This document shows, piece after piece, positions 1 through 64,000 of a stretch of DNA of 64,000 nucleotides (the first letter of the stretch is position 1; every line of letters starts with the position of its first letter). The notes beneath the pieces are model-generated. The model did no database searches. It had not been told where the DNA came from and saw nothing but the letters and a program-made list of their open reading frames with translations. Position numbers and translations under genes: made by a program. Source of the stretch: an uncultured Solirubrobacterales bacterium (GTDB taxonomy: Bacteria; Actinomycetota; Thermoleophilia; Solirubrobacterales; Solirubrobacteraceae); NCBI GenBank assembly GCA_963787555.1, contig CAWBDI010000001.1:175410-239409 (forward strand), written 5' to 3'.

Positions 1-1
1 T

Positions 2-289
2 GTCGTCAAAAGGGTGCTCGCCGAACATGGACCAATCGCGGTCGCGGTGCTGTTCGCGGGCGGCGCGCAAGTGCCCGAGGCATGGGGTGAGGCGTTTCTG
101 ACGCTGACCGCGGACACGGCGGTGCAGGCCGCGCGAGTGCTCGATCCGGCACTGATCGTCCCGATCCACCAAGATGGCTGGGCACACTTCACCTCGAGCG
201 CCGAGGATCTGCGCGGCGCGTTTGCGGCCGCGGGCCTGACGGGCCGGTTGCGGGTCATCGAGCCTGGGGGTGAGGTGTCGCTCGCGTAA
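2..289 (+). CDS. MBL-fold metallo-hydrolase, C-terminal part (5' end outside window)
   Basis: Frame open from base 2; IVPIHQDGWAHF resembles the C-terminal metal-binding His motif of UlaG-like metallo-beta-lactamase-fold proteins. Confidence 0.65.
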   Translation, partial: VVKRVLAEHGPIAVAVLFAGGAQVPEAWGEAFLTLTADTAVQAARVLDPALIVPIHQDGWAHFTSSAEDLRGAFAAAGLTGRLRVIEPGGEVSLA

Positions 290-325
290 CCGGCGGGGTC
301 GCGGCCCGCCCGCCGCGGGCGGAGA

Positions 326-649
326 TCAACTCTGCTGCTTGACCCAGCTGAGGATCGCGCGGGAGTGGGTGATCACCGTGCCATCTGGCAGCTTCAGCGC
401 CGGCAGCTTCGCATCACCCGTCGCCGCGCGGAGCTCGTCCCGCGAGCCTTTGCGCAAGAACGGTAATGGGCTGCCGTGGCCGGCGATCACTTTGTTGTAC
501 TGGATCCCCGCGTCGCGCAGCGCTGCTTGCACGCGGCGACACGGATGCACTCGCGGGCCGCCGTCATCACCATGGCAGACGAACAGGGTGGGGATCTCGG
601 CTGCGGGCGGATCGGCCGACGTTGTCCCGTGCGTTTGATTCTCGGGCAT
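326..649 (-). CDS. Glutaredoxin/GST N-terminal-like thioredoxin-fold protein
   Basis: HPCRRVQAAL single-Cys motif; KLPALKLPDGTVITHSRAIL matches the cis-Pro and ES-equivalent region of GST-N folds. Confidence 0.65.
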   Translation of the reverse strand: MPENQTHGTTSADPPAAEIPTLFVCHGDDGGPRVHPCRRVQAALRDAGIQYNKVIAGHGSPLPFLRKGSRDELRAATGDAKLPALKLPDGTVITHSRAILSWVKQQS

Positions 650-695
650 CTCTTCTCCTAGCGATACGGAGGGCTCACGCCACTCGCTCCAGGCA

Positions 696-2669
696 TCAGC
701 GCTTCTCGGCCCAGGGCGATTGCTGGCGCGCGAGCTCCTCGTCGGCGCTGATCACGTGCATCACCGCGTTGATCAGCGCAAGGTGGGTGAACGCTTGTGG
801 AAAGTTGCCGAAGTGCCGGCCGGTGCGCGGATCGATCTCCTCCGCATACAGCCCGAGCGGGCTGGCGTACCCGAGCACTCGCTCGCAGAGGTCGCGGGCG
901 CGCTCGTGCTCGCCGATCTCGCCAAACGCAGAGACCAGCCAGAAGCTGCAGATCAAGAAGCTGCCCTCCGACGTGGAGAGGCCGTCGTCGGTCTCCTCGG
1001 GGCGGTAGCGCAAGACGAGGCCGGCCTCGGTGAGCTCGTCGGCGATCGCGAACACCGTGTTGCGGATGCGCTCGTCGCCCGGTGGCAGGAAACGCAGCAG
1101 CGGCATCAGCAATAGCGCCGCGTCTAGCGCGGTGGTGTCGTAGTGCTGGACGAACACGCCACGTTCGTCGATCCCGTGCTCACAGATGTCGGCGTGAATC
1201 TCGTCCGCTGCCGCTCGCCAGCGCTGCACGTGGACGGTGTCCTCGCGCATCGCGGCCAGCCGGGCGCCGCGGTCACAAGCCACCCAGCAGAACATCTTCG
1301 AGGAGGTGAAGTGCCTGGGCTCACCGCGCACTTCCCAGATGCCGCGGTCGGGCTTGCGCCAGTTGGCGATCGCGGCCTCGACCTGCCGCTTGAGGATCGG
1401 CCACACCCGCTCGTCGAGCGAGTCGCGCGAGCGGGTGTGTAGATACACCGAGTCGAGGAGGCTGCCCCAGACATCGTGCTGGCGCTGCTTGTAGGCGTCG
1501 TTGCCGACGCGCACCGGCCGGGCGCCGGCATAGCCGGCGAGATGCTCGAGCTGCTGCTCGTCGAGCGCCCGCTCGCCACCGAGCCCGTACATCACTTGCA
1601 GGTCCTCATCGGCGCCGGCGACATCGGCGATGAAGTAGAAGAAGTCGTTTGCCTCCCAGTCGAACCCGAGCGTGTAGAGCGCCCACAGCATGAACGTCGA
1701 ATCGCGAATCCAGCTGTAGCGGTAGTCCCAGTTACGCTCTCCCAGCGGCGCCTCGGGCAGCGAGGTGGTGGCGGCGGCGAGCAGCGCACCGGTCGGCGCG
1801 TAGGTCAGCCCCTTGAGCGTCAGCGCGCTGCGCTGCAGGTACTGCCGCCAAGGATGATCGGGAAACGTGCCTCCGTCGAGCCAGTGCTGCCAGTGGTGCG
1901 CGGTCCACACCAGCCGGGAGTAGGCCTCGGCGAAATCCTGCGGCGGGGCGTGCTCGCTCCAGTACAGCGCGCAGTAGATCTGCTCGCCCTCCTTCATCCG
2001 ATGCCGGGCGGTGGCCCTGGGACCCTCGAAACCCAGCCTGAGATCGGTTCTCAGCTTGAGCTCGACGTCGACCTCCGGGCAATGGGCTGCCCCCTCGTGG
2101 TAGCCGGGACCGATGTACTCCCAGCTTGAGCGCTTGCGGCCGTAGTCGTAGGCCGGCTCACACTCGAGCACCAGATCGACCTCGCCATTCACGCAGCGCA
2201 CGGTCCGCAACAAAACGTGGTCGGCGTCGTAGTCGGTGGGAGCGCGCCGATTGGTGCGCGAGCGCTCGTGCTCGTGATGCCAGGCGCCGATCAGCAGCAC
2301 GTCGCGGACGATGATCCAGCCAGCCCCGGTCCACCAGCTCGTCTCCAGCACCATCGTCCCCGGCAGATAGCGCCGGGACGCGGGGACGGTGATCCCCTGC
2401 GGCCCTAGGCGAAACGAGCCGGCGCTCCGGTCGAGCATCGCGCCGAACACGCTCGGCGAGTCGACGCGCGGGAGGCACATCCACTCGACGTTGCCGCTCG
2501 GCGCCACGAGCGCGACGGTCTCGCAATCGGACAAAAATCCGTAGTCGGCGATCGGAGGAAACGGGCTGCCGCGCAGCTGCACTCCGAGCGCGAGCTCGGG
2601 GGTCGCCGCGTGCGCGGAGTCCGGAGCGGTAAATCCCTCTGCTCGTGATCTTCCGTCAACTCTCTCCAC
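696..2669 (-). CDS. Glycoside hydrolase family 15 (trehalase/glucoamylase-like)
   Basis: PIADYGFLSDC, TTSLPE...RNWDYRYSWIRD, GIWEVRG, YAEEID...GNFPQAFTH motifs. Confidence 0.93.
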   Translation of the reverse strand: MERVDGRSRAEGFTAPDSAHAATPELALGVQLRGSPFPPIADYGFLSDCETVALVAPSGNVEWMCLPRVDSPSVFGAMLDRSAGSFRLGPQGITVPASRRYLPGTMVLETSWWTGAGWIIVRDVLLIGAWHHEHERSRTNRRAPTDYDADHVLLRTVRCVNGEVDLVLECEPAYDYGRKRSSWEYIGPGYHEGAAHCPEVDVELKLRTDLRLGFEGPRATARHRMKEGEQIYCALYWSEHAPPQDFAEAYSRLVWTAHHWQHWLDGGTFPDHPWRQYLQRSALTLKGLTYAPTGALLAAATTSLPEAPLGERNWDYRYSWIRDSTFMLWALYTLGFDWEANDFFYFIADVAGADEDLQVMYGLGGERALDEQQLEHLAGYAGARPVRVGNDAYKQRQHDVWGSLLDSVYLHTRSRDSLDERVWPILKRQVEAAIANWRKPDRGIWEVRGEPRHFTSSKMFCWVACDRGARLAAMREDTVHVQRWRAAADEIHADICEHGIDERGVFVQHYDTTALDAALLLMPLLRFLPPGDERIRNTVFAIADELTEAGLVLRYRPEETDDGLSTSEGSFLICSFWLVSAFGEIGEHERARDLCERVLGYASPLGLYAEEIDPRTGRHFGNFPQAFTHLALINAVMHVISADEELARQQSPWAEKR

Positions 2670-2735
2670 GAACGCAAGTATCCCGCCTCTGCGCCTGGCG
2701 CACAGGCAGAGGCCTTGCAGCCGCGGCGCGAGACG

Positions 2736-3659
2736 CTAGCTGCCTTCCAGCAAGCGGGCGAGCTTTGCCGGCGTCTCGTGCTCGGGCAGCGGCGTGTACA
2801 GGACCAGCCGAAGCTCTGGGTCGATCGCGGGATGAAAGACGGCGTGCTCGAACAGCATCACGCCCGCCTCCGGGTGGTGTACCTGCTTTCGTCCCTCGCC
2901 GGTGACGGCCACCTCATGGAGCTTCCACTCCTTACAGAACTCGGGGCTCGATTGACGCAGCGCGGCGATCAGCTCCTCGAACGCGGGGTCGCCGAGGTGG
3001 CGCGCGCTGTCGGCGCGAAACTTGGCCACCAGCAGGCGGGAGCTTCGCTCCCAGTCGGCGAACCTGGTCCGGCGGGAGGGGTCCATGAAATGCAGCCACA
3101 CGTGGTTGCGAGCGGACCGAGGGATCGCGTCGAAGTCTCCCAACACCGCGCACGCTGCTCGGTTCCACGCGAGATAGTCCCAGCGGCGGCCGAGGATGTA
3201 GGCCGGATTTGCGCCCAAGTTCTCGATCAGGCGACGAAGCGTGGGCGAGACCCGCTCGGCTGGCGACTTGGACGGTGGCGGTTCCTCGCCACGGCCCAGC
3301 AAGATCAGGTGGGTTCGCTCGGCGGGCGTGAGCCGCAGCGCCTTCGCCAGCGCCTCGAGTACGTCCAGCGAGGCACGGACGTCGCGTCCCTGCTCGAGCC
3401 ACGTGTACCAGGTCGTCCCCACGCCGGCCAGCAGCGCCACCTCCTCCCGGCGTAGTCCCGGAGTGCGACGCCGGCCGCCGTTCGGCAGCCCCACGCCTTC
3501 CGGTGTCAGGCTCGCGCGGCGGCGGCGCAGGAAGTCGGCCAGCTCCGCCCGCCGGCGCTCGCCATTTTGGCTCGAGTCGGCCCTGTCAGAAGCGATGGGT
3601 GTGATGTCTACTACCAGGATAACTTCCTCTCTTGTACCTGGATAGAGATTGTCGCACAC
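2736..3659 (-). CDS. XRE-family HTH regulator with MmyB-like ligand-binding domain
   Basis: ELADFLRRRR, RRTPGLRREEVA.LAGVGTTWYTWLEQGR, WDYLAWN, LRLVLYTP; start codon uncertain. Confidence 0.9.
   Translation of the reverse strand: MCDNLYPGTREEVILVVDITPIASDRADSSQNGERRRAELADFLRRRRASLTPEGVGLPNGGRRRTPGLRREEVALLAGVGTTWYTWLEQGRDVRASLDVLEALAKALRLTPAERTHLILLGRGEEPPPSKSPAERVSPTLRRLIENLGANPAYILGRRWDYLAWNRAACAVLGDFDAIPRSARNHVWLHFMDPSRRTRFADWERSSRLLVAKFRADSARHLGDPAFEELIAALRQSSPEFCKEWKLHEVAVTGEGRKQVHHPEAGVMLFEHAVFHPAIDPELRLVLYTPLPEHETPAKLARLLEGS
3612..3644. promoter_or_regulatory. Candidate operator: TACCAGGATA / TACCTGGATA repeat pair between divergent regulator and MFS genes
   Basis: Two 10-mers (3612-3621, 3635-3644) identical at 9/10 positions. 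Confidence 0.4.
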
Positions 3660-3667
3660 TGGACCGC

Positions 3668-5155
3668 GTGAATTCAATTACCGCCATCAAAACCTCTCGG
3701 CGGGCATCCACGAACGCGCTCCTGTCCGTGGTCTGCCTGGCTCAATTCATGGTCATTCTCGACGTCGCGGTCGTCAACGTGGCGCTGCCCTCGATGCGCG
3801 ACGGACTGCATTTCTCAACCACCGGCCTGCAGTGGGTGGTCAACTCCTACACGATCACGTTCGCCGGCTTCCTGCTGCTGGGCGCCCGTGCGGCTGACCT
3901 GCTGGGGCGCCGACGGGTGCTGCTCGCCGGCACGGCGCTGTTCGCGCTCTCCTCGCTCGCGTGCGCCCTGGCCGAGTCCCGGGGACTGTTGATCGGCGTG
4001 CGCGCGCTGCAGGGATTCGGCGGCGCGGTCGTGTCTCCGGCGACGCTGTCGATCATCACCGCATCGCTGCCTGAAGGCGCCGAGCGCAATCGAGGCCTGG
4101 GACTGTGGGCGGCGATTGGCGGCCTTGGCGCGACTTCCGGGGCGTTGCTGGGCGGAGTGCTGACACAGGCATTCGGGTGGCCGGCGATCTTCGCGATCAA
4201 CGTCCCGGTCGGCGCGATCGTGGTCGGACTCGGGCTGCGGGTGATTCCCGCCGACCTCAAGAATCCGGGCCCGCGGCATTTCGATCTCACCGGCGCGCTG
4301 CTGGTGACCGCGGGACTGGTGGCTCTGACGTACGGAATCGTGCGCACCGACGCGCTCGGATGGGGATCGACCGGCGTGCTCGTGCCGCTCGCGGCGGCGG
4401 CGCTGTTGATTTCGTTGTTCCTGTTCGTCGAGGGTCGCGTGGCCACGGCCCCGCTGATACCGCTCTCGATCTTCAAGCTGTCGCAGCTTCGGACCGCGAA
4501 CTCGGTCGTCGTGCTGATGTACGCCGCGCTGTTCTCGATGTTCTTCTTCGTGACGCTGTATCTGCAGCAGGTGCTCCGCTTCGACGCGCTCAAGGCCGGC
4601 CTGTCGTTCATGCCGATGACGCTGGCGGTGTTCACGGCGTCGTCGTTGGCGCCGCGCCTGGTCGCCCGCGCGGGCGTGCGCGGTGCCGTCACCGCAGGCC
4701 TGATGCTGGCCGCCGCCGGTCTCCTGCTGCTGACCGACGTGCGACCGGGCGGAAGTTATTTCGCGCTTGTGCTTCCCGGAGGCGTCCTAGCCGGCCTCGG
4801 GATGGGGCTGGGGCTGGTCGGGTCGACGATCGCCGCCACCCAGGGCGTGCCATCCGGCCAGAGTGGGGTGGCGTCCGGATTGCTGAACATGTCGCGGCTG
4901 TTCGGCGGCGCGCTCGGCCTCGCGGTCCTGAGCACGATCGCCGCGGGCAATTCGCACCCGGTCGCCGGCGTCAGCGCCGCTACCTCGCTCACAAATGGGT
5001 ACACGATCGCGTTTGAGCTCGGCGCCGCGATCTGCCTCGTCGCCGCGGTGCTCGCGCTGGTCGGACTGCGGCCTCGCGCTACCGCGGGGCTCGCGCCGGC
5101 CGCGGCTGAGCCTGAGCCCGACGGGCTCGACGAGGCCGAGGCGCTGGCGGCGTGA
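3668..5155 (+). CDS. MFS DHA2 (EmrB/QacA) efflux transporter, 14 TM
   Basis: AQFMVILDVAVVNVALP, GARAADLLGRRR motif A, WPAIFAINVPVG; GTG 3668 preferred over 3632. Confidence 0.93.
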   Translation: MNSITAIKTSRRASTNALLSVVCLAQFMVILDVAVVNVALPSMRDGLHFSTTGLQWVVNSYTITFAGFLLLGARAADLLGRRRVLLAGTALFALSSLACALAESRGLLIGVRALQGFGGAVVSPATLSIITASLPEGAERNRGLGLWAAIGGLGATSGALLGGVLTQAFGWPAIFAINVPVGAIVVGLGLRVIPADLKNPGPRHFDLTGALLVTAGLVALTYGIVRTDALGWGSTGVLVPLAAAALLISLFLFVEGRVATAPLIPLSIFKLSQLRTANSVVVLMYAALFSMFFFVTLYLQQVLRFDALKAGLSFMPMTLAVFTASSLAPRLVARAGVRGAVTAGLMLAAAGLLLLTDVRPGGSYFALVLPGGVLAGLGMGLGLVGSTIAATQGVPSGQSGVASGLLNMSRLFGGALGLAVLSTIAAGNSHPVAGVSAATSLTNGYTIAFELGAAICLVAAVLALVGLRPRATAGLAPAAAEPEPDGLDEAEALAA

Positions 5156-5349
5156 GCTCTCGCGTCGCGGCTGCGCTGGCGGCGGCGCGAGCCGCCGGCA
5201 TGCGGACGCTCGAGCTCGAGACGTTCAGCCGCCTCACGACGGTCGCGCAGCTGTATCGCGATGCGGGCTTCCGGGTCGAGAGCTCTCACCAGACCGATCA
5301 GTGGGGCCCGGCGATCGTCCTCCAGCGATACGCGCTCGAACTACGATGA
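5152..5349 (+). pseudogene. C-terminal remnant of a GNAT acetyltransferase
   Basis: ALAAARAAGMRTLELETFSRL...LYRDAGF resembles the GNAT C-terminal half; no acetyl-CoA-binding RxxGxG motif or N-terminal half; 65 aa only. Confidence 0.6.
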
Positions 5350-5353
5350 ACTG

Positions 5354-5815
5354 GTGGCCGCTCGCAGCGCAGGGATCTTGCTCTACCGCAAGCACGCCGG
5401 CGCGCTCGAGGTACTGCTCGTGCACCCCGGAGGTCCGTTCTGGGCGCGGCGGGATGCGGGCGCATGGTCGCTCCCAAAGGGCGAGTACGAGCCGGGCGAA
5501 GATGCGCTAGCGGCGGCGCGCAGGGAGTTCGCCGAGGAGCTGGGCGTGCGACCACCGGACGGTCAGGCGCGCGAGCTTGGGCAGGTGCGGCAGAAATCCG
5601 GCAAGCTCATCTCCGCGTGGGCGCTCGAGGGCGAGCTCGACGTCGAGGCGGTCACGAGCAACACGTTCGAGCTCGAGTGGCCGCCGCGCTCGGGGCGCGT
5701 GGAGGAATATCCAGAGATCGACCGCGCCGAGTGGTTCCCGCTGCAAGCGGCTCGCGAGAAGGTCAACCCCGCGCAGATCGAGCTGCTCGAGCGGCTCCAG
5801 CGGATCGCCGGCTGA
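5354..5815 (+). CDS. Nudix hydrolase
   Basis: Nudix box GEYEPGEDALAAARREFAEELG; SAGILLYR and HPGGPFW motifs; GTG at 5354. Confidence 0.92.
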   Translation: MAARSAGILLYRKHAGALEVLLVHPGGPFWARRDAGAWSLPKGEYEPGEDALAAARREFAEELGVRPPDGQARELGQVRQKSGKLISAWALEGELDVEAVTSNTFELEWPPRSGRVEEYPEIDRAEWFPLQAAREKVNPAQIELLERLQRIAG

Positions 5816-5828
5816 GGCGTTTGGGTTC

Positions 5829-5834
5829 TACAAT
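5829..5834 (+). promoter_or_regulatory. -10 hexamer TACAAT
   Basis: TANNNT match 10 nt before ATG 5845, consistent with a near-leaderless transcript. Confidence 0.4.
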
Positions 5835-5844
5835 TGAGTCATCA

Positions 5845-6714
5845 ATGATCCTCGCGACCCTCTATAGCGATCCGGCTTGCCCCTGGGCCTATTCGGAGAG
5901 CCCCGCGCTGCGGGTGATCGAGTGGCGCTACCGAGAGCAGCTGCGCTGGCGGCTGGTCGTGATCGGCCTGACCGAGTCCGCGTCGCAGTACGAGGCCCGC
6001 GGTTACACCCCGCTGCGCGGAGCGCTCGGGCAGCTTCGCTTCCGCGAGCGCTACGGGATGCCGTTCTCCCCTGCTCCGAAGGCGCGCGTGAGCGGGACTG
6101 CCCGGGCCTGCCGGGCGATCGTCGCGGCGCGACTGGAGCATCCGGGCAGCGAGTGGTCGGTGTTCCGAGCGCTGCAGCTGGCGAATTTCACTACCCCCTT
6201 GCAGCTCGATGACGATCGGCAACTGGCCGCCGTGCTCGAGCCGGTGCCGGACGTTGACGCGCGGGCGATCATCGCCAGGCTCGACGACCCGGAGGTCACC
6301 CGGGCCTACGAACTAGACCGCGCCGAGACGCGAACCGCGGCCGGTTCGCCGGCCGAGCTGCAGGGCAAAACCGCGACGACCGATGGGCCGGTCCGCTTCA
6401 CCGCGCCGTCGGTCGTGTTCGAGCGTGACGGGCTGCGGCTGACCGCCGGCGGCTTCCAGCCGGTGGAGGCCTACGACGTGCTGGTCGCCAACCTCGACCC
6501 GACGCTCGAGCGCCAGCCACCTCCGCAGACGCCCGCGCCGCTGCTCGCGCACTTCACCGGCGGGCTGACGACCCAGGAAGTCGCGGCGCTGATGGCCGAA
6601 GGCAACGACGCGCCCGACCGGGTAGTCGCGGAGGCCGCGCTGCTCGAGCTGGTGGCGGCGGGCCGGGCCCAGCGCCAGCCGCTCGGCGATGACGCGCTGT
6701 GGAAGGCCGCCTGA
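5845..6714 (+). CDS. DsbA/FrnE-like thioredoxin-fold protein (single-Cys CPWA motif)
   Basis: YSDPACPWAYS at N-terminus; VRFTAPSVVF cis-Pro loop; ATG 5845. Confidence 0.75.
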   Translation: MILATLYSDPACPWAYSESPALRVIEWRYREQLRWRLVVIGLTESASQYEARGYTPLRGALGQLRFRERYGMPFSPAPKARVSGTARACRAIVAARLEHPGSEWSVFRALQLANFTTPLQLDDDRQLAAVLEPVPDVDARAIIARLDDPEVTRAYELDRAETRTAAGSPAELQGKTATTDGPVRFTAPSVVFERDGLRLTAGGFQPVEAYDVLVANLDPTLERQPPPQTPAPLLAHFTGGLTTQEVAALMAEGNDAPDRVVAEAALLELVAAGRAQRQPLGDDALWKAA

Positions 6715-6789
6715 GCTACCGGCGATTTGACGTGGACGTTCTTAATCCGATATATGCGGGTTCAGATCGTCCAGGTCGGTGAGCCGGAC

Positions 6790-7383
6790 TCAGTCGTCAA
6801 TCGGCACGTGTTCCGGCGAGGCGGCAACGCGCTCGAGCCAAGCCCGCACCGCGCAGTAGGGTTCGAGCTCGAACCCGCCCTCGGGCGCGACGTGCGTGTA
6901 GGCGTAGAGGGCGATGTCCGCGATCGTGTAGCGCTCGCCGACCAGGAACTGTCGCTCGGCCAGGTGCTTCTCCAGCGCCGCGAGTGCCGCGTGGCCTCCG
7001 CGCAGCTTTCCCTGCAGCTCCTCCTGCGAGGGCTCGATCTCGGCGAGCCTCCAGAAACGCGCGACCGCGATGTAGGGCTCGTGGCTGTACTGCTCGAAGA
7101 ACAGCCACTGCAGAACCTGCGCGCGCTCGAAGCGCTCGGCGGGGAGGTATGGGGTGCCCTCGGCGAAGTAGCAGAGGATCGCGTTCGACTCGGCGAGCGC
7201 GCGGCCGTCGTCGAGCACCAGCGTGGGCACGCGCATGGCAGGATTCAAATCTCCGAGTAGCTCGCGGCGGCGTGAGCGATCGATTACATCCACCTCACGG
7301 CGCTCGTAATGCACGCCGAGATGGGCGAACAGCAGCCTGACCTTGTAGCAATTGCCTGAGACCTGGGAGTTGTAGAGCAGCAT
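6790..7383 (-). CDS. Glutathione S-transferase family protein
   Basis: SGNCYKVRL, NPAMRVPTL, LAESNAIL, YTIADIALYAYT. Confidence 0.92.
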   Translation of the reverse strand: MLLYNSQVSGNCYKVRLLFAHLGVHYERREVDVIDRSRRRELLGDLNPAMRVPTLVLDDGRALAESNAILCYFAEGTPYLPAERFERAQVLQWLFFEQYSHEPYIAVARFWRLAEIEPSQEELQGKLRGGHAALAALEKHLAERQFLVGERYTIADIALYAYTHVAPEGGFELEPYCAVRAWLERVAASPEHVPIDD

Positions 7384-7403
7384 CAGCCGGACCAGGACAC
7401 TTT

Positions 7404-7895
7404 ATGCCGAAGGTCGTACGCAAGGCCCAAACTGAGGATGCGCATGCGCTCGCGCTGGTCGTCGCGGCGGTCGCGGAGGAGGGGTTCCTCGGCGCCGAGC
7501 CGCCGGTCGACGTCGAGGAGCGCGCGCAGCGGCTGCGGGAGACGATCGAGGGCGAAGGCCGGGCGGCTGCCTGGGCGCTCGAGGACGGCAGCAGCGTGGT
7601 GGGAATGGCGAGCGTGGGGGAGCGATTTCGCGGCGTCCTGCAGCTGGGGATGGCGATCTTGCCGGCCGCGCGGGGGCGGGGAGGAGGGCGGGCGCTGCTC
7701 GAGGCGATCATGCAACACGCGAGCGTCACCGGAGCACACAAGGTCGAGCTCGAGGCCTGGACCGACAACGCCCGCGCGATCGCGTTCTACGCCGCCGCTG
7801 GATTCGAGGTCGAGGGCGTTCGCCGCGATCACTATCGCCGGCGCGACGGGCGGCTCCGCAGCTCGATCCTGATGGCCCGGCAGCTGTCCCGCTAG
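7404..7895 (+). CDS. GNAT N-acetyltransferase (RimJ/RimL-like)
   Basis: RGRGGGRALL motif A; NARAIAFYAAAGFEVEG. Confidence 0.88.
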   Translation: MPKVVRKAQTEDAHALALVVAAVAEEGFLGAEPPVDVEERAQRLRETIEGEGRAAAWALEDGSSVVGMASVGERFRGVLQLGMAILPAARGRGGGRALLEAIMQHASVTGAHKVELEAWTDNARAIAFYAAAGFEVEGVRRDHYRRRDGRLRSSILMARQLSR

Positions 7896-8064
7896 TGCGA
7901 CCCGCCGCTGTCGCCGACAGGGGAAGGCGAGCGATCCTGGATCACCCGCACCCCGGCGCGAGGCGCCAAGGTGATCGCCCGGAACTGAACCTTCTCGAGC
8001 TCGGGGTCAGCGGCCTCGCACATCGTCGCGGCGTGGGCTCGGATGTGCCCGCCGTGAAACGGGC

Positions 8065-8940
8065 TTACGGGTGCGCGGCGGGCGCCTGCGACGCGGCCGC
8101 CTTCGGGTCGAGGTCCGCCAGCGTCAGCTGATGTGCGGGCGGTCGCTCGAGCGGCCGGGTCACGGTTGCCGTCAAGCCGTCGTCGACGTGCAGGAGCGCG
8201 CCTGACTCGAGCGGCCGCCACCCGGGGTCCTCATCCATCCGCTCGGTGGCGACCACCACCGCGGGGCGGCTGGCGAAGTCGGCGCAGCGAACGCGGACGC
8301 TGCCCCGCGCGCTCGCGTGCTCGAGATGGCGAGTGCCGGTGGTGCCGCCGGAGGCGCGCTCGAGGACGAACAAATCGTGCACGTCCGGGTAGCGCAGCGC
8401 CCACAGCTCGGAGTCCGTGATCAGCACCAGGTTGAGCGCGAACACCGGCAGCTTCTCAGCCACCCAGCTGGCCGCTCGCGCGATCCCCTCACCGACGTCA
8501 CCGGTCCGGTCGATCTCTCTGGTGATCAGCGCGAAGAACCGCTCGGAGTCGGTGTCCCCTTTCACTTGTTCCATCGCGTCGCCGAGCTCCTGCTCGAGCC
8601 GCCCCAGGTCGCCGATCACGCCGTTGTGGGCGAACACGCGGCCGCGCTGCTCGAACGGGTGAGTGTTCTGCGGGGCGATCGCGCCGGTCGACGCGTAGCG
8701 GACGTGGGCGACGAACGTGCGCGAGGAGACCTCGCGTGCCTCGCTCGCGAACACCTGATCCTCGTAGGCGGCCAGCGGTTGCTTGAAGATCTCGGGACTC
8801 CCGTCCTCGCCGAACGCGCCCAATCCGGTTCCATCGGGCTCGCGGCGGCTCTGCTGCGCGAGCGAGTCCGGCGCCTCCAGCAGCCAGAAGGTCGCGCGAA
8901 CGCGCTCGCGGCCGCCACTCATCCCAAACAGCCGGCACAT
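8065..8940 (-). CDS. Class II glutamine amidotransferase (EgtC/Dug3/YafJ-like)
   Basis: N-terminal nucleophile MCRLFG; PDGTG, HVRYAS, NTHPF, AHNG, GDTDSE. Confidence 0.9.
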   Translation of the reverse strand: MCRLFGMSGGRERVRATFWLLEAPDSLAQQSRREPDGTGLGAFGEDGSPEIFKQPLAAYEDQVFASEAREVSSRTFVAHVRYASTGAIAPQNTHPFEQRGRVFAHNGVIGDLGRLEQELGDAMEQVKGDTDSERFFALITREIDRTGDVGEGIARAASWVAEKLPVFALNLVLITDSELWALRYPDVHDLFVLERASGGTTGTRHLEHASARGSVRVRCADFASRPAVVVATERMDEDPGWRPLESGALLHVDDGLTATVTRPLERPPAHQLTLADLDPKAAASQAPAAHP

Positions 8941-8963
8941 GCCGATCAGACGTTACCGTGCTA

Positions 8964-9071
8964 GGGCTCTGCCCCGCGGGCGGACTCGGGTTGCGCTTTG
9001 TATCGCCTGAGGGGCTGGATCGCTCCGGCGATACACAGCGCCACCCGGGCACGGGCCTGGAGGCAGAGCCC
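8964..9071. repeat. 108 bp imperfect palindrome in a divergent intergenic region
   Basis: GGGCTCTGCC (8964-8973) and GGCAGAGCCC (9062-9071) perfect 10 bp IR; inner arms 8988-9007 and 9027-9046 pair at 18/20. Confidence 0.85.
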
Positions 9072-9137
9072 ATCTGTCAAAGTAATTTCAAGCTTTCCGC
9101 CTACCGTGGGCGATGTCACGAGAAAGGTGGAGTCGTC

Positions 9138-10316
9138 ATGAAGTTCTTGCGCACAGCCTCAACAAAGCGCCTGCTGGCGGTGATCGCCGGCGCCGTCGCG
9201 GTGATCGCGGCGGGGACCGCGATCGCGGTCGCGGCCTCGGGCCCTGGCCCGGTGCCGCCGCAGAAGAGCCTCGCCGCCGCCGTGCACACGGCGATCTCGG
9301 CTCCGTCGCCGCAGGGGATCAGCGCGCGAATCAGCTTCACGAACCACCTGATCGACGCCAGCGACATCCAGGGCTCTGATCCGATCCTGAACGGGACGAC
9401 CGGCCGGCTGTGGGTGACGAGCGAACAGCTGCGGCTCGAGCTTCAGGGCACCAACGGCGATGCGCAGGTCGTGGTCAACGGGAATTCGTTCTGGGTCTAT
9501 GACCCGACCTCGAACACGGTCTATGAGGGCAAGCTGCCGGCCGAGGGATCGGCAAAGAGCAACGGCAGCCAGGAGGCGCTCCCGTCGGTGACCCAGATCC
9601 AGTCCGAGATCACCCGCCTGATGGACCACGTGGATCTCTCGGGCGCGATCCCGGGCGACGTCGCCGGCCGGCCCGCCTACACGGTTCAGATCTCGCCCAA
9701 GCACGCCGGTGGCTTGCTCGGCTCCGCCCAGCTGGCATGGGATGCGCTTCGCGGAGTGCCGCTGCGGGTCGCGGTCTACGCTCGCAATGACAGCTCGCCG
9801 GTGCTCGAGCTGAAGGCGACCAGCATCTCCTACGGCACCGTCCCGGGGTCGACATTCGCGATGTCGGCGCCGAGCGGCGCGAAGGTCGTGACGGTCTCGA
9901 CGCCCGCCGGCTCGGGTCACGCGCCCAAGGCGGGCAAGCACACCGAGATCTCCGGCCTCGCCGCGGTCGCGCGCCATCTCTCGTTCCCGCTGGTGGCGCC
10001 GAACAAGCTCGTCGGGTTGCAGCGACAGTCGGTGACGCTGCTCGACTGGGCCGGTAGCCCCGCCGCGCTCGTGACCTACGGCCAGAACGCCGGCGCGATC
10101 GCAGTGATCGAGCAGCGCTCCGATCAGAGCGCCACCAGCTCGAGCGGCGATCACCAGGGCCTCAACCTCCCGACGGTGTCGATCAACGGGGCTACCGGTC
10201 AGGAGCTGGACACGGCGCTCGGGACGATGCTCCGCTTCAGCCGGGGCGGCGTCAGCTACACGGTGGTCGGTTCGGTTCCCCCGACCGCGGCAGAGGTGGC
10301 CGCGCGGGCCCTATGA
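9138..10316 (+). CDS. Secreted LolA/LppX-like beta-rich carrier protein
   Basis: Hydrophobic N-terminal anchor; RLWVTSEQLRLEL, WVYDPTSNTVY, WDALRGVPLRVAVY resemble LolA-like fold; SD-like AGAAAGGTGG before ATG 9138. Confidence 0.6.
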   Translation: MKFLRTASTKRLLAVIAGAVAVIAAGTAIAVAASGPGPVPPQKSLAAAVHTAISAPSPQGISARISFTNHLIDASDIQGSDPILNGTTGRLWVTSEQLRLELQGTNGDAQVVVNGNSFWVYDPTSNTVYEGKLPAEGSAKSNGSQEALPSVTQIQSEITRLMDHVDLSGAIPGDVAGRPAYTVQISPKHAGGLLGSAQLAWDALRGVPLRVAVYARNDSSPVLELKATSISYGTVPGSTFAMSAPSGAKVVTVSTPAGSGHAPKAGKHTEISGLAAVARHLSFPLVAPNKLVGLQRQSVTLLDWAGSPAALVTYGQNAGAIAVIEQRSDQSATSSSGDHQGLNLPTVSINGATGQELDTALGTMLRFSRGGVSYTVVGSVPPTAAEVAARAL

Positions 10317-11287
10317 GCGAGGCCCCGATCGCGGGGGCGGCCCCGCCGCCCGTCGAGGTCCGGGGCCTCGTCAAGCGCTATGGGACCCTCACCGCCGTCG
10401 CCGGCGTGGACCTCACCGTCCACACCGGCGACGTGTACGGTTACCTGGGGCCAAACGGCGCCGGGAAGACGACCTCGCTGCGGATGATGCTGGGGTTGAT
10501 CCGTCCCACCGAGGGAACCGTGCGGCTGTTCGGACGCGATCCGATGGAGAGCGTTCAGGCGCTGCAGGGCGTCGCCGGGTTCGTCGAGGCGCCGACCTTT
10601 TACCCGTACCTGAGCGGTCGGCGAAATCTCCAGCTGCTCGGCGCCTTCGACGGCGATGGCGCTTCCGGGCGGATCGAGCAGGCGCTCGAGACGGTCGAGC
10701 TGTCCAATCGGGCCGGCGACCGCGTCGGCGGGTACTCGCACGGGATGAAGCAGCGGTTGGGGATCGCGTCCGCGCTGCTGCGCGACCCGCGGCTGCTGGT
10801 CCTCGATGAACCAGCCACCGGGCTCGATCCCGCGGGGATGCGGGACATGCGAGTGCTGATCAGGCGCCTGGCCGATCAGGGAATCACCGTCCTGCTCTCG
10901 AGCCACCTGCTGGCCGAGGTGGAGGAGCTGTGCAACCGGGTGGCGATCGTGCGCAGAGGCGAGATCGTCTACGAGGGCGAGATCGCGGCGCTGAAGCGAA
11001 CCGCGGGAGCCACGTACAGGCTGTCAACGACCGACGACCAGCGCGCGCTGGCGGTTTGCCGCGCGCAGGCCGGGATCGAGGACGTGCGCGAGCAGCACGG
11101 GAGGATCAGCTTCACCGCCGAGGACGGCGCGGTCGCGGAGCTCTCGCAGGCGCTGATCGAGGCCGGCGCGTTGATCCGAGCGCTTGCGCCGCAGACGATC
11201 ACGCTCGAGGATCTGTTCTTCTCGCTGACCGAGGGAGATGAAGCGATCGACGGCAGGCTGCCCGAGACCGTGGAGGCGGTTCATTGA
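10313..11287 (+). CDS. ABC-2 type transporter ATP-binding protein
   Basis: Walker A GPNGAGKT, signature YSHGMKQR, Walker B LLVLDEP. Confidence 0.95.
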   Translation: MSEAPIAGAAPPPVEVRGLVKRYGTLTAVAGVDLTVHTGDVYGYLGPNGAGKTTSLRMMLGLIRPTEGTVRLFGRDPMESVQALQGVAGFVEAPTFYPYLSGRRNLQLLGAFDGDGASGRIEQALETVELSNRAGDRVGGYSHGMKQRLGIASALLRDPRLLVLDEPATGLDPAGMRDMRVLIRRLADQGITVLLSSHLLAEVEELCNRVAIVRRGEIVYEGEIAALKRTAGATYRLSTTDDQRALAVCRAQAGIEDVREQHGRISFTAEDGAVAELSQALIEAGALIRALAPQTITLEDLFFSLTEGDEAIDGRLPETVEAVH

Positions 11288-12105
11288 ATCCCACCGTGGG
11301 AACCGTCTACCGCTGGGAGCTGATCAAGCTCCGCTACCAGAAGCGAACTTATCTGGGCCTGGGAGCGGCGGCGCTGGTGCCGATCATCTTCGTGGTCGCG
11401 ATCCACTTCCGCCACGACCGACACGGTGGCGACTTCGCGTTCTCCTCGTACCTGGCGCGCAGTGGGTTGGCGGTGCCGCTGGTGATCCTGCTGTTCGGCG
11501 CGGTGTGGATGTTTCCGCTGATCACCGCGCTGGTGGCCGGGGACATCTTCGCCTCCGAGGATCACAACGGCACGCTGAAGACGATCTTCACCCGCTCGCT
11601 GGAGCGCGGTCAGATATTCGCCGGCAAGGCGCTGGCCGCGGCGACGTACGCGGTAGCGGCGATCCTCCTGAACGGAACCGTGGCGGTGGTCGCCGGCAGC
11701 ATGCAGTCGGGCTTTAACTCGCTGCAGAGCCTGTCGGGCACGATCGTCTCCGCGCCCAAGGCGCTCGAGCTCGTGTACGTCAGCCTGCTCGTGTACCTGA
11801 TCCCGATCGCGGCGATCGTGTGCATCGGGCTGCTGCTGTCCTCGATCACCCGCAACAGCGCCGCGGCGGTGGTGGGGACGCTGATGATCTCGCTCCTGAT
11901 CCAGCTGATCGGCATCCTGCCCGGGCTGGGCTCGCTGCAGCCTTACCTGCTCAGCACTCAGTTCAACGCGTGGCAGGGCCTGTTGCGCACGCCAATCGAT
12001 TGGGAGCCGATCACCCGCGCCGCCTGGGTGTGCGCGCTCTACGGCCTTCCTTCGCTCGCCGCCGCGTACCTGGTTTTCCTGCGCCGCGACGTCGCCGGTG
12101 GTTGA
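11284..12105 (+). CDS. ABC-2 permease
   Basis: Six hydrophobic segments; GDIFASEDHNGTLKTIFTR; overlaps ATPase stop. Confidence 0.88.
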   Translation: MNPTVGTVYRWELIKLRYQKRTYLGLGAAALVPIIFVVAIHFRHDRHGGDFAFSSYLARSGLAVPLVILLFGAVWMFPLITALVAGDIFASEDHNGTLKTIFTRSLERGQIFAGKALAAATYAVAAILLNGTVAVVAGSMQSGFNSLQSLSGTIVSAPKALELVYVSLLVYLIPIAAIVCIGLLLSSITRNSAAAVVGTLMISLLIQLIGILPGLGSLQPYLLSTQFNAWQGLLRTPIDWEPITRAAWVCALYGLPSLAAAYLVFLRRDVAGG

Positions 12106-12769
12106 CGCCGCCCGCGGCGAGCGCGTGCTCGTCGTCGACGATGACCCGCCGCTGCGGCGGATGCTCGAGCGAACGCTGGTGGCGGAGGGGTTCGAGGTGA
12201 GCGTCGCCAGCGACGGCGGGGCGGCGCTGGTGGCGGTCGAGCGCTTGCCGCCGGACCTGATCGTCCTCGACCTGACGATGCCGGTGCTCGACGGGCTCGC
12301 CGTTTGCCGGCGGCTGCGCGGCAAGGGTCTACCGACCCCGATCCTGATGCTGACCGCGCGCGACGCGGTCCCCGATCGAGTCGCGGGCCTGGAGGCGGGC
12401 GCCGACGACTATCTCGTCAAGCCGTTCGCGGTGCAGGAGCTAGTCGCGCGGCTGCATGCGCTGGTGCGTCGCGGCTCGGACGCGGCACCGCTGCTCTCAT
12501 ATGCCGACCTGACCCTGGACATCGAGACGCGGACCGCCACGCGGGGCCCGCGCAGCGTCGAGCTGACCGGCCGCGAGGCAGCGCTGCTGGCAGTGCTGCT
12601 GCGGGAGCCGGGGCGGACCCTCACCCGGGAGCGGGCGATCGAGGAGATCTGGGAAGGGGCGGCCGAGGCCAACGTCGTCGACCGCTACGTCACCCGGTTG
12701 CGTCGTAAGCTCGGTTCGCCGCCGCTGATCAGGACCGTCAGGGGGACCGGCTTCACCGTGCGTGCCTGA
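12098..12769 (+). CDS. OmpR-family response regulator
   Basis: [24 protein letters not shown], winged-helix C-terminus. Confidence 0.95.
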   Translation: MVDAARGERVLVVDDDPPLRRMLERTLVAEGFEVSVASDGGAALVAVERLPPDLIVLDLTMPVLDGLAVCRRLRGKGLPTPILMLTARDAVPDRVAGLEAGADDYLVKPFAVQELVARLHALVRRGSDAAPLLSYADLTLDIETRTATRGPRSVELTGREAALLAVLLREPGRTLTRERAIEEIWEGAAEANVVDRYVTRLRRKLGSPPLIRTVRGTGFTVRA

Positions 12770-12810
12770 TCCACCGCGCGGTCGGCCGCGTCGCCGTACA
12801 GTGGCCCTCA

Positions 12811-14169
12811 TTGGGCTGGTTTGTGAACGTTGTCCGGACACTTCGCGGTCGCCTCGTGCTGGCCGCCGGAGGCTCGATCGTCGTCGCGGTACTGCTGTTC
12901 GGCGTCGCGAGCGTGATCCTGACCTCGCGCCAGCTGCAAAGCTCGCTCGATACTGCGCTGCGAGAGCGGGCGCAGGCGGTGGCCGAGCTGGCCGTCTCCG
13001 CTCCGGCGGTGCTGAGCGCCCAGGGCGCACTCGAGAGCCCCGTCTCGGGGCGCCAGATCGTGGTCGAGGTGGTCGACGCTCGCGGGCGGATCCTGGCGCG
13101 ATCGCTGACTCTCGGGGCTAGGCTGCTGCCGCAGGATCGGCTGGTGGAGCGGACGCTGAGCGCGGGTCAGCCGGGATTCGAGAACATCCGCATCGGGGGA
13201 CGCTCGTTCCGGTTCTATGCGGCGCCGATCGCCCAGGCAGGCGGGCCGGCCGCGGGCGGCGCGGTGCTGGTCGCCTCCGACACCACCGACATCTCGCAAA
13301 CCATTCATCACCTCACGGTCGTGCTGACGATTGTCGGCGTGGTGGTCGCGCTGCTGGCGGTGCTCGCCGCCGCGCTGTTGACCCGCCAGGGCCTGCGCCC
13401 GCTGCGCCGGCTGGCGGGCGCTGCGGGGGAGATCGAGCGAACCGCGGATCCCGCGCGGCGGCTACCGGCGACCGGGGTGGAGGATGAGATCTCGCAGCTG
13501 ACCGGCGTCCTCAACCGGATGCTGGCCTCGCTGGAGCAGGCGCGGGCGAGCGAGCGCCGGTTCTTGGCCGACGCCTCGCACGAGCTGCGCACGCCGGTCA
13601 CGGCGCTGAAGGGAAACGTCGACTACGCCGCTCGCCACGGCGCCGACCCCGAGGTGCTGGCCGACCTGCAGCGCGACGCCGACCGGCTCGCGCGGCTGGT
13701 CGATGCGCTGTTGGTGCTCGAGCGTGAGGCGGGAGCCAGGGGGCAGGTGAGCTCGTTCGATCTGCGCGAGCTCGCGAGCGACGCAGTGGGAGTGGACGGG
13801 CGCGTCCGGCTGGGCGCGGTGGAGGCGGTGTGGGTCCGGGGGGAGGAGGGCGCGATCCGGCGGGCGCTCGACAACCTGATCGAGAACGCGCTCGTGCACG
13901 GTCCGCCCGGCGGCGTCGTGACCGTCACGGTCAGGCGAGAACGCGAACGAGCGCTCCTGACCGTCCGCGACGAGGGCCCCGGCCCGGATGCCGCCGACCT
14001 CGAGCGGCTGTTCGAGCGCTTCTGGCGCGGCCGAGACGCCTCCGAGCGGCCCGGGTCGGGGCTTGGGTTATCGATCGCGCAGGCGATCGTGGAGCGTCAC
14101 GAGGGCCGGATAACCGTCACCGGCTCGGCCTTCACCGTGGAATTGCCGGCGCACCCCGGCTCCGCTTAG
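12811..14169 (+). CDS. Sensor histidine kinase (HAMP-HisKA-HATPase)
   Basis: Two TM; FLADASHELRTP H-box; NLIENA, DEGPG, GSGLGLSI; start may be GTG 12823. Confidence 0.95.
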   Translation: MGWFVNVVRTLRGRLVLAAGGSIVVAVLLFGVASVILTSRQLQSSLDTALRERAQAVAELAVSAPAVLSAQGALESPVSGRQIVVEVVDARGRILARSLTLGARLLPQDRLVERTLSAGQPGFENIRIGGRSFRFYAAPIAQAGGPAAGGAVLVASDTTDISQTIHHLTVVLTIVGVVVALLAVLAAALLTRQGLRPLRRLAGAAGEIERTADPARRLPATGVEDEISQLTGVLNRMLASLEQARASERRFLADASHELRTPVTALKGNVDYAARHGADPEVLADLQRDADRLARLVDALLVLEREAGARGQVSSFDLRELASDAVGVDGRVRLGAVEAVWVRGEEGAIRRALDNLIENALVHGPPGGVVTVTVRRERERALLTVRDEGPGPDAADLERLFERFWRGRDASERPGSGLGLSIAQAIVERHEGRITVTGSAFTVELPAHPGSA

Positions 14170-14187
14170 TCGGCCGCCTGCCAGCGG

Positions 14188-14234
14188 GAGGGTGGGATAT
14201 ATCTACGTCTATACGGGAGTTATCTACCACCCTC
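14188..14234. terminator. Hairpin between convergent genes
   Basis: GAGGGTGG (14188-14195) pairs with CCACCCTC (14227-14234) around an AT-rich core. Confidence 0.4.
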
Positions 14235-14769
14235 ATCGGGGCGGCCCCGGCTCGGCCGGCGCTGCGCCCGCCGGCGGGCGCTCGCGCAGCTGCAGTTGCC
14301 ACCAACCGACGTCCCACCACTGGCCGTGCTTGAAGCCGACGCCGCGGTAGACACCGACGGGGACGAACCCCAGCGACTGGTGCAGGCCGACGCTAGCCTC
14401 GTTCGGCAGCGTGATCCCGGCGCAGGCCACGTAGAAGCCCTGACGCCGGGTCTGCTCGAACAACGCGCTGTACAAGGCCCGCCCGATCCCGCGACGGTGA
14501 TAGGCGGCGTCGATGTACACCGTGACGTCAGTGGTCCAGCGGTAACAAGCGCGTTCGTGATGGCGGGAGCTGTAGGCGTAGCCGGCGATCGCTCCCTCGA
14601 GCTCGGCGACCAGCCAGCTGTGGGTCAGCAAGATCCGCTCGATCCGCCCCGCCATCTCCCGGTCATCGGGCGCTTCCTCCTCCAGCGAGGCGATCCCCTC
14701 GATCACGTACGGCGCGTAGATCGCCGCGCAGGCCGCGGCGTCACGCGAGGGATCGGCGTGGCGGATCAT
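14233..14769 (-). CDS. Phosphinothricin N-acetyltransferase-like GNAT (Pat/YncA family)
   Basis: AAIYAPYV, AGYAYSSRHHERACYRWT, GITLPNEASVGLHQSLGF, GFKHGQWWDV. Confidence 0.9.
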   Translation of the reverse strand: MIRHADPSRDAAACAAIYAPYVIEGIASLEEEAPDDREMAGRIERILLTHSWLVAELEGAIAGYAYSSRHHERACYRWTTDVTVYIDAAYHRRGIGRALYSALFEQTRRQGFYVACAGITLPNEASVGLHQSLGFVPVGVYRGVGFKHGQWWDVGWWQLQLRERPPAGAAPAEPGPPR

Positions 14770-14778
14770 CGGCTCCTG

Positions 14779-15603
14779 CTAGGACATCCCGCCGAGCTGG
14801 CCGCCGGTGACGTTCAGAACCTGGCCGTGCACGTAGTTTGACCACGGCGAGCAGAGGAAGAACACTCCGCCGGCGGCCTCGTGCGGGGTGCCCGCCCGCC
14901 CCAGCGGGATCAGCATCGGCGCCACCTGGCGCATCTGCTCGGGAATCCCGAGCTGGACTCGCTCGCCCCCGATCTCGATCGCGTTTGAGTCCTCCTTGGC
15001 GGCGGTCAGGCGCGTCTCGATGAACCCGAACGCGACCGCGTTGACGTTGATCTTGAACCGGCCCCATTCCTTGGCCAGCGTCTTGGTGAGGCCGACGATC
15101 GCCGCCTTGCCCGAGGAGTAGTTGGCCTGACCGGCGTTTCCCATCGTGCCGGAGACCGAGGAGACGTTGACGACCTTGCGGAACACCTCTAGGCCTTCCT
15201 CGCGCTCGCGTTTGGCCGGCTCGCGCATGTGGGGCGCGACTGCGCGGCACATCCGAAACGGCACCACGGTGTGGATGTCGAGCATCCGCTGAAACCACTC
15301 GTCGCTCATCTTGTGAATCGGTGCGTCGAGCGTATAGCCGGCGTTGTTGACGAGGATGTCGATCTTGCCCCACTCGCCGACCACCCGCTCGACCAGCTCG
15401 TCAGGCACGCCGGGCTTTGTCAAATCGCCGCCGAACACGAGCGTCTCGCCGGCGACCTCGCTGGCTGTGTGTTCCGCGAGCTCGGCGTCGAGATCGTTGA
15501 TCAGCACCTTCGCCCCCTGCTGCGAGAGCAGCTCCGCGGCCGCGCGTCCAATGCCGCGTGCGGAGCCGGTGACGATCGCCACCTTCCCATCGAGGACTGT
15601 CAT
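14779..15603 (-). CDS. Short-chain dehydrogenase (3-oxoacyl-ACP reductase-like)
   Basis: TGSARGIG, NNAG, catalytic YSSGK, NAVAFG. Confidence 0.92.
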   Translation of the reverse strand: MTVLDGKVAIVTGSARGIGRAAAELLSQQGAKVLINDLDAELAEHTASEVAGETLVFGGDLTKPGVPDELVERVVGEWGKIDILVNNAGYTLDAPIHKMSDEWFQRMLDIHTVVPFRMCRAVAPHMREPAKREREEGLEVFRKVVNVSSVSGTMGNAGQANYSSGKAAIVGLTKTLAKEWGRFKINVNAVAFGFIETRLTAAKEDSNAIEIGGERVQLGIPEQMRQVAPMLIPLGRAGTPHEAAGGVFFLCSPWSNYVHGQVLNVTGGQLGGMS

Positions 15604-15700
15604 CTGGTTGCCCTTTCCATTTGCGCTGGCTGAAGCGGGGCATCATGCCAGGCGGATAAACGGGCGGAAGACTTCGCTAGCTCTGGGAGAATCAACGGTC

Positions 15701-15901
15701 GTGGTGGAGAAGCGGACGCGCGGTGGCAGTCCTCGGCTCGCTCGAGCGGTTCACTCGCTCGATTCGATCGAGGTGCTGGTGCGGGAGCTCGCCGAGCAGC
15801 TCGAGGCCAGCCTCCAACGAGAGTTTGTGAGCGATTCGGCCGAGCTCGCGACTGCGCAGACCGCCGCCCGCACCGGGTTAGGATTGGGTCGAGTCACGTG
15901 A
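15701..15901 (+). CDS. Small hypothetical protein (66 aa)
   Basis: GGGAGA SD-like site before GTG 15701; stop overlaps antiporter start (GTGA); helical-looking core SLDSIEVLVRELAEQLEASL. Confidence 0.45.
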   Translation: MVEKRTRGGSPRLARAVHSLDSIEVLVRELAEQLEASLQREFVSDSAELATAQTAARTGLGLGRVT

Positions 15902-17121
15902 TCGGTGGCACTGGCACGTTCTTTCCCGTGCTGCTGGCAGCCGCGGCGGCGCCGGTGATCTCGGCGGGGGCCACCCGGGCGTTGCCCGCGGTGGTCGTCC
16001 CGATCGCGGTCGTGGAGCTGACGCTCGGTGCAGTCATCGGACCGCATGGGCTGAAGCTCTCGCACGTGGACCCGGCGCTTCAGGTGATGGGAACGCTCGG
16101 CCTCGGGTTCCTGTTCTTCTTCGCCGGCTACGAGCTCGACTTCAAGCAAATGCGCGGCGCACCACTACGCCTGGCCGCGGTGGGGTGGGGAATTTCATTG
16201 GCGCTGGCGTATTCGATCGCCGGCGTGTTCGCGGCGACCGGCTTTGTGATCTCGGGCCTCTTGACTGGCTCGGCGATGTCCACCACGGCGATCGGCACGA
16301 TCCTGCCCGTGCTGCGGGACACCAACCAACTCGAAGGGCGATTCGGTCCTTCGATGCTCGCCGCGGGGGCGGTGGGAGAGCTCGGACCGGTGATGATCGT
16401 GACGCTGTTGCTCAGCGCGTCGGCCTCGAAGGTCTCCCAGGCGCTGATCCTGGGAATCTTCATCGTCGCGACGATCGTCGCGGCGCTGGTCTCGAGCGGC
16501 GCCGCGGGGCGCGCGAAGGGCTTCCTCGGCGAGAGCCTCAACACCAGCGGCCAGCTGCCGGTGCGGCTGACCGTTGTGCTGGTGTTCGCGCTCGTGGTGC
16601 TCGCTGACTCGCTGGGGCTCGACGTGATCCTCGGCGCGTTCGCCGCGGGGTTGATGGTTCGCTTCGTCCTCCACGGTCGCACCAACCAGCGGTTTGAATC
16701 CAAGCTCGACGCGGTCGGGTTCGGGTTCCTGATCCCGTTCTTCTTCATCGAGAGCGGGATGAACCTCGACCTCAGCGCGCTCACCTCGAGCGTCGAGGCG
16801 ATCCTGAAGGTGCCGCTGTTCGTCGCGTGCTTCTTCATCGTGCGCGGGCTGCCGGCGCTGTTGCTCTATAGCCGCGAGCTGAACCTGCGCGACCGCGTCG
16901 GCATGGCGCTGTTCAGCTCCACGCAGCTGCCCCTTGTGGTGGCGATCACGACGCTGGGAATCCAGCAGGGCAAGATGCGCGCGACCACCGCGGTGGCGCT
17001 GGTGACGGCCGGCGTGGTCTCGGTGCTTGTGTTTCCGACCGCGGCAATAATCGTGCGGCGGGTGGGGCGACCGACCTCCGAGGAAGCTGCCGTGCCGGAG
17101 CCCGATCTCGAGTTGGCGTAG
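15898..17121 (+). CDS. Cation:proton antiporter (CPA2 family)
   Basis: About 12 TM; FLFFFAGYELDF, STTAIG, GAVGELGP, LGAFAAGL, GFLIPFFFIESGM. Confidence 0.9.
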   Translation: MIGGTGTFFPVLLAAAAAPVISAGATRALPAVVVPIAVVELTLGAVIGPHGLKLSHVDPALQVMGTLGLGFLFFFAGYELDFKQMRGAPLRLAAVGWGISLALAYSIAGVFAATGFVISGLLTGSAMSTTAIGTILPVLRDTNQLEGRFGPSMLAAGAVGELGPVMIVTLLLSASASKVSQALILGIFIVATIVAALVSSGAAGRAKGFLGESLNTSGQLPVRLTVVLVFALVVLADSLGLDVILGAFAAGLMVRFVLHGRTNQRFESKLDAVGFGFLIPFFFIESGMNLDLSALTSSVEAILKVPLFVACFFIVRGLPALLLYSRELNLRDRVGMALFSSTQLPLVVAITTLGIQQGKMRATTAVALVTAGVVSVLVFPTAAIIVRRVGRPTSEEAAVPEPDLELA

Positions 17122-17132
17122 GGTCCGGCGCC

Positions 17133-17351
17133 ATGAACGCACGCGAATGGCTTGATGCTTACGCCGAGAAGCTCGGCACCTCCCCTCCCAGCACCGATGA
17201 GTTCAAGGCGGTGCTCGACCTCGCCGGGGAGGCGGCGCACTCGTCAGACCGGGTGGCCGCGCCCGTGGCATGCTGGCTTGCGGCGAAGGCCGGGGCCGGA
17301 CTCGAGGAGGCGATGAGGCTCGCCCGCGAGGTCAGCGCGAGCGATGGCTGA
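17133..17351 (+). CDS. DUF6457-like small actinobacterial protein
   Basis: W...LG...VLDLAGEAAHSSDRVAAPVACWL pattern. Confidence 0.65.
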   Translation: MNAREWLDAYAEKLGTSPPSTDEFKAVLDLAGEAAHSSDRVAAPVACWLAAKAGAGLEEAMRLAREVSASDG

Positions 17352-18513
17352 TCGCGAGCACGACCTGGTCGTGTTCGGCGCCACCGGGTTCACAGGTGGA
17401 TTGACGGCGGAATACCTCGCGCGCCATGCCCCGGCGCAGTTGCGATTCGCGGTGGCCGGGCGCAATCGCGCCAAGCTCGAGCAGCTGCGCGGCCGGCTGG
17501 CCGCAATCAATCCCGCTTGCGCAGAGCTGCCGCTGCTCGATGCGGACGTGGAGCAGCCATCCTCGATCCGGGCGGTTGCGGAGTCGGCGAAGGTCGTGGT
17601 CAGTACCGTCGGGCCGTACATCCTGTACGGCGAACCACTGGTCGCAGCTTGCGCCGCCGCCGGAACCGACTACGTCGACCTGACCGGGGAACCTGAGTTC
17701 GTCGATCTGATGTGGCTGCGCTATCACGAGCAAGCGGTGCAGACCGGCGCCCGGATCGTCCATTCGTGCGGTTTTGATTCGATCCCGTATGACCTCGGCG
17801 TGCTGTTCACCGTGGCGCAGCTGCCCGAGAACGCCGCGATCCACGTAGACGGGTTCTTGCGGGCCCGTGGACGCCTCTCCGGCGGGACCTATCACTCGGC
17901 GGTCCACATCATGGGCCGCCTGCGCCGGGCCGCGCGGGTGGCGCAAGAGCGCCGGGAGCGCGAATCCCGGCCGCCGCGACGGTTCGTGAAAGGCGCCCCC
18001 GGCAAGCCCCACAGCGACTCCTTCGCCGGCGGCTGGGTGGTGCCGCTGCCGACGATCGACCCCCAGACGGTGCTGCGCTCTGCCCGTGCGCTCGACCACT
18101 ACGGGCCCCATTTCAGCTACAGCCACTACCTGGTGGTGGGCCAGTTGGCGACCGCGATCGGCGTGACCGCAGGCGCGGGCGCGATGATCGCGCTTGCGCA
18201 GTGCAAGCCGACTCGCGACGCGCTGCTGAAGCTCAAGGACCCCGGGCAGGGCCCCTCACGAGAGCAACTCGAGAAGGCATGGTTTCGAGTCCGGTTCGCG
18301 GGCCGCGGCGACGGCGCGCAAGCGGCGACCGAGGTCGCAGGCGGCGATCCGGGCTACGGCGAGACCTCGAAGATGCTGGCCGAGTCCGCCCTGTGCGTGG
18401 CGCTCGACGAGCTTCCCGAGCGCTCCGGCCAGCTGACCCCCGCGGTGGCGATGGGGGAGCGGTTGATCGAGCGGTTGCGCAGGGCGGGAATCGAGTTCCG
18501 GGTGCTCGCGTGA
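17344..18513 (+). CDS. Saccharopine dehydrogenase-like / trans-acting enoyl reductase family oxidoreductase
   Basis: FGATGFTG, AGRNRAKL, TVGPYILYGEP, YVDLTGE, CGFDSIPYD, DPGYGETSKML. Confidence 0.88.
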   Translation: MADREHDLVVFGATGFTGGLTAEYLARHAPAQLRFAVAGRNRAKLEQLRGRLAAINPACAELPLLDADVEQPSSIRAVAESAKVVVSTVGPYILYGEPLVAACAAAGTDYVDLTGEPEFVDLMWLRYHEQAVQTGARIVHSCGFDSIPYDLGVLFTVAQLPENAAIHVDGFLRARGRLSGGTYHSAVHIMGRLRRAARVAQERRERESRPPRRFVKGAPGKPHSDSFAGGWVVPLPTIDPQTVLRSARALDHYGPHFSYSHYLVVGQLATAIGVTAGAGAMIALAQCKPTRDALLKLKDPGQGPSREQLEKAWFRVRFAGRGDGAQAATEVAGGDPGYGETSKMLAESALCVALDELPERSGQLTPAVAMGERLIERLRRAGIEFRVLA

Positions 18514-19892
18514 TGTCCTCGAACTGGACAGCCGCAGACGAGCGCGGCCGGGGCGCGGATCCGGCGGCAGGGAGCGGGGCCGATCTGCGCAGCGACGGCC
18601 GCGCGGCGCTGGAATGGGCGGCCAGCTACCTGGAACGCGTCGCCGAGCTGCCGGTGCTCGCCCAGGTCAGTCCCGGCGAGATCCGCGCTCGCCTGCCAAA
18701 AAGCGCGCCCGAGGAGCCCGAGCCGTTTGCAAACGTGCTCCGCGATCTCGATCAGGTGCTGCTGCCGGGCATCACGCACTGGCAGCATCCGCGGTACTTC
18801 GCCTACTTCCCGACCGGCGCCTGTGAGCCGGCGATCCTGGCAGAGATGCTGGCGGCGACTTTGAACTCGGTCGCGCTGCTGTGGCGGACCGCGCCGGCGG
18901 CCACCGAGCTCGAACACGTGGTGCTCGACTGGACCGCGGAGCTGCTGGGACTCCCACAGGGCTGGCACGGGCACATCGAGGACACGGCATCGACCTCGAC
19001 CCTGAGCGCGATCATCGTCGCGCGGGTCCTCACCGGACGCGATTTGATCGTGGCCTCCGACCAGGCGCACTCGGCGGCCGACAAAGCCGCTCGGATGCTC
19101 GGCATGCGACTGCGCAAAGTGCCATCGGATGAGCGGTTCCGTCTAATGGTGCCGGAGCTCGGGGATCTCAGCGAAGCGGCGGTCGTGATCGCGACGGTCG
19201 GCACCACGGCGACCACATCGGTGGATCCGGTGCCCGCGATTGCGGACGCCTGCAACGAGGCCGGTGCCTGGCTGCACGTGGACGCCGCCTACGCCGGCAC
19301 GGCGATGGTGTGTCCGGAGCACCGCTGGGCGTTCGCCGGCGTTGATCGCGCCGACTCGCTGGTGGTCAACGCGCACAAGTGGATGCTGACGCCGATGGAC
19401 TGCTCGCTTCTGTGGACGCGACGACCGGCGGACTTTCGCCGCGCGTTCAGCATGATCCCGGAGTTCCTGCGCACGCCCGACGCCGAGGACGCGCTCTCGC
19501 TCAGCGAGTATGGACCCGCTCTCGGCCGCCGCTTCCGGGCGCTGAAACTGTGGGCGGTGTTGCGCTGCATCGGGCGCTCCGGACTGCAAGCCCACATCCG
19601 CAACGGAGTGCAGCTCGCCGAGAAATTCGAGCGCTGGGTCGACGCCGAGCCCGGCTGGGAGGTGTGCGCGCCGCGGCCGTTCTCGCTGGTGTGCTTTCGC
19701 CTGTCCGGTTCGGACCAGCGCAATCAGGCGCTGCTCGAGCGCGTCAACGCCAGCGGCGAGATCTTCATCTCTCACGCGGTGCTCCACGGCCGCTACGCGT
19801 TACGACTTGCGATCGGCCAGATGAGCACGACCGAGGACGACGTTCGGCGGGCATGGGAGGTTCTGCGTCGCGAGGCGGCGGTCCTCGATTAG
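18513..19892 (+). CDS. PLP-dependent group II decarboxylase (aromatic L-amino acid decarboxylase-like)
   Basis: PGITHWQHPRYFAYFP, LHVDAAYAG, PLP lysine NAHKWM, RRFRALKLW; ATG 18513 overlaps previous stop. Confidence 0.92.
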   Translation: MSSNWTAADERGRGADPAAGSGADLRSDGRAALEWAASYLERVAELPVLAQVSPGEIRARLPKSAPEEPEPFANVLRDLDQVLLPGITHWQHPRYFAYFPTGACEPAILAEMLAATLNSVALLWRTAPAATELEHVVLDWTAELLGLPQGWHGHIEDTASTSTLSAIIVARVLTGRDLIVASDQAHSAADKAARMLGMRLRKVPSDERFRLMVPELGDLSEAAVVIATVGTTATTSVDPVPAIADACNEAGAWLHVDAAYAGTAMVCPEHRWAFAGVDRADSLVVNAHKWMLTPMDCSLLWTRRPADFRRAFSMIPEFLRTPDAEDALSLSEYGPALGRRFRALKLWAVLRCIGRSGLQAHIRNGVQLAEKFERWVDAEPGWEVCAPRPFSLVCFRLSGSDQRNQALLERVNASGEIFISHAVLHGRYALRLAIGQMSTTEDDVRRAWEVLRREAAVLD

Positions 19893-19910
19893 CGCGCCTC
19901 TGTTGGTGCT

Positions 19911-19927
19911 CTTATGAAGTTCTTACC
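19911..19927 (+). promoter_or_regulatory. Direct-repeat box CTTATG-N5-CTTACC
   Basis: 11 bp phased hexamers 11 nt before the response regulator ATG; related boxes at 21834, 30503, 32743, 33561. Confidence 0.5.
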
Positions 19928-19938
19928 TTCAGCGCGTC

Positions 19939-20607
19939 ATGCTCACGAACGTGCGCGTACTGATCGCAGAGGATGAGCGCCGTCTCGCTGAAGCGATCGC
20001 ACGCGGGCTGAGGCGCGAGGGGATGGCGGTCGACCTGGCGCCAGATGGGTCCGATGCGTTGCTGAAGGCCCGGGTGATCCGCTACGACGTGATGGTCCTC
20101 GACCGTGACCTGCCGGGAGTTCACGGCGACGTGGTGTGTCGAACGGTGAGGGGCGAGCGACCCGAGGTGGGGATCCTGATGCTGACCGCTGCAGGCGCGC
20201 TCGAGGATCTCGTCGAGGGGCTCGCGTTGGGAGCCGACGACTACCTCGCCAAGCCTTTCCGGTTCGCCGAGCTCGTGGCCCGGATCCGCGCGCTCGCCCG
20301 CCGTTCGACCCCGAGTCGGCCGCCGGTTCTTCGTCATCGAGACCTGGAGCTCGACCCCGCCCGTCGCAGGCTGACTCGCAACGGAGAAGTGATCGAGCTC
20401 GCGCGCAAGGAGTTCGGCGTGCTCGAGGTGCTGATGAGCGCGGACCGGGCCACGGTTTCCGCCGAGGAGCTGCTCGAGCGGGTTTGGGATGAGCACACCG
20501 ATCCGTTCACCAACGTCGTTCGGATGACGATCATGACCTTGCGGCGCAAGCTCGGTGACCCACCCGTGGTGGAGACCGTAATCGGCGTCGGCTACCGGAT
20601 GGTGTGA
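19939..20607 (+). CDS. OmpR-family response regulator (CutR-like)
   Basis: VLIAEDE, VMVLDRDLPG, DDYLAKPF, DPFTNVVRMTIMTLRRKLG. Confidence 0.95.
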   Translation: MLTNVRVLIAEDERRLAEAIARGLRREGMAVDLAPDGSDALLKARVIRYDVMVLDRDLPGVHGDVVCRTVRGERPEVGILMLTAAGALEDLVEGLALGADDYLAKPFRFAELVARIRALARRSTPSRPPVLRHRDLELDPARRRLTRNGEVIELARKEFGVLEVLMSADRATVSAEELLERVWDEHTDPFTNVVRMTIMTLRRKLGDPPVVETVIGVGYRMV

Positions 20608-21848
20608 TGCGGCTTCGCCTGCCACGACCGAAGCTCGATGGTCCCGCGCCGACGATCCGGCTGCGGATGACTGTTCTCTACGGGCTGATGTTCCTGCTCA
20701 CCGGGGCCGTGCTGCTGACGATCGGCTACGGGCTCGTGCGACACAACCTCAATGCCCACCATGACTTCCGCGCCGAGCTGCGCTCGCTTGGGCTTCCCGC
20801 GCCGGCGGGTCCACCGTTCTTCGGGCGCCTGGGGTTCGGCCCCGGGTCGCCCGGGGGGCGTGTGGCGCAGGCGGCAGCCGCGCAGCTCCGCAGCGACGCG
20901 CTGCACAAACTGCTCGTCGAGTACCTGCTGGCACTGGGGCTGATGACGATGATCGCGGTGGTGACGGGGTGGCTGCTCGCCGGCCGGGCACTGCGCCCGC
21001 TGCGCGACATCACAGCCACCGCGCGGCGCGTCTCCGGCGAGAACCTCGGCGAGCGGATCGGGCTGGTCGGGCCCGCCGATGAGCTCAAGCAGCTGGCCGA
21101 CACGTTCGACGGGATGCTGGAACGGCTCGACGCGGCGTTCGGCTCACAGCGCCACTTCGTCGCCAACGCTTCACATGAGCTGCGGACGCCGCTCGCGATC
21201 ATGCGCACCGAGGTCGACGTCGCGCTCGCGGACCCCGATGCTGATGCGATCGAGCTGCGAGCGATGGGCGAGGCGGTGCTGGAGACCGTCGACCGCTGCG
21301 AGCGGCTGATCGAGAGCCTGTTGATGCTGGCGCGCAGCGAGGCCGCCACGGGGGGCGGGGAGGAGGTCGATCTAGCCGCGATGGCCGCCTATTGCGTGAC
21401 CGATTTACACGCGCGCTCCGAGGAGGGCGGGGTCCAGGTCCGCGACGAGCTAGAGCCGGCGTGGACGCGGGGCGAGGCCGGCCTGCTCGAGCGGATGATC
21501 GCCAACCTGCTCGACAACGGGATTCGTCACAACCAGCGCGGCGGGTTTCTGGAGGTCCGCACGCGGGTGGTTGGCCCCACCGCGCAATTGCTCGTGCGCA
21601 ACGGCGGGCAGCCGATCGATCCCGCCACCGCGCAGACCCTCAGCGAGCCGTTCCGGCGCCTGGATCGGGCGGTGGGAGGGTTCGGGCTCGGCTTGTCGAT
21701 CGTGCGCTCGGTGGCAGAGGCGCACGGTGGCACGATCACCCTCACCGCGCCCGCGGAGGGTGGCCTCGAGGTCACGGTCGAGCTTCCCGCGATCGTGCCC
21801 GCGGCCAGCGCCTCTAAGCAAACGCCAAGAGCGCTTATGGAGAGCTGA
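20604..21848 (+). CDS. Sensor histidine kinase (CutS-like)
   Basis: Two TM, HAMP, FVANASHELRTPL, NLLDNGIRHN, GFGLGLSI. Confidence 0.94.
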   Translation: MMRLRLPRPKLDGPAPTIRLRMTVLYGLMFLLTGAVLLTIGYGLVRHNLNAHHDFRAELRSLGLPAPAGPPFFGRLGFGPGSPGGRVAQAAAAQLRSDALHKLLVEYLLALGLMTMIAVVTGWLLAGRALRPLRDITATARRVSGENLGERIGLVGPADELKQLADTFDGMLERLDAAFGSQRHFVANASHELRTPLAIMRTEVDVALADPDADAIELRAMGEAVLETVDRCERLIESLLMLARSEAATGGGEEVDLAAMAAYCVTDLHARSEEGGVQVRDELEPAWTRGEAGLLERMIANLLDNGIRHNQRGGFLEVRTRVVGPTAQLLVRNGGQPIDPATAQTLSEPFRRLDRAVGGFGLGLSIVRSVAEAHGGTITLTAPAEGGLEVTVELPAIVPAASASKQTPRALMES

Positions 21849-21850
21849 CG
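21834..21850 (+). promoter_or_regulatory. Direct-repeat box CTTATG-N5-CTGACG
   Basis: 14/17 identical to the box at 30503-30519; upstream of the exporter operon. Confidence 0.5.
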
Positions 21851-21996
21851 GGCGGCGCGTTACAACAGCGGTGGGAGGCCGTCTTTCGGTGCTCCCAGCC
21901 GATGGCGCTCAGCATCACCCCTCGTACTTGCCGGCAAGCAACCGTGCTCTCAGATCACGACACCCCGGGCTCGGGCAGCCGCTGACACGCCAGCGC

Positions 21997-23754
21997 ATGA
22001 GCCGCCATCGGGATAAGCCCGGCAGGCCCTGGCATCTCTACCTGCTGGGGCTGGCAGCGATTGCTGTTGCCGTGTTGGCCGTTGTTGAGATCGGACCGCC
22101 AAGCAGCTCCGCGCGGACGTCTCGAGAGGTCGTCACCGCGGAGCCGGGCGTCGTCCAGTCCACGGTCACCGGGACCGGAAACGTCGAGGCCGGTACGGAC
22201 GTCGACGCCAACTTCCGGGCGAGCGGAACGCTGTCGGCGGTCGACGTCTCGGTCGGCCAGCACGTAACTCAAGGGCAGCTGATGGCGACGCTGAACCCGA
22301 CCGTCGCGCAGCTGACGCTCGATCAGGCCGAGCAGAATCTCGCCGCCGCTCAGGACCAGCTGACCGCGATCGAGAACGGAACCGCCACCTCCAGCGCGGG
22401 CGCCGGCGGGGCTGGGGCGGCCGGGTCTAATTCGAGCGCCGCGAGCGGGAGCGGATCGACCGCCAGCACGGGCGCCACGGCGGCGGTCTTCGTGCCCGGC
22501 TCGAGCAGCACCGAGTTCGCCGCATATAAGCCCGGATCAGGGCGACCGCACTCCACGACCACCTCGTCGTCGTCGTCGTCGACGACGACGACGACCAGCT
22601 CGACGACGACCACCTCGACGCCGAAGAGCGCCAAGCCGAGCAGGCCGTCAGGGAGTTCGCCGAGCAGCGGCGCGAGGTCTTCTTCGAGTGGAAGCACACC
22701 GCAGAGCTCTTCGAGCCGCCCGAGCGGCGCCGGCGCCGGGGGAGGCGCTGGAGGCGGCTCCACGACCCGGGCAACCACGACCACCAGCACGAGCACCACG
22801 ACGACGCCCTCGCCGGCGAGCATCGCGTCGGCGCAAGCCTCGGTGTACGCCGCGCAAGCCAGCGTCCAGAACGCCCAGACCGCGCTGGCGAACACCAAGC
22901 TGTACGCGCCGGCCAGCGGCACGATCGTCTCGCTCGCGAACCTCTCGCCGGGCGACACGGTCTCGGCCGGATCGAACTCCAGCGCGTCAGGCAGCACTTC
23001 GTCCTCGGGCAGTTCCTCGAGCGGCGGCACCGGGAGCTCCGGCGCCAGCGCGACCGCCGGCAGCCTCGGCGGCGCGAGCGGGTCCTCGTCCTCGTCCTCG
23101 GGCGGGGGCTCGGGCGGCTCGTCGGGTGGCTCGAGCTCGCCGTTTGCGGAGATCGTCGACACCAGCAGCCTGACGATGACTGTCGCGTTCAGCGAATCGG
23201 ACATCAGCAAGGTTCACGTGGGGCAGCCGGCGACGATTACGATCGATGCCCTCAGCGGGGTCCAGCTGGCGGCGCATGTGAGCGCGATCTCGACCGTTGG
23301 GACAACCAGCAGCGGGGTGGTCTCCTACGACGCGACCTTGACGCTCGACCAGACCGACTCCCGGGTGAAGCCGGGGATGAGCGCCTCGGCGTCGGTGATC
23401 GTCGGCCAGGCGCAGGGCGTCACGGTGCCAAACCAGGCGGTAACCGGAAGCGGCTCGCTGGGCACGGTCAACCTGCTGAAGGGCGGCAAGACCGTGCCGC
23501 AGCAGGTGGTCGTGGGGTTGCGAGGAGACAGCCGGACGCAGATCATCGGCGGGCTCGAGGCGGGTCAACAGGTGGTGGTCACGATCACGCTGCCCTCGCT
23601 CAGCGGCTCGCCCACCAGCACCAGCGGCGCGAGCGGAACCCTCGGCGGCGGCCGCTTCGGCGCGGGCGGGTTCGGCGGTGGCGGCTTTGGCGGTGGCGGC
23701 GGCCTTGGCGGTGGCGGCGCGTTCTTCCGCGCCGGCGGCGGAGGGACGCCGTGA
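21997..23754 (+). CDS. Membrane fusion protein (MacA/HlyD-like) with very long Ser/Thr/Gly low-complexity inserts
   Basis: N-terminal TM; lipoyl halves [24 protein letters not shown] and [11 protein letters not shown]; [27 protein letters not shown]. Confidence 0.85.
22566..22595. repeat. Perfect 30 bp palindromic microsatellite (GTC)5(GAC)5
   Basis: Read directly; encodes a poly-Ser then poly-Thr run. Confidence 0.9.
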
Positions 23755-24581
23755 TGGCTCGCCCGGCTCGCCGTCCTCCCCGGCCGGCAGTGCTGCGCGC
23801 GCAGCGGATGCTGCAGGCGCGCAAGTCCCCCAAGCCGCAGCCCGCGAGCGCGCGAGAGCGCCCGGTACGCAGGCCTGACGCTTCGGTGATCGAGCTGCGG
23901 GAGGCGCGCAAGACCTACCAAGTCGGCGACATCGCGGTACACGCGCTGCGAGGCGTCAGCATGACCGTCGAACGCGGCGAGTACCTCGCGATCGTCGGCG
24001 CCTCCGGGAGCGGCAAGACGACGTTGATGAACGTCCTTGGCTGTCTCGATCACGTGAGCGCCGGCAGCTACCGGCTGAACGGGCTCGACGTGCGCGGGTT
24101 CGACGAGGACACGCTGGCGGACGTGCGCAACCGTGAGATCGGCTTCGTGTTCCAGAACTTCAATCTGATCCCGCGCACGCGCGCGCTGGCGAACGTGGAG
24201 CTGCCACTCGCCTACGGGGGTCTGCACCGCGAGGCTCGCCGGCAACGAGCGTTGGCCGCGCTGCAGCAGGTGGGACTCGGGCAACGAGTCGACCACTTCC
24301 CGAACGAGTTGTCGGGCGGTCAGCAGCAGCGCGTGGCGATCGCGCGAGCGCTCGTGACCAACCCGGCGATGATCCTCGCCGATGAGCCCACCGGCGCGCT
24401 GGACACCGTTTCCTCCGCCGAGGTGATGAGCATCTTCCGCCGGCTGAGCGATCAGGGGCGCACGATCATCCTGATCACCCACGAGCAGGACGTGGCGGCC
24501 CACGCGCGCCGGGTGATCCGCCTCAGCGACGGCAGGATCGTCGCCGACGAGCGGCCCGAGAGCACGGAGCTGGTCACGTGA
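23751..24581 (+). CDS. ABC ATP-binding protein (MacB/LolD-like)
   Basis: [43 protein letters not shown]. Confidence 0.95.
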
Positions 24582-25795
24582 TCGAGACGATCCGAGTTGC
24601 GGTGGGAGGGCTGACCGCGAACAAGCTTCGCACCGCCTTGACGGTCCTCGGGCTGATGATCGGGGTCGGCTCGGTGATCGTGCTGATCGCGGTCGGCACC
24701 GGCTCCTCCGACGCCGTCGAGAAGCAGATCGATGCGCTTGGCAGCAACGTCCTGCTGGTTACGACCACGCCGACGCTCGGCGGCCTGCGTCGTCAGGCCA
24801 CCAGCAGCACCCAGCTGACGCTGGCCGACGCCGACGCGCTGGGTAATCAGTTCGAGGCCCCGGACGTGCAGAGCGTCTCGCCGGTGGTCAGCGCCAACGG
24901 CGTGACCGTGACCTACGACAACACCACGTACACGCCGTCCTCGTTCGTGGGCACCACGCCGAGCTACGAGCAGGCCCGCAGCTATTCGATGGCCGAAGGT
25001 TCGTGGTTCACCAGCGCGGACCTGAGTAACCACAACCGGGTGCTGGTCGTTGGCCCCACGGTCGTCAGCGAGCTGTTCGGCGGCCAGGACCCGGTCGGCG
25101 ACACCGTTCAGGTCAACGGCACCGGTTACCAGGTGATCGGGGTGACCGCGTCGAAGGGATCCAACGGAACCTCCAATCAGGACGACGTCGGGATAGCACC
25201 CCTGACTGCGGTGCAGGACACCCTCACCGGCTACGGGAGCATCAACCAGATCGTCGTTCAGGCCAAGTCGCGCCAGCAGTTGAACGCGGCGCAGACCGAG
25301 GTCACCAACATCCTCAATCAGCTCGACCCGCCCACTGCCGGCTCCAGCGCGACGAGCAACTTCAACGTGATCAACCAAAGCTCGATCCTGCAGGCCTCGA
25401 CCTCCAGCAGCAAGGTGTTCACGACGCTGCTCGGGGAGGTCGCGGCGATCTCCCTGCTGGTCGGCGGGATCGGGGTGATGAACATCATGCTGGTCTCGGT
25501 CACCGAGCGGACCCGTGAGATCGGGATCCGAAAAGCGGTCGGCGCCCGGCGCGGCGACATTCTGATCCAGTTCCTGGTCGAGGCGGTGCTGGTGTCGTTC
25601 TTCGGCGGCGTCGCGGGCGTGATCGCCGGCATCATCGGCAGCCAGTTCAAGATCGCCGGCGTCCAGCCCTCGATCGCGCCCTATTCGATCGCCCTCGCGT
25701 TCGGCGCCGCCGTCCTGATCGGGCTGTTCTTCGGCACCTATCCCGCTGGTCGCGCGGCTTCGATGCGACCGATCGAGGCCCTGCGCTTCGAGTGA
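24578..25795 (+). CDS. MacB/FtsX-family ABC permease
   Basis: [53 protein letters not shown]. Confidence 0.95.
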
Positions 25796-25833
25796 GCAAG
25801 CACGTCCATTGAAACCCACCACAGGAAACGATC

Positions 25834-26529
25834 ATGCACGCAATCCCCTATGACAGCCCCCAGGAGGATTGGGACCGCTACGAGGAAGGCGAGAGCGACG
25901 AGCCGCTCCCGGGCCGTCCCCGTCGCCAGTTCTTCAACCGTCGTAGCGCCGCGCTGTTTGCCGTGGTCGTGGGCGCAGTCTGCTTCTACGCGGGCGTCCG
26001 CGTCGAGAAGAGCCAGCTGAGCAGCTCGACCAGCACCGCGCTGCCGTCGTCCACCGGGGCGGGCGCGGGCGCGCGGACGGGAGCGGCAGGCGCGGGATCC
26101 CGCGCGGGAGCCGCTGCCGCCTCCGCGGGCCGCGGCTTCGGAGGCGGTGGCGGAGGGGCGGCGGCGTTCGCCGGCGCCGGCGGCGGCGCCGGCGGGAGTG
26201 CGTCGTTCGGAACCGTCAGCGGCATCAGCGGGGACACCTTCTTCATCACCGAGAGCTCCGGCAACACGGTCAAAGTCAAGCTCTCGAGCGCGACCAAGAT
26301 CACCAAGAGCGTCACCGTCGGCAAGTCAGCCGTTCGTCCCGGCGACACGGTCGTGATCCGCGGCCTGAACTCGAACGGCACCGTGAGCGCGACGTCGATC
26401 AGCGACTCCGGCGCCGTCCTCTCGGCCTTCGGCGGCGGCTCGTCCGGCGCTGGCGGCTCCGGCAGCGGCGGCTCCGGTAACGCGAGCTCGGCCGTCAGTT
26501 CCCTGTTTGGCTCCGGAAGCGGCGGCTGA
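25834..26529 (+). CDS. Membrane-anchored Gly-rich protein with DUF5666-like OB-type domain
   Basis: Acidic N-terminus, one TM, Gly/Ala linker, GTVSGISGDTFFI...TKITKS...VRPGDTVVIRG. Confidence 0.6.
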   Translation: MHAIPYDSPQEDWDRYEEGESDEPLPGRPRRQFFNRRSAALFAVVVGAVCFYAGVRVEKSQLSSSTSTALPSSTGAGAGARTGAAGAGSRAGAAAASAGRGFGGGGGGAAAFAGAGGGAGGSASFGTVSGISGDTFFITESSGNTVKVKLSSATKITKSVTVGKSAVRPGDTVVIRGLNSNGTVSATSISDSGAVLSAFGGGSSGAGGSGSGGSGNASSAVSSLFGSGSGG

Positions 26530-26564
26530 TCGACATCGTTCTGAACACAGAAAGGACTCGAACC

Positions 26565-27158
26565 ATGATCATCAACATCGCGATGCGGCGGGCGCCAGTG
26601 GCGCTTGCCGTGCTCGTCACCGGCTGCGCGCTCGCTGCGTGCGGCAGCAGCTCGAGCAGCTCGAGCACCTCCACCAGCTCGGCCAGCGCAAGCTCGACCG
26701 CGGTGGCATCGTCCGGCAGCTCCACCTCGAGAAGCGCACGGCGCGCCGCGCTGGTCGCCTGCCTGAAGAGCCACGGCGTGACGTTGCCCTCGCGGCCCGT
26801 CCGCCCTCCCTCTGGAGGGGCGGGCGCCGGCGCGCCCGGAGGCGGAGGCGGGTTCTTCTTCGGCGGCGGCACGCCCAACCCGAAGCTGCAAGCCGCGCTG
26901 AAGGCCTGCGGCGCCAACTTCAGCGGCCGGGGGCGCTTCCGCGGGGCGATCTCGCATCAGAACATCGAGAAGTACGTCGCCTGCGTGCGCGCGCACGGTT
27001 ACAACATGCCGAATCCCAACTTCTCGGGCCACGGCTCCGTGTTCCCGGCCAACATCCGATCCAACCCCAAGTTCCAGGCCGCCAGTCGCGCCTGCCAGAG
27101 CTTGCTGTTCCCGCCGCGGAGCGGGAGCACGTCGTCGAGTACCGCGTCGAGTGCCTAG
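26565..27158 (+). CDS. Lipoprotein with two C-x3-HG repeats
   Basis: Lipobox LAAC; ACLKSHGVTLP...LKAC and ACVRAHGYNMP...SRAC repeats. Confidence 0.7.
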   Translation: MIINIAMRRAPVALAVLVTGCALAACGSSSSSSSTSTSSASASSTAVASSGSSTSRSARRAALVACLKSHGVTLPSRPVRPPSGGAGAGAPGGGGGFFFGGGTPNPKLQAALKACGANFSGRGRFRGAISHQNIEKYVACVRAHGYNMPNPNFSGHGSVFPANIRSNPKFQAASRACQSLLFPPRSGSTSSSTASSA

Positions 27159-27197
27159 GCGCATGCAGCACGATCGCCTACTAGCGCAGGAGGAACA

Positions 27198-28034
27198 ATG
27201 AAGCTCAAACTACCCTCGAGCAACCGAGCGGCGAAGGCCGGCCCGCCCGCCTCGCCGCCGGTCCCGGCAGCCTCGCCGCCGCCTGCGACGCCGCCGGGCG
27301 CGCCGAACCCGTCGGCGCTATCCGGCGCGCAAGAGCCGGCGACAGCGCCCGGTACCGTGGTCGGGCAAGTGCTACCGATCTACTTCGTCGGCGACGAGTC
27401 ACACTCGATGGCCGGGGCACCGATCGCGGCCGTCAATCAGGGCCTGCTCGACCTTCGCGACGAGGTCGCCAAGCATCCCCTGATCGGCAAGAAGGTACGC
27501 TTCGGCGTGATCACCTTCGCGGACACCGCCGAGACGCGGTTGGAGCTCTCGGAGCTGAGCGAGGAGCTGATCCTGCCGGCGCTGTCGCCGAGAGGTCGCG
27601 GGACCAGCTATGCGAGTGCGCTCGAGGCGCTGCGTCATACGATTCCTGGGGATGTGGCGCTGCTCAAGAGCGGCGGCTACCAGGTACATCGTCCCTCGGT
27701 TTTCTTCCTCAGCGACGGCCAGCCGACCGAGAAGGAGGAGAAGTGGCGGGCGCGTCTGGACGAGCTCAAGGACGCCGGCTTCAAGGAGCGCCCCAACATC
27801 CTCGCGTTCGGAGTCGGCGACGCTGAGCCCAAGGTCATCCAGCAGCTCGCCAGCACGCCCCGCTACGCCTTCATGATGAGCGACGGGGTGTCGACTGCGG
27901 GCGCGATCTCCGAGTTCGCGGCGTCGATGCTGGGCTCGATGGTGTCCTCGGCGGAGCGGCTCGAGCGTGGCGAGCAAACGATCGAGTTCGAGAAGCCCGA
28001 GGGGTTCGTCCAGCTCGACGCGCCCCTGGTGTAG
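27198..28034 (+). CDS. von Willebrand factor A domain protein (TerY-like)
   Basis: PIYFVGDESHS MIDAS (DxSxS), GTSYASAL, VFFLSDGQPT, ILAFGVG; AGGAGG SD at 27188-27193; Pro-rich N-terminus. Confidence 0.88.
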   Translation: MKLKLPSSNRAAKAGPPASPPVPAASPPPATPPGAPNPSALSGAQEPATAPGTVVGQVLPIYFVGDESHSMAGAPIAAVNQGLLDLRDEVAKHPLIGKKVRFGVITFADTAETRLELSELSEELILPALSPRGRGTSYASALEALRHTIPGDVALLKSGGYQVHRPSVFFLSDGQPTEKEEKWRARLDELKDAGFKERPNILAFGVGDAEPKVIQQLASTPRYAFMMSDGVSTAGAISEFAASMLGSMVSSAERLERGEQTIEFEKPEGFVQLDAPLV

Positions 28035-28043
28035 CCGCTCGCG

Positions 28044-29051
28044 ATGGCGTCGTTTGAGCGGGACCGCAGCGCTGGCCGGGCAAACGATGCCAGGCGGCCC
28101 GACCGGCCCCTACGCCTCCCGAGGGCCGCGGTGTTGGGGCGTCCCGGCCGTCTGGCGCGAGGCCCGCTGACGATTGGCGATCCCGCTCCCGCGGTCGAGG
28201 TGCGGCTTGCGGCCGCCGAGCCCTACCGCCCCGATTCAATCGCCGACGGAGGCAGCGCGTTCGGCCTGACGGCGAGAGCGGCATCCGTTCGAGGCCTGTA
28301 CAAGCGCTATCTGGGTGGTCCGCGACAAGACGACCTGTGCCTGGGCCTGCATGAGCCTTCCCGCACCGTGATCGCGGCCGTCGCCGACGGCGTCTCGAGC
28401 GCGCCGCGCTCGCACCTCGGCGCGGCGCTTGCGGTGCGCCATGCGGCGGCCGCGGTCGCGCGCCAGCTCGACGACGGCGCCGATGAGCTCCGCTGGGAGC
28501 AGGTCTTCGAGCACGCCGCTTGGGCGCTCGTCGATGAGCAACGCCGCGCTGACGGGAGTGCGGACGCCGGCGTGGAGGACGCCGCGGCGTCTTTGGCGAC
28601 GACGCTGGTGGTCGCTGCGATCACCGCCGCGCGCTCCGAGGCTGCGGTCGACGGGAACCGCGGCCCGGTCAGGGAGGAGCCCACCCCGCGCGTGCAGCTG
28701 GCAGCGGTCGGCGATTCACCGGCGTTCCTGCTCGGGGACGGCGCTTTCAAGCCGATCGCCGGTGACTTCGACAGCCCCGATGCGCTGCTTGGCGGCGGCG
28801 TGCAGGCGCTGCCGCGCAGCACCCGTCCGGCGTACGAAGATACGCGCATGCTCGAGTCCGGCCACGCGTTGCTGCTGTGCACGGATGGGCTGGCGCTGCC
28901 GCTGGCCGGCGGTGCGAGCGAGGTGGGCCGGATCTTCGCCCGCGAGCTATCGAGTCCTCCGGACGTGCTCGACTTCGCCCGGCTGCTCGATTTCAGCCGC
29001 AGTACCTACGACGACGATCGCACCCTGGTCGCCGTCTGGTGGAGGCCATGA
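28044..29051 (+). CDS. PP2C-like protein phosphatase (TerY-P type)
   Basis: PRQDD, AAVADGVSSA, QLAAVGDS, LLLCTDGL, DDRTLVAV metal-binding motifs. Confidence 0.88.
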   Translation: MASFERDRSAGRANDARRPDRPLRLPRAAVLGRPGRLARGPLTIGDPAPAVEVRLAAAEPYRPDSIADGGSAFGLTARAASVRGLYKRYLGGPRQDDLCLGLHEPSRTVIAAVADGVSSAPRSHLGAALAVRHAAAAVARQLDDGADELRWEQVFEHAAWALVDEQRRADGSADAGVEDAAASLATTLVVAAITAARSEAAVDGNRGPVREEPTPRVQLAAVGDSPAFLLGDGAFKPIAGDFDSPDALLGGGVQALPRSTRPAYEDTRMLESGHALLLCTDGLALPLAGGASEVGRIFARELSSPPDVLDFARLLDFSRSTYDDDRTLVAVWWRP

Positions 29052-30475
29052 GCACGCTTGATTTGGGAAGCGGGGCCGGGTCGCGCCGGCGCGGCACCGG
29101 CCCGGGCTCGGGAGTCGATCGCGGCAGCGTTACGCACGCCCACCGGGCTCCCAACGGAGCCCGGGCTCCATTCTGCGCGATCGGTCTCGAGGCCTTCGGT
29201 GAGCTCGCGCCGATCAGCCGGCTGAGCGGGCAGGGCCGGGTTCACCGGCCCGCGAACACGCCCCGGGCGCTTGCTGGCGGACCGATCGTCGTCAAGCTGT
29301 ATCGCCGCTCGCCGCCGCCTGCCGCGGCGCAGGTGCTCGCCGAGATGGTCGCTTGGAAGCGGTCGCTGGAAGAGACGCAGCGCCTGCGGCTCGCGCACCT
29401 GGCCGCGTGGCCGCTGGCGGTCGTCACCTCCGGCGGACAGCCGGTGGGAATCGCGATGCCGGACGTCAGCGAGCGCTTCGCGGTGCCGTTCGTGATGCCG
29501 AGCGGTCGCCGCCCGCACGTGCTGCTGGCGCTCGAGCACCTGCTGGGAGGGGATGCCTATCTGCAGATGCGGGGCCTGGACGTGCGGCTCGACACCGCGA
29601 GGCGAGCGCTGATTGCCGAGCGAATCAGCATGGCGCTCGCGTTTCTGCACCGTCACGCGATCGTCGCGAGCGACCTCGCGCCGAGCAACCTCCTGGTCTC
29701 GTTTGGCGCCCAGGGCCCAGCGGTGTGCTTCATCGACTGCGACTCGATGGTGTTCCGCGGCCGCCAGGCGCTGGCGTCGGTGGAGACCGGCGACTGGAAC
29801 ATCCCGGCGGGATTCTCCGAGCTGGCTCGTACCCGCGGCGCCGATGCGTACAAGTTGGGCCTCGTGGTGCTCCGCCTGTTTGCCCGCTCCCACGACGCGC
29901 GCGCGGTGGAGCCCCACCGGGACGACGTGCCCGCGCAGCTGCGCCCGCTGCTCTCGCGCGCGCTCGCGCCGGACGCCGCAAACCGCCCGCCGGCGGGCGA
30001 GTGGCAGCGCGCGCTCCGCCAGCTGCTCGCCGATCGGCACATCAACGAGCGCTACCCGGGACCCGCTCCCCGCGAGCCCGTCGCGAGCGCTCGACCACCC
30101 ACCGCGCGCGCGAATGCCCGGCCGCTCACCGCGCGCCCGAGCGCTCGGCCGCTCACCACGCCCGCGAGCGCTCCCGGAATCATGGCCTCCGCGCGACCGT
30201 CCCCACACGCGTCCGCGCCGATCGGGGCACGGCGGACCGTCGCGATCCTCTGGATCCTCGCCGGGACCGTGGTGCTGTTCCTGCTGCTGTCGCGGCTGTT
30301 CGCGGCCGCGATTCCACAGGGCATCGAAGGTGGCGCTACCGGGGTGGGCGGGGGCGCGGGCGGCGGCGTCCCCTACACCTACCGGTACTCCTACCCGCCG
30401 CCGGGTGGGGGGCAGTTCCGGGGCGCGGGGCAAGCGCTGTTCCCCGGCGGGGGGCAAGGCACGCAGTCCCCGTAG
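29048..30475 (+). CDS. Ser/Thr protein kinase-like protein with C-terminal TM
   Basis: Gly loop SGQGRV, VVKLY lysine, catalytic SDLAPSNLL, FIDCDS in place of DFG, DAYKLGL; Pro/Ala linker then TM VAILWILAGTVVLFLLL; ATG overlaps phosphatase stop. Confidence 0.82.
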   Translation: MSTLDLGSGAGSRRRGTGPGSGVDRGSVTHAHRAPNGARAPFCAIGLEAFGELAPISRLSGQGRVHRPANTPRALAGGPIVVKLYRRSPPPAAAQVLAEMVAWKRSLEETQRLRLAHLAAWPLAVVTSGGQPVGIAMPDVSERFAVPFVMPSGRRPHVLLALEHLLGGDAYLQMRGLDVRLDTARRALIAERISMALAFLHRHAIVASDLAPSNLLVSFGAQGPAVCFIDCDSMVFRGRQALASVETGDWNIPAGFSELARTRGADAYKLGLVVLRLFARSHDARAVEPHRDDVPAQLRPLLSRALAPDAANRPPAGEWQRALRQLLADRHINERYPGPAPREPVASARPPTARANARPLTARPSARPLTTPASAPGIMASARPSPHASAPIGARRTVAILWILAGTVVLFLLLSRLFAAAIPQGIEGGATGVGGGAGGGVPYTYRYSYPPPGGGQFRGAGQALFPGGGQGTQSP

Positions 30476-30502
30476 CGCCCCCAGAGCCCCTCGCGAGGAT
30501 GG

Positions 30503-30519
30503 CTTACGGAGACCTTACG
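30503..30519 (+). promoter_or_regulatory. Direct-repeat box CTTACG-N5-CTTACG
   Basis: Perfect hexamer repeat at 11 bp spacing just after the kinase stop. Confidence 0.55.
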
Positions 30520-30789
30520 CCTGCTTCCTAGACTCCGGCTCATGTCGTTTCGGCGTCCTCAGATGGAGGTCATGGAGGACGGGACGAGGCACCCCTGCAC
30601 CACGTCCGGTTGTCGCCGCCTCTCAGTTCGCCGATCGGCTGCGACGAAGTGCGCCTCGTCGCAGAGCGGGCTACCCCCCGCAATCCGAGGCACCGGCGGC
30701 GGCCTGGACCGCGACTCCCATCCTGAGCCGCTCGCCGGTACCTTGGGCTCTTAGCACAGCGCGGGCGGGTTACGCGATACTGCAATGGC

Positions 30790-32715
30790 GTGAGCGAACC
30801 GCAGCTGTTGTGGAGCCCCTCTGAGGAGTGGATCGAACGGGCCACGGTGACCCGATATCAAGCGTGGCTCGGTGAGCGCCACAACCTGCGCTTCGACAGC
30901 TACGAGGAGCTCTGGAGATGGTCGGTCGACGACCTCGAGGCGTTCTGGGCCTCGATCGTCGAGTTCTTCAACGTTCGCTTCGAGGTTCCCTCAGAGGTGG
31001 TGCTGGGCGACCCCCAGATGCCGGGGGCGCAGTGGTTCCCGGGCGCTCGCATCAGCTACGCGGAGCACATCTTCCGCGACAAGGATCCCGATGCGGTCGC
31101 GCTGCGAGCCGCGTCGGAGCTGCAGTCGCTCAGCGAGTGGACCTGGGATCGGCTGCGCTCGGAGGCCGCCGCGATCGCTTCTGGGTTGCGCTCCGAAGGC
31201 GTCGAAGCGGGAGATCGCGTCGCCGCCTACATGCCGAACATTCCGGAGACGGTCGCGGCGCTGCTGGCGTGCTCCTCGATCGGAGCGATCTGGTCCTCGG
31301 CCGCGCCCGAGTTCGGCGCCCGCAGCGTAATCGACCGCTTCGCCCAGATCGAACCGAAGGTGTTGCTGGCGATCGATGGCTATAGGTACGGCGGCAAGGA
31401 CTTCGACAGAAGCGCGATGGTGGAGGAGATCGCGGGCTCGATTCCGTCGCTGCGGCGCGTGGTGAGGCTCTCCTACCTCGAAGGGGGCGGCTGGGAGGAC
31501 GGATTTCTCGGCCCCGACCCGCTCGAATTCGCACAGCTGCCGTTCGACCATCCGTTGTGGGTGCTGTACAGCTCGGGCACCACTGGGCTGCCCAAGCCGA
31601 TCGTCCACAGCGCCGGAGGCATCCTGCTGGAGCAGATCAAGTCGACTTACCTGCACCTCGATGCCCAGGCCGGCGACCGCCTGTTCTGGTTCTCGACCAC
31701 CGGCTGGATGATGTGGAACTTCCTTGTCGGCGTGCTGCTGAGCGAAGCCTCGATCGTGCTGTACGACGGCAACCCCGGGTATCCGGATCTGGGCACGCTT
31801 TGGAGCCTCGCCGCCGACACCGAGATGACCTGCTTGGGCACCAGCGCCGCGTTTATCGCGGGTTGCATGAAGGCCTCAGTGACGCCGCGCGAGGGCCGCG
31901 ACCTGAGCGCGCTACGCTCGGTCGGCTCGACCGGCTCGCCGCTTGCCCCCGAGGGCTTCCAGTGGATCTACGATCAGCTGGGCGCCGATACGTGGCTGTT
32001 CTCCACTTCCGGCGGTACCGACCTGTGCACCGCGTTCGTCGGCGGCGTGCCGACGCTGCCGGTGTACTTGGGCGAGCTGCAGGGCCGGATGCTGGGAGCA
32101 TCGGTGGAGGCATGGGATCCCTCTGGCCAGCCGCTGGTCGGCGAGGTGGGCGAGCTCGTGATCACCAAGCCGATGCCATCGATGCCGATCTTCTTCTGGG
32201 GCGATGAGGATGGGTCCCGATACCGCGAGAGCTACTTCGAGCAGTACCCGGGTATCTGGCGCCATGGCGACTGGATAGAGATCACCCCACGCGGGACCGC
32301 GATCATCTACGGGCGCTCTGACTCGACGATCAACCGGGGCGGGATCCGGATGGGGACCAGCGAGATCTACCGCGCGGTGCTCTCGGTTGAAGATGTGCTC
32401 GACGCGCTCGTCGTCGATGTGCCCAAGGAAGGCACCGATGGCTGGATGCCGATGTTCGTGGTGCTCCGCGAGGGAGCTGAGCTGGACGACGACTTGACCA
32501 AGACGATTCGCACCCGGATCCGCGAGGACTGCTCTCCTCGCCACGTGCCCGACGAGATCCAACAGATCTCCGAGGTTCCCCGGACACTGTCGGGCAAAGT
32601 GCTCGAGGTCCCCGTGAAGCGAATCCTGATGGGCGTGCCGGCCGATCAAGCCGCGAGCCGAGAGTCGCTCGCGAACCCCGAGGCGCTCGACTACTTCGTC
32701 GAGCTGAAAAGCTAG
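30790..32715 (+). CDS. Acetoacetyl-CoA synthetase
   Basis: YSSGTTGLPKPIVH, STTGWMMWN, STSGGTD, WRHGDW, GRSDSTINRGGIRMGTSEIY. Confidence 0.93.
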   Translation: MSEPQLLWSPSEEWIERATVTRYQAWLGERHNLRFDSYEELWRWSVDDLEAFWASIVEFFNVRFEVPSEVVLGDPQMPGAQWFPGARISYAEHIFRDKDPDAVALRAASELQSLSEWTWDRLRSEAAAIASGLRSEGVEAGDRVAAYMPNIPETVAALLACSSIGAIWSSAAPEFGARSVIDRFAQIEPKVLLAIDGYRYGGKDFDRSAMVEEIAGSIPSLRRVVRLSYLEGGGWEDGFLGPDPLEFAQLPFDHPLWVLYSSGTTGLPKPIVHSAGGILLEQIKSTYLHLDAQAGDRLFWFSTTGWMMWNFLVGVLLSEASIVLYDGNPGYPDLGTLWSLAADTEMTCLGTSAAFIAGCMKASVTPREGRDLSALRSVGSTGSPLAPEGFQWIYDQLGADTWLFSTSGGTDLCTAFVGGVPTLPVYLGELQGRMLGASVEAWDPSGQPLVGEVGELVITKPMPSMPIFFWGDEDGSRYRESYFEQYPGIWRHGDWIEITPRGTAIIYGRSDSTINRGGIRMGTSEIYRAVLSVEDVLDALVVDVPKEGTDGWMPMFVVLREGAELDDDLTKTIRTRIREDCSPRHVPDEIQQISEVPRTLSGKVLEVPVKRILMGVPADQAASRESLANPEALDYFVELKS

Positions 32716-32831
32716 GCCACGCCGTCAGGCGGCGGCGAGTTTCTTACGCTTCTCTGAGCTTCGGCCGAGAAGATGCATGGCACAGGCGGCTGGGATGTCC
32801 GGCCGCCCGGCCATCTGCAGGAGTCACCACT

Positions 32832-33557
32832 TTGCAGGTCAACATCAAGCGCAAGCTCGCGATCGGGACCACCGCGCTCGCCGCGGCCGCCTTTGCCGGC
32901 GGCGCCTACGCTGCCACGCAGGAGCCGGGAGCCACAACCCGTCAGGCGTTTCTGAACGACGTCGCCAAGCGGCTCAACGTAAATCCCGCACAGCTGAGCG
33001 CGGCGCTTCGTGGCGCGCTCGACGATCAGCTGCAAGCCGCGGTCGCCGCCGGCAAGCTCACGCAAGCGCAGGCGGACGCGATCAAGCAGCGGATCCAGAA
33101 TGGCGGGGCGCAGCCGAGAGGATTGTGGTTCGGACAGCGACCGCCCGGCCCCCCGCACGTGGCCGTTGGAGGGTTCGGGTTGACCGCAGCCGCCAAATAC
33201 CTGGGCCTGAGCGAGCGCCAGCTCCTCGACCAGCTGTCGGCCGGTAAGACCCTCGACCAGGTCGCCAAGGCGCGCGGCAAATCGGTCGCGGGACTCGAGA
33301 GCGCGCTCAGCTCCGCGCTGCGGTCCCGGCTCCAGAAGGCGGTTGCCGACAAGCAGATCACCAGCGCGCAAGAGCAGCAGATCCTGAGCGGCCTCTCGCA
33401 GCGCCTAAACCAGGAGATCAACGGCACTTATCCCGGTCCGGGGTTCCGAATGCACGGCAGCTTCCGCAGCTCGCACCGTCCCCTTGGCCCGCCCGCAGGG
33501 CCCGGAGCGGTGGCGCCCGGCTCGCCGCCAGCGCCTCCATCGGGGCCGGCTTACTGA
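32832..33557 (+). CDS. Secreted alpha-helical hypothetical protein
   Basis: Signal peptide ending AYAA; repeated GKLTQAQADAI / KQITSAQEQQI helices; AGGAG SD before TTG. Confidence 0.7.
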   Translation: MQVNIKRKLAIGTTALAAAAFAGGAYAATQEPGATTRQAFLNDVAKRLNVNPAQLSAALRGALDDQLQAAVAAGKLTQAQADAIKQRIQNGGAQPRGLWFGQRPPGPPHVAVGGFGLTAAAKYLGLSERQLLDQLSAGKTLDQVAKARGKSVAGLESALSSALRSRLQKAVADKQITSAQEQQILSGLSQRLNQEINGTYPGPGFRMHGSFRSSHRPLGPPAGPGAVAPGSPPAPPSGPAY

Positions 33558-33658
33558 GCTCTTACGCTCTTCTTCTCAGCCTCTGAAAGGTTTCTCACAG
33601 GGGCCTGCTGTACTGAACTTGAGATTTCAGCTACGCGCATCAGGAGAGCAAACTGACC

Positions 33659-34771
33659 ATGAAGACCCTCAGCCGTCTGATTCCAGTGATCGGCGGCGCC
33701 GTGGCAGGGGGAGTCATCGCGTTGATAGTCGCCAGCGGCGGCGCTTCGACTCACTCGGTCACGACGACCGTCGTCCAGCCATCCAGCCCGTCGACGATCC
33801 CCACGTCGCTCAGCTCCGGCCGTGGCATGACCGTCAATCAGATCTATCGCTCCGCCAGCTCGGGAGTGGTGGACATCGACGTGACCGAGCAGGCCCCGAA
33901 TCAGGGCGGGGGCGGCTTTGGCTTCGGCGGCCCCGGCGGCGGATCGCAGCAGTCGCAAGGCGAAGGCGCGGGCGTGGTCTACGACAAGAAGGGCGACATC
34001 CTCACCGATGAGCACGTCGTCGCGAACGCCTCCTCGGTGACGGTCCACTTCCAGGACGGTCTGCAGGCCTCCGCGAAGGTGCTCGGCAGCGACGCCTCAA
34101 CCGACGTGGCGGTGATTCGCGTCAGCGTTCCCGCCTCCGAGCTTCATCCAATTCCGTTTGCGGACTCCTCGCAGGCCCAGGTCGGCGACCCGGTTGTCGC
34201 GATCGGCAGCCCCTTCAGCCTCCCCGAGACGACGACCGCGGGGATCGTGAGCGCCACCGGCCGTAGCATCACCGCGCCGAACAACTACACGATCGCAGGC
34301 GCGATCCAGACCGACGCGGCGATCAACCCGGGCAACTCCGGCGGACCGCTGCTTGATGCGAACGCCCACGTCCTCGGCCTGAACGATCAGATCCAGACCA
34401 ACTCCGGCTCGAGCGCCGGCGTCGGCTTCGCCACCCCATCCAACGAGGACGCGCGAATCGCCAACGCGATCATCGCGGGCAGCCCGGTCAAGCATGCCTA
34501 CGTCGGCGTCCAGCTGAACGGCAGCTCGACGGGCGGCGCCGGTATCAGCGCAGTGTCGCCCGGCTCGCCCGCCCAGAACGCGGGGCTCCAGGCGGGCGAG
34601 GTGATCACCGCGGTGAACGGCACCGCGATCAGCTCAACCGAGCAGTTCATCGCCACGGTCGACAACTACTCCCCGGGCACGACGATCACGCTCACCGTCA
34701 AGAGCGGCGGCGCGAGCAAGAACGTCAAGGTGACGCTCGGGACCCGTCCGAACGCGCCGAGCACGGGCTAA
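33659..34771 (+). CDS. htrA: HtrA/DegP-family serine protease with PDZ domain
   Basis: LTDEHVV, TDVAV, IQTDAAINPGNSGGPL catalytic triad motifs; C-terminal PDZ. Confidence 0.92.
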   Translation: MKTLSRLIPVIGGAVAGGVIALIVASGGASTHSVTTTVVQPSSPSTIPTSLSSGRGMTVNQIYRSASSGVVDIDVTEQAPNQGGGGFGFGGPGGGSQQSQGEGAGVVYDKKGDILTDEHVVANASSVTVHFQDGLQASAKVLGSDASTDVAVIRVSVPASELHPIPFADSSQAQVGDPVVAIGSPFSLPETTTAGIVSATGRSITAPNNYTIAGAIQTDAAINPGNSGGPLLDANAHVLGLNDQIQTNSGSSAGVGFATPSNEDARIANAIIAGSPVKHAYVGVQLNGSSTGGAGISAVSPGSPAQNAGLQAGEVITAVNGTAISSTEQFIATVDNYSPGTTITLTVKSGGASKNVKVTLGTRPNAPSTG

Positions 34772-34786
34772 GCCCTCCGACCCCCT

Positions 34787-34860
34787 GGAGCCGGCCGTCT
34801 GGTCGGCTCCTCACCCCCACCCGCGGAGCCGGCCGGGCGCTTACGTGCTGGCCGGCTCCG
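34787..34860. terminator. Two GC-rich hairpins between convergent htrA and pit
   Basis: GGAGCCG/CGGCTCC (34787-34810) and CGGAGCCGGCC/GGCCGGCTCCG (34824-34860). Confidence 0.6.
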
Positions 34861-35938
34861 TCACGCGGGCTCGGCGGCCCGCGATGAGAGCTCCCAGCAG
34901 GCCCACGGTGAGAATCGTGAGCAGCACTGGACCGAGTACCCCGGCGCCGAACAGATCCGCCAGCCAGTAGGCGCAGGCGGCCAGCAGCGCCGCGCCGGGA
35001 AGCGTCAGCGTCCACGCGAGCGCGATGTTGCCTGCGATCCCCCAGCGGACGGCGGACAGCCGTTTGGCAGCCCCGGCGCCGACAATTCCTCCAGAGATCA
35101 CCTGGGTGGTGGAGAGCGGGTATCCGAAGTGCGAGGAGAGCAGGATCACCACCGCGCCCGCTCCTTCCGCCGCGAATCCCTGGGCGACGTCCATCTTGAT
35201 GATCCGGCTGCCGACGGTGCGGATGATGCGCCACCCGCCGGCGTAGGTGCCCAGCCCGATCGCCGAGGCGGCACTGATCACGACCCACGCCGGGACGTGG
35301 AAATGGTGGGCGTCGAGATCGCCGTGGGCGACCAGCGCGAGCGCGATCACGCCCATCGTCTTCTGGGCGTCGTTGGTGCCGTGGGAAACCGCCAGCAGCG
35401 AACCGGAGATCACCTGCCCGAACCTGAAGCTGCGCCTCACGCCTCCCGGCCGGCGTCGCGCGACCAGGCGGTAGATCAACAAGATCGCCACGCCCGCGAC
35501 CGCAAACGCCGCCAGCGGCGCGACCAGCGCCGGCAGGATCACCTTATCTAGCAGCCCGCCGACGTTCACTCCGGAGCCGATCGACGCGAGCATCGCGCCG
35601 ACGACACCCCCGATCAGGGCGTGCGAGGAGCTCGATGGCAGACCGTAAGCCCAGGTGATGAGGTTCCACGCGATCGCGCCGACCAGCCCGGCGAACGCGA
35701 TCGTCTCGGTCACCTTGGCGGTGTCGACGATTCCGGTCGCGATCGTCGCGGCCACCTTCAGCGAGATGAACGCGCCGGCGAAGTTGAGCACCGCCGCGAT
35801 CGCCACCGCCTTCCGTGGCGACAGGGCCCCGGTTGAGATCGAGGATGCGATCGCGGTGGCGGTGTCATGGAACCCGTTGGTGAAATCGAACCCCAGCGCA
35901 GCCGCGATCACCAGACCGAGCAGCAGGTCGCTGTGCAT
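34841..35938 (-). CDS. pit: Inorganic phosphate transporter (PiT family)
   Basis: FDFTNGFHDTA and SHGTNDAQKTMG signature repeats; PSSSSHALIGG; ATG 35938. Confidence 0.93.
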   Translation of the reverse strand: MHSDLLLGLVIAAALGFDFTNGFHDTATAIASSISTGALSPRKAVAIAAVLNFAGAFISLKVAATIATGIVDTAKVTETIAFAGLVGAIAWNLITWAYGLPSSSSHALIGGVVGAMLASIGSGVNVGGLLDKVILPALVAPLAAFAVAGVAILLIYRLVARRRPGGVRRSFRFGQVISGSLLAVSHGTNDAQKTMGVIALALVAHGDLDAHHFHVPAWVVISAASAIGLGTYAGGWRIIRTVGSRIIKMDVAQGFAAEGAGAVVILLSSHFGYPLSTTQVISGGIVGAGAAKRLSAVRWGIAGNIALAWTLTLPGAALLAACAYWLADLFGAGVLGPVLLTILTVGLLGALIAGRRARVTEPAST

Positions 35939-35973
35939 GAAGCCGCTCGCGCCTGGCGACTTCGGGCCGAGCC

Positions 35974-38109
35974 CTAACTCGCCGCGCTCGCGGCCTGGGC
36001 CAAGGATCGCTCCATCAGCTCGCGGTGCACGGCGCGGGTACCGCCTGACCGGCGGGTCCAGCTGCCGTCGGAGTGGAGCGTCCAAGAGAACGTGTCATCG
36101 GCGAGACACCGCTCGAGCGTGTCCTCGAGCTCGAGCTGAAGCTCTGGCTCGTCAACCGGCGCGAGCAGCTCGACCCGCGTGTCGAGGTTGCGCGGCATCA
36201 GGTCCGCCGAGCCGATGTAGTAGACGTGTTCCTCGCCGCGGTGGAACGAGTAGATGCGCGAGTGCTCGAGGAAGCGCCCCACGACCGAGACCACGTTGAT
36301 CGTCTCGCTGACGCCCGGAATGCCCGGGATCAGGCAGCATATCCCGCGTACGTTGAGATCGATCGGCACGCCCGCCTGCGAGGCCCGGTAGAGCGCCTCG
36401 ATACAGCGCTGGTCGACGAGCGAGTTCATCTTCATCGCGATCCGGGCGGGCTCGCCAGCCTGATGAGCGCGGACCGTTTCCTCGATCTCCTCGATCAGTG
36501 GCTCGCGCATCGACGAGGGGGCCACCAGGACCTTGCGCTGGCGCTCGGGATGGCCGTAACCGGTCAACGTGTTGAACAGGTTCGCGACCTCCTCGCCAAT
36601 CTCGCGATCGGTCGTGAACAGCCCAAAGTCCTCGTACAGGCGGGCGTTCTTGGCGTGGAAGTTGCCGGTCCCAATCATCACGTAGTGGCGCACACCGTCG
36701 CCTTCGCGACGCACGATCAGGATCGCCTTGGCGTGTGTCTTCAGACCGGGGATCCCATGGACCACGTGCGCTCCGACTTCCTCCAGCGCCCGTGACCAGC
36801 GAATGTTCCGGCGCTCGTCAAAGCGGGCCTTCAGCTCCACCAGGCACACCGCCTGCTTACCCCTCTCCGATGCCTCGATCAGCGCCGGGACGAGCGCGGA
36901 GTCGTCGGAGGTCCGGTACACGGTCATCTTGATCGCGAGCACGTCGGGGTCCTCGGCGGCCTGATGAACCAGGCGCTCGAGGCTGGTCGCGAACGAGTGA
37001 TACGGATAGTGAACGAGGATGTCCCCGGCGCGCATCGAGGAGAACACGTCTGGTCCTTCGTCGCTCTCGCCGCGCGGGGTCTCGAACGACGGGTGGGTGA
37101 GCGGTGTCCACGGCGCTTGGCGCAGATCGGAATGGCCGTTGATGCCGGCGAGCTCCCAGAGATCGCCGAGGTCGAGCATGCCATCGACGTCGTAGACCTG
37201 AAGCTCGTCGACGCCGAGCCAATCGATCAGCCTGCTCCGGAGCGCCGGGTCCATCGCGGCCCCCACCTCGAGTCGCACCACCTCGCCGAATCGCCGCCGG
37301 CGGAGCTCGTCCTCGACCGCTTGGAGGAGATCGTTGGCCTCGTCGGAGACCTCGAAGTCCGCGTCGCGAGTAACGCGGAAGAGGTTGTAGCTGATGATCT
37401 CCATTCCCGGGAACAGGACATCGAGGTTGGCCGCGATGATCTCCTCGAGCGGGATGAAGGTGTCCTTGTCGGTCACGATGAACCTCGGCAGAACCTCCTT
37501 GGGCACCTTCACCCTCGCGTACGCGTCGTGCTCGAGCGCCGGATCTCGCAGGCGAACGATCAAGCTCAACGAGAGATTCGAGATGTACGGAAACGGCCTT
37601 CCCGGACCGATCGCCAGCGGAGTCAGAACGGGGAAGATCTGCTCGCGGAACTGGCGCTGGATCACTTCGGCGGACGCGTCCGATTCCTTGCAGGTGACGA
37701 TCTTGATCCCGTGCTCCGCGAGCTCCGGCCGGATCACCTCGGAGAACTGCCGGGCATGCCGGCGGTCAAGCGCGCGCACCTTGCTGGCGATGCCTTCGAG
37801 CGTCGCCGAGGGAGGAAGCCCGTCGGGTCCGCGGGCGTCGATCCTCGCATCGAGCTGATCGTGCACGCCGGCGACGCGGATCATGAAGAACTCGTCCAGG
37901 TTGCTGACGAAGATCGCGAGGAATTTGAGCCGCTCAATCAGCGGCAGCGATTCGTCTTCGGCCAGTTGCAGGACGCGGTCGTTGAAGTCAAGCCACGACA
38001 GCTCGCGATTGATGTAGAGCGCGGGGTCGGTGAGGTCGCCTCGCTCCGAAACCCGGCCGTCGACGGCGAGGGCCTCCGCTTGCATCGACTGGATACCGGG
38101 CTCGCTCAT
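35974..38109 (-). CDS. ppk1: Polyphosphate kinase 1
   Basis: YINRELSWLDFNDRVL, NLDEFFMIRVAG, HYPYHSF, ELKARFDE, KTHAK, GRFLEHSR, SADLMPRNLDTRVE. Confidence 0.96.
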   Translation of the reverse strand: MSEPGIQSMQAEALAVDGRVSERGDLTDPALYINRELSWLDFNDRVLQLAEDESLPLIERLKFLAIFVSNLDEFFMIRVAGVHDQLDARIDARGPDGLPPSATLEGIASKVRALDRRHARQFSEVIRPELAEHGIKIVTCKESDASAEVIQRQFREQIFPVLTPLAIGPGRPFPYISNLSLSLIVRLRDPALEHDAYARVKVPKEVLPRFIVTDKDTFIPLEEIIAANLDVLFPGMEIISYNLFRVTRDADFEVSDEANDLLQAVEDELRRRRFGEVVRLEVGAAMDPALRSRLIDWLGVDELQVYDVDGMLDLGDLWELAGINGHSDLRQAPWTPLTHPSFETPRGESDEGPDVFSSMRAGDILVHYPYHSFATSLERLVHQAAEDPDVLAIKMTVYRTSDDSALVPALIEASERGKQAVCLVELKARFDERRNIRWSRALEEVGAHVVHGIPGLKTHAKAILIVRREGDGVRHYVMIGTGNFHAKNARLYEDFGLFTTDREIGEEVANLFNTLTGYGHPERQRKVLVAPSSMREPLIEEIEETVRAHQAGEPARIAMKMNSLVDQRCIEALYRASQAGVPIDLNVRGICCLIPGIPGVSETINVVSVVGRFLEHSRIYSFHRGEEHVYYIGSADLMPRNLDTRVELLAPVDEPELQLELEDTLERCLADDTFSWTLHSDGSWTRRSGGTRAVHRELMERSLAQAASAAS

Positions 38110-38552
38110 GCCACCCGCTCGTCGGCAAACGCGATCGCCGCCAGGTCGACGGGACGCAGCAGGGCCATCAGCTCGCCCTTGGCGACGCCGGCGACGGCGC
38201 CCTTCTTCAGCCTTGCCTGGGTTCCAGTCAAGTCGTGAAGCGTAAGCGAGAACGAGGGATCGTGCCCAACGAGCAGCACATCGCCGAGGCCCGCGGTCAA
38301 GGAATGGACGTCGAACGGTTCTCCCGCCAGCGCCGGCTCGATCGTAACCGGCACTCCGAGCGGTTCGCAGGCGCGCTCGGCGGTCTGGAGGGCGCGCAGC
38401 TTCGGCGAGCTCAAGCACGCGTCGATGTGGGTTCGCAGCACCGCCAACCCGCGTCCGGCAGCGTCCGCCTGGCGCATTCCCCGCTCCGTCAGCGGGCGCT
38501 CGTCATCAGGTACCCCGTCGGCCGCTTCGCCGTGTCGCAGCAACCAAAGCAT
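38106..38552 (-). CDS. sixA: SixA-like histidine phosphatase
   Basis: LLRHGEA, DERPLTERG, SSPKLRALQTA, LLVGHDP. Confidence 0.88.
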   Translation of the reverse strand: MLWLLRHGEAADGVPDDERPLTERGMRQADAAGRGLAVLRTHIDACLSSPKLRALQTAERACEPLGVPVTIEPALAGEPFDVHSLTAGLGDVLLVGHDPSFSLTLHDLTGTQARLKKGAVAGVAKGELMALLRPVDLAAIAFADERVA

Positions 38553-38625
38553 CCTTGAACTGTACGACGCATTGCATGCAATCGCTAGCTGAGCGCTCGG
38601 CATGGTATCTGCATCCCCGCAGCCG

Positions 38626-40191
38626 CTATCCGATCAGCAGGCGCCGTCCGAACACCCGCTGGAAGACCTCTCCGTCGCCGTAGCGTTCGACGCTCCAGCG
38701 CGGGAGGGTGAGGTCGCCGGCGGCCTCCAGGTGGAGATCAACGCCCTTTCCGTTGGCTCGAAACCGCGCCTGCGACACCGACTGGTCGCGGCCGCGCTCG
38801 AGATGCTCGGCGAGCCTCAGGATCACCGAGCAGCGGTCGAGCAACTCCTCATCGCCCGGCCGCGCTAGCGCCGCCATCTCGCCGAGCTTCGGGGCGCCCT
38901 TCCGGTGATAGCGGCTGATCTGGGCAATCAGCGCTCGCTCGCGGGGGTTGAAGCCGGGCAGCTCCGCCGAGACGATCAGGTAGCGGGAGTGCTTGTGGTG
39001 ATCGTCGTAGGAGATCGTCATCCCGACGTCGTGCAGCATCGACGCCGCCCACAGCAGCTCCCGCTCGTCCCGGCGCGGCTCGAGCAGGCCGCTGTCGACC
39101 AACGAGTCGAACATCTGTAGCGCGAGCCTCGCCACGTGCTCGACGTGCGTGATGTCGGACTCGTACTGGATCGCGAGGTTGCGGACCGCCGCCTCGCGCA
39201 CGTCATCGAACAGCGGCTCCCCGCCCGCCAACAGCGTGCGGGCAAGAAAAACGCCTTCGCGCAGGCCGGCTTCGGTCACCTCGATCCCGTCGAAGCCGCC
39301 GAGCTCGAGCACCGTCTCGATCGTCAGCGCCGCAGCCAGGATGATGTCTCCCCGGCCGGGCTTGATGCCGGGCACCGTGCCGCGCTCCTGCACCGACATG
39401 CCGGCGAGCGTCTTGACGAGCTGCGCCATCATCTCGCGCGTGATCACGAACCCCTGCACGCCGATGTCGAGCTGCTCGACGACCGGTTGCGCGGCGGCCG
39501 CGAGATTGCGCACCGCTCCCCCGACGCCGACCAGCGCTCCATCGATCGTGCGCAACCACTCGATTTCCGCGAGGGTGTCGCGCACCCGCGCGCGGACGCG
39601 CTGAAGGTCTTTCTTCTTCGCCGGACCAGTTCCGGGAAGAAACTCCTCTGTGAGCCGGACCGCCCCGAGCGCAAACGAGCCGAGCGGCCCAGCGTGACGA
39701 TCCGTCACCCCGATCAGCTGCATGCTGCCGCCGCCCAGCTCCAGCACCACGCCGTCGGTCAGCGTCGAGGTGTTGACGGCCGCGACGTAGCCGTAGCGCG
39801 CCTCGTCCTCCTCCGAGAGAACCTCGATCGTCAGGCCGGTGCTCCGCTCCGCGCTCTGCAGGAACTGCTCGCGGTTGGAGGCGTCGCGGATCGCGCTGGT
39901 CGCGACCGCGTAGACGTCCGACGGCGCCAGCCCATTGGCGGCGCAGAAGCGTGCGAACACCCCGAGCGTCTCCAGTCCGCGCTCGATTGCCCGTTCGCTG
40001 AGGCGCCCGGAGGCTCCCAGCCCCTCGCCGATGCGGACGGTCTCGTACAGCTCGTCGGTGCGCTTCCACCACGCTCCCGGGGCATACGTGAACACCACCA
40101 GGCGCCAGGAGTTTGAGCCCAGGTCGATCACCGCGATCTCCCTGATCGCCTCCTCAGTGCGTCCGGCGGCGCGCGTCGATCGCCAGCTCAC
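38626..40191 (-). CDS. ppx: Exopolyphosphatase Ppx/GppA with HD domain
   Basis: IDLGSNSWRL, ATSAIRDA, EDEARYG, ELGGGSMQ, GLREG, LHDVG. Confidence 0.94.
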   Translation of the reverse strand: MSWRSTRAAGRTEEAIREIAVIDLGSNSWRLVVFTYAPGAWWKRTDELYETVRIGEGLGASGRLSERAIERGLETLGVFARFCAANGLAPSDVYAVATSAIRDASNREQFLQSAERSTGLTIEVLSEEDEARYGYVAAVNTSTLTDGVVLELGGGSMQLIGVTDRHAGPLGSFALGAVRLTEEFLPGTGPAKKKDLQRVRARVRDTLAEIEWLRTIDGALVGVGGAVRNLAAAAQPVVEQLDIGVQGFVITREMMAQLVKTLAGMSVQERGTVPGIKPGRGDIILAAALTIETVLELGGFDGIEVTEAGLREGVFLARTLLAGGEPLFDDVREAAVRNLAIQYESDITHVEHVARLALQMFDSLVDSGLLEPRRDERELLWAASMLHDVGMTISYDDHHKHSRYLIVSAELPGFNPRERALIAQISRYHRKGAPKLGEMAALARPGDEELLDRCSVILRLAEHLERGRDQSVSQARFRANGKGVDLHLEAAGDLTLPRWSVERYGDGEVFQRVFGRRLLIG

Positions 40192-40283
40192 GGCCAGATC
40201 ATCCGCTCCGTCGCGGACAGCTCGCTTCGTTCGATCCCGGAGTGTCTAGAAGGTCGACTAGCAGGGTCGCGAACCCGAACCCC

Positions 40284-40634
40284 CTAGCGGCGAGGCCGCG
40301 ACCGGCGAACGGGTGCGAGCTCCAGCGCTGCCAGCGCCGCAGGGCTGGGAGCGCATACGTGCAGCAACTCGTAGCGACGTTTGGACATCGCCTCCTCGAT
40401 CGCTGACGGGCTGGGCGCGATCACCTCGAGGTCGTGGCCTGGGATGTCGCGGTCTAGCAGCTGCGCCAGAGGGTGCCTGACGCCGCCAGCCCATCCGATC
40501 GCATTCGCGACCACCGCCACCCGCGTCGGTTGCGGCGCGGGGCGCGCGAGCTGCTTCGGCGCCAGGTTCGCCCCCGCGGGGATGGAGGACACGACCGATG
40601 GGCCCGCGCGGCTGTCGTTGGTTTGATCGTTCAT
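40284..40634 (-). pseudogene. Truncated glycosyltransferase family 4 N-terminal-like fragment
   Basis: RVAVVANAIGWAGGV, HDLEVIAP, YELLHVCAPSPA resemble GT-B N-terminal motifs; ORF stops at 116 aa with no C-terminal domain. Confidence 0.45.
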
Positions 40635-40664
40635 AACACCGCAGGTTCATCCGCAAACTCCCCG

Positions 40665-40708
40665 AAATCGTGACCGAACGGCCAACTTCTTGTGACTTAC
40701 ATGTGAAC
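40665..40708 (-). promoter_or_regulatory. PHO-box-like array of four 11 bp units upstream of the ppx-sixA-ppk1-pit unit
   Basis: Minus strand GTTCACATGTA AGTCACAAGAA GTTGGCCGTTC GGTCACGATTT. Confidence 0.65.
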
Positions 40709-40848
40709 GAGGCATCCCGGGGAGCGGGCGCGGCTCCAGCTTGCGCGCGTCCGACCCGCCTGCGCCTAACCCGGGGGTGCCGAACCAGCTTCCGGCCTCG
40801 ACCTCCGGGAGCCGGCATCCGATCTCCACTACGTCACTGACAGCAGCT

Positions 40849-41352
40849 TCACCCTGCGGGCGGTTCCTCGCGCAAGACGCGGTAGCCGGTGAGGATCAGC
40901 AACAGCGTCATCAGCACCGCGCTGCTCACGCACCACTGACAGATCGCTTTGATCGTGAACAGCTCGCGGTAGGTGAGGTAGGCGCTGAACAGAAAGCCGA
41001 TCAGCGCGATCCCGAAGCCGGTGGCGCGACCGATATCACCGCGGATCGCGAGTGAGGCGAGGATCAAGACGTAGCCGCCGAGCCCCAGCACGGCCACCGG
41101 GATCCCATCCAGCTTGGCGTATGTGGAGGCCTGGACGGTTTCGCAGCCGCCGCTCGAGAGGCACAGGACCTTCAGCCCGGCGTAGTGGACATAGGTCAGA
41201 TAGCCGGCGATGCCGATCCCGATCAGGCACAGCACCCCGATCGCGATCGCGAGCCGCCGATCGGCATCGCGGCGAACCTCCGTCGCGGCGTCCGGCCCGC
41301 GCACAGCCGGCGTGCGCTGGCGCTTCGGGCTCGCGACGCGGGCGTCGGTCAT
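40849..41352 (-). CDS. Vitamin K epoxide reductase (VKOR) family disulfide-formation protein
   Basis: LCLSSGGCETVQAS loop cysteines, GIPVAVLG, ICQWC active site. Confidence 0.93.
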   Translation of the reverse strand: MTDARVASPKRQRTPAVRGPDAATEVRRDADRRLAIAIGVLCLIGIGIAGYLTYVHYAGLKVLCLSSGGCETVQASTYAKLDGIPVAVLGLGGYVLILASLAIRGDIGRATGFGIALIGFLFSAYLTYRELFTIKAICQWCVSSAVLMTLLLILTGYRVLREEPPAG

Positions 41353-42143
41353 GAGACCTTGCTGATCGCGCTTTGGAGATCCGAGTAGCTGGGCACGCCC
41401 GCGCTCGGCGACGTCGAGCCCTTCGGGCCAAAGAAAACCAGCGTGGGAGTGCCCTGGACGCCGATCGAGTTGCCCGACTGACCGTCGGACTCGACTTGCG
41501 CGAGCAGCGCCGGATCCTTGCGGTCGGTGTTCCAGGTGCTGAGGTTGAGCCCCGCCTGCTGCGCGAGGCTGGTCAGATAGCCCTCGGTCACGTAGCTGGT
41601 GTCCTCGGTGCCCTGCTCGTGGTAGAAGAGCTCCATGAAGTTCCAGAACTTGTCCTGCTTGCCGGCCGCGAGTGCCGCGACCTGCTGCGTCTGGAAGGTC
41701 TGGGCACTCGGGGTCGCGGTCTGGAAGGCGCGGTAGACGACCTTCACCTTGCCTTGCCGGATCTCGTTTGCGACGAGCTGCGGCCAGCCGCCGTTGAGCG
41801 TGAAGTCGCGGCAGATCGGACACTCCAGATCGCCGTAATAGTCCACCGTGACCTTCGCGCTGGGATTCCCGAGCGTGGCCCCGGATTGGGGAATCCCCGA
41901 CAGGAAAGAGTTGACCTGCGCGACCGTCTGGGAGCTCTTGGTTCCGGCTTGGAGACCGGTGCCACCGCTGCTGCTGCCACCACTGGAGACCGCGATCGCA
42001 ATCGCCACCACGATGACCGCGCCGAGCACGACGGCACCCACCATCCGCAGCCGGCGGTTGCGCCGGGCCTGCTCGGCGTGAGCGCGCTCCTGAGCGAGCC
42101 GGCGAGCGCGTGCTTCTTCCTTTTGCTTGGTGCGGGAGGCCAT
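41349..42143 (-). CDS. dsbA: DsbA-family thiol oxidase, membrane-anchored
   Basis: LGNPSAKVTV, DLECPIC CxxC, GVQGTPT cis-Pro loop, N-terminal TM; overlaps VKOR start. Confidence 0.9.
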   Translation of the reverse strand: MASRTKQKEEARARRLAQERAHAEQARRNRRLRMVGAVVLGAVIVVAIAIAVSSGGSSSGGTGLQAGTKSSQTVAQVNSFLSGIPQSGATLGNPSAKVTVDYYGDLECPICRDFTLNGGWPQLVANEIRQGKVKVVYRAFQTATPSAQTFQTQQVAALAAGKQDKFWNFMELFYHEQGTEDTSYVTEGYLTSLAQQAGLNLSTWNTDRKDPALLAQVESDGQSGNSIGVQGTPTLVFFGPKGSTSPSAGVPSYSDLQSAISKVS

Positions 42144-42326
42144 CGGAGATGCGGGGAGTTTGCGACGACCCCGTGCGCACTCAGGATAGCGACGAGCGAC
42201 GTGCGAGACTCCAGCACACCGCCAGCTAACGAAGAGTTCGCGAAGAGCTGAGATCGGTCGGCGGGCGCCTTTACTACCAGGCCAGCGCGGAACTAGGCCT
42301 GCGCAGGCGAGCCCGCCGCTGGCGGC

Positions 42327-43370
42327 TCATTGCAGGGCCGCCTGCAGAGCCTGCCGCAATTCGTTACGACCGAAGGCCCCTTCCAGCCGCGCGGCGATGA
42401 TCCCTTGGCGGTTGATCGTGAACAGCCAGGGTTCGGTCTCGAGATGGAACGCCTTCAGCTGGGGGCGAAGGCCTTGCGCAGGCTGGTTGTTGACGTAGAC
42501 CTCTTCGTGGATGAACGCGATCCGGCTCTGGTACTGCTGCTCGAACTGGACGGCGATGTCGGTGACCGGTCCGCACACCCGTGAGGTGCAGAGCTGCGGC
42601 GTCGAGAACAGCAGCGCGATCGGGCGCTTTCCCAGCACATGCTCGAACGAGACCCGGTGCATGTCCTCGGGGGGGATGCGGGTCGTGAGCAGTGCGGTGT
42701 TGCCGTGAACAGAGGCCACCGTGTCGGTCGCGATGTCGGGGGGCCGCTGGCCGGCATCGGGGATCTGCGAGGAGGTGGCGACCGCGACCTCACCCGGCGA
42801 TCCGACCAAGCCCTTCGGCGTCTTGGTCAGCGCCAGCACCGTGTAGGTGCCCGCTGATCGCAGATCCACGTTGGTGTGGTAGATCGCCTGGATCCCGCCG
42901 GGGCCGGAGTTCTGCTCGCTGCGGTACTGCGGTGCCACCGACATCGGATCCGCCGGGGCGAGGGACGGGCCCTCGGCCGGAGAGTTCGGGCCCTTCCCGA
43001 TGTAGAGGGCGGTCGGGGCGTAGACGTAGGCGCCGGAGCTCGCGGTTAGCGCAAACGCAACCCGGCGTAAGCCTGGGGTGAATGTGCCGGTGGCGGCGCC
43101 GAACTGAGCGCTCGCGGTCGCGAGCCTCGCGAGCTGTTGCAGGGTGCGACCATGCGGGGAGGGAAACGCGCCTGTGCTGGGACGCTCGGCCGCGGCGAGT
43201 TCGTTGACCGCGGGCGGAAGCCCAGCGGAGGTTTGAGTTGCGGCCGGCTGACTCGCGCTGCTCCGCGCTGCGGTCGACGAGCTTGAGGAGCCTGAGGATC
43301 CACAAGCCGCAGTCGCCAGCGTCGCGAGTGCCGCGAGTGCCGCGGGACGGACTCTGCGCGTGGGGTTCAT
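42327..43370 (-). CDS. Lipoprotein with C-terminal thioredoxin-like domain (CTSRVC)
   Basis: Lipobox TAAC; LLFSTPQLCTSRVCGP, FIHEEVY, TEPWLFTINRQG. Confidence 0.7.
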   Translation of the reverse strand: MNPTRRVRPAALAALATLATAACGSSGSSSSSTAARSSASQPAATQTSAGLPPAVNELAAAERPSTGAFPSPHGRTLQQLARLATASAQFGAATGTFTPGLRRVAFALTASSGAYVYAPTALYIGKGPNSPAEGPSLAPADPMSVAPQYRSEQNSGPGGIQAIYHTNVDLRSAGTYTVLALTKTPKGLVGSPGEVAVATSSQIPDAGQRPPDIATDTVASVHGNTALLTTRIPPEDMHRVSFEHVLGKRPIALLFSTPQLCTSRVCGPVTDIAVQFEQQYQSRIAFIHEEVYVNNQPAQGLRPQLKAFHLETEPWLFTINRQGIIAARLEGAFGRNELRQALQAALQ

Positions 43371-43485
43371 CGCTCGATCATGTCGCGGATTCATCCGCGG
43401 CGCGTCACCACGCGGCCGGGCGCGGCGGCCGTGATGCCAGTTCCCGAGCGGCGGTTCGCGGCCGCCATTCAGCCGCTTTTTGCGT

Positions 43486-43502
43486 GTAAACATGCTGTTA
43501 CT
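43486..43502 (+). promoter_or_regulatory. PHO-box-like pair GTAAAC-N5-GTTACT
   Basis: 11 bp spacing, upstream of the regulator at 43554. Confidence 0.35.
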
Positions 43503-43553
43503 CGGCGAGGAAGCGGCCGATGCCATGACGACGATTGCACTAGAGTGCTCAGC

Positions 43554-44405
43554 ATGTCGCCCGAAAGGAGCGACGAGCAGTCGGGGCCGCCAGCGGCCTC
43601 GCCGCGCTCGCATAACCGGCTCCGGCTAGCGGTCATCGACCGCGACCCCGGGTTCATGCAAGTTCTCTCTAACCGGCTCGACGCGCTCGGCTGGGAGTAT
43701 CGAGCCGTCTCGAGCCCGGTGACCGCCGACGCGCTCGTGTCGATGCGGTTGAACGCGATGGTGATCGATGTCACCGTGCTCGGACCCGGCAGCTGGGAAT
43801 ACCTGGAGCGCGTTTGTGCGCGGCTTCCCGGGCTCGCGGTGATCATCTGCACCGGGCCGTCCTCCGTGGCTCAGCGAGTACGAGGCCTGCGCATCGGCGC
43901 CGATGCGTGGCTGACCAAGCCGTGCCATCCGGAAGAGCTGATCTGCGTGATCGAGGCCGCGATTCGCCGTCACCGGCGCAACGAGATGCCCGAGCTCGAG
44001 GCCGTGATCAGAGTGGGCGAGATCACCGTGCGACCTGACCTCTACCAGGCGTATGCCGGCGCCGCCAGCCTCGAGTTGACCGCCCGCGAGTTCGAGATCC
44101 TGCACCTGCTCGCCCAGTCCGATCGCGTCCTCCGTCGGGAGGAGATCTATGAGCGCGTGTGGGGCTACGCGATGGCGCACGGCGACCGTTCGGTCGACGT
44201 GTTCGTGCGAAAGCTGCGCCAGAAGCTGCGGGCCGCGTCACCGCAGTGGGCCTACATCCACACCCATTTCGGCGTTGGCTATCGATGCGCGCCCGAGCGC
44301 GAGCACGATGGCGTCGAGACCGTGAGCGAGCCGGTCGCCGCCCACGATGGACAGGTCTCGGAGGTCGAGGCCGACGCGGGTCTCGACCCAGCCCTCAGCG
44401 ACTGA
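43554..44405 (+). CDS. PhoB/RegX3-like response regulator with atypical receiver
   Basis: AVIDRD acidic pocket, VIDVTV phospho-site Asp, WLTKP lysine; winged helix RSVDVFVRKLRQKL...THFGVGY. Confidence 0.85.
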   Translation: MSPERSDEQSGPPAASPRSHNRLRLAVIDRDPGFMQVLSNRLDALGWEYRAVSSPVTADALVSMRLNAMVIDVTVLGPGSWEYLERVCARLPGLAVIICTGPSSVAQRVRGLRIGADAWLTKPCHPEELICVIEAAIRRHRRNEMPELEAVIRVGEITVRPDLYQAYAGAASLELTAREFEILHLLAQSDRVLRREEIYERVWGYAMAHGDRSVDVFVRKLRQKLRAASPQWAYIHTHFGVGYRCAPEREHDGVETVSEPVAAHDGQVSEVEADAGLDPALSD

Positions 44406-44436
44406 CGCGAAGATTCAGCGGCCGGGTGCTTCACCT

Positions 44437-44456
44437 GGTCACATCTTGTTCACATC
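44437..44456 (+). promoter_or_regulatory. PHO-box-like pair GGTCACATC / GTTCACATC
   Basis: 9-mers at 44437 and 44448, 8/9 identical, 11 bp apart. Confidence 0.65.
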
Positions 44457-44504
44457 GGCGTTACTAATTGATAACGCGAGATCGCGCTGGCCGGAGCAGC
44501 ATCC

Positions 44505-44876
44505 ATGCGGATGTCGGCAACCATCCCGTCACGGCGGGAGGTGCTCGAGGTGGGGCCGCTCGAGATCCTCCCCGATGAGCACCTGGCGCGCGCGAGCGGC
44601 CGGGCGCTGATGCTCTCGATTCGAGAACTTCGGCTGCTCACCGAGCTCGCGCGGCGAGCCGACCGGATCATGGCGCGCGAGGAGCTGTTCAGCCTTGTCT
44701 GGGGGAAGGAGATGCGTCCGGGGGACCGCTCGGTTGACGTGTACGTCCGCAAGCTGCGAGTGAAGCTCGAGCAAGCGCTGCCCGAGTGGCAATTCATCCA
44801 TACGCACTTCGGCTTCGGCTACCGGATGGCGGCAGAGCGCACACACAGCCGCAACCATCGGTTCACAGCTGGATAA
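44505..44876 (+). CDS. Stand-alone OmpR/PhoB winged-helix DNA-binding protein (no receiver)
   Basis: LSIRELRLL, REELFSLVWG, RSVDVYVRKLRVKL, IHTHFGFGY; 123 aa. Confidence 0.85.
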   Translation: MRMSATIPSRREVLEVGPLEILPDEHLARASGRALMLSIRELRLLTELARRADRIMAREELFSLVWGKEMRPGDRSVDVYVRKLRVKLEQALPEWQFIHTHFGFGYRMAAERTHSRNHRFTAG

Positions 44877-44877
44877 C
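44861..44877 (+). promoter_or_regulatory. PHO-box-like pair GTTCAC-N5-GATAAC upstream of pstS
   Basis: 11 bp spacing; overlaps the last codons of the winged-helix gene. Confidence 0.55.
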
Positions 44878-44927
44878 ACCGCAAGAGGCCGATCCGCAAA
44901 GACTCCCCCGCACACCTAGTGAAGGAG

Positions 44928-46073
44928 ATGACGTTGAGTACAAGTCGCATCAGGGCGGTCGCCTCGCTGGTGGCCGCGTCGCTCGTGGTCGCTGCATGCG
45001 GCTCGAGCAAGTCGAGCTCGAGCTCGACCTCGAGTTCACCGGCCGCAGCGTCCTCGAGCTCGCCGAGCTCGGGCAGCAGCGCAGGAGGCAAGGGCACCAT
45101 CAATGGCGCGGGCTCCACGCTCGCGGCTCCGATCTACCAGCAATGGGGATCGACGCTGAAATCGCAAGGGCTTACCGTGAACTTCAACCCGGTCGGGTCA
45201 GGGGCGGGCATCGCGGAGCTGCAGTCCGCCACGGTCGACTTTGCCGGGAGCGATCCGGCGTTGAAATCGGCCGACAGGTCGAAGGCCAAGGGGCCTCTGT
45301 ACCAGTTCCCGGTCGCGTTTGGCGCGATCACGGTCTCCTACAACCTGTCCGGGACCAAGAGCGGACTGAAGCTCGATGGCACCACGCTGGCCAACATCTT
45401 CCTGGGCAAGATCAAGACCTGGAACGATCCCGCGATCAAGTCGCTGAACCCGGGGATGAGCCTTCCCAGCACGCCGATCACGGTCGTGCATCGCTCGGAC
45501 TCCTCGGGCACCACCAACGGGTTCACGACCTATCTCTCAGACGTCGACCCGACATGGAAGTCCCAGGTCGGGGCGGGCAAGGACGTCAAGTGGCCGACCG
45601 GCACAGGCGCGGCGAAGAACTCCGGCGTCGCCGCGGCGGTCAAGCAGACCTCGGGAGCGGTTGGCTACGTCGAGCAGGCGTACGCGATCGAGAACAACTT
45701 CACCTACGCGGCGGTGAAGAACTCGGCCGGCACCTACGTGCTGCCCTCGATTGCCAACACCTCGGCCGCGGCGTCGGGTATCAAGGTCCCCTCGGATCTC
45801 GGGATCTCGACGATCAACTCGCCGAACCCCTCCGCTTACCCGATCGTCTCGCAGACGTTCCTGGTTGCCTACGAGGACATGTGCAAGGCGGGCGTAAGCC
45901 AATCGACGGCATCCGCGGTCAAGCATTTCCTTACCTACGCATTCGGGCAAGGGCAGAGCACGCTGGGCGCCGGAAGCAACCAGCTGCCTTACGCGCCGCT
46001 GCCGGCGGACATCGCGTCGAAGGACAATGCGCAGCTGGCAAAGATGAAGTGCAACGGATCACCGCTCTCGTAA
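44928..46073 (+). CDS. pstS: Phosphate ABC transporter substrate-binding lipoprotein
   Basis: Lipobox VAAC, GAGST, GSGAG, FAGSD, HRSDSSGTT, GYVEQAYA, AYPIVS; start may be TTG 44934. Confidence 0.96.
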   Translation: MTLSTSRIRAVASLVAASLVVAACGSSKSSSSSTSSSPAAASSSSPSSGSSAGGKGTINGAGSTLAAPIYQQWGSTLKSQGLTVNFNPVGSGAGIAELQSATVDFAGSDPALKSADRSKAKGPLYQFPVAFGAITVSYNLSGTKSGLKLDGTTLANIFLGKIKTWNDPAIKSLNPGMSLPSTPITVVHRSDSSGTTNGFTTYLSDVDPTWKSQVGAGKDVKWPTGTGAAKNSGVAAAVKQTSGAVGYVEQAYAIENNFTYAAVKNSAGTYVLPSIANTSAAASGIKVPSDLGISTINSPNPSAYPIVSQTFLVAYEDMCKAGVSQSTASAVKHFLTYAFGQGQSTLGAGSNQLPYAPLPADIASKDNAQLAKMKCNGSPLS

Positions 46074-46083
46074 GGACGCGTGG

Positions 46084-47127
46084 GTGGAGTCAAGCTCCGT
46101 CACAAACGTCTCCGGCGGCCGCTCGGTTTTCGAGCGGTCGCCGCTAGGCCGGTTACCAGATCGGGCGATGCAGGTCGGGCTGACCGCGCTCGCGGTCGCG
46201 ATTCTAGCCCTGCTCGCCTACTTCTTCATCAGGCTGATCGGCCAGTCACAGAAGGCTTTCAGCCAATTCGGGCTCAGCTTCATCTTCGGCAACGACTGGG
46301 ACGTCGCGCGCAACATCTACCACGGCGCGGCGCTGCTGGTGGGAACGCTGATCACCTCCGCGATCGCGCTCCTCATCGGCGTGCCGGTCGCGATCGCCAC
46401 CGCTCTGTATCTCACGGAGCTGTGCCCGCGCCGCGCTCGCGCGCCGCTCGCAATCCTCGTCGATCTGCTGGCGGCAGTGCCGTCGGTCGTCTACGGGCTA
46501 TGGGGCGTGTTCGTGCTGATCCCCAAGTTGCTGCCGGCGGAGAAGTGGTTTGCCAGCACCTTTTCGTTCATTCCGTGGATCGGCGGCGGCACAACGACGG
46601 GCCCCAACTACTTCATCGCCGGACTGATCCTGGCGATCATGATCCTTCCGATCGTGTCCGCGATCTCACGCGAGGTGATCGCGACCGTGCCGCCCGAGAA
46701 CAAGGAGGCGGCCCTGGCGCTGGGTGCCACGCGGTGGGAGATGATCCGGATGGCGGTGCTGCCGTACGCCCGACCCGGGATCACCGGCGGCGCGATGCTG
46801 GGGCTGGGGCGAGCGCTCGGCGAGACGATCGCGGTGGTGCTGGTGATCGGGAACGCGCCTGTAATCGGCCATCACCTGTTCAGCCAGGGCTACAGCCTCG
46901 CGGCGGTGATCGCGAACGAGTTCGGCGAGGCGGCCAACACGCCGATTCACTCCTCGGCCCTGTTTGCCGCCGGCCTGGTGCTGTTTGTGTTGACGCTGAT
47001 CGTCAACATCATCGCGCGCTGGTTCGTCGCTCGGGGACACCGAAAGCACCGCGGGACGGGCGCTACGGGCGCGACCGGGGCGCCCGCGGCCCCAGCGCCG
47101 GCGGCGGCGGCTGGTGAGGCAGCATGA
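46084..47127 (+). CDS. pstC: Phosphate ABC permease
   Basis: [38 protein letters not shown]. Confidence 0.95.
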   Translation: MESSSVTNVSGGRSVFERSPLGRLPDRAMQVGLTALAVAILALLAYFFIRLIGQSQKAFSQFGLSFIFGNDWDVARNIYHGAALLVGTLITSAIALLIGVPVAIATALYLTELCPRRARAPLAILVDLLAAVPSVVYGLWGVFVLIPKLLPAEKWFASTFSFIPWIGGGTTTGPNYFIAGLILAIMILPIVSAISREVIATVPPENKEAALALGATRWEMIRMAVLPYARPGITGGAMLGLGRALGETIAVVLVIGNAPVIGHHLFSQGYSLAAVIANEFGEAANTPIHSSALFAAGLVLFVLTLIVNIIARWFVARGHRKHRGTGATGATGAPAAPAPAAAAGEAA

Positions 47128-47996
47128 ATCTGGCCAGCCTTCCCCAGGTCAGCGCGCGCCGCCGCCGCACCGATCAGGTGATGCGAGGCCTGCTGCTGCT
47201 CGCGACCCTGATCGCGCTGGTGCCGCTGTTGCTGGTGATCTATTACCTGCTGCACAAGGGGCTTGGTGCCTTGAGCGGCAGCTTCTTCAGCTCAGATCCG
47301 AATGGGAACTTCTTCGGCGATCCCGGCGGCACCCGTAGCGCGATCTTCGGCACGCTGGAGATCGTCGGGCTCGCGACGCTGATCTCGGTGCCGATCGGGA
47401 TCGGCGTGGCCCTGTACCTGACCGAGTACGGCCGGGACTCTGGCTTCGGGAACGTGATCCGGTACTTCATCGACGTGATGACCGGCGTGCCGTCGATCGT
47501 CTTTGGCTTGTTCATCTACATCTCGCTGGTCCTCGGCCACGTCGGCGGCAGCGGGTTTGCCGGTTGGAAAGGGTCGATCGCGCTCGCGTTGCTGATGCTT
47601 CCGATCGTCACTCGCTCGGCCGAGGTTGTGCTGTTGCTGGTGCCCGACAGCCTGCGAGAGGCGGCGCTCGCGCTTGGGGCCCCTCGCTGGCGGGTGGTCC
47701 TGCGAGTGGTGCTGCCAACAGCGATTCCCGGCCTGGTGACTGGTTCGCTGCTAGCGGTCGCGAGGGGAATGGGCGAGACCGCGCCGCTGCTGTTTACGAC
47801 CGCGGGCGCATTCGCGCTGACCGGCAGCCTCAACGCGCAGATGAACGCGCTCCCGCTGCAGATATACAACGACATCCTTTCCCCAAGGTCGGTGGTGATC
47901 CAGCGTGCCTGGGGCGCGGCGCTGACGCTGGTCGCGCTCGTTTTGATCCTGAATCTGATCGCTCGACTCGCCTCGCGAAGGAGCCGCATGGCATGA
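47124..47996 (+). CDS. pstA: Phosphate ABC permease
   Basis: [44 protein letters not shown]. Confidence 0.95.
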
Positions 47997-48862
47997 TCCC
48001 GCCAGAAACCACGAGCAAGGAAACAACTGAAATGTCGAGTGCCGGGGGCCAGTCAGGACAAGCCGAAGCGGCGCCAGATGTCGCCGCGCTCGGCGTCCGC
48101 GAGGGCGCCGGCCACGCGGTCAACGTCAAGGACCTGCACGCCTACTACGGCCAGCTCCACAGCATCAAGGGGATCAACCTCGAGTGCCCGGCCAACCAGG
48201 TGACCGCGTTGATCGGGCCGTCTGGGTCGGGCAAGTCCACCGTGATCCGCTGCATCAATCGGATGCACGAGGAGATTCCGGGCGCGCGCGCCGAAGGCAG
48301 CGTCACGCTCGATGATCTCGACGTCTACGGGCCGGGGGTCGATGTCACCGCCGTCAGGCGCATGATCGGGATGGTCTTCCAGAAGCCCAACCCGTTTCCG
48401 ACGATGTCGATCTTCGACAACGTGGCGGCTGGTCTGAGATTGAGCGGCACGCGCAGCGACAACCTGCGCGAACGGGTACACAGGTCGCTGCGCGCGGTGG
48501 GACTCTGGAACGAGGTCAAGAACCGGCTGAATGAGCCGGGGATCGGCCTCTCGGGCGGGCAGCAGCAGCGGCTGTGCATCGCTCGCACGGTCGCCGTTGA
48601 GCCCGAGGTGATCCTGATGGACGAGCCTGCCTCGGCGCTCGATCCGATCTCGACGTTGAAGGTCGAGGAGCTGATCGACGAGCTCAAGGAGCGCTACACG
48701 ATCGTGATCGTCACCCACAACATGCAGCAGGCCGCGCGGGTGGCGAACTCGACTGCGTTCATGCTCGACGGGGAGCTGATCGAGCACGGCCCGACCAACG
48801 ACATCTTCACCAACCCCAACGACGAGCGGACCGAGCGCTACGTCACGGGCAAGTTCGGCTAG
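47993..48862 (+). CDS. pstB: Phosphate ABC ATP-binding protein
   Basis: [49 protein letters not shown]; alternative ATG 48032. Confidence 0.97.
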
Positions 48863-48873
48863 GGGGCCCGGCA

Positions 48874-49572
48874 ATGCAAGAAACTCGCCATCAGTTCCGC
48901 GAGACGCTGAAGCAGCTGGAGAAGCAGGCCCTGGGAGGGCTCGACATGGTGATCGGGCAGCTTGATCGGGCGCTCGAGGCAATCTCCTACCAGGATGTCG
49001 AGCTGGCCGGGATGGTCGTGGCCGACGATGACCGGATCGACGGGCGCTACCTCGAGGTGCACCAGGGGATCCTCTCCACTTTGGCGCGCCAGGCACCGGT
49101 GGCCGGAGACCTTCGAATCGTGGCGGCCTTGCTGCACGTCATTCGCTGCGTCGAGCGGATGGGTGACCAGTGCGTGAACATCGCCAAGCTTGTGCCGCTG
49201 TCCGGTTACGAGGCACCGAAGGACAAGGACATCCTCGACCTGATCGAGCGCATGGGACAGCTGGCCCGCTCGCAGGTCATGCAGTCCAAGGATGCCTTCG
49301 CCTCGCGCAACGTGGCGCTCGCCCAAGACCTGGTCCATCAGGACGCGGGAATCAATCGGCTGAACCGTGACATCTTCAGACGCGCGGTCGAGGTCGGCGA
49401 GGAGCAGGAGGTGCGCGAGTGGGCAATGTTCATGATCTTGGTCGCACGCTGTCTCGAGCGGATCGGCGATAACACGGTCGACATCGCCGAGCAGACCGTG
49501 TTCGTTGTCACGGGCCTGTTCCGCGAATTCGCAGACGCCTCGACGCCCTCGGAGGCGGCTCCGGCTTCATGA
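48874..49572 (+). CDS. phoU: Phosphate signalling protein PhoU
   Basis: DDRID, ARQAPVAGDLR, ERMGD, LERIGDNTVDIAE. Confidence 0.96.
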   Translation: MQETRHQFRETLKQLEKQALGGLDMVIGQLDRALEAISYQDVELAGMVVADDDRIDGRYLEVHQGILSTLARQAPVAGDLRIVAALLHVIRCVERMGDQCVNIAKLVPLSGYEAPKDKDILDLIERMGQLARSQVMQSKDAFASRNVALAQDLVHQDAGINRLNRDIFRRAVEVGEEQEVREWAMFMILVARCLERIGDNTVDIAEQTVFVVTGLFREFADASTPSEAAPAS

Positions 49573-49577
49573 AGCTG

Positions 49578-49604
49578 GAGGGGCCGGCAGGCAGCCGGCC
49601 CCTC
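49578..49604 (+). terminator. Hairpin after phoU
   Basis: Perfect 11 bp stem GAGGGGCCGGC/GCCGGCCCCTC, 5 nt loop; no U tract. Confidence 0.65.
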
Positions 49605-49788
49605 GCCCGGAGAGAGAGAAGGCGAGCGTAATTCACCTTGCCGCGCCCCGTGTGACGATTTCATATACGCGGCGCGACAATTGGCCCAGCGCCAACTGAC
49701 TGCGGCCTGGCTGATGGAGCGCCGCGCGCGACACAGATTGTCCACGGGGCCAATGACCAGCTCCCGTGAGGCGCCCTATCGTCTCCAC

Positions 49789-50538
49789 ATGCGCGCGCGG
49801 CCGCCTCAGATCGTTGCGTTTGGGGGTGGGGGCTTCTCGACCGAGTGGGGCAACCCGTTGCTCGACGATCACGTGCTCAACCTGACGGGCGTCGATCGCC
49901 CTCGCGTATGCTTTTTGCCGACCGCCAGCGGCGACGCCGACCATTACGTGGTCCGCTTCTACCGCGCGTTCGCGGCGCCGCGCTGCGAGCCTTCGCATAT
50001 CTCGCTGTTTCGACGCGAGACGGGCGTTGGCGATCCCCGCGCGCACCTGATGGCTCAGGATCTGGTGTACGTCGGCGGGGGCAGCCTGATTTCGCTGCTC
50101 GGGACGTGGCGGTCCCACGGAATCGATCTCGCCTTGCGAGACGCTTGGCGCGCGGGCGTCGTGATGTGCGGAGGCTCGGCCGGTTCGCTGTGCTGGTTCG
50201 CGCACGCCGTCAGCGGTTTTCACCAAGGCCCGGCGAGACGGATCGAGGCGCTCGGCTTCCTGCCATGGAGCAACGCCGTTCACTACCACGAGGAACCTGA
50301 CCGCGCAAGCGCGTTCACCGCGGCGGTCGCCGATGGGTTGCCGCCGGGGTATGGGGTGGGCGACGCGGCAGCGCTACATTTCATCGGTACCGAGTTGTCC
50401 GAAGTGGTCGCATCACGCCCTCACGCACGCGCCGTGTACGTGTCCTCCGATGGCGCCGGAGGCGCGACCGAGCGTGAGTTGCAGGTTCGGTTCCTCGGCA
50501 CGCAGACAGCCTGCAGCGGCCAGCCGATCGCAGCGTGA
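49789..50538 (+). CDS. Peptidase E / S51 family (copy 1)
   Basis: CFLPTASGD, VYVGGGS, nucleophile GGSAGSLCW, NAVHY; start could be 49753. Confidence 0.88.
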   Translation: MRARPPQIVAFGGGGFSTEWGNPLLDDHVLNLTGVDRPRVCFLPTASGDADHYVVRFYRAFAAPRCEPSHISLFRRETGVGDPRAHLMAQDLVYVGGGSLISLLGTWRSHGIDLALRDAWRAGVVMCGGSAGSLCWFAHAVSGFHQGPARRIEALGFLPWSNAVHYHEEPDRASAFTAAVADGLPPGYGVGDAAALHFIGTELSEVVASRPHARAVYVSSDGAGGATERELQVRFLGTQTACSGQPIAA

Positions 50539-51359
50539 CGCCGGCGGAGCCAGCGCCCGAGGGCGCTGACCGTCGCCGCATCCTCGCGGTGGGAGGGGGC
50601 GGCTTCACGATGCAGGAGCGCAACCCGGCGCTCGACAGGCTGGTGCTGACGCTGACCGGGAAAGCGCTGCCGCGAATCTGCTTCCTGCCGACCGCTAGCG
50701 GCGATCCCAAAGATCAGCTGACTCGCTTCTATGAGCGCTTTGGCGGTTGGCCATGCGAGCCGAGCGCGCTGTCGCTGTTTCATCTCGGGCGCGATCGGAT
50801 CGATCCGCTCCAGCACCTTCGCTCGCAGGACGCGATCTACGTCGGCGGCGGGTCGATGCGCAACATGCTTGCGATCTGGCGGGAGCATGGAGTCGATGAA
50901 GCGATGCGGGAAGCGTGGCAGTCGGGCGTCGTGATCGCCGGCTTGAGCGCGGGCGCGATGTGCTGGTTCGAGGGCGGCGTGAGCATCAGCGGTGGCGCGC
51001 CGCAGCCAGTGGCCGGGCTGGGACTGCTGCCGGGCAGCTTGTCGGTTCACCTCGGCAACGAGTCAGGAAGGCTGCCGGTGTACCGGGCGGCGGTGGCGGC
51101 CGGCGAGCTGCCACCGGGGTACGCCGCGGACGACGGGGCTGCGCTGCTGTTCGTCGGCACGCGGCTGGCCGAATGCGTCGCCTCGCATCCGCGGGCGCGC
51201 GTGGTCCAGGTCAGCCCTGACGGCGACGGTGGCGTGCGCGAGCGCGAGCTCGCGGTCAGGCTGCTGGCGGGTCGGCGGCGCCGCGGCGTCAGCGACGAGG
51301 GGGCCGACGGCGTCTCGGAGCTTCGCGCGCTACGCGCCGGTCGCCATCGCTGGGACTGA
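50535..51359 (+). CDS. Peptidase E / S51 family (copy 2)
   Basis: CFLPTASGD, IYVGGGS, GLSAGAMCW, LSVHL; start overlaps copy 1 stop. Confidence 0.88.
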   Translation: MTPAEPAPEGADRRRILAVGGGGFTMQERNPALDRLVLTLTGKALPRICFLPTASGDPKDQLTRFYERFGGWPCEPSALSLFHLGRDRIDPLQHLRSQDAIYVGGGSMRNMLAIWREHGVDEAMREAWQSGVVIAGLSAGAMCWFEGGVSISGGAPQPVAGLGLLPGSLSVHLGNESGRLPVYRAAVAAGELPPGYAADDGAALLFVGTRLAECVASHPRARVVQVSPDGDGGVRERELAVRLLAGRRRRGVSDEGADGVSELRALRAGRHRWD

Positions 51360-52014
51360 GGCGAAGCCCGCCGCGGCGCTGGGCGCGTCGACTGCGGGTT
51401 TCACGGTGTCGAAGCGCCACCAGAACGCCCGCCGTTGCGAGCGCCGCGAGCACCAGCGCGATCAGCAGGATCGTGCGCGATGAGCTGCCGCCGCTATTCG
51501 ACGCCGACCCACTCGAGCTGCCTTTGATCGGGTGGCCAGCCGCCCCCGCGAGCTTCCCGACCGCGGTGATCGCTGCCTTCGCCAGATCCTCGCTGGCCCG
51601 GCCGGCCGGCTTCGGAAGCGATCTGACAGCGGCTGCGGTTGTCGCGCTCATGCCCTGGACCCCGTAACCGGCCGCCATCACCACCAGCAACGGCTGCCGA
51701 CCGGAAAAGCTGATCTCCTGGTCCAGGAAGTTGGCGTAGGCCTGCGGCTTGCCGAACACTTCCGGGATCACGCCGAGATCGACCGGCGAGGCGATCAGCG
51801 CGACCTTGAGCGGGAAACCGGCCTGCCTGGCCGCCGCGGTTTGCGCGTTGAGGGCGTTCTGGGTCGCGGTGGAGACCGGCGGGGTGTACGGATAGAAGAC
51901 GTTCTCTCCCAGCAGCACGTCGCTCGCGGGATCACCATCGGCGAGCGACGATGCCGGCGTCAGCACGAGAGCAGCGAGCAGCGTGACGAGGATCGCGGCG
52001 AGTCGAGCTGCCAT
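51289..52014 (-). CDS. Secreted, C-terminally anchored hypothetical protein
   Basis: Signal peptide; core DGDPASDVLL...PLKVALIAS...PLLVVM; Ser/Gly linker, TM, Arg-rich tail. Confidence 0.7.
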   Translation of the reverse strand: MAARLAAILVTLLAALVLTPASSLADGDPASDVLLGENVFYPYTPPVSTATQNALNAQTAAARQAGFPLKVALIASPVDLGVIPEVFGKPQAYANFLDQEISFSGRQPLLVVMAAGYGVQGMSATTAAAVRSLPKPAGRASEDLAKAAITAVGKLAGAAGHPIKGSSSGSASNSGGSSSRTILLIALVLAALATAGVLVALRHRETRSRRAQRRGGLRLSPSDGDRRVAREAPRRRRPPRR

Positions 52015-52072
52015 CTCGGGGGAGCGTACAGCGATCCAGGGGGGCGGTTCTGGCTGCCGAGAAGCCGCTTGC

Positions 52073-53488
52073 TCAGCGCGTGCCGGGCGCCGCTGGCACG
52101 TCCGCCCAGAGGGTGGAGCCGTCTGCGCGAAGCGGCGAAGTGGGGAGGCGAAGCGTGAAGATCGCGCCACCATCGGGCGCGTTCTCGACCGCCGCGGAGC
52201 CACCGTGTTGCTCAGCCACCTGCCGCACGATTGCCAACCCCAGGCCGCTACCTTGGCGCCCCCGGCTGTTGGCACCGCGAAAGAAGCGATCGAATACATA
52301 CGGCAGGTCCTCGCTCACGACGCCGGTCCCGTGGTCGCGCACGCTGAGACCATCGGCGTTCACGGTCACCTCAACCATGCCGCCGGGCGGCGAATGACGA
52401 GCCGCGTTGTCGAGCAGGTTGTTGATCGCGCGCTCCAGCCGTTCGGGGACTCCCTCGACGATCACCGGCTCGAGCTCCGCCTCGAAGTGCACGTTGGCAG
52501 CGTTGCGTCGCGCCCAGTCGACCGAGTCGGCGGCGATTCGGTCGAGGCGCACTTCCTCGGTCGCGCCCGCGGGCTGGTCGCCGCGTGCGAGCTCGATGAG
52601 GTCGCCGACCAGCGTGGTCAGCTCCTCGCTCTGTTCGACCACGTCGCTCAGCAAGCGGCGGCGCTCCTCATCGTTCAGGTGCGCCTCGGCGAGCAGCACC
52701 TCGACGTTGGTGCGCAGGCTCGTGACAGGCGTGCGGAGCTCGTGGGAGGCGTCGGCGACAAGCTGGCGCTGCGCCCGGACGGACTCATCGAGCGCCGCGC
52801 GCGATGCCTCCAGTCGCTCCAGCATCGTGTTGAAGCGATCCGCGAGCTGGCCGATCTCATCGTCGGCGTGGATGCGCAGGCGCCGCGAGAGATCATCGGT
52901 CTCGCCGATCTCCTGCGCCGTCTGGGCGACCTCCGCTAGCGGCGCCAGCACATGGCGGGCGGCGACCCGCCCGAGAGCGGCGGCGAGCGCCACGCCGCCC
53001 GCACAGAGCAAGATCAGCACCAGGCGAAGATGCGAGAGGATCCGATCGACGCCCGCGAGCGGGCGCGCGAGCTCGACCGCCACCGGCGCGCCATTGTTCG
53101 TGCTGTCGTGGAAGGTGATCAGGCGCAAGTGGTTGCCGTAGATCGTGACGTCTCGAAGCGTCATCGCGGGTTGCCCGGAGGCGACCGCCTGGGTGCTCGA
53201 GTCGGTCGGCAGGTTCTCCCCACCCCAGCTGTCAAAGGGCGCGCCAGCGCCGCTGACGATCTGCCCGTAAGGCGCCGGCCCGCCGGCGTTGGGAGGGAGG
53301 GAAGCGACGCCGCCGCCGAGGCCGGCAGGCCCGGTCTGGATCACCAGCGCCGCCTGAGCCCTAAGCGCGCTGTCCACCTGGCCGCGCAACTGGCCCCGCA
53401 CGACCATGTAGCAGATGGCGCAGGCGAGCACGACCGCGACTGCGACCGCGCCGGCGGCTGCATATGCGAGTCTGCGACGCAGCGGCAC
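52073..53488 (-). CDS. Sensor histidine kinase (MprB-like)
   Basis: LVADASHELRTPVTSLRTNVE, NLLDNA, DHGTG, FDRFFRG, GSGLGLAI. Confidence 0.94.
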   Translation of the reverse strand: MPLRRRLAYAAAGAVAVAVVLACAICYMVVRGQLRGQVDSALRAQAALVIQTGPAGLGGGVASLPPNAGGPAPYGQIVSGAGAPFDSWGGENLPTDSSTQAVASGQPAMTLRDVTIYGNHLRLITFHDSTNNGAPVAVELARPLAGVDRILSHLRLVLILLCAGGVALAAALGRVAARHVLAPLAEVAQTAQEIGETDDLSRRLRIHADDEIGQLADRFNTMLERLEASRAALDESVRAQRQLVADASHELRTPVTSLRTNVEVLLAEAHLNDEERRRLLSDVVEQSEELTTLVGDLIELARGDQPAGATEEVRLDRIAADSVDWARRNAANVHFEAELEPVIVEGVPERLERAINNLLDNAARHSPPGGMVEVTVNADGLSVRDHGTGVVSEDLPYVFDRFFRGANSRGRQGSGLGLAIVRQVAEQHGGSAAVENAPDGGAIFTLRLPTSPLRADGSTLWADVPAAPGTR

Positions 53489-53502
53489 CGCCGGCGATCC
53501 TC

Positions 53503-54180
53503 TCAGTCCCGCAGGATGTATCCGACGCCCCTGACCGTGTGAAGCAGGCGAGACTCGCCTCCCTCCTCGGTCTTGCGACGCAAATAACCCATGTACACGC
53601 CGAGCGCGTTAGAGGTCGGACCGAAGTCGTAGCCCCAGACGTTCTCGAAGATCTGCGAGCGCGTGAGCACCTGGCGCGGGTGACGCAGGAACAGCTCGAG
53701 CAGCGAGAACTCGGTGCGTGAGAGGTCGATCTCACGCTCGCCGCGATGGACCTCGTGGGCTACGGGGTCGAGCACCAGATCCCCGTATCGGAGCACCTCG
53801 CCCTGGGCGGCGCCGTCGCTCGTGCGGCGCAGCAGCGCTCGCAACCGCGCCTGCAGCTCCCTGAGCGCGAACGGCTTGACGAGGTAGTCGTCAGCGCCGA
53901 CGTCGAGGCCTTGGACGCGGTCATCGATCGCGTCGCGGGCGGTGAGCATCAAGATCGGGGTTCGATCACCCGCCTGGCGCATGCGCCGGCAGACCTCGAT
54001 CCCATCGAGGCGGGGCATCGCGACGTCGAGGATCACTGCGTCGGCCGGCGAGCTCGCCAGCGCGTCGAGTGCTTCCTCGCCGTCGGCCGCGAGCGCCACT
54101 TCGTAGTTGTCGAGCCGCAGGGCGCGCTCGAGAGCCCGCCGCACAGCGGGCTCGTCGTCGACCACGAGAACGCGCGCCAT
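53503..54180 (-). CDS. OmpR-family response regulator (MprA-like)
   Basis: [45 protein letters not shown]. Confidence 0.95.
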
Positions 54181-54284
54181 TTCACAAATGATGCCGCGTG
54201 CGCGTAAAAGTTGGTGAAGAAGCCCTGCAGGTCGTGATGCGCACAAATCGATCGTAGACCGCGCGCGCGCCAGAATGAGGACTG

Positions 54285-56687
54285 ATGCCTCGCGACCGCC
54301 TGGAGGGCTACAGAGACAAACGGGACTTCAAGCGGACCTCCGAGCCCGCCGGCTCCCGATCCTCGGATGGAGCCGGCGATGCGCCACGGTTCGTGGTCCA
54401 AGAGCACCACGCGACCCGACTGCACTGGGATCTGCGGCTGGAGCACGACGGCGCGCTCGCCTCGTGGGCGATTCCCAATGGGATTCCGCCGGACCCGGCA
54501 GAGAACCGTCTTGCGGTCCACACCGAGGATCACCCGCTCGAGTACCTGGAGTTCGAGGGAGAGATTCCCAAGGGCCAGTACGGGGCGGGCACGATGTCGC
54601 TCTGGGATCGCGGCACCTACGAGCTTCACAAGTGGGACCCGCGCAAGGTCGAGGTCACCTTCCACGGCGAGCGGCTGAGCGGACGCTACGGGCTGTTCTC
54701 GATCGGCCGCGACGAGGCCTCGGCCAGCGACTGGATGATTCACCGGATGGATCCTCCGACGGATCCGGGACGTGATCCGTTCCCGGAGCGGATCGTGCCG
54801 ATGCTCGCCCGCCCGAGCGCGAAGCTCCCGGCGCCCGAATCGGACTGGGCGTTCGAGGTCAAGTGGGATGGGGTGCGCGCGATCGCCTATCTACAGCCCG
54901 GAAGGCTCCGGCTCGAGAGCCGCAACCTCAACGAGATCACCGACGCCTATCCGGAGATCCGCGGCCTGCTCGGCCAGCTCGGGATGCGGGAAGCCGTGCT
55001 CGACGGCGAGATCATCGCGTTCGACGATCGCGGGCGCCCCAGCTTCGAGCGCCTGCAGCGGCGTATGCACGTCACCTCGGCCTCGGCCGTCCGCCGGCTG
55101 GCGGCCGGCACGCCGGTCGTGTTCGCGATCTTCGACCTGCTCTACCTCGACGGTCGCTCGCTGATGGAGCTGCCCTGGAGCGAGCGACGCGCGAAGCTGG
55201 AGCAGCTGGCGCTGAAGGGACAGGCCTGGCACGTCCCGGCAGCACAGCGCGGCGAAGGCGAGCCGCTGCTGGCCGCGACCCGCGAGCAGGGACTCGAGGG
55301 CGTGCTCGCGAAACGCCTCGACTCACGGTATGAGGCGGGGCGACGGACCGGGGCATGGTTGAAGGTCAAGCACACGCTCCGGCAAGAGCTGGTGATCGGG
55401 GGCTGGATCCCCGGCGAGGGCAGGCGCGCCGAGCGGATCGGGGCGCTGCTGATGGGCTATAGCGAAGACGGGGCCTTCAGGTACGCGGGGCGCGTCGGCA
55501 CCGGCTTCACCGAACAGACGCTCGAAGATCTGAGGAGCCGTCTGAGGCTGCTGCGGCGAGCGACGAGCCCGTTTGCTTCCGGGCCAAGGCTGCCTCGGGA
55601 TGCCGTGTTCGTCGAGCCGTGCCTGGTCGCCGAGATCGAGTTCCGGGAATGGACCGGCGAGGGGGTGATGCGCGCCCCGTCCTACAAGGGCCTGCGCGAG
55701 GACAAGTCGCCCCGCGACGTCGCCCTGGACACGGAGTCGGTCGCGGCGTCGCCCGACGCCCCGCAAGCGCTGTTCGATGAGGTCGAGGTCCTGCCCGAGG
55801 GCGCGATCGCGGTTCTCACCGAGGGGCGCCGGCTGAGGATCTCTAACTGGGACAAGGTCCTGTTTCCTCGGACAGGCTTCACGAAGGGCGACCTCGTCGC
55901 CTACTACGGGCGCGTGGCGCCCGCGGTGTTGCCGCACCTTCATGACCGGGCGCTGACGCTCAAGCGCTACCCGAACGGAGTCGAGTCGCAGTACTTCTAC
56001 GAGAAACAGTCGCCCTCCCATCGCCCCGAGTGGATCACCACCGAGCAGATCAACGAGGTGAACTACACACTCGCGCAAGACCGCCCGACGCTGATCTGGC
56101 TGGCCAACCTCGCCGACGTGGAGCTACACACCTCGCTGTCGCTCGCGCACGCGCCCCAGCAGCCGACGATGCTCGTCTTCGACCTCGATCCGGGGGCGCC
56201 CGCCGACATCGTGCAGTGCAGCGAGGTCGCCTTGGTGCTGAGGGGGTTGTTCGAGCAGCTCCGACTCGAGACCTACGCCAAGACCTCTGGTTCGAAAGGC
56301 CTCCAGGTCTACTTGCCGCTGAACACGCCCGTCGACTACGGACAGACGAAGCCGTTCGCGCGCCGGATCGCCGAGCTGCTCGAGCAGCGCATGCCCGAGC
56401 TCGTCGTCTCGCGCATGACCAAGCGACTGCGCCCGGGGAGGGTGCTGGTGGACTGGAGCCAGAACGACGCGCACAAGACCACGGTCACCGTTTACTCGGT
56501 TCGCGCACGTGAGCGCCCAATGGTCTCGACGCCCGTCAGCTGGGATGAGGTGGTCCGCTGCCGCGATACCCGCGACGGCGAACTGCTTGCGTTCGACACC
56601 GAGCAAGTGCTCGCGCGGGTCGACGAGCAGGGCGACTTGTTCGCGCCGCTGATGACTGTCAAGCAGAGGCTTCCGGCGCTTGGATGA
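54285..56687 (+). CDS. ligD: NHEJ DNA ligase D (phosphoesterase-ligase-polymerase)
   Basis: [24 protein letters not shown] adenylation motif, [29 protein letters not shown]. Confidence 0.95.
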
Positions 56688-56753
56688 TCGATCATCGCGC
56701 TCCTGCGTTCGATGTCCCCCGCGCGAGTCTCTGGGCCTTTAGGATGATCGCTG

Positions 56754-57053
56754 TTGAGCCCGATGGACCCGATCACGTTGCGCAACCGGCTGCTGGTCGC
56801 GACCGGGATGTGGAAGGAAGCGACAGGTGAGCCGCTGCCGCGGCTTGCCCCCGGTGATCCTGCCGACCAGATTCAAAGCTTCGAGCTCAAGCTGGTCGAC
56901 CGGCTGTGGGAGACCGCGACGCCGGAGACGGCGCGCGAGGTCGCGGACCGCACATGGGATCTCGTCCACGATCGGCCCGACGACGACCCGGTCAAGCAGC
57001 GGGTCGTCGAGTGCCACGAGGCGCTCGCGCGGATGACGCGGCTGGGAGATTGA
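56754..57053 (+). CDS. Hypothetical protein (about 99 aa)
   Basis: Ordinary globular composition; TAGGAT -10-like hexamer upstream; no family recognised. Confidence 0.65.
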   Translation: MSPMDPITLRNRLLVATGMWKEATGEPLPRLAPGDPADQIQSFELKLVDRLWETATPETAREVADRTWDLVHDRPDDDPVKQRVVECHEALARMTRLGD

Positions 57054-57065
57054 CGCGCGTCGCGC

Positions 57066-57450
57066 ATGCGCCACGAGCGTCACTACACGGTCGAGCAGGC
57101 GAACGCTGTCCGTCCATGGGTCGCGGCGCGAGTGAGATGGATTCGCGAGGCCCAGGCGCGGCTGCTCGCGCTCGGCGAGCGAACAGCGCAAGCGATCTCG
57201 GCGCTCGACGATCGGGTCGGCGGCGCGTATCCGGGGCGTGACGTCGCGCGGCTCGCTGGTCGAGCTGAGCCGCGCCCTCGCCGAGCTCGATGCCGTCGAG
57301 GTGGTCCTACGCGACGTCGATCGGGGACTGGTCGACTTCCCCGCGATTCGCGACGGCCAGGAGGTCTACCTGTGCTGGCTGCTCGAGGAGGACGAGATCG
57401 GCTTCTGGCACGACCCCGAAGCGGGCTTCGCCGGCCGTCGCCCGTTGTAG
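57066..57450 (+). pseudogene. DUF2203-family gene split by a +1 frameshift near 57246-57252
   Basis: N-half YTVEQANAVRPW in frame of 57066; C-half LRDVDRGLVDFP...YLCW...FWHDPEAGFAGRRPL in the +1 frame. Confidence 0.8.
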
Positions 57451-57458
57451 TCGTGACA

Positions 57459-59480
57459 CTAGGCGGGCTCGATCACCGCCGGGCGCTCCGTGTCCACCAC
57501 CGCGGGATTGCGCGAAAGCCGTGCCGCCGCGTAAGCGTCGACCTCATCGAGCGTCTCGTGATGGAGCAGCGATGCGACCAGCGAGTCGAGGTTTTCGCGG
57601 TGCTCGCGCAGCAGGTTGCCGGCCTCGGTATGGGCGGTCTCGACGATCCGCCTGACCTCCTCGTCGACGAGCCGTTGGGTTGCTTCCGAGGTCTCGGAGG
57701 AGCCGGGGAGCAGTGGGCCCATGCCATCGATCGGAATCACCGCGATCGGCCCGATCGCGCGGCTCATTCCCCAGCGGCCGACCATGTGGCGGGCGATCCG
57801 CGTCAGGTGCTGGATATCGGATTCGGCGCCGGTGGTCAGGTCGCCGAAGACGATCTCCTCCGCGGTGCGACCGCCGAGCGCGACCTTGATCTGCGCCAGC
57901 AGATGTCGCTCGTCGAAGTTGAAGCGGTCCGCGTCGGGGGAGGAGAAGGTGACGCCGAGAGCCTGGCCGCGAGGGATGATCGAGACCTTGCGAACGGGAT
58001 CGGCCCCGGGAGTCAGCATTCCCACGAGCGCATGACCGGCCTCGTGATAGGCGGTGCGGCGGCGGTCGTCCTCGCTGATCATCACCTTGCGCTCCGCGCC
58101 GAGGACGATTCGCTCGAGCGCGTCCGAGAAGTCCTCCGAGGTGACGCGAGTGTGTCCGCGCCGTGCCGCCAGCAAGGCTCCTTCGTTGACGAGGTTCGCG
58201 AGATCCGCTCCCACCATTCCGGGGGTCGCTGACGCGATGTTGCCGAGCTCGACGCCGTCGGCGAGGGGCACCGAGCGCGTGTGGACGCGCAGGATCGCCT
58301 CGCGCCCGGCGCGGTCTGGCGGCTGGACCGACACGCGGCGGTCAAAGCGCCCGGGACGCAGCAGCGCCGGGTCGAGGATCTCGGGACGGTTCGTCGCGCC
58401 GAGCACGATCACTCCGGTGCTCGGGTCAAAGCCGTCCATCTCGGTGAGGATTTGGTTGAGCGTCTGTTCGCGTTCGTCGTGACCGCCCGTGATGTTGGAC
58501 CCACCGGCGGCGCGCGAGCGGCCGATCGCGTCGAGCTCGTCGATGAAGATGATCGCCGGCGCCGCCTGCTTGGCCTGCGCGAACAGGTCACGCACGCGCG
58601 AGGCTCCGACTCCCACGATCATCTCGACGAACTCCGACGCGGACATCTGGAAGAACGGAACGCCGGCCTCGCCGGCGACCGCGCGCGCCAGCAGCGTCTT
58701 GCCCGTGCCGGGGAGCCCGCTCAGCAAGACCCCACGCGGAATCCGTCCCCCCAGCCGCAGGTACTTGTCGGGATTCTTGAGAAAGTCGACGATCTCGGTG
58801 AGCTCTTCCTTGGCCTCGTCGATGCCCGCCACGTCCTGGAAGTTGACCGGCTGCTCACTGCCCTCCACGCGCCGCGCTCGTGAGCGCCCGAACGACATCA
58901 ACCCGCCGGCGCCTCCCCCCGCCGCGGCGGCGCGCCGCATCACCAGCACCACCAGCAGGATCAGCAAGAGCGTGGGCCCGAATCCGAAGACCAGGCTGGT
59001 GATCAGCGATGGGCCGGAGTCCGGTGGCTTGGCGTCGATCGTCACGTCGTGCTGCTGCAGCAGTTGCGAGAGCTGATCGTGATTGGCGAACGACGGGATC
59101 TGGGTTGAGAAATCGGTCGTCGCCTGCGCCCCCGAGTTGGCCGGGTATTTGACCGCGGTCTTGAACGTGCCCTGGATCGCATCCGAGGTGGAGGTGATCT
59201 CGCTGACGTTGTTGGCGCTGACCTCGCTTAAGAACGTCGGGCTGTAAGGAATCTGAACCCGCGCGTTCGGCTGCAGCGCCCGCGAGGAGATCCACAAGTT
59301 GAGTCCCAGCAGCACGAGCACCAGCAGCGCCAGCATCCATCTCACGTTGGGCCGGCCTGGCGGCGGCTGCCGGCGCCCACCGCGGCCATCCGGAGCCGGG
59401 GTCACCCTCCAGCCGGGCGGGAGCGTCGGCTCACGGCGAGCGCGCTGCGGAGGCTCTTGGCGGCTGCGCTGATCGGCCAT
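57459..59480 (-). CDS. ftsH: ATP-dependent zinc metalloprotease FtsH
   Basis: Two [59 protein letters not shown]. Confidence 0.96.
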
Positions 59481-59594
59481 CTTCAGATTGTGGCAAGCCG
59501 AACCCTGTAAACCCGGACATTCTTGGGAGGTCCTTAGGATCCTTCCGCCTTGGCGCTTGCGTCTGCGCAAGCCTTCAGGCTGGCCGCCGCGGGG

Positions 59595-59972
59595 TCACTC
59601 CTCCGTCTCGAGCCGAGTGCGAAATGAGTCCGCGCCCTCGACGGTCGCGCCGGCGGCGTACGCGCGCTCGGCCAGCCACCGATCCGAGGTGACGACCCTG
59701 ACGGCGGCGGGATCGGGTTCCGCTGCGAGGCGCCTGACGATCTCGTCGTCGGCGGAGTTCGGACGAGGCCGAGGAGCGTGGGCGACCTCGATCACGGTAG
59801 ATCGAATCGGCGGCGACGGCGGCCGCTCGAACACCACCGTCACGTCCTCGCCGGAGCCCGCCGCCCACCGCTCGAGCGTGTCGACGAGTCTCAGCATCGC
59901 GGCGTCGCGATCCCGCCACCAGCCGTCGGGCCGCGCACCGATCACGTTCATTCCATCGACAAGCCAACGCAC
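59595..59972 (-). CDS. NYN/YacP-like PIN-domain protein
   Basis: WLVDGMNVIG, TVVFE, ADDEIV, VVTSDRWL acidic active-site pattern. Confidence 0.85.
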   Translation of the reverse strand: MRWLVDGMNVIGARPDGWWRDRDAAMLRLVDTLERWAAGSGEDVTVVFERPPSPPIRSTVIEVAHAPRPRPNSADDEIVRRLAAEPDPAAVRVVTSDRWLAERAYAAGATVEGADSFRTRLETEE

Positions 59973-60029
59973 CGCTCGATCATCCTTGCAGCCCGTCGCT
60001 GAGTCATCCTCGCAGGCGCGCCGCGCGGC

Positions 60030-60470
60030 TCAATCCTCCTCGCGGGGCGCGCGCCGTGCGCGCTTGCGCTCGGCCTGCCGTCGTTTGCCCTCGAGTCGTC
60101 TGCGCACGGAGGCCTTTGTCGGCTTCGTCGGGTGCCGCGGGCGCTGGACCGCGAGCGCTGAGGTCAAGCGCGCGCGGAGGCGCTCGAGCGCGAGCTCCCG
60201 ATTGCGCGCCTGGCTACGCGCGTCCTGTGCCACGGCGACCACGCGGGGCCCGGCGCGAGCGATGATCCGGCGCTTCTGCGCGTCGGTCAGCGCGGACGAG
60301 GCCGCGACGTCGAAGCTTGCCTCGACGCGCGAGGCGGTTACGTTCGCGTGCTGGCCGCCTGGGCCTGAGGAGCGCGAGGCGCGAACCGTTACTTCACCTA
60401 AGGGAATCGCTGCGTAGCGCCCGAGCTGGATTGGATCTTCCACTGCAATTTGTGTTCGGGTTGTGAACAT
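60030..60470 (-). CDS. arfB: Alternative ribosome rescue peptidyl-tRNA hydrolase
   Basis: SRSSGPGGQHAN GGQ motif, RSQARNRE, basic tail PTKPTKASVRRRLEGKRR. Confidence 0.93.
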   Translation of the reverse strand: MFTTRTQIAVEDPIQLGRYAAIPLGEVTVRASRSSGPGGQHANVTASRVEASFDVAASSALTDAQKRRIIARAGPRVVAVAQDARSQARNRELALERLRARLTSALAVQRPRHPTKPTKASVRRRLEGKRRQAERKRARRAPREED

Positions 60471-60502
60471 GCCCTAGCAGCCTGCGTGACCGCCTGAAGC
60501 CG

Positions 60503-60632
60503 TGCTACCTTCCTCCGCCGTCAGGCCGCTCGTGGGCAGCTGCGGGCGGCGAGAAGCAGGTGCAGGCTCCGGGGTATCGCAGCACATCCTCCGCGGAAGC
60601 AGCACTTCAAATCGACGGAGGAAGATCTCCAG
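60503..60632 (+). promoter_or_regulatory. Extended -10 and long 5' leader of the cold-shock gene
   Basis: TG-C-TACCTT at 60503-60511; about 115 nt leader; GGAGG SD; long leaders are typical of csp genes. Confidence 0.4.
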
Positions 60633-60836
60633 ATGGCAACAGGAACCGTCAAGTGGTTCAGCGACGAGAAGGGCTTTGGCTTCATCACGCCCGATGAAGG
60701 CAGCCGCGATCTGTTCGTCCATTACTCGAGCATCAGCTCCGATGGCTATCGCTCGCTCGCCGAGGGCGTGAAGGTCTCCTACGAGGAGGAGATGGGCCCG
60801 AAAGGGCCGAAGGCCATCAATGTGACCAAGCTCTAG
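60633..60836 (+). CDS. cspA: Cold-shock protein
   Basis: GTVKWF, RNP1 KGFGFI, RNP2 LFVHY, GPKGPKA. Confidence 0.96.
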
Positions 60837-60856
60837 GCTGGCTGTCAGCCCGGTCG

Positions 60857-61561
60857 ATGGCGGACTGGGTAACGATCTCATCGCTCGCGACCGCCGGTGG
60901 CACGCTGGTGCTGGCGGTAGCGACCTTCAGCTCGGTGAAATCCGCCAATCGGTCCGCGCGGGTCGCGGAGCGCTCGCTGCTCGCCGGGGTCCGGCCGGTG
61001 CTGATTCCCTCGCGAGATGACGATCTGGTTCAGCGGGTGCGCTTCGGAGACGGCATCGTGCTGCAAGTGATGGGGCACCGAGCGGCGATGGATATCCACA
61101 ACGACAACGTCTACATGGGGCTGGGTTTGCGCAACGGTGGCAACGGGCTGGCGGTGATTCACGGCTGGCGGGTGGAGGTCGGTCAGCCGAGCGGCTCGAC
61201 TGCGCCTGACAGCGATGATTTCCGCGGACAGCAGCGCGATCTCTACATCCCCGCCGGAGAGACCGGTTTCTGGCAAGGGGCCATCCGAGATCCTCGCGAC
61301 CCGGGCCGGGAGCAGGTGGCGGAGGCGATCAAGCGGGACGCTCGCGTGATCATCGACATCCTCTATGGCGATTACGAGGGTGGCCAGCGGACGATCGCGC
61401 GCTTCGGGGTCGGCCGGGAAGAGGATGACACCGATGGCTACCGGGCCGAGGTCGTGAGGTACTGGAACGTGGACGGCGCCGACCCCCGTGCCAGGCCTGT
61501 CGGAGATGCTGCGTACAATCGGCAGCAACCTAACGAGACGCGGCGGCGCACAGGGCAGTGA
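60857..61561 (+). CDS. Hypothetical membrane-anchored protein
   Basis: N-terminal hydrophobic helix followed by beta-rich domain; no family recognised. Confidence 0.7.
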   Translation: MADWVTISSLATAGGTLVLAVATFSSVKSANRSARVAERSLLAGVRPVLIPSRDDDLVQRVRFGDGIVLQVMGHRAAMDIHNDNVYMGLGLRNGGNGLAVIHGWRVEVGQPSGSTAPDSDDFRGQQRDLYIPAGETGFWQGAIRDPRDPGREQVAEAIKRDARVIIDILYGDYEGGQRTIARFGVGREEDDTDGYRAEVVRYWNVDGADPRARPVGDAAYNRQQPNETRRRTGQ

Positions 61562-61565
61562 TCAC

Positions 61566-63464
61566 ATGACTAAGGCAGTGGAGGAGCGCGAGCGGGTCGT
61601 CGTCCGCTTCGCGGGAGATTCGGGCGACGGGATGCAGCTCGCGGGCAGCCGCTTCACAGACGCGACCGCGGTGGTCGGCAACGATCTCGCCACGCTGCCG
61701 AACTTTCCCGCCGAGATCAGAGCGCCGGCGGGGACGCTCGCGGGCGTGTCCGCGTTCCAGATCCATTTCGCCTCGCGCGACATCCTGACGCCGGGCGACA
61801 AGCCGAACGTGCTGGTGGCGATGAACCCGGCGGCACTGAAGGCCAACCTCGCGGAACTCGACCGCGGCGCGACGATCATCGTCAACGAGGACGCTTTCTC
61901 GAAGCGCAACCTCGAGAAGGCCAACTACGCGACAAACCCGCTCGAGGACGGCTCGCTGACGGAGTTTCGCGTGCACCGAATTCCGATGACCACCTTGACC
62001 ACTCGAGCGGTGGAAGGAATCCCGGGCGCCTCGACGCGCGACGCCGGCAGAGCCAAGAACCTGTTCGCGCTAGGGGTGCTGTCGTGGCTCTACGGCAGGC
62101 CAATGGACGTCACGCAGCGGTGGATCGAGAAAAAGTTCGCGGGCAAGCCGGGGATCTTGGAGGCGAACTTGGCCGCCTTCAACGCCGGTTGGTCGTTCGG
62201 GGAGACCACCGAGCTGCTCGACGTCCAGTACCGCGTCAGTCCCGCGACGGACGTCCCTCCGGGCGTCTACCGGAACGTCAACGGCACCACCGCGCTGTCG
62301 CTCGGGCTAATCGCGGCGGGTGCCCGCAGTCGACTACCGCTGCTGCTGGCCAGCTACCCGATCACGCCCGCCTCCGAGCTGCTACACGAGCTCTCCCGCC
62401 ACGCTCACTTGGGCGTGCGCACGATCCAGGCCGAGGACGAGATCGCGGCCGCGGGCATGGCGCTGGGCGCCGCATTCGGTGGTCAGCTCGGAGTGACCGC
62501 GACCAGCGGTCCGGGGATGGATCTCAAGGCGGAGACGATCGGTCTGGCGGTCGCGCTCGAGCTCCCGATGATGATCGTCGACGTGCAGCGGGCCGGTCCT
62601 TCGACCGGGATGCCCACGAAGACAGAACAGTCGGACCTGTTAATGGCGATCTTCGGTCGCCACGGCGAGTCGCCGTTGCCGGTGATCGCGCCGAGCACGC
62701 CGGGGGGTTGCTTTGATGCAGCATTCGAGGCGGCATCAATCGCGATCCGCTACCGGACGCCGGTGATCCTGCTCTCGGACACGTTCCTGGCCTCCTCCTC
62801 CGAGCCGTGGCTGATCCCGGACATCGGGGAGCTGCCGCAGATCGATCCCGCGTTCGCCACGGCCCGCCCGGAAGACGAGACGTTTCTGCCCTACAGCCGC
62901 GACGAGCGCCTAGCCCGGCCCTGGGCAATTCCGGGCACGCCAGGGCTACAGCACCGGATCGGCGGGCTGGAGAAGGCCGACCGAACCGGAAACATCTCCT
63001 ACGACGGGTTCAACCACGCCCGCATGACCGAGCTGCGAGCTGCGAAGGTGGCGGGCATCGCCAAGGAAATCCCGCCCCTCACCGTCGACGCGAGCGGAGA
63101 CGCCAGGCTGCTGGTGCTGGGGTGGGGCTCGACTGAAGGCGCGATCCGCGCGGGTGTCCGGCACGCGCGCGAGGCCGGCCACAAGGTCGCGTGCGCTCAC
63201 CTTCACCACCTCAACCCATTGCCCGAGAACACCGGCGATGTGCTGCGCTCGTTCGATCGTGTGCTCGTACCCGAGCTCAACAGCGGTCAGCTCGCGGTGC
63301 TGTTGCGGGCGCGCTTCCTCGTCGACATCGAGTCGTTCTGCAAAGTCCAGGGACAGCCGCTGTTCGCGGCCGAGATCGAGGCTGAGATCGCCAAGCGGGT
63401 AGGCCCTGACCAAACCACTGCCTTGCAACCGGCTGAGTCTGAAACCTTCACGGAGCAACGATGA
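61566..63464 (+). CDS. korA: 2-oxoacid:ferredoxin oxidoreductase alpha subunit
   Basis: RFAGDSGDGMQL, FPAEIRAPAG, YPITPAS, QAEDEIAA, TSGPG, QRAGPSTGMPTK, HRIGGLEK. Confidence 0.95.
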   Translation: MTKAVEERERVVVRFAGDSGDGMQLAGSRFTDATAVVGNDLATLPNFPAEIRAPAGTLAGVSAFQIHFASRDILTPGDKPNVLVAMNPAALKANLAELDRGATIIVNEDAFSKRNLEKANYATNPLEDGSLTEFRVHRIPMTTLTTRAVEGIPGASTRDAGRAKNLFALGVLSWLYGRPMDVTQRWIEKKFAGKPGILEANLAAFNAGWSFGETTELLDVQYRVSPATDVPPGVYRNVNGTTALSLGLIAAGARSRLPLLLASYPITPASELLHELSRHAHLGVRTIQAEDEIAAAGMALGAAFGGQLGVTATSGPGMDLKAETIGLAVALELPMMIVDVQRAGPSTGMPTKTEQSDLLMAIFGRHGESPLPVIAPSTPGGCFDAAFEAASIAIRYRTPVILLSDTFLASSSEPWLIPDIGELPQIDPAFATARPEDETFLPYSRDERLARPWAIPGTPGLQHRIGGLEKADRTGNISYDGFNHARMTELRAAKVAGIAKEIPPLTVDASGDARLLVLGWGSTEGAIRAGVRHAREAGHKVACAHLHHLNPLPENTGDVLRSFDRVLVPELNSGQLAVLLRARFLVDIESFCKVQGQPLFAAEIEAEIAKRVGPDQTTALQPAESETFTEQR

Positions 63465-64000
63465 GCGCGATCACGAGCAACGGCCACGGGAACGGCGACC
63501 GCGCCGGCGAGGGCGCAGTGGCCGGGAACCGGGCGGGAGCCGCCGGCGAACCCGGTGCCGCCAGGGTCCTCGAGAAGGCGGATTTCCAATCCGATCAGGA
63601 AACGCGCTGGTGCCCGGGCTGCGGGGACTATGCGGTCCTCTCGGCGGTCCAGCAGTTCATGCCTGAGCTCGGGATCCCGCCGGAGCGGATCGTGTTCATC
63701 ACCGGCATCGGCTGCGCCGGGCGGTTTGCCTACTACATGGATACCTACGGAATGCACGGGATCCACGGTAGGGCGCCGGCGCTTGCGACGGGCCTTGCCG
63801 CCACTCGCGAGGACCTGTCGATCTGGATTGTCACCGGAGACGGCGACTCGCTCTCGATCGGGGGCAACCACCTGATCCACGCCCTGCGGCGCAATGTTCC
63901 GGTCAAGATCCTGCTGTTCAACAACCAGATCTATGGCCTGACCAAGGGTCAGGCGTCGCCGACCTCGGAGCTCGGGAAGATCACCAAGTCGACCCCGTTC
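63461..64000 (+). CDS. korB: 2-oxoacid:ferredoxin oxidoreductase beta subunit (3' truncated by window)
   Basis: Translated by hand from ATG 63461: RWCPGCGD, GIGC, HGIHGRAP, TPP motif GDGD...IGGNH...NNQIYGLTKGQ. Confidence 0.95.
   Translation, partial: MSAITSNGHGNGDRAGEGAVAGNRAGAAGEPGAARVLEKADFQSDQETRWCPGCGDYAVLSAVQQFMPELGIPPERIVFITGIGCAGRFAYYMDTYGMHGIHGRAPALATGLAATREDLSIWIVTGDGDSLSIGGNHLIHALRRNVPVKILLFNNQIYGLTKGQASPTSELGKITKSTPF

Follow-up and report, generated by a model that had tools for sequence, protein, structure and literature searches.

Gene organization of the locus

The window, that is, the whole stretch of 64,000 nucleotides that was analysed, carries a block of + strand genes in which a two-component system and a MacAB-type exporter are followed by a triad of vWA, PP2C phosphatase and kinase genes. 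The genes were located as follows:

19939–20607, + strand: OmpR-family response regulator (RR; Response_reg 5e-25, Trans_reg_C 2e-20)
20604–21848, + strand: sensor histidine kinase (HK; HAMP-HisKA-HATPase_c)
21997–23754, + strand: HlyD/MacA-type membrane fusion protein (MFP; TIGR01730 2.4e-38, HlyD_3, HlyD_D23)
23751–24581, + strand: ABC ATPase of the MacB/LolD type (ABC_tran 1e-32; MacB N-terminal half 2.7e-81)
24578–25795, + strand: MacB-type permease (MacB_PCD 5.9e-43, FtsX 9.1e-21)
25834–26529, + strand: single-pass membrane (TM) protein of 231 aa, Gly/Ser-rich in one region and with a small beta-rich domain at the C-terminus
26565–27158, + strand: Cys-containing lipoprotein of 197 aa (lipobox LAAC/VTGC)
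27198–28034, + strand: YegL/TerY-type vWA protein, predicted cytoplasmic, with a complete MIDAS and a Pro/Ala-rich N-terminal extension
28044–29051, + strand: PP2C_2-family Ser/Thr phosphatase (Pfam match and conserved acidic motifs)
29048–30475, + strand: YegI-family Ser/Thr kinase with DCD replacing DFG, a linker, a TM helix and an outer tail

Domain searches confirmed the identities that the original prediction had given to the upstream genes (RR, HK, exporter genes and lipoprotein). A permease with MacB_PCD and FtsX domains, an ABC ATPase and an HlyD-family adaptor make up a MacAB-type tripartite exporter, and a receiver plus winged-helix RR and a HisKA-HATPase_c kinase make up an OmpR-family two-component system. 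As in other MacAB-type (type VII ABC) exporters with two-component systems, the MFP, the MacB/LolD ATPase and the MacB_PCD+FtsX permease adjoin an OmpR RR and a HAMP HK. However, the present operon adds the TM protein, the lipoprotein (both conserved envelope proteins) and the triad, and its MFP, which begins with a TM helix, has very long low-complexity inserts rich in Ser/Thr/Gly. The N-terminal part of the HK consists of two TM helices around a loop of ~60 residues. For the MFP gene, ATG 21997 is the most likely start, in place of the ORF start 21571. Whether or not a locus has the triad, the TM protein gene follows MacB, and the lipoprotein gene is conserved after it; neither of these two proteins could be placed in a family. 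No TolC-type outer-membrane exit duct was seen among the genes scanned, which covered 17–35 kb of the window.

An ORF check of the window returned the triad as three + strand ORFs at the originally predicted coordinates. Between the lipoprotein stop codon at 27158 and the ATG of the vWA gene on the same strand lie 39 bp that include a GGAGGA ribosome-binding site, and no terminator-like site was detected on the + strand between 22100 and 31600, in agreement with the original description. The tight coupling noted there was likewise confirmed at the sequence level: the vWA and PP2C genes are separated by 9 bp, and the PP2C and kinase genes share an ATGA overlap, with the kinase ATG at 29048. As for the unit of 19939–30475 that had been proposed, the gene block was retained and its start coordinate was revised, as the RR gene probably begins at GTG 19951; orthologue matches start at codons 3–5.

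Domains and conserved residues of the triad proteins

The vWA protein is 278 aa long (Pfam VWA 1.1e-10, VWA_2 1.7e-7), and its MIDAS residues D66-x-S68-x-S70, T136 and D173 were invariant among 28 homologues. The PP2C protein (335 aa; Pfam PP2C_2, PF13672, 2.4e-13) shares the Asp residues of its acidic motifs with 22 homologues. In the case of the kinase (475 aa), the Pfam Pkinase match reached just 22 bits, which is under the gathering score; K83, D209, N214, D230 and D232 were invariant in close and distant relatives, and the motif FIDCDS occupies residues 228–233. The ORFs, Pfam matches and conserved residues thus bear out the original assignment of an intact MIDAS vWA protein, a PP2C phosphatase and a kinase with the IDCDS variant.

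The kinase was also found to end as described originally, in a Pro/Ala-rich linker, a single predicted TM helix (~396–420) and a Gly/Tyr-rich tail of 55 residues. This arrangement is conserved in relatives, including a PYxYQYY-like motif in the C-terminal part of the homologues, and a TM helix was predicted after the kinase domain in 99 of 112 full-length relatives. According to the predicted topology, the kinase has no sensor domain of its own, and only the 55-residue tail lies outside.

Relationship to the E. coli YegL-PphC-YegI trio

Sequence comparison showed homology of the triad to the E. coli trio YegL-PphC-YegI. The vWA protein matched YegL by BLASTP (2e-15) and by hhalign (probability 98.3%, E 2e-14, 191 columns), and the JGI label on its homologues is 'YegL'. 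The kinase matched YegI by BLASTP (2e-9) and hhalign (probability 96.8%, 240 columns), with the motifs VxKxY, AWPxA, GxxMPxVS and IDxDS in common, the last being IDCDS here and IDSDS in YegI. In the case of the phosphatase, Pfam PP2C_2 was found in both proteins (5.7e-52 in PphC), but the similarity to PphC past Pfam family level was not significant (BLASTP E 0.003 over 33 residues; hhalign probability 4.6%), and this weighs against the interpretation preferred below. The kinase domain had 736 relatives at E ≤ 1e-10 (50%-identity representatives), and vWA and PP2C_2 genes adjoined the kinase gene in all nine of the distant contexts examined. Kinases of the YegI type are therefore numerous, and genes for a vWA protein and a PP2C phosphatase nearly always accompany them.

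In E. coli, YegI is an active kinase that prefers Mn and an integral membrane protein in which DSD replaces DFG (bioRxiv 10.1101/819920, 10.1101/303594); the E. coli pphC and yegI genes overlap by ATGA (bioRxiv 10.1101/819920), and YegI autophosphorylates and is dephosphorylated by PphC (bioRxiv 10.1101/303594). Since the DSD loop and membrane insertion of YegI are published, IDCDS and the membrane anchor are family traits, and together with the frequent TM helix among relatives this removes the unusual status that the original prediction gave to a membrane-anchored kinase with IDCDS. The two sets thus have the same three proteins in the same order, a D-x-D motif in place of DFG, a membrane-inserted kinase (by prediction here) and an ATGA overlap of the phosphatase and kinase genes. 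Their sequence identity is only ~25–30%, however, and further differences are evident. The catalytic-loop Asn is kept here (N214) and absent from YegI; the present kinase has one predicted TM helix and a short outer tail, whereas YegI is two-pass and its large C-terminal region, which lies in the cytoplasm, matches HHH_5 weakly; and the Pro/Ala-rich N-terminal extension sets the vWA protein apart from YegL. Moreover, the E. coli trio is its own unit, whereas the triad here lies inside an exporter operon.

Candidate response regulator boxes and a conserved structured RNA

A direct-repeat box, CTTAY-N6-CTKAC, occurs at three places in the locus: ahead of the RR gene, ahead of the MFP gene and immediately behind the kinase gene. 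Five boxes were counted in the window against 0.41 expected. The relevant features were as follows:

19911–19926, + strand: candidate RR box 1 (CTTATGAAGTTCTTAC), followed by 11 nt, CATGCT, 7 nt and GTG 19951
21834–21849, + strand: candidate RR box 2 (CTTATGGAGAGCTGAC), spanning the HK stop codon
30503–30518, + strand: candidate RR box 3 (CTTACGGAGACCTTAC), followed by 10 nt and TAGACT
30639–30746, + strand: conserved three-hairpin RNA element (core), preceded by box 3
33550–33565, + strand: fourth exact box, 94 bp upstream of an HtrA-like protease gene (33659–34771)

In orthologous loci, the box was found at the same three places, almost nowhere else and never upstream of the vWA gene. The spacing of box 1, CATGCT and GTG 19951 suggests a leaderless RR mRNA, and roughly half of the orthologous loci have a box between −28 and −44 relative to the RR match. 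A conserved CGCTACAAC follows box 2 at a distance of 11 nt, upstream of the MFP gene. Box 3 was present in most orthologous loci, 7–490 bp past the kinase gene. The transcript of the RNA element, which matched no Rfam family, probably starts near 30542.

Because the box recurs at the three sites, the pattern fits one regulon. The two-component system probably controls the exporter-triad block through binding of the RR to these candidate boxes. The original proposal that it induces both the exporter and the triad is thus probably right, with the qualification that the boxes precede the RR and MFP genes and follow the kinase gene but never precede the vWA gene. The HtrA-like protease gene is a possible member of the regulon; the orthologues of its box keep the second half-site only and the exact box occurs in this window alone, which weighs against the preferred interpretation.

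Conservation and origin of the exporter-triad linkage

The order RR-HK-MFP-ABC-MacB-TM protein-lipoprotein-vWA-PP2C-kinase was colinear in ~44 other Solirubrobacterales genomes. The 45 exporter-linked kinases, including the window's own, form one clade, and every one of them belongs to a colinear block. Among the linked loci, the median gap was 20 bp between the lipoprotein and vWA genes (several at −4 or −1) and 9 bp between the vWA and PP2C genes, the PP2C and kinase genes overlapped, and the widest median gap inside the block was the 96 bp between HK and MFP. From this colinear block with very short or overlapping gaps, we infer that the triad is almost certainly co-transcribed with the exporter genes.

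The linkage arose once and is limited to one Solirubrobacterales lineage. Co-occurrence across Thermoleophilia, which the original prediction had put up for testing, was not supported: the association extends beyond this genome but stays within a single clade. The neighbouring genes for a PLP decarboxylase, an acyl-CoA synthetase and HtrA are also syntenic in the linked lineage, and with a single origin and syntenic neighbours, the conservation could partly reflect shared descent. The triad was also found without the exporter elsewhere. Several further observations weigh against the preferred interpretation: the exporter module occurred without a triad within 8 kb downstream in other Solirubrobacterales and in a Conexibacter genome; triad-only duplicates in unrelated contexts were nested within the exporter-linked clade; the PP2C gene was lost in three distinct exporter-linked copies (L003, L004, L085); one linked copy (L014) carried a vWA/PP2C deletion-fusion; and a search of RNA runs found none that contains this sequence.

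Proposed function and alternative explanations

With modest confidence, we favour the interpretation that a YegL-PphC-YegI-type triad joined the transcript of the exporter operon and serves, within one RR regulon, as a membrane phospho-switch. The OmpR-type RR/HK pair would act via the CTTAY-N6-CTKAC boxes, which would stand in for the −35 element, and would switch on its own genes, the eight-gene exporter-plus-triad operon and the small structured RNA downstream. The triad would then act post-transcriptionally, at the membrane, where the kinase would be held beside the exporter components, autophosphorylate and phosphorylate a partner, the likeliest being the vWA protein encoded alongside it or some cytoplasmic portion of the exporter set. 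The PP2C phosphatase would reset the phosphorylation state, and the vWA MIDAS would make a metal-dependent protein contact that depends on this state. The linkage suggests an envelope-related job for the orphan YegI-type signalling family; the cue may be envelope stress, and the triad may sense envelope attack, as was originally proposed.

It is possible, though rather unlikely, that the triad is an independent signalling module of general use, which on a single occasion came to lie downstream of the exporter operon and is carried on its transcript without being functionally tied to export. Such a history would agree with the single origin of the linkage, and with the exporter module found alone, but the lipoprotein-vWA junction, with its short gaps and 4- or 1-bp overlaps, has been kept in ~44 further species-level genomes, at a kinase identity of only 54–67%. 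No insertion was seen at this junction, while the stretch from the kinase gene to the acyl-CoA synthetase gene varied between ~0.4 and 9.6 kb. Triads alone were found beside M50-CBS/PPK2, KdpD/Usp and an APH-like kinase gene, in mobile elements and on a Streptomyces plasmid between IS elements, and some PP2C-less linked copies had a second full triad in the same MAGs (L003/L040; L004/L017), all of which suits a self-contained cassette; box 3 and the RNA, however, follow the kinase gene and not the lipoprotein gene, which counts against it.

In Pseudomonas aeruginosa, the H1-T6SS is governed by a pathway in which ABC-transporter-like TagTS, the lipoprotein TagQ, the membrane kinase PpkA and the PP2C phosphatase PppA sense envelope damage (PMC7817224), and PpkA carries a vWA domain itself (PMC1262709). 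By analogy, the triad could control the exporter in a similar way, the MacB-type complex and the lipoprotein being the sensor that activates the kinase and the output lying outside export, such as an action of the vWA protein on a different machine, but this is very improbable. The likeness of TagQRST-PpkA-Fha1-PppA to the present operon is one of parts only (an ABC-like complex, a lipoprotein, a membrane kinase, a PP2C phosphatase and a vWA domain), to which the short outer tail of a kinase without its own sensor domain may be added. Since triad-only sister lineages share the short tail, it predates the exporter linkage, which counts against this analogy. Moreover, neither FHA nor T6SS families turned up when the block was searched with Pfam and NCBIfam, so that the FHA substrate and the secretion machine of the Tag pathway have no counterpart in it; the vWA domain, part of the kinase in PpkA, is a separate, predicted cytoplasmic protein here; and the ABC system has a full MFP and is exporter-like. 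By its description, the Deinococcus radiodurans operon DRA0331-DRA0334 also combines a vWA protein, a Ser/Thr kinase and a PP2C phosphatase, with kinase-phosphatase antagonism in vitro, but unlike the present one it includes an FHA protein and is linked to radiation/DNA-damage signalling (bioRxiv 10.64898/2026.01.23.701218).

The TerY-P triad (Anantharaman, Iyer & Aravind 2012; anti-phage activity, Gao et al. 2020), as described in eLife PMC11090510, is a tightly linked TerY-like vWA, PP2C and Ser/Thr kinase set thought to be a metal-sensing phosphorylation switch, and the present triad, which has the same three-domain architecture, had been filed as TerY-P-like. This filing did not withstand the PADLOC check: the vWA protein had no TerY match even at E 10, and STK_OB matched the kinase at 13.6 bits (E 0.0054) over residues 195–251 of the kinase core only. 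E. coli YegL was itself marginal against the TerY model (E 0.032). In contrast to TerY-P, the kinase ends in a TM helix without a C-terminal OB fold or zinc ribbon, and neither linked DNA-/RNA-processing genes nor ter genes are present. With no TerY match, a weak STK_OB match, no OB fold or zinc ribbon and no effector or island context, the TerY-P assignment was not supported. That the triad is nonetheless a TerY-P-type defence which senses infection and triggers a response is the least likely reading, even though distant relatives adjoin a SIR2_2-AAA_16 protein gene (L105), lie inside a mobile element (L101) or stand near a restriction endonuclease gene on a plasmid (L190), as domain searches found no nuclease or other effector nearby, the chromosomal context is conserved and vertically inherited with uniform GC content, and 50,697 phage records contained no relatives.

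Implications for the YegI-type family

The present analysis corrects a likely mis-filing, as a three-domain architecture alone does not make a TerY-P anti-phage system. Moreover, a trio inside a MacB-exporter/two-component operon yields a testable hypothesis, namely an envelope- or export-linked phospho-switch with defined candidate partners. A bolder version, which we regard as speculative, is that the locus is a monoderm counterpart of TagQRST-PpkA-PppA, in which a MacB-type mechanotransmission complex and two envelope proteins would report damage to a YegI-type kinase, the switch would tune export or another envelope process, and one RR regulon would include a dedicated small RNA. If true, this would give a first physiological role to the orphan YegL-PphC-YegI family, which is widespread and to which the E. 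coli trio belongs; that trio adjoins mdtABCD-baeSR, and although it has been characterised, we know of no substrate, cue or phenotype for it. Together, the candidate RR box and the structured RNA, which is conserved, provide a small putative regulon that is testable in vitro although the organism is uncultured.

Gene organization of the triad and the exporter block

Three closely spaced genes, all intact and carried on the + strand as originally predicted, were found in the window:

27198-28034, + strand, vWA gene; Pfam VWA and VWA_2 matches
28044-29051, + strand, PP2C phosphatase gene; Pfam PP2C_2 match
29048-30475, + strand, kinase (STK) gene with ATG at 29048; Pkinase match of 22 bits, under the Pfam threshold

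The vWA protein has a full MIDAS (DESHS, T136, and D173), which was invariant across 28 homologues, and the stop codon of the PP2C gene overlaps the kinase ATG as ATGA. The kinase retains the catalytic Lys and the Asp and Asn of the catalytic loop, and has D-C-D at the usual DFG position; all of these were invariant in close and distant relatives. As had been read from the sequence, its C-terminal part runs from a Pro/Ala-rich linker through one hydrophobic helix into a Gly/Tyr-rich tail of 55 residues. An AlphaFold2 model of the vWA protein, based on 28 close homologues, had a mean pLDDT of 49 and was too poor for a fold search. In the PDB sequence search, the vWA protein had no match and the kinase matched solely generic eukaryotic kinases.

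The upstream genes encode an OmpR-type response regulator (RR), a HAMP histidine kinase (HK), a HlyD-type adaptor (MFP, with a probable start at 21997), an ABC ATPase, a MacB_PCD+FtsX permease, a single-pass membrane (TM) protein, and a lipoprotein. The vWA gene, preceded by a GGAGGA ribosome-binding site, starts 39 bp after the lipoprotein gene, and no terminator-like site was found on the + strand within the block, in agreement with the original prediction. The GC content was even along the whole window. No sigma-70-type promoter consensus was present in 19000-33500, which is uninformative for a high-GC actinobacterium, and a search of sequencing runs for transcripts recovered approximately 10% of the words in four DNA metagenome runs and zero RNA runs. 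Long Ser/Thr/Gly-rich stretches and GGGGFGGGG-like tails were observed in every portion of the operon products that is predicted to be extracytoplasmic, namely, the MFP (21997-23754, with an insert of this kind of ~250 residues), the TM protein (25834-26529), the lipoprotein (26565-27158), and the kinase tail (30300-30475).

Linkage of the triad to the exporter

In scans using one genome per species, the kinase clade was confined to Solirubrobacterales, except for a single 2.1-kb contig whose bin was labelled Gemmatimonadales. The whole block, from RR through HK, MFP, ABC, MacB, TM protein, lipoprotein, vWA, and PP2C to STK, was colinear for 45 distinct kinases, including that of the window. 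The proposed co-occurrence of triad and exporter was observed repeatedly, but within one clade rather than throughout Thermoleophilia. As the exporter-linked kinases share just 54-67% identity with the window kinase, this lineage is not shallow. Spacing in the linked loci was tight: the lipoprotein and vWA genes were a median 20 bp apart and overlapped by 4 bp or 1 bp in several loci, the vWA-PP2C gap was 9 bp, and PP2C and STK overlapped. The widest gap in the block, with a median of 96 bp, separated HK from MFP. In contrast to these short gaps, the next syntenic gene (acyl-CoA synthetase) lay at a variable distance, about 0.4 to 9.6 kb, from the kinase gene.

The main alternative casts the triad as a passenger that is functionally unconnected to export, and several results agree with it. 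In a neighbour-joining kinase tree, the exporter-linked kinases formed one clade whose sisters are triad-only lineages, so the linkage arose once, as a passenger would also allow. Free-standing duplicates of the triad point the same way; they form a sub-clade nested within the exporter-linked clade and adjoin unrelated genes (M50-CBS protease and PPK2; KdpD and Usp; an APH-like kinase). Likewise, a MacB permease scan found the MFP-ABC-MacB-TM protein(-lipoprotein) module in other Solirubrobacterales and a Conexibacter genome, where the 8 kb downstream of it contained no triad; the module is therefore older and independent. Finally, the PP2C gene was absent from three distinct linked copies (L003, L004, and L085). 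On balance, the passenger explanation was considered possible but doubtful, and a functional unit of exporter and triad was preferred.

A further linked copy (L014) carries a vWA/PP2C deletion-fusion. Second complete triads were found elsewhere in the MAGs of L003 (locus L040) and L004 (L017), and these, together with the PP2C losses, suggest that the phosphatase can act across paralogous triads. One triad-only paralogue (L027, 8466-11245) has two tandem kinase genes after vWA and PP2C, with an N-acetylmuramoyl-L-alanine amidase gene after the triad and KdpD-like and Usp genes ahead of it. The idea that the short outer kinase tail arose with exporter linkage was ruled out, since triad-only sister lineages have tails of 35-60 residues.

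Candidate regulator sites and a conserved RNA element

A direct repeat, CTTAY-N6-CTKAC (box), with an 11-bp period occurred five times in the window against 0.41 expected, and none of 100 shuffles reached five when one mismatch was allowed. The boxes and an associated RNA element are located as follows:

19911-19926, box 1
21834-21849, box 2
30503-30518, box 3
30639-30746, three-hairpin RNA element directly after box 3; transcript perhaps from about 30542
33550-33565, fourth box, exact
45883, - strand, match with one mismatch within a long ORF, taken as chance

An 11-bp period is typical of OmpR-family sites, and the box is a candidate binding site of the adjacent OmpR-type RR. In about 45 orthologous loci, it was found at three places: 28-44 bp ahead of the RR match, where the HK gene ends (directly ahead of the MFP gene), and 7-490 bp past the kinase gene. 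Elsewhere in these 20-kb loci there was almost none, and the box never preceded vWA. Both the box and the RNA element were absent from exporter-only and triad-only loci. A hexamer, nAnnnT (TACAAC at box 2), lies 10-11 nt past each box, from which we infer a promoter layout with an activator site in place of the -35 element. With this layout at box 1, transcription of the RR gene would start at GTG 19951 and yield a leaderless message. A palindrome, GGCAAnnnnTTGCC, precedes the MFP ATG by a few bases in most orthologues (L006-L096 alignment); in its place, the window and the two relatives closest to it carry a sequence that is different and longer.

The fourth box lies 94 bp ahead of an HtrA/DegP-like serine protease gene (33659-34771; Trypsin_2 and PDZ). 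This gene was not accepted as a firm regulon member because the exact box is present in the window alone, its orthologues retaining only the second half-site, TCTTAC. The orthologues also keep two conserved motifs, GGTTTCTCA and CTGCTGTACTGGG.

The RNA element was present as one copy in every exporter-linked locus, always in the same orientation and right after box 3, and was conserved far above the coding genes. Since it remains on the kinase side even when the next gene is convergent, it is not simply the leader of the downstream gene. RNAalifold gave an invariant 7-bp hairpin with the loop GUGCGCC and a long hairpin with the apical loop GACUCCC, both loops being invariant. A variable middle hairpin was seen when the window copy was folded as a single sequence (folding z = -3.7). 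In the alignment, 95.8% of the cells were paired, compared with 28-52% when partners were slid, and both-side changes occurred in 26 cells, compared with 9.0 ± 2.4 in shuffles (0/500 reached 26). Covariation backs the long hairpin. No Rfam family reached its gathering score in the whole window, and matches around the element were at chance level. We read the element as a putative small RNA under RR control. In five loci (L003, L004, L018, L030, and L079), the kinase gene and the box-plus-RNA are separated by a second ABC ATPase gene (3-5 kb after the kinase gene), which places the RNA at the distal end of a longer block; in L003, L004, and L018, this gene is followed by a MacB-like permease match.

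Family identity and distant contexts

The triad had originally been assigned to the TerY-P type. However, the vWA homologues carry the JGI label 'YegL', and this label pointed to the locus yegL-pphC-(yegJ)-yegI of E. coli K-12. The vWA protein aligned end to end with YegL (BLASTP 2e-15; profile comparison probability 98.3% over 191 columns), and the whole kinase domain aligned with YegI (2e-9; 96.8% over 240 columns), with VxKxY, AWPxA, GxxMPxVS, and IDxDS in common. The phosphatase and PphC have the Pfam family alone in common, their direct similarity not being significant. [quoted passage not shown] Both YegI and the window kinase thus lack DFG, having DSD and D-C-D, respectively. Accordingly, the IDCDS variant and the membrane anchor, initially regarded as oddities, are family traits already described, and a hydrophobic helix follows the kinase domain in 99/112 full-length relatives, in most of which another 130-340 residues come after the helix. 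The window triad is a new representative of the YegL-PphC-YegI kind.

The PADLOC library includes models named TerY and STK_OB. TerY gave no match to the vWA protein at a cutoff as lenient as E 10, no model matched the phosphatase, and the kinase gave weak matches to several kinase models (STK_OB, 13.6 bits); the TerY-P affiliation, with family limits taken second-hand from the description in PMC11090510, was therefore not retained. Given these results, an anti-phage system at the window locus is unlikely, the more so as a nucleic-acid-binding domain and an effector are absent and the context is core chromosomal and vertically inherited.

A search of 1.84 billion representatives yielded 1245 relatives of the kinase domain at E <= 0.001 and 736 at E <= 1e-10; none were found in the phage collection. 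Distant contexts were read from contigs encoding distant kinase relatives, a pattern scan with one alignment (A3) having given mostly Solirubrobacterales.

Distant contexts of the triad
L100, Streptomyces chromosome: triad genes together
L190, Streptomyces linear plasmid: triad between IS elements, with a restriction endonuclease gene
L101, metagenome contig, 16000-21500: triad inside a mobile element with relaxase, methylase, and recombinase genes
L102 and L104, metagenome contigs, about 6500-13000: triad adjoins genes for a TraG/VirD4-like coupling protein and a Big_7 protein
L105, metagenome contig, 5611-8673: triad adjoins a SIR2_2-AAA_16-TPR protein gene
L103 and L106, further metagenome contigs with the triad

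In every distant context that was readable, vWA and PP2C_2 genes adjoined the kinase gene, with their order and orientation differing among contexts, and no MacB exporter was near the triad in any context read. Thus, the triad is a self-contained, sometimes mobile cassette.

Proposed mechanism

No literature description of such a triad incorporated in a MacAB-type operon under two-component control was found, as the original prediction had supposed. The arrangement therefore appears to be new and limited to one uncultured lineage, with a function that we infer from sequence; overall, the original observation was confirmed and its interpretation supported in part. A mechanism can be proposed from what was observed on gene content, homology, the conservation of catalytic and MIDAS residues, tight synteny of single origin, and motif placement. 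Activation by the RR/HK pair would cover its own genes, the exporter-plus-triad operon of eight genes, and the RNA. The membrane kinase, beside the exporter parts, would phosphorylate a partner, for which the vWA protein and a cytoplasmic portion of the exporter set are the likeliest candidates; the PP2C would reset the kinase-driven state, and the vWA MIDAS may mediate a state-dependent protein contact.

In the TagQRST-PpkA-PppA system of P. aeruginosa, an ABC-transporter-like complex and a lipoprotein pass envelope-damage signals to the vWA-bearing membrane kinase PpkA, which is opposed by a PP2C (PMC7817224, PMC1262709). The parts lists of this system and the operon are alike, a likeness treated here as an analogy rather than a tested homology. 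In E. coli, yegL-pphC-yegI adjoin, and are divergent from, mdtABC (L109, NC_000913.3 2143000-2160000, a stretch that ends inside mdtC). The full operon is mdtABCD-baeSR, which combines efflux genes, among them one for an adaptor protein, with those of an envelope-stress two-component system. This neighbourhood echoes the arrangement in the window, which may be a coincidence.

Follow-up and report, generated by a model that had tools for sequence, protein, structure and literature searches.

The locus described here raises the question of how a phosphate-uptake operon is coupled to transcription when the regulator encoded beside it has an altered receiver and no neighbouring kinase. The route by which the PstSCAB/PhoU signal reaches transcription has yet to be settled even for E. 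coli and mycobacteria, where the phosphate signal is thought to pass through the PAS domain of the kinase. The window is a 64,000-nt stretch of a contig from an uncultured Solirubrobacterales bacterium. In this window the first-pass annotation had noticed an atypical receiver regulator and a receiver-less winged-helix twin. Both ORFs lie where they had been placed, and their recognition helices and wings read as quoted in the BLASTP alignment. An orphan regulator and its twin beside the phosphate-uptake operon point to an undescribed wiring of the phosphate-starvation response in these soil bacteria.

Gene content and conservation of the locus

The two genes and those that follow them are:

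43554..44405, + strand: orphan OmpR/PhoB-family regulator with a pseudo-receiver, 283 aa (Pfam; alignment to PrrA, RpaA and MtrA; conservation over 78, then 237 loci)
44511..44876, + strand: stand-alone OmpR-type winged-helix protein, 121 aa, or 123 aa from 44505 (Pfam match to Trans_reg_C only; 50% identity; more than 100 clusters; dN/dS)
44919..46073, + strand: pstS, phosphate-binding lipoprotein, likely start TTG 44934 after the Shine-Dalgarno sequence GAAGGAG (Pfam PBP_like_2; sequence)
46084-47127, + strand: pstC (ORF, translation, synteny)
47124-47996, + strand: pstA (ORF, translation, synteny)
~47993-48862, + strand: pstB (ORF, translation, synteny)
48874..49572, + strand: phoU (Pfam PhoU, two repeats)

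The small gene directly precedes pstSCAB-phoU. A module made up of the small protein, pstSCAB, phoU and the regulator was found in about 230 loci and in three gene orders; the loci were drawn from four 80-locus sets, and some genomes were sampled more than once. Per set, synteny of the module was seen in about 70 of 80, 62-80 of 80 and most of 80 loci. The 80-locus set of the commonest arrangement includes the type strains Solirubrobacter soli, S. taibaiensis and S. deserti. In the alternative gene orders phoU adjoins the regulator, or the regulator together with the small gene. In two loci of Conexibacteraceae (L068 and L069) the pair is directly beside phoU, and neither a pstS nor a pstC homologue was detected in between. 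The arrangement of the two genes with pstSCAB-phoU is real and conserved in Solirubrobacterales.

The regulator has an incomplete phosphorylation pocket

The regulator matches PF00072 (Response_reg) at 33.8 bits, against a gathering cut-off of 30.2, and PF00486 (Trans_reg_C) at 74.1 bits, the winged-helix domain spanning residues ~150-245. An N-terminal receiver fold, a C-terminal Trans_reg_C domain and full-length alignment to PrrA, RpaA and MtrA place it in the OmpR/PhoB family. Its pocket consists of D29-R30-D31, D72, T100 and K122. The first-pass annotation had called the acidic motif IDRD degenerate, and phmmer alignments with PrrA, RpaA and MtrA bear this out by placing R30 where the acidic pair has its second Asp. 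The five-residue catalytic set is incomplete in that this second Asp is Arg, the other four residues being invariant across the family. In the conservation set of 237 loci, members of the family have Arg (161), Ser (50), Thr (11), Gly (5) or Ala (2) at this position, and never an acidic residue. By contrast with this variation, the first Asp, the phospho-Asp, the Thr and the Lys are invariant over ~230 loci, and so is the Asp right after the lost one. Three Cys and one His (C88, C99 and C124-H125) are also invariant. The usual MP after the phospho-Asp is missing, as had been noticed: positions D+3/D+4 read V-L, the family consensus is D-L-A-V-L-G-P, and Pro at D+4 was seen in no sequences but six canonical regulators that had entered the family set inadvertently. 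With a non-acidic second Asp, the domain falls under the published definition of a pseudo-receiver, of which this is the commonest type (PMC12632262).

The pocket can also be read in an orthodox way. The regulator would then be the PhoP of the lineage, phosphorylated on D72 by an unlinked PhoR/SenX3-type kinase or, in the window's subclade, cross-phosphorylated by a PrrB-like kinase (52073-53608); D29 and D31 would together make a functional D-x-D site for the metal, and the small protein would be an accessory. We regard this as a rather unlikely reading, and if it is true little more would remain than a divergent PhoP accompanied by an accessory protein. The invariance of the first Asp, phospho-Asp, Thr and Lys, and of the Asp after the lost one, is what would be expected of a regulator that is still phosphorylated. 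Acidic-pair substitutions do not always abolish phosphorylation, and most orphan regulators are typical receivers with distant kinases (PMC12632262). However, the residue that directly binds metal is never acidic here and varies among R, S, T, G and A as if unconstrained.

The Pho equivalog models do not single out this protein. It reached 91.8 bits against the cut-off of 296 for TIGR02154 and 91.5 bits against 270 for NF053854, scores no better than those with RpaB, YycF or MtrA. Membership of the GlnR family was rejected, as PF21695 (GlnR_1st) gave no match to the regulator at E ≤ 0.01. An AlphaFold2 model built with 38 close homologues had a mean pLDDT of 62.9, with alpha4 below 50 and disordered, too poor to fix the positions of R30 and of the Cys cluster.

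The small protein is a conserved DNA-binding domain

Translation of the small gene probably starts at the second ATG (44511) rather than at 44505, which gives 121 aa, the length of most homologues. Its sole Pfam match is Trans_reg_C (PF00486, residues 33-108 of 123) and no second domain was found, so that the description of a twin without a receiver holds. The protein ends ~10 residues past the wing. It is of neither the SARP nor the ToxR/CadC type, having no BTAD and no transmembrane or periplasmic segment (Pfam; sequence). That the ORF might be a lineage-limited fragment had been allowed for in the first-pass annotation. This reading was rejected: a length of ~121 aa is kept in more than 100 homologue clusters, dN/dS is 0.08-0.20 at dS 0.7-1.0, indicating strong purifying selection, and the gene has its own conserved promoter-proximal operator.

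BLASTP aligned the regulator and the small protein at 50% identity over 109 residues (E = 1e-33), which makes the small protein paralogous to the DNA-binding part of the regulator. The recognition helices, RSVDVFVRKLRQKL in the regulator and RSVDVYVRKLRVKL in the small protein, differ only at F/Y and Q/V. The wings, IHTHFGVGY and IHTHFGFGY respectively, have in common the rare form HTHFG.GY, in which Phe stands in place of the Arg of PhoP/PhoB that in PhoB enters the minor groove. Because helix and wing are nearly identical, both proteins very probably read the same 11-bp repeats, and the earlier claim that they should share a box is supported to that degree. The alpha2-alpha3 loop differs at 4 of 6 positions, being KEMRPG in the small protein and YAMAHG in the regulator. 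Within the small-protein family this loop is conserved: W, G, M and DRS vary little or not at all.

A genome search with a profile of distant domain-only relatives gave loci in Solirubrobacterales or unclassified actinomycete MAGs only. Tandem fusions in three relatives (P0242, P0245 and P0249) carry two such domains in one chain without receivers, and show that such domains can work paired without them.

Tandem 11-bp repeats precede the regulator gene, the small gene and pstS

The operators and promoter elements of the locus are:

43481..43502, - strand: reverse operator, two 11-bp units AGTAACAGCAT GTTTACACGCA, within the conserved block CCGCTGTTTGCGTGTAAACATCCTGTGACC (weight matrix 14.6 bits)
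43541..43546, + strand: -10-like hexamer TAGAGT (TAsAGT in relatives), 7 nt before the regulator ATG (upstream alignments)
44437..44480, + strand: operator before the small gene, four 11-bp direct repeats GGTCACATCTT GTTCACATCGG CGTTACTAATT GATAACGCGAG (weight matrix 24.0, 16.3 and 12.3 bits)
44495..44502, + strand: conserved AGCAGCAT, candidate -10 of the small gene (conserved across loci; role inferred)
44861..44882, + strand: pstS operator, two units GTTCACAGCTG GATAACACCGC (weight matrix 21.0 bits)

The repeats are of the GTTCACA / GTnAC type, as in the Streptomyces PHO box, and the motif matches the 11-nt Streptomyces PhoP repeat G(G/T)TCAYYYR(G/C)G (PMC2275107). The first-pass annotation had given each of the two genes its own upstream box; these boxes are real and conserved, but that of the regulator is reversed and pstS has a third one. 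The operator of the regulator gene lies ~52-73 nt upstream of the start (centre ~63 nt), and the reversed pair of units is conserved in 74/78, 56/61 and 70/79 loci. The -10-like hexamer was present in 66 of the 78 loci of set A, and its position predicts a leaderless mRNA. The four-unit pattern before the small gene was matched by 71 of the 81 sequences compared, which were those of 80 loci and of the window itself. Its last unit occupies the expected -35 position. The candidate -10, AGCAGCAT, follows the core of that unit by 21 nt, and ATG 44511 comes 8 nt after it; here too a leaderless transcript is predicted. The two-unit operator of pstS, conserved in 76 of 80 loci, lies within the final codons of the small gene and has that gene's TAA stop inside its second unit. 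A consensus promoter scan found no sigma-70 consensus promoter. One weak hairpin was seen 3' of the regulator gene. Parts of the locus were present in six DNA metagenome runs, and no RNA runs with the locus were found.

Eight weight-matrix matches occur in the window, against 0-3 in shuffled sequences, and five of the eight are at the regulator-small gene-pstS locus. The remaining matches were not counted in the module. A four-unit box at ~40665-40708 (- strand) scores well and stands before a 116-aa ORF, behind which come ppx, a SixA-like gene and ppk; real homologues of this ORF are lacking, and the upstream regions of ppx in 17 relatives have no such four-unit boxes. The matches at 49158-49179, inside phoU, and at 60447-60468, over the first codons of an ArfB-like gene, were taken as chance.

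Linkage to pstSCAB-phoU and PHO-box-type repeats at candidate Pho promoters put the regulator in a Pho context. Canonical PhoR/PhoP proteins elsewhere in these genomes might nevertheless be the readers of the boxes, and the pair would then control something else or only fine-tune the response. The failure of the regulator to reach any PhoB/PhoP equivalog threshold would fit such a reading, but the pair stays with pst-phoU through three gene orders, including the Conexibacteraceae loci where it directly adjoins phoU, and the three operators all belong to the pair's own genes and pstS. We therefore think it quite improbable.

Kinase genes near the module

The regulator has no adjacent cognate kinase in any of the three gene orders; in locus L072 the gene after it encodes a small membrane protein. 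Using tblastn with three kinase cores, no histidine kinase was detected within ~10 kb in 79 of the 80 loci of the commonest arrangement, and one was found in the other locus. The earlier statement that no kinase is adjacent is thus right for the immediate neighbours, and the regulator is an orphan across the order, but the window itself contains an orthodox pair 2.5 kb beyond phoU:

52073-54327, - strand: orthodox regulator-kinase operon, PrrA/PrrB-like

The kinase of this operon (52073-53608, - strand) has HAMP, HisKA and HATPase domains and a periplasmic sensor, without a PAS domain. The regulator encoded with it resembles PrrA (217 bits) and M. tuberculosis PhoP most, and RegX3 less (147 bits). 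At least 22 relatives have an orthodox regulator-kinase operon 2-7 kb past phoU, which favours orthodox phosphorylation of the orphan regulator. Against this stand the kinase-free surroundings of nearly all loci of the commonest arrangement, as well as the features of the operon itself. The absence of PAS, the PrrA-like regulator and the linkage to pst in the window's own subclade only led us to reject it as a dedicated PhoR/PhoP. Among the genes that a genomic survey reports for seven Solirubrobacter strains are phoB, phoP, phoU and pst, but no phoR (PMC10722151), which is a weak further argument against an orthodox kinase.

A Pho-linked regulator that is an orphan with a crippled metal site suggests that the kinase step may be absent or unconventional, in which case the input would have to act on the regulator itself. 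As the metal-binding Asp is lost yet the remaining pocket is invariant, either phosphorylation by an unlinked donor or direct control by a partner would be expected. With the first option phosphorylation would be inefficient; with the second, a partner such as PhoU/PstB would act directly on the pseudo-receiver. Input from PhoU, polyphosphate or a small phosphodonor, as the first-pass annotation had supposed, is a reasonable guess for which the gene neighbourhood speaks. A bolder proposal, which we put forward only tentatively, is that the phosphate response of the whole order works without a histidine kinase: the pseudo-receiver would be acted on directly by PstB/PhoU, by a ligand that contains phosphate, or by a redox or metal cue at the invariant Cys3-His cluster, and the Pho-induced domain-only copy would give the feedback for which other systems use autophosphorylation circuits.

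A model for phosphate control by the pair

The two proteins are most likely the Pho regulators of the lineage, acting on the same boxes, with the small one as a Pho-induced, signal-independent partner. With moderate confidence we go further and regard the orphan pseudo-receiver regulator, its domain-only paralogue and pstSCAB-phoU as the lineage's Pho control module, in which the small protein may be a Pho-induced co-activator.

According to this model both proteins would recognise the tandem GTTCACA / GTnAC direct repeats. The regulator would be made from its own leaderless promoter, and the reverse operator upstream of that promoter implies autoregulation. Dimerising via its receiver, it would occupy pairs of repeats and, at low phosphate, switch on the small gene through four repeats and pstS through two; judged from its geometry, the operator would replace the -35 element at both promoters. 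The signal would come from a source other than a neighbouring kinase. Since the small protein lacks a receiver, it would bind the same repeat arrays without needing the signal. We lean towards a role as co-occupant or co-activator, in which it would widen the occupied stretch of multi-repeat operators and make that occupancy more stable. It would thereby provide positive feedback, in place of the self-amplification of a phoBR operon, while PhoU would supply the negative limb.

The opposite sign is conceivable for the small protein, although we doubt it. Induced by the Pho response, it would occupy repeats or cap arrays of the regulator without productive contact with RNA polymerase, and this negative feedback would limit or end pst induction. 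The recognition helix and wing held in common with the regulator would allow such competition, the lack of a receiver removes the normal source of dimerisation, and the small gene owns the strongest operator and so would be induced first. The altered alpha2-alpha3 loop also fits an antagonist, but its conservation in the small protein suggests a specific contact instead of the loss of one. Moreover, the isolated DNA-binding domain of Streptomyces PhoP binds better than the full protein (PMC2275107), and PhoU already gives negative feedback in known systems.

Comparison with known systems

The first-pass annotation did not recognise the architecture as a described one. We found no publication describing the combination, but each part belongs in a described class, namely atypical orphan regulators and NnaR-like receiver-less OmpR domains. 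The nearest phosphate system is Streptomyces PhoR-PhoP (Sola-Landa et al. 2008, PMC2275107), in which an actinobacterial OmpR-family regulator controls pstS and phoU through tandem 11-nt repeats with a GTTCAC core; for the present proteins such control is predicted. The PhoP operators resemble those described here in overlapping the -35 element and in forming multi-unit arrays with core and support sites, and two 11-nt units are the minimum needed for binding there (PMC2275107). Streptomyces PhoP, however, has a normal receiver and is co-transcribed with its kinase PhoR beside phoU, whereas the present locus has no linked kinase, has lost the metal-binding Asp and has gained a receiver-less paralogue.

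GlnR boxes are gTnAc repeats with 11-nt spacing. In actinomycetes the orphan, atypical OmpR-family regulator GlnR controls the gene of the receiver-less NnaR, which acts on part of the same regulon (PMC12632262; PMC6277429). GlnR and NnaR serve nitrogen control, while the present pair is tied to phosphate genes. The N-terminal domain of NnaR is HemD-like, and NnaR is not closely paralogous to the GlnR DNA-binding domain; GlnR has lost most of its pocket and forms a Pfam family of its own, PF21695, which the present regulator does not match. ChxR, HP1043 and NblR are also orphans with degenerate receivers; they function unphosphorylated, often as constitutive dimers, and their binding sites are direct repeats (PMC3960148, PMC5253667, PMC12632262). 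In these proteins the phospho-Asp or several pocket residues are lost, in contrast to the second Asp alone here; none is a Pho regulator and none is paired with a domain-only copy.

The small protein has counterparts as a lone output domain. Ellison and McCleary reportedly observed in 2000 that the isolated effector domain of PhoB binds pho boxes and activates constitutively. Such laboratory effector domains of PhoB or PhoP are engineered truncations, whereas the small protein would be a natural equivalent, a conserved separate gene behind a candidate Pho box. GerE, with a role in sporulation, occurs naturally as a single domain that corresponds to the output part of NarL/FixJ-family regulators; like the small protein it is a lone output domain of a response-regulator family, but it belongs to a different helix-turn-helix family and has no full-length paralogue at the same locus. 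For R30, the CheY mutants D13K and D13R, said to have been described by Bourret et al. in 1990, carry a basic residue at the corresponding second metal-binding Asp and are reportedly active without normal phosphorylation. They are laboratory mutants of a single-domain chemotaxis protein, and the present family also has Ser, Thr, Gly or Ala at this position, so that a positive charge is not required.

The pair may be a natural case of a transcription factor and its domain-only paralogue on the same operators. Feedback of this kind is well known in eukaryotes and, to our knowledge, little documented in bacteria. The cultured carriers of the module, S. soli, S. taibaiensis and S. deserti, make these ideas testable.

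Gene order and conservation of the module

The module lies in a window of 68.5% G+C from an uncultured bacterium of the order Solirubrobacterales (Thermoleophilia, Actinomycetota), to which the nearest database proteins are also assigned by name. A gene for an orphan regulator of the OmpR/PhoB family is followed by a small gene, which encodes a stand-alone winged-helix protein, and by the pst-phoU genes. The features of this locus are as follows:

43481-43502, opposite strand: regulator-gene operator, a repeat pair in the conserved block CCGCTGTTTGCGTGTAAACATCCTGTGACC
43554-44405, plus strand: regulator, 283 residues
43815-43928, within the regulator: Cys3-His cluster (C88, C99, C124, H125)
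44437-44480: small-gene operator, four 11-bp direct repeats with a consensus across relatives
44505 or 44511 to 44876, plus strand: small gene
44861-44882: pstS operator, two units, GTTCACAGCTG GATAACACCGC
Following on the plus strand, in this order: pstS, pstC, pstA, pstB and phoU
Near the module, minus strand: ppk, SixA-like histidine phosphatase, ppx/gppA, VKOR-DsbA pair, lipoprotein
52073-54327, minus strand: PrrA/PrrB-like regulator-kinase operon, 2.5 kb past phoU and convergent with it

Four sets of 80 genome loci were fetched. In the first set, drawn from the small protein's close relatives, the order regulator, small gene, pstSCAB, phoU occurred in about 70 of the 80 loci; nine were ordered small gene, pst, phoU and then regulator, and two Conexibacteraceae loci consisted of regulator, small gene and phoU with the pst genes absent between them. 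A profile of distant relatives that have the domain alone yielded a second set, whose 80 loci all belonged to Solirubrobacterales or unclassified actinomycete MAGs; pstC was found in 75, phoU in 69 and the regulator in 62, and the prevailing order was small gene, pst, phoU, regulator. A further set, retrieved with a regulator from this last arrangement, took in Solirubrobacter soli DSM 22325, S. taibaiensis KCTC 29222 and S. deserti CPCC 204708. Because the association recurred in three gene orders across these sets, we conclude that the regulator, its small paralogue and pst-phoU stay linked across an order-level clade.

Two paralogous Peptidase_S51 genes (peptidase E/cyanophycinase-like; 49681-51359) directly follow phoU, and one relative's locus (L067) has a homologue at the same place. 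The SixA-like phosphohistidine phosphatase gene (His_Phos_1; 38106-38603, minus strand) lies between ppx and ppk and is overlapped by the long ppk ORF, so the annotated ppk N-terminus is probably too long.

The small protein

The first-pass annotation had described the second protein as lacking a receiver, and Pfam indeed found Trans_reg_C alone. Its recognition helix and wing and those of the regulator were also as quoted there; their DNA-binding domains share 50% identity across 109 residues (E = 1e-33). Most homologues are 121 residues long and align from the second Met, which makes 44511 the likelier start. More than 100 clusters (90% identity) hold proteins of about 121 residues at least 80% identical to the small protein, and 710 matches at E < 1e-10 were obtained among 1.84 billion representatives. 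The nearest relatives are mostly 105-150 residues long, with the domain alone and the wing FIHTH.G.GYR also present. Against ten orthologues, dN/dS was 0.08-0.20 at dS of about 0.7-1.0. Judged from its sequence, the small gene is real. Three representative relatives (P0242, P0245, P0249) carry two Trans_reg_C winged-helix stretches in tandem on one chain without a receiver; by their domain layout they amount to a putative covalent "dimer" for two adjacent repeats.

The regulator and its acidic pocket

The regulator contains Trans_reg_C and a Response_reg domain that barely passed the Pfam cut-off (33.8 bits against 30.2). It failed the PhoB equivalog thresholds and the GlnR family model. In phmmer alignments with PrrA, RpaA and MtrA, D29-R30-D31 fell on the canonical D-D-D, and therefore R30 replaces the second Asp, the residue of the receiver acidic pair in direct contact with the metal. 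At the phospho-Asp, Thr and Lys positions stand D72, T100 and K122. Both the degenerate pocket and the lack of M-P after the phospho-Asp had been noticed in the first reading, and both are borne out, V-L following D72.

Pocket conservation was counted over 237 loci, six of which were canonical regulators caught by accident. In the regulator family the first Asp is D in 100%, while the second-Asp position is R in 161, S in 50, T in 11, G in 5 and A in 2, and never acidic. The following residue is an invariant D, and the phospho-Asp, Thr and Lys are likewise invariant. Since the rest of the pocket is invariant, we argue that the site probably retains a use, whether in phosphorylation, with a phosphate-like ligand or in dimer contacts centred on the Asp, as seen in GlnR.

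A recent review of receiver domains applies the term pseudo-receiver wherever even one of the five residues is missing, and gives a non-acidic second Asp as the most frequent type; it adds that phosphorylation can survive such substitutions and that nearly all well-studied atypical regulators are orphans (PMC12632262). The regulator is thus atypical by sequence, which does not mean that it is unphosphorylated.

Across about 230 loci C88, C99 and C124-H125 are nearly invariant in the receiver. C88 sits in alpha3, C99 immediately precedes the conserved Thr, and C124-H125 are K+2 and K+3 in the motif KPCH (KPF in canonical regulators). The cluster could be a metal or redox site, adjacent both to the switch residues and to the dimer face formed by alpha4-beta5-alpha5. 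The AlphaFold2 model (mean pLDDT 62.9, alpha4 below 50) was too weak to inform the pocket.

Operators and promoters

Each of the two genes had been proposed to have its own upstream box, and this holds across relatives. The four-repeat small-gene operator, gnTCACAncTt cTTCACAtcnn cgTcACGantC GgTAACgCgnn, was kept in 71 of 81 sequences (80 loci and the window), with a conserved AGCAGCAT about 21 nt past the repeats, immediately before the start codon. The regulator-gene operator, about 52-73 nt upstream of the start, was present in 74 of 78, 56 of 61 and 70 of 79 loci. The pstS operator (76 of 80 loci) is embedded in the last small-gene codons (R F T A G stop; 44855-44882), with the TAA inside the second repeat, and the conserved C-terminal "FT" of the homologues probably reflects this DNA motif and not a need of the protein. 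On its 3′ side come the conserved block GAGACTC and then GAAGGAG, a strong Shine-Dalgarno sequence.

Unlike pstS, neither the regulator nor the small gene is preceded by a Shine-Dalgarno sequence. Both have a -10-like element 7-8 nt before the start codon (43541-43556 and 44495-44513), at the regulator a TAsAGT hexamer 7 nt ahead of the ATG; these positions suggest that both transcripts are probably leaderless. Just past the regulator stop codon, a 9-pair hairpin with a weak T tail (44420-44440) extends into the first repeat of the small-gene operator and may act as a terminator.

The repeat agrees with that of Streptomyces PhoP, an 11-nt unit G(G/T)TCAYYYR(G/C)G that is required in two copies for binding and occurs in operators adjoining the -35 region of pstS and phoU (PMC2275107). 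A weight matrix built from relatives gave eight matches in the window against 0-3 in shuffles, five of the eight within this locus. A four-unit PHO-like array, GTTCACATGTA AGTCACAAGAA GTTGGCCGTTC GGTCACGATTT (40665-40708, minus strand), lies about 30-70 nt ahead of a 116-residue ORF (40284-40634) that heads ppx, the SixA-like gene and ppk. This ORF and the array both lacked conservation in the relatives checked, so a Pho link to the polyphosphate genes is unconfirmed.

Kinase genes near the module

The claim that no kinase is adjacent stood for the immediate neighbours. A tblastn search that took the three window kinases' catalytic cores as queries found a kinase within about 10 kb of the regulator at only one of 80 loci of the regulator-derived set, 9 kb away; the other 79 had none. 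At one relative's locus (L072) the gene following the regulator encodes a 122-residue membrane protein. The window itself has the PrrA/PrrB-like operon near phoU. In the window's subclade, at least 22 relatives have close orthologues of it 2-7 kb past phoU, and the rest of the order lacks them at this position. The kinase combines a periplasmic sensor with HAMP, HisKA and HATPase domains and is devoid of PAS; the best matches of its partner regulator are PrrA at 217 bits and M. tuberculosis PhoP at 202 bits, with RegX3 at 147 bits. As a partner of the orphan this operon is unconvincing, given the missing PAS domain, a regulator that is PrrA-like and not RegX3-like, and the subclade-bound linkage; we regard it as a neighbour by descent and at most a possible cross-talk partner.

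A kinase-less reading of the module is plausible, if unproven, and we hold it tentatively, at well short of an even chance. The orthodox alternative, in which a distant kinase serves the regulator, deserves similar weight.

Two more orthodox OmpR-type regulator-kinase pairs, one of them VanR-O/VanS-O-like, lie at 12000-14169 and 19918-21848; three orthodox two-component systems thus share 64 kb with an orphan at the pst locus. A full-length LigD gene (54279-56687; phosphoesterase, ligase and primase-polymerase domains) is divergent from the PrrA-like regulator gene.

Proposed mechanism and known systems

The base-contacting positions of helix 3 are identical in the regulator and the small protein except for F versus Y, and the two share a rare wing in which Phe replaces the minor-groove Arg; they should therefore read the same repeats. 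Given its own promoter and the reversed operator upstream, the regulator is probably made at all times and probably controls its own gene. The small gene should be induced together with pst, because its operator is the strongest and stands in an activator position. In laboratory truncations, a PhoB domain stripped of its receiver binds DNA at least as well as intact PhoB. The same was found for a truncated PhoP domain (PMC2275107), and by analogy the small protein should need no signal for binding. A model in which the proteins would act pairwise on adjacent repeats is supported by the tandem-domain relatives. We lean towards the small protein as a co-activator or occupancy-extender, since its alpha2-alpha3 loop is conserved; a role as a competitor is almost as likely. 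The signal might enter through an unlinked kinase or a small phosphodonor acting on an inefficient pocket, through the Cys3-His cluster, or through direct PhoU/PstB action, for which the persistent adjacency to phoU is the one pointer.

The closest system in function is Streptomyces PhoR-PhoP, which differs in its normal receiver and linked kinase. Closest in design is actinomycete GlnR, an orphan atypical regulator whose regulon includes the gene for the receiver-less OmpR-type protein NnaR (PMC6277429; PMC12632262). A genome survey of Solirubrobacter named phoB, phoP, phoU and pst genes and not phoR (PMC10722151). The first-pass annotation had not recognised the architecture as a described one, and literature searches covering atypical regulators, OmpR domains that stand alone and the phosphate genes of Solirubrobacterales likewise found no description of the regulator-twin pairing. 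The module is a real, conserved and apparently undescribed variant made of known kinds of parts. It is carried by cultured strains, in which experiments would be simple.
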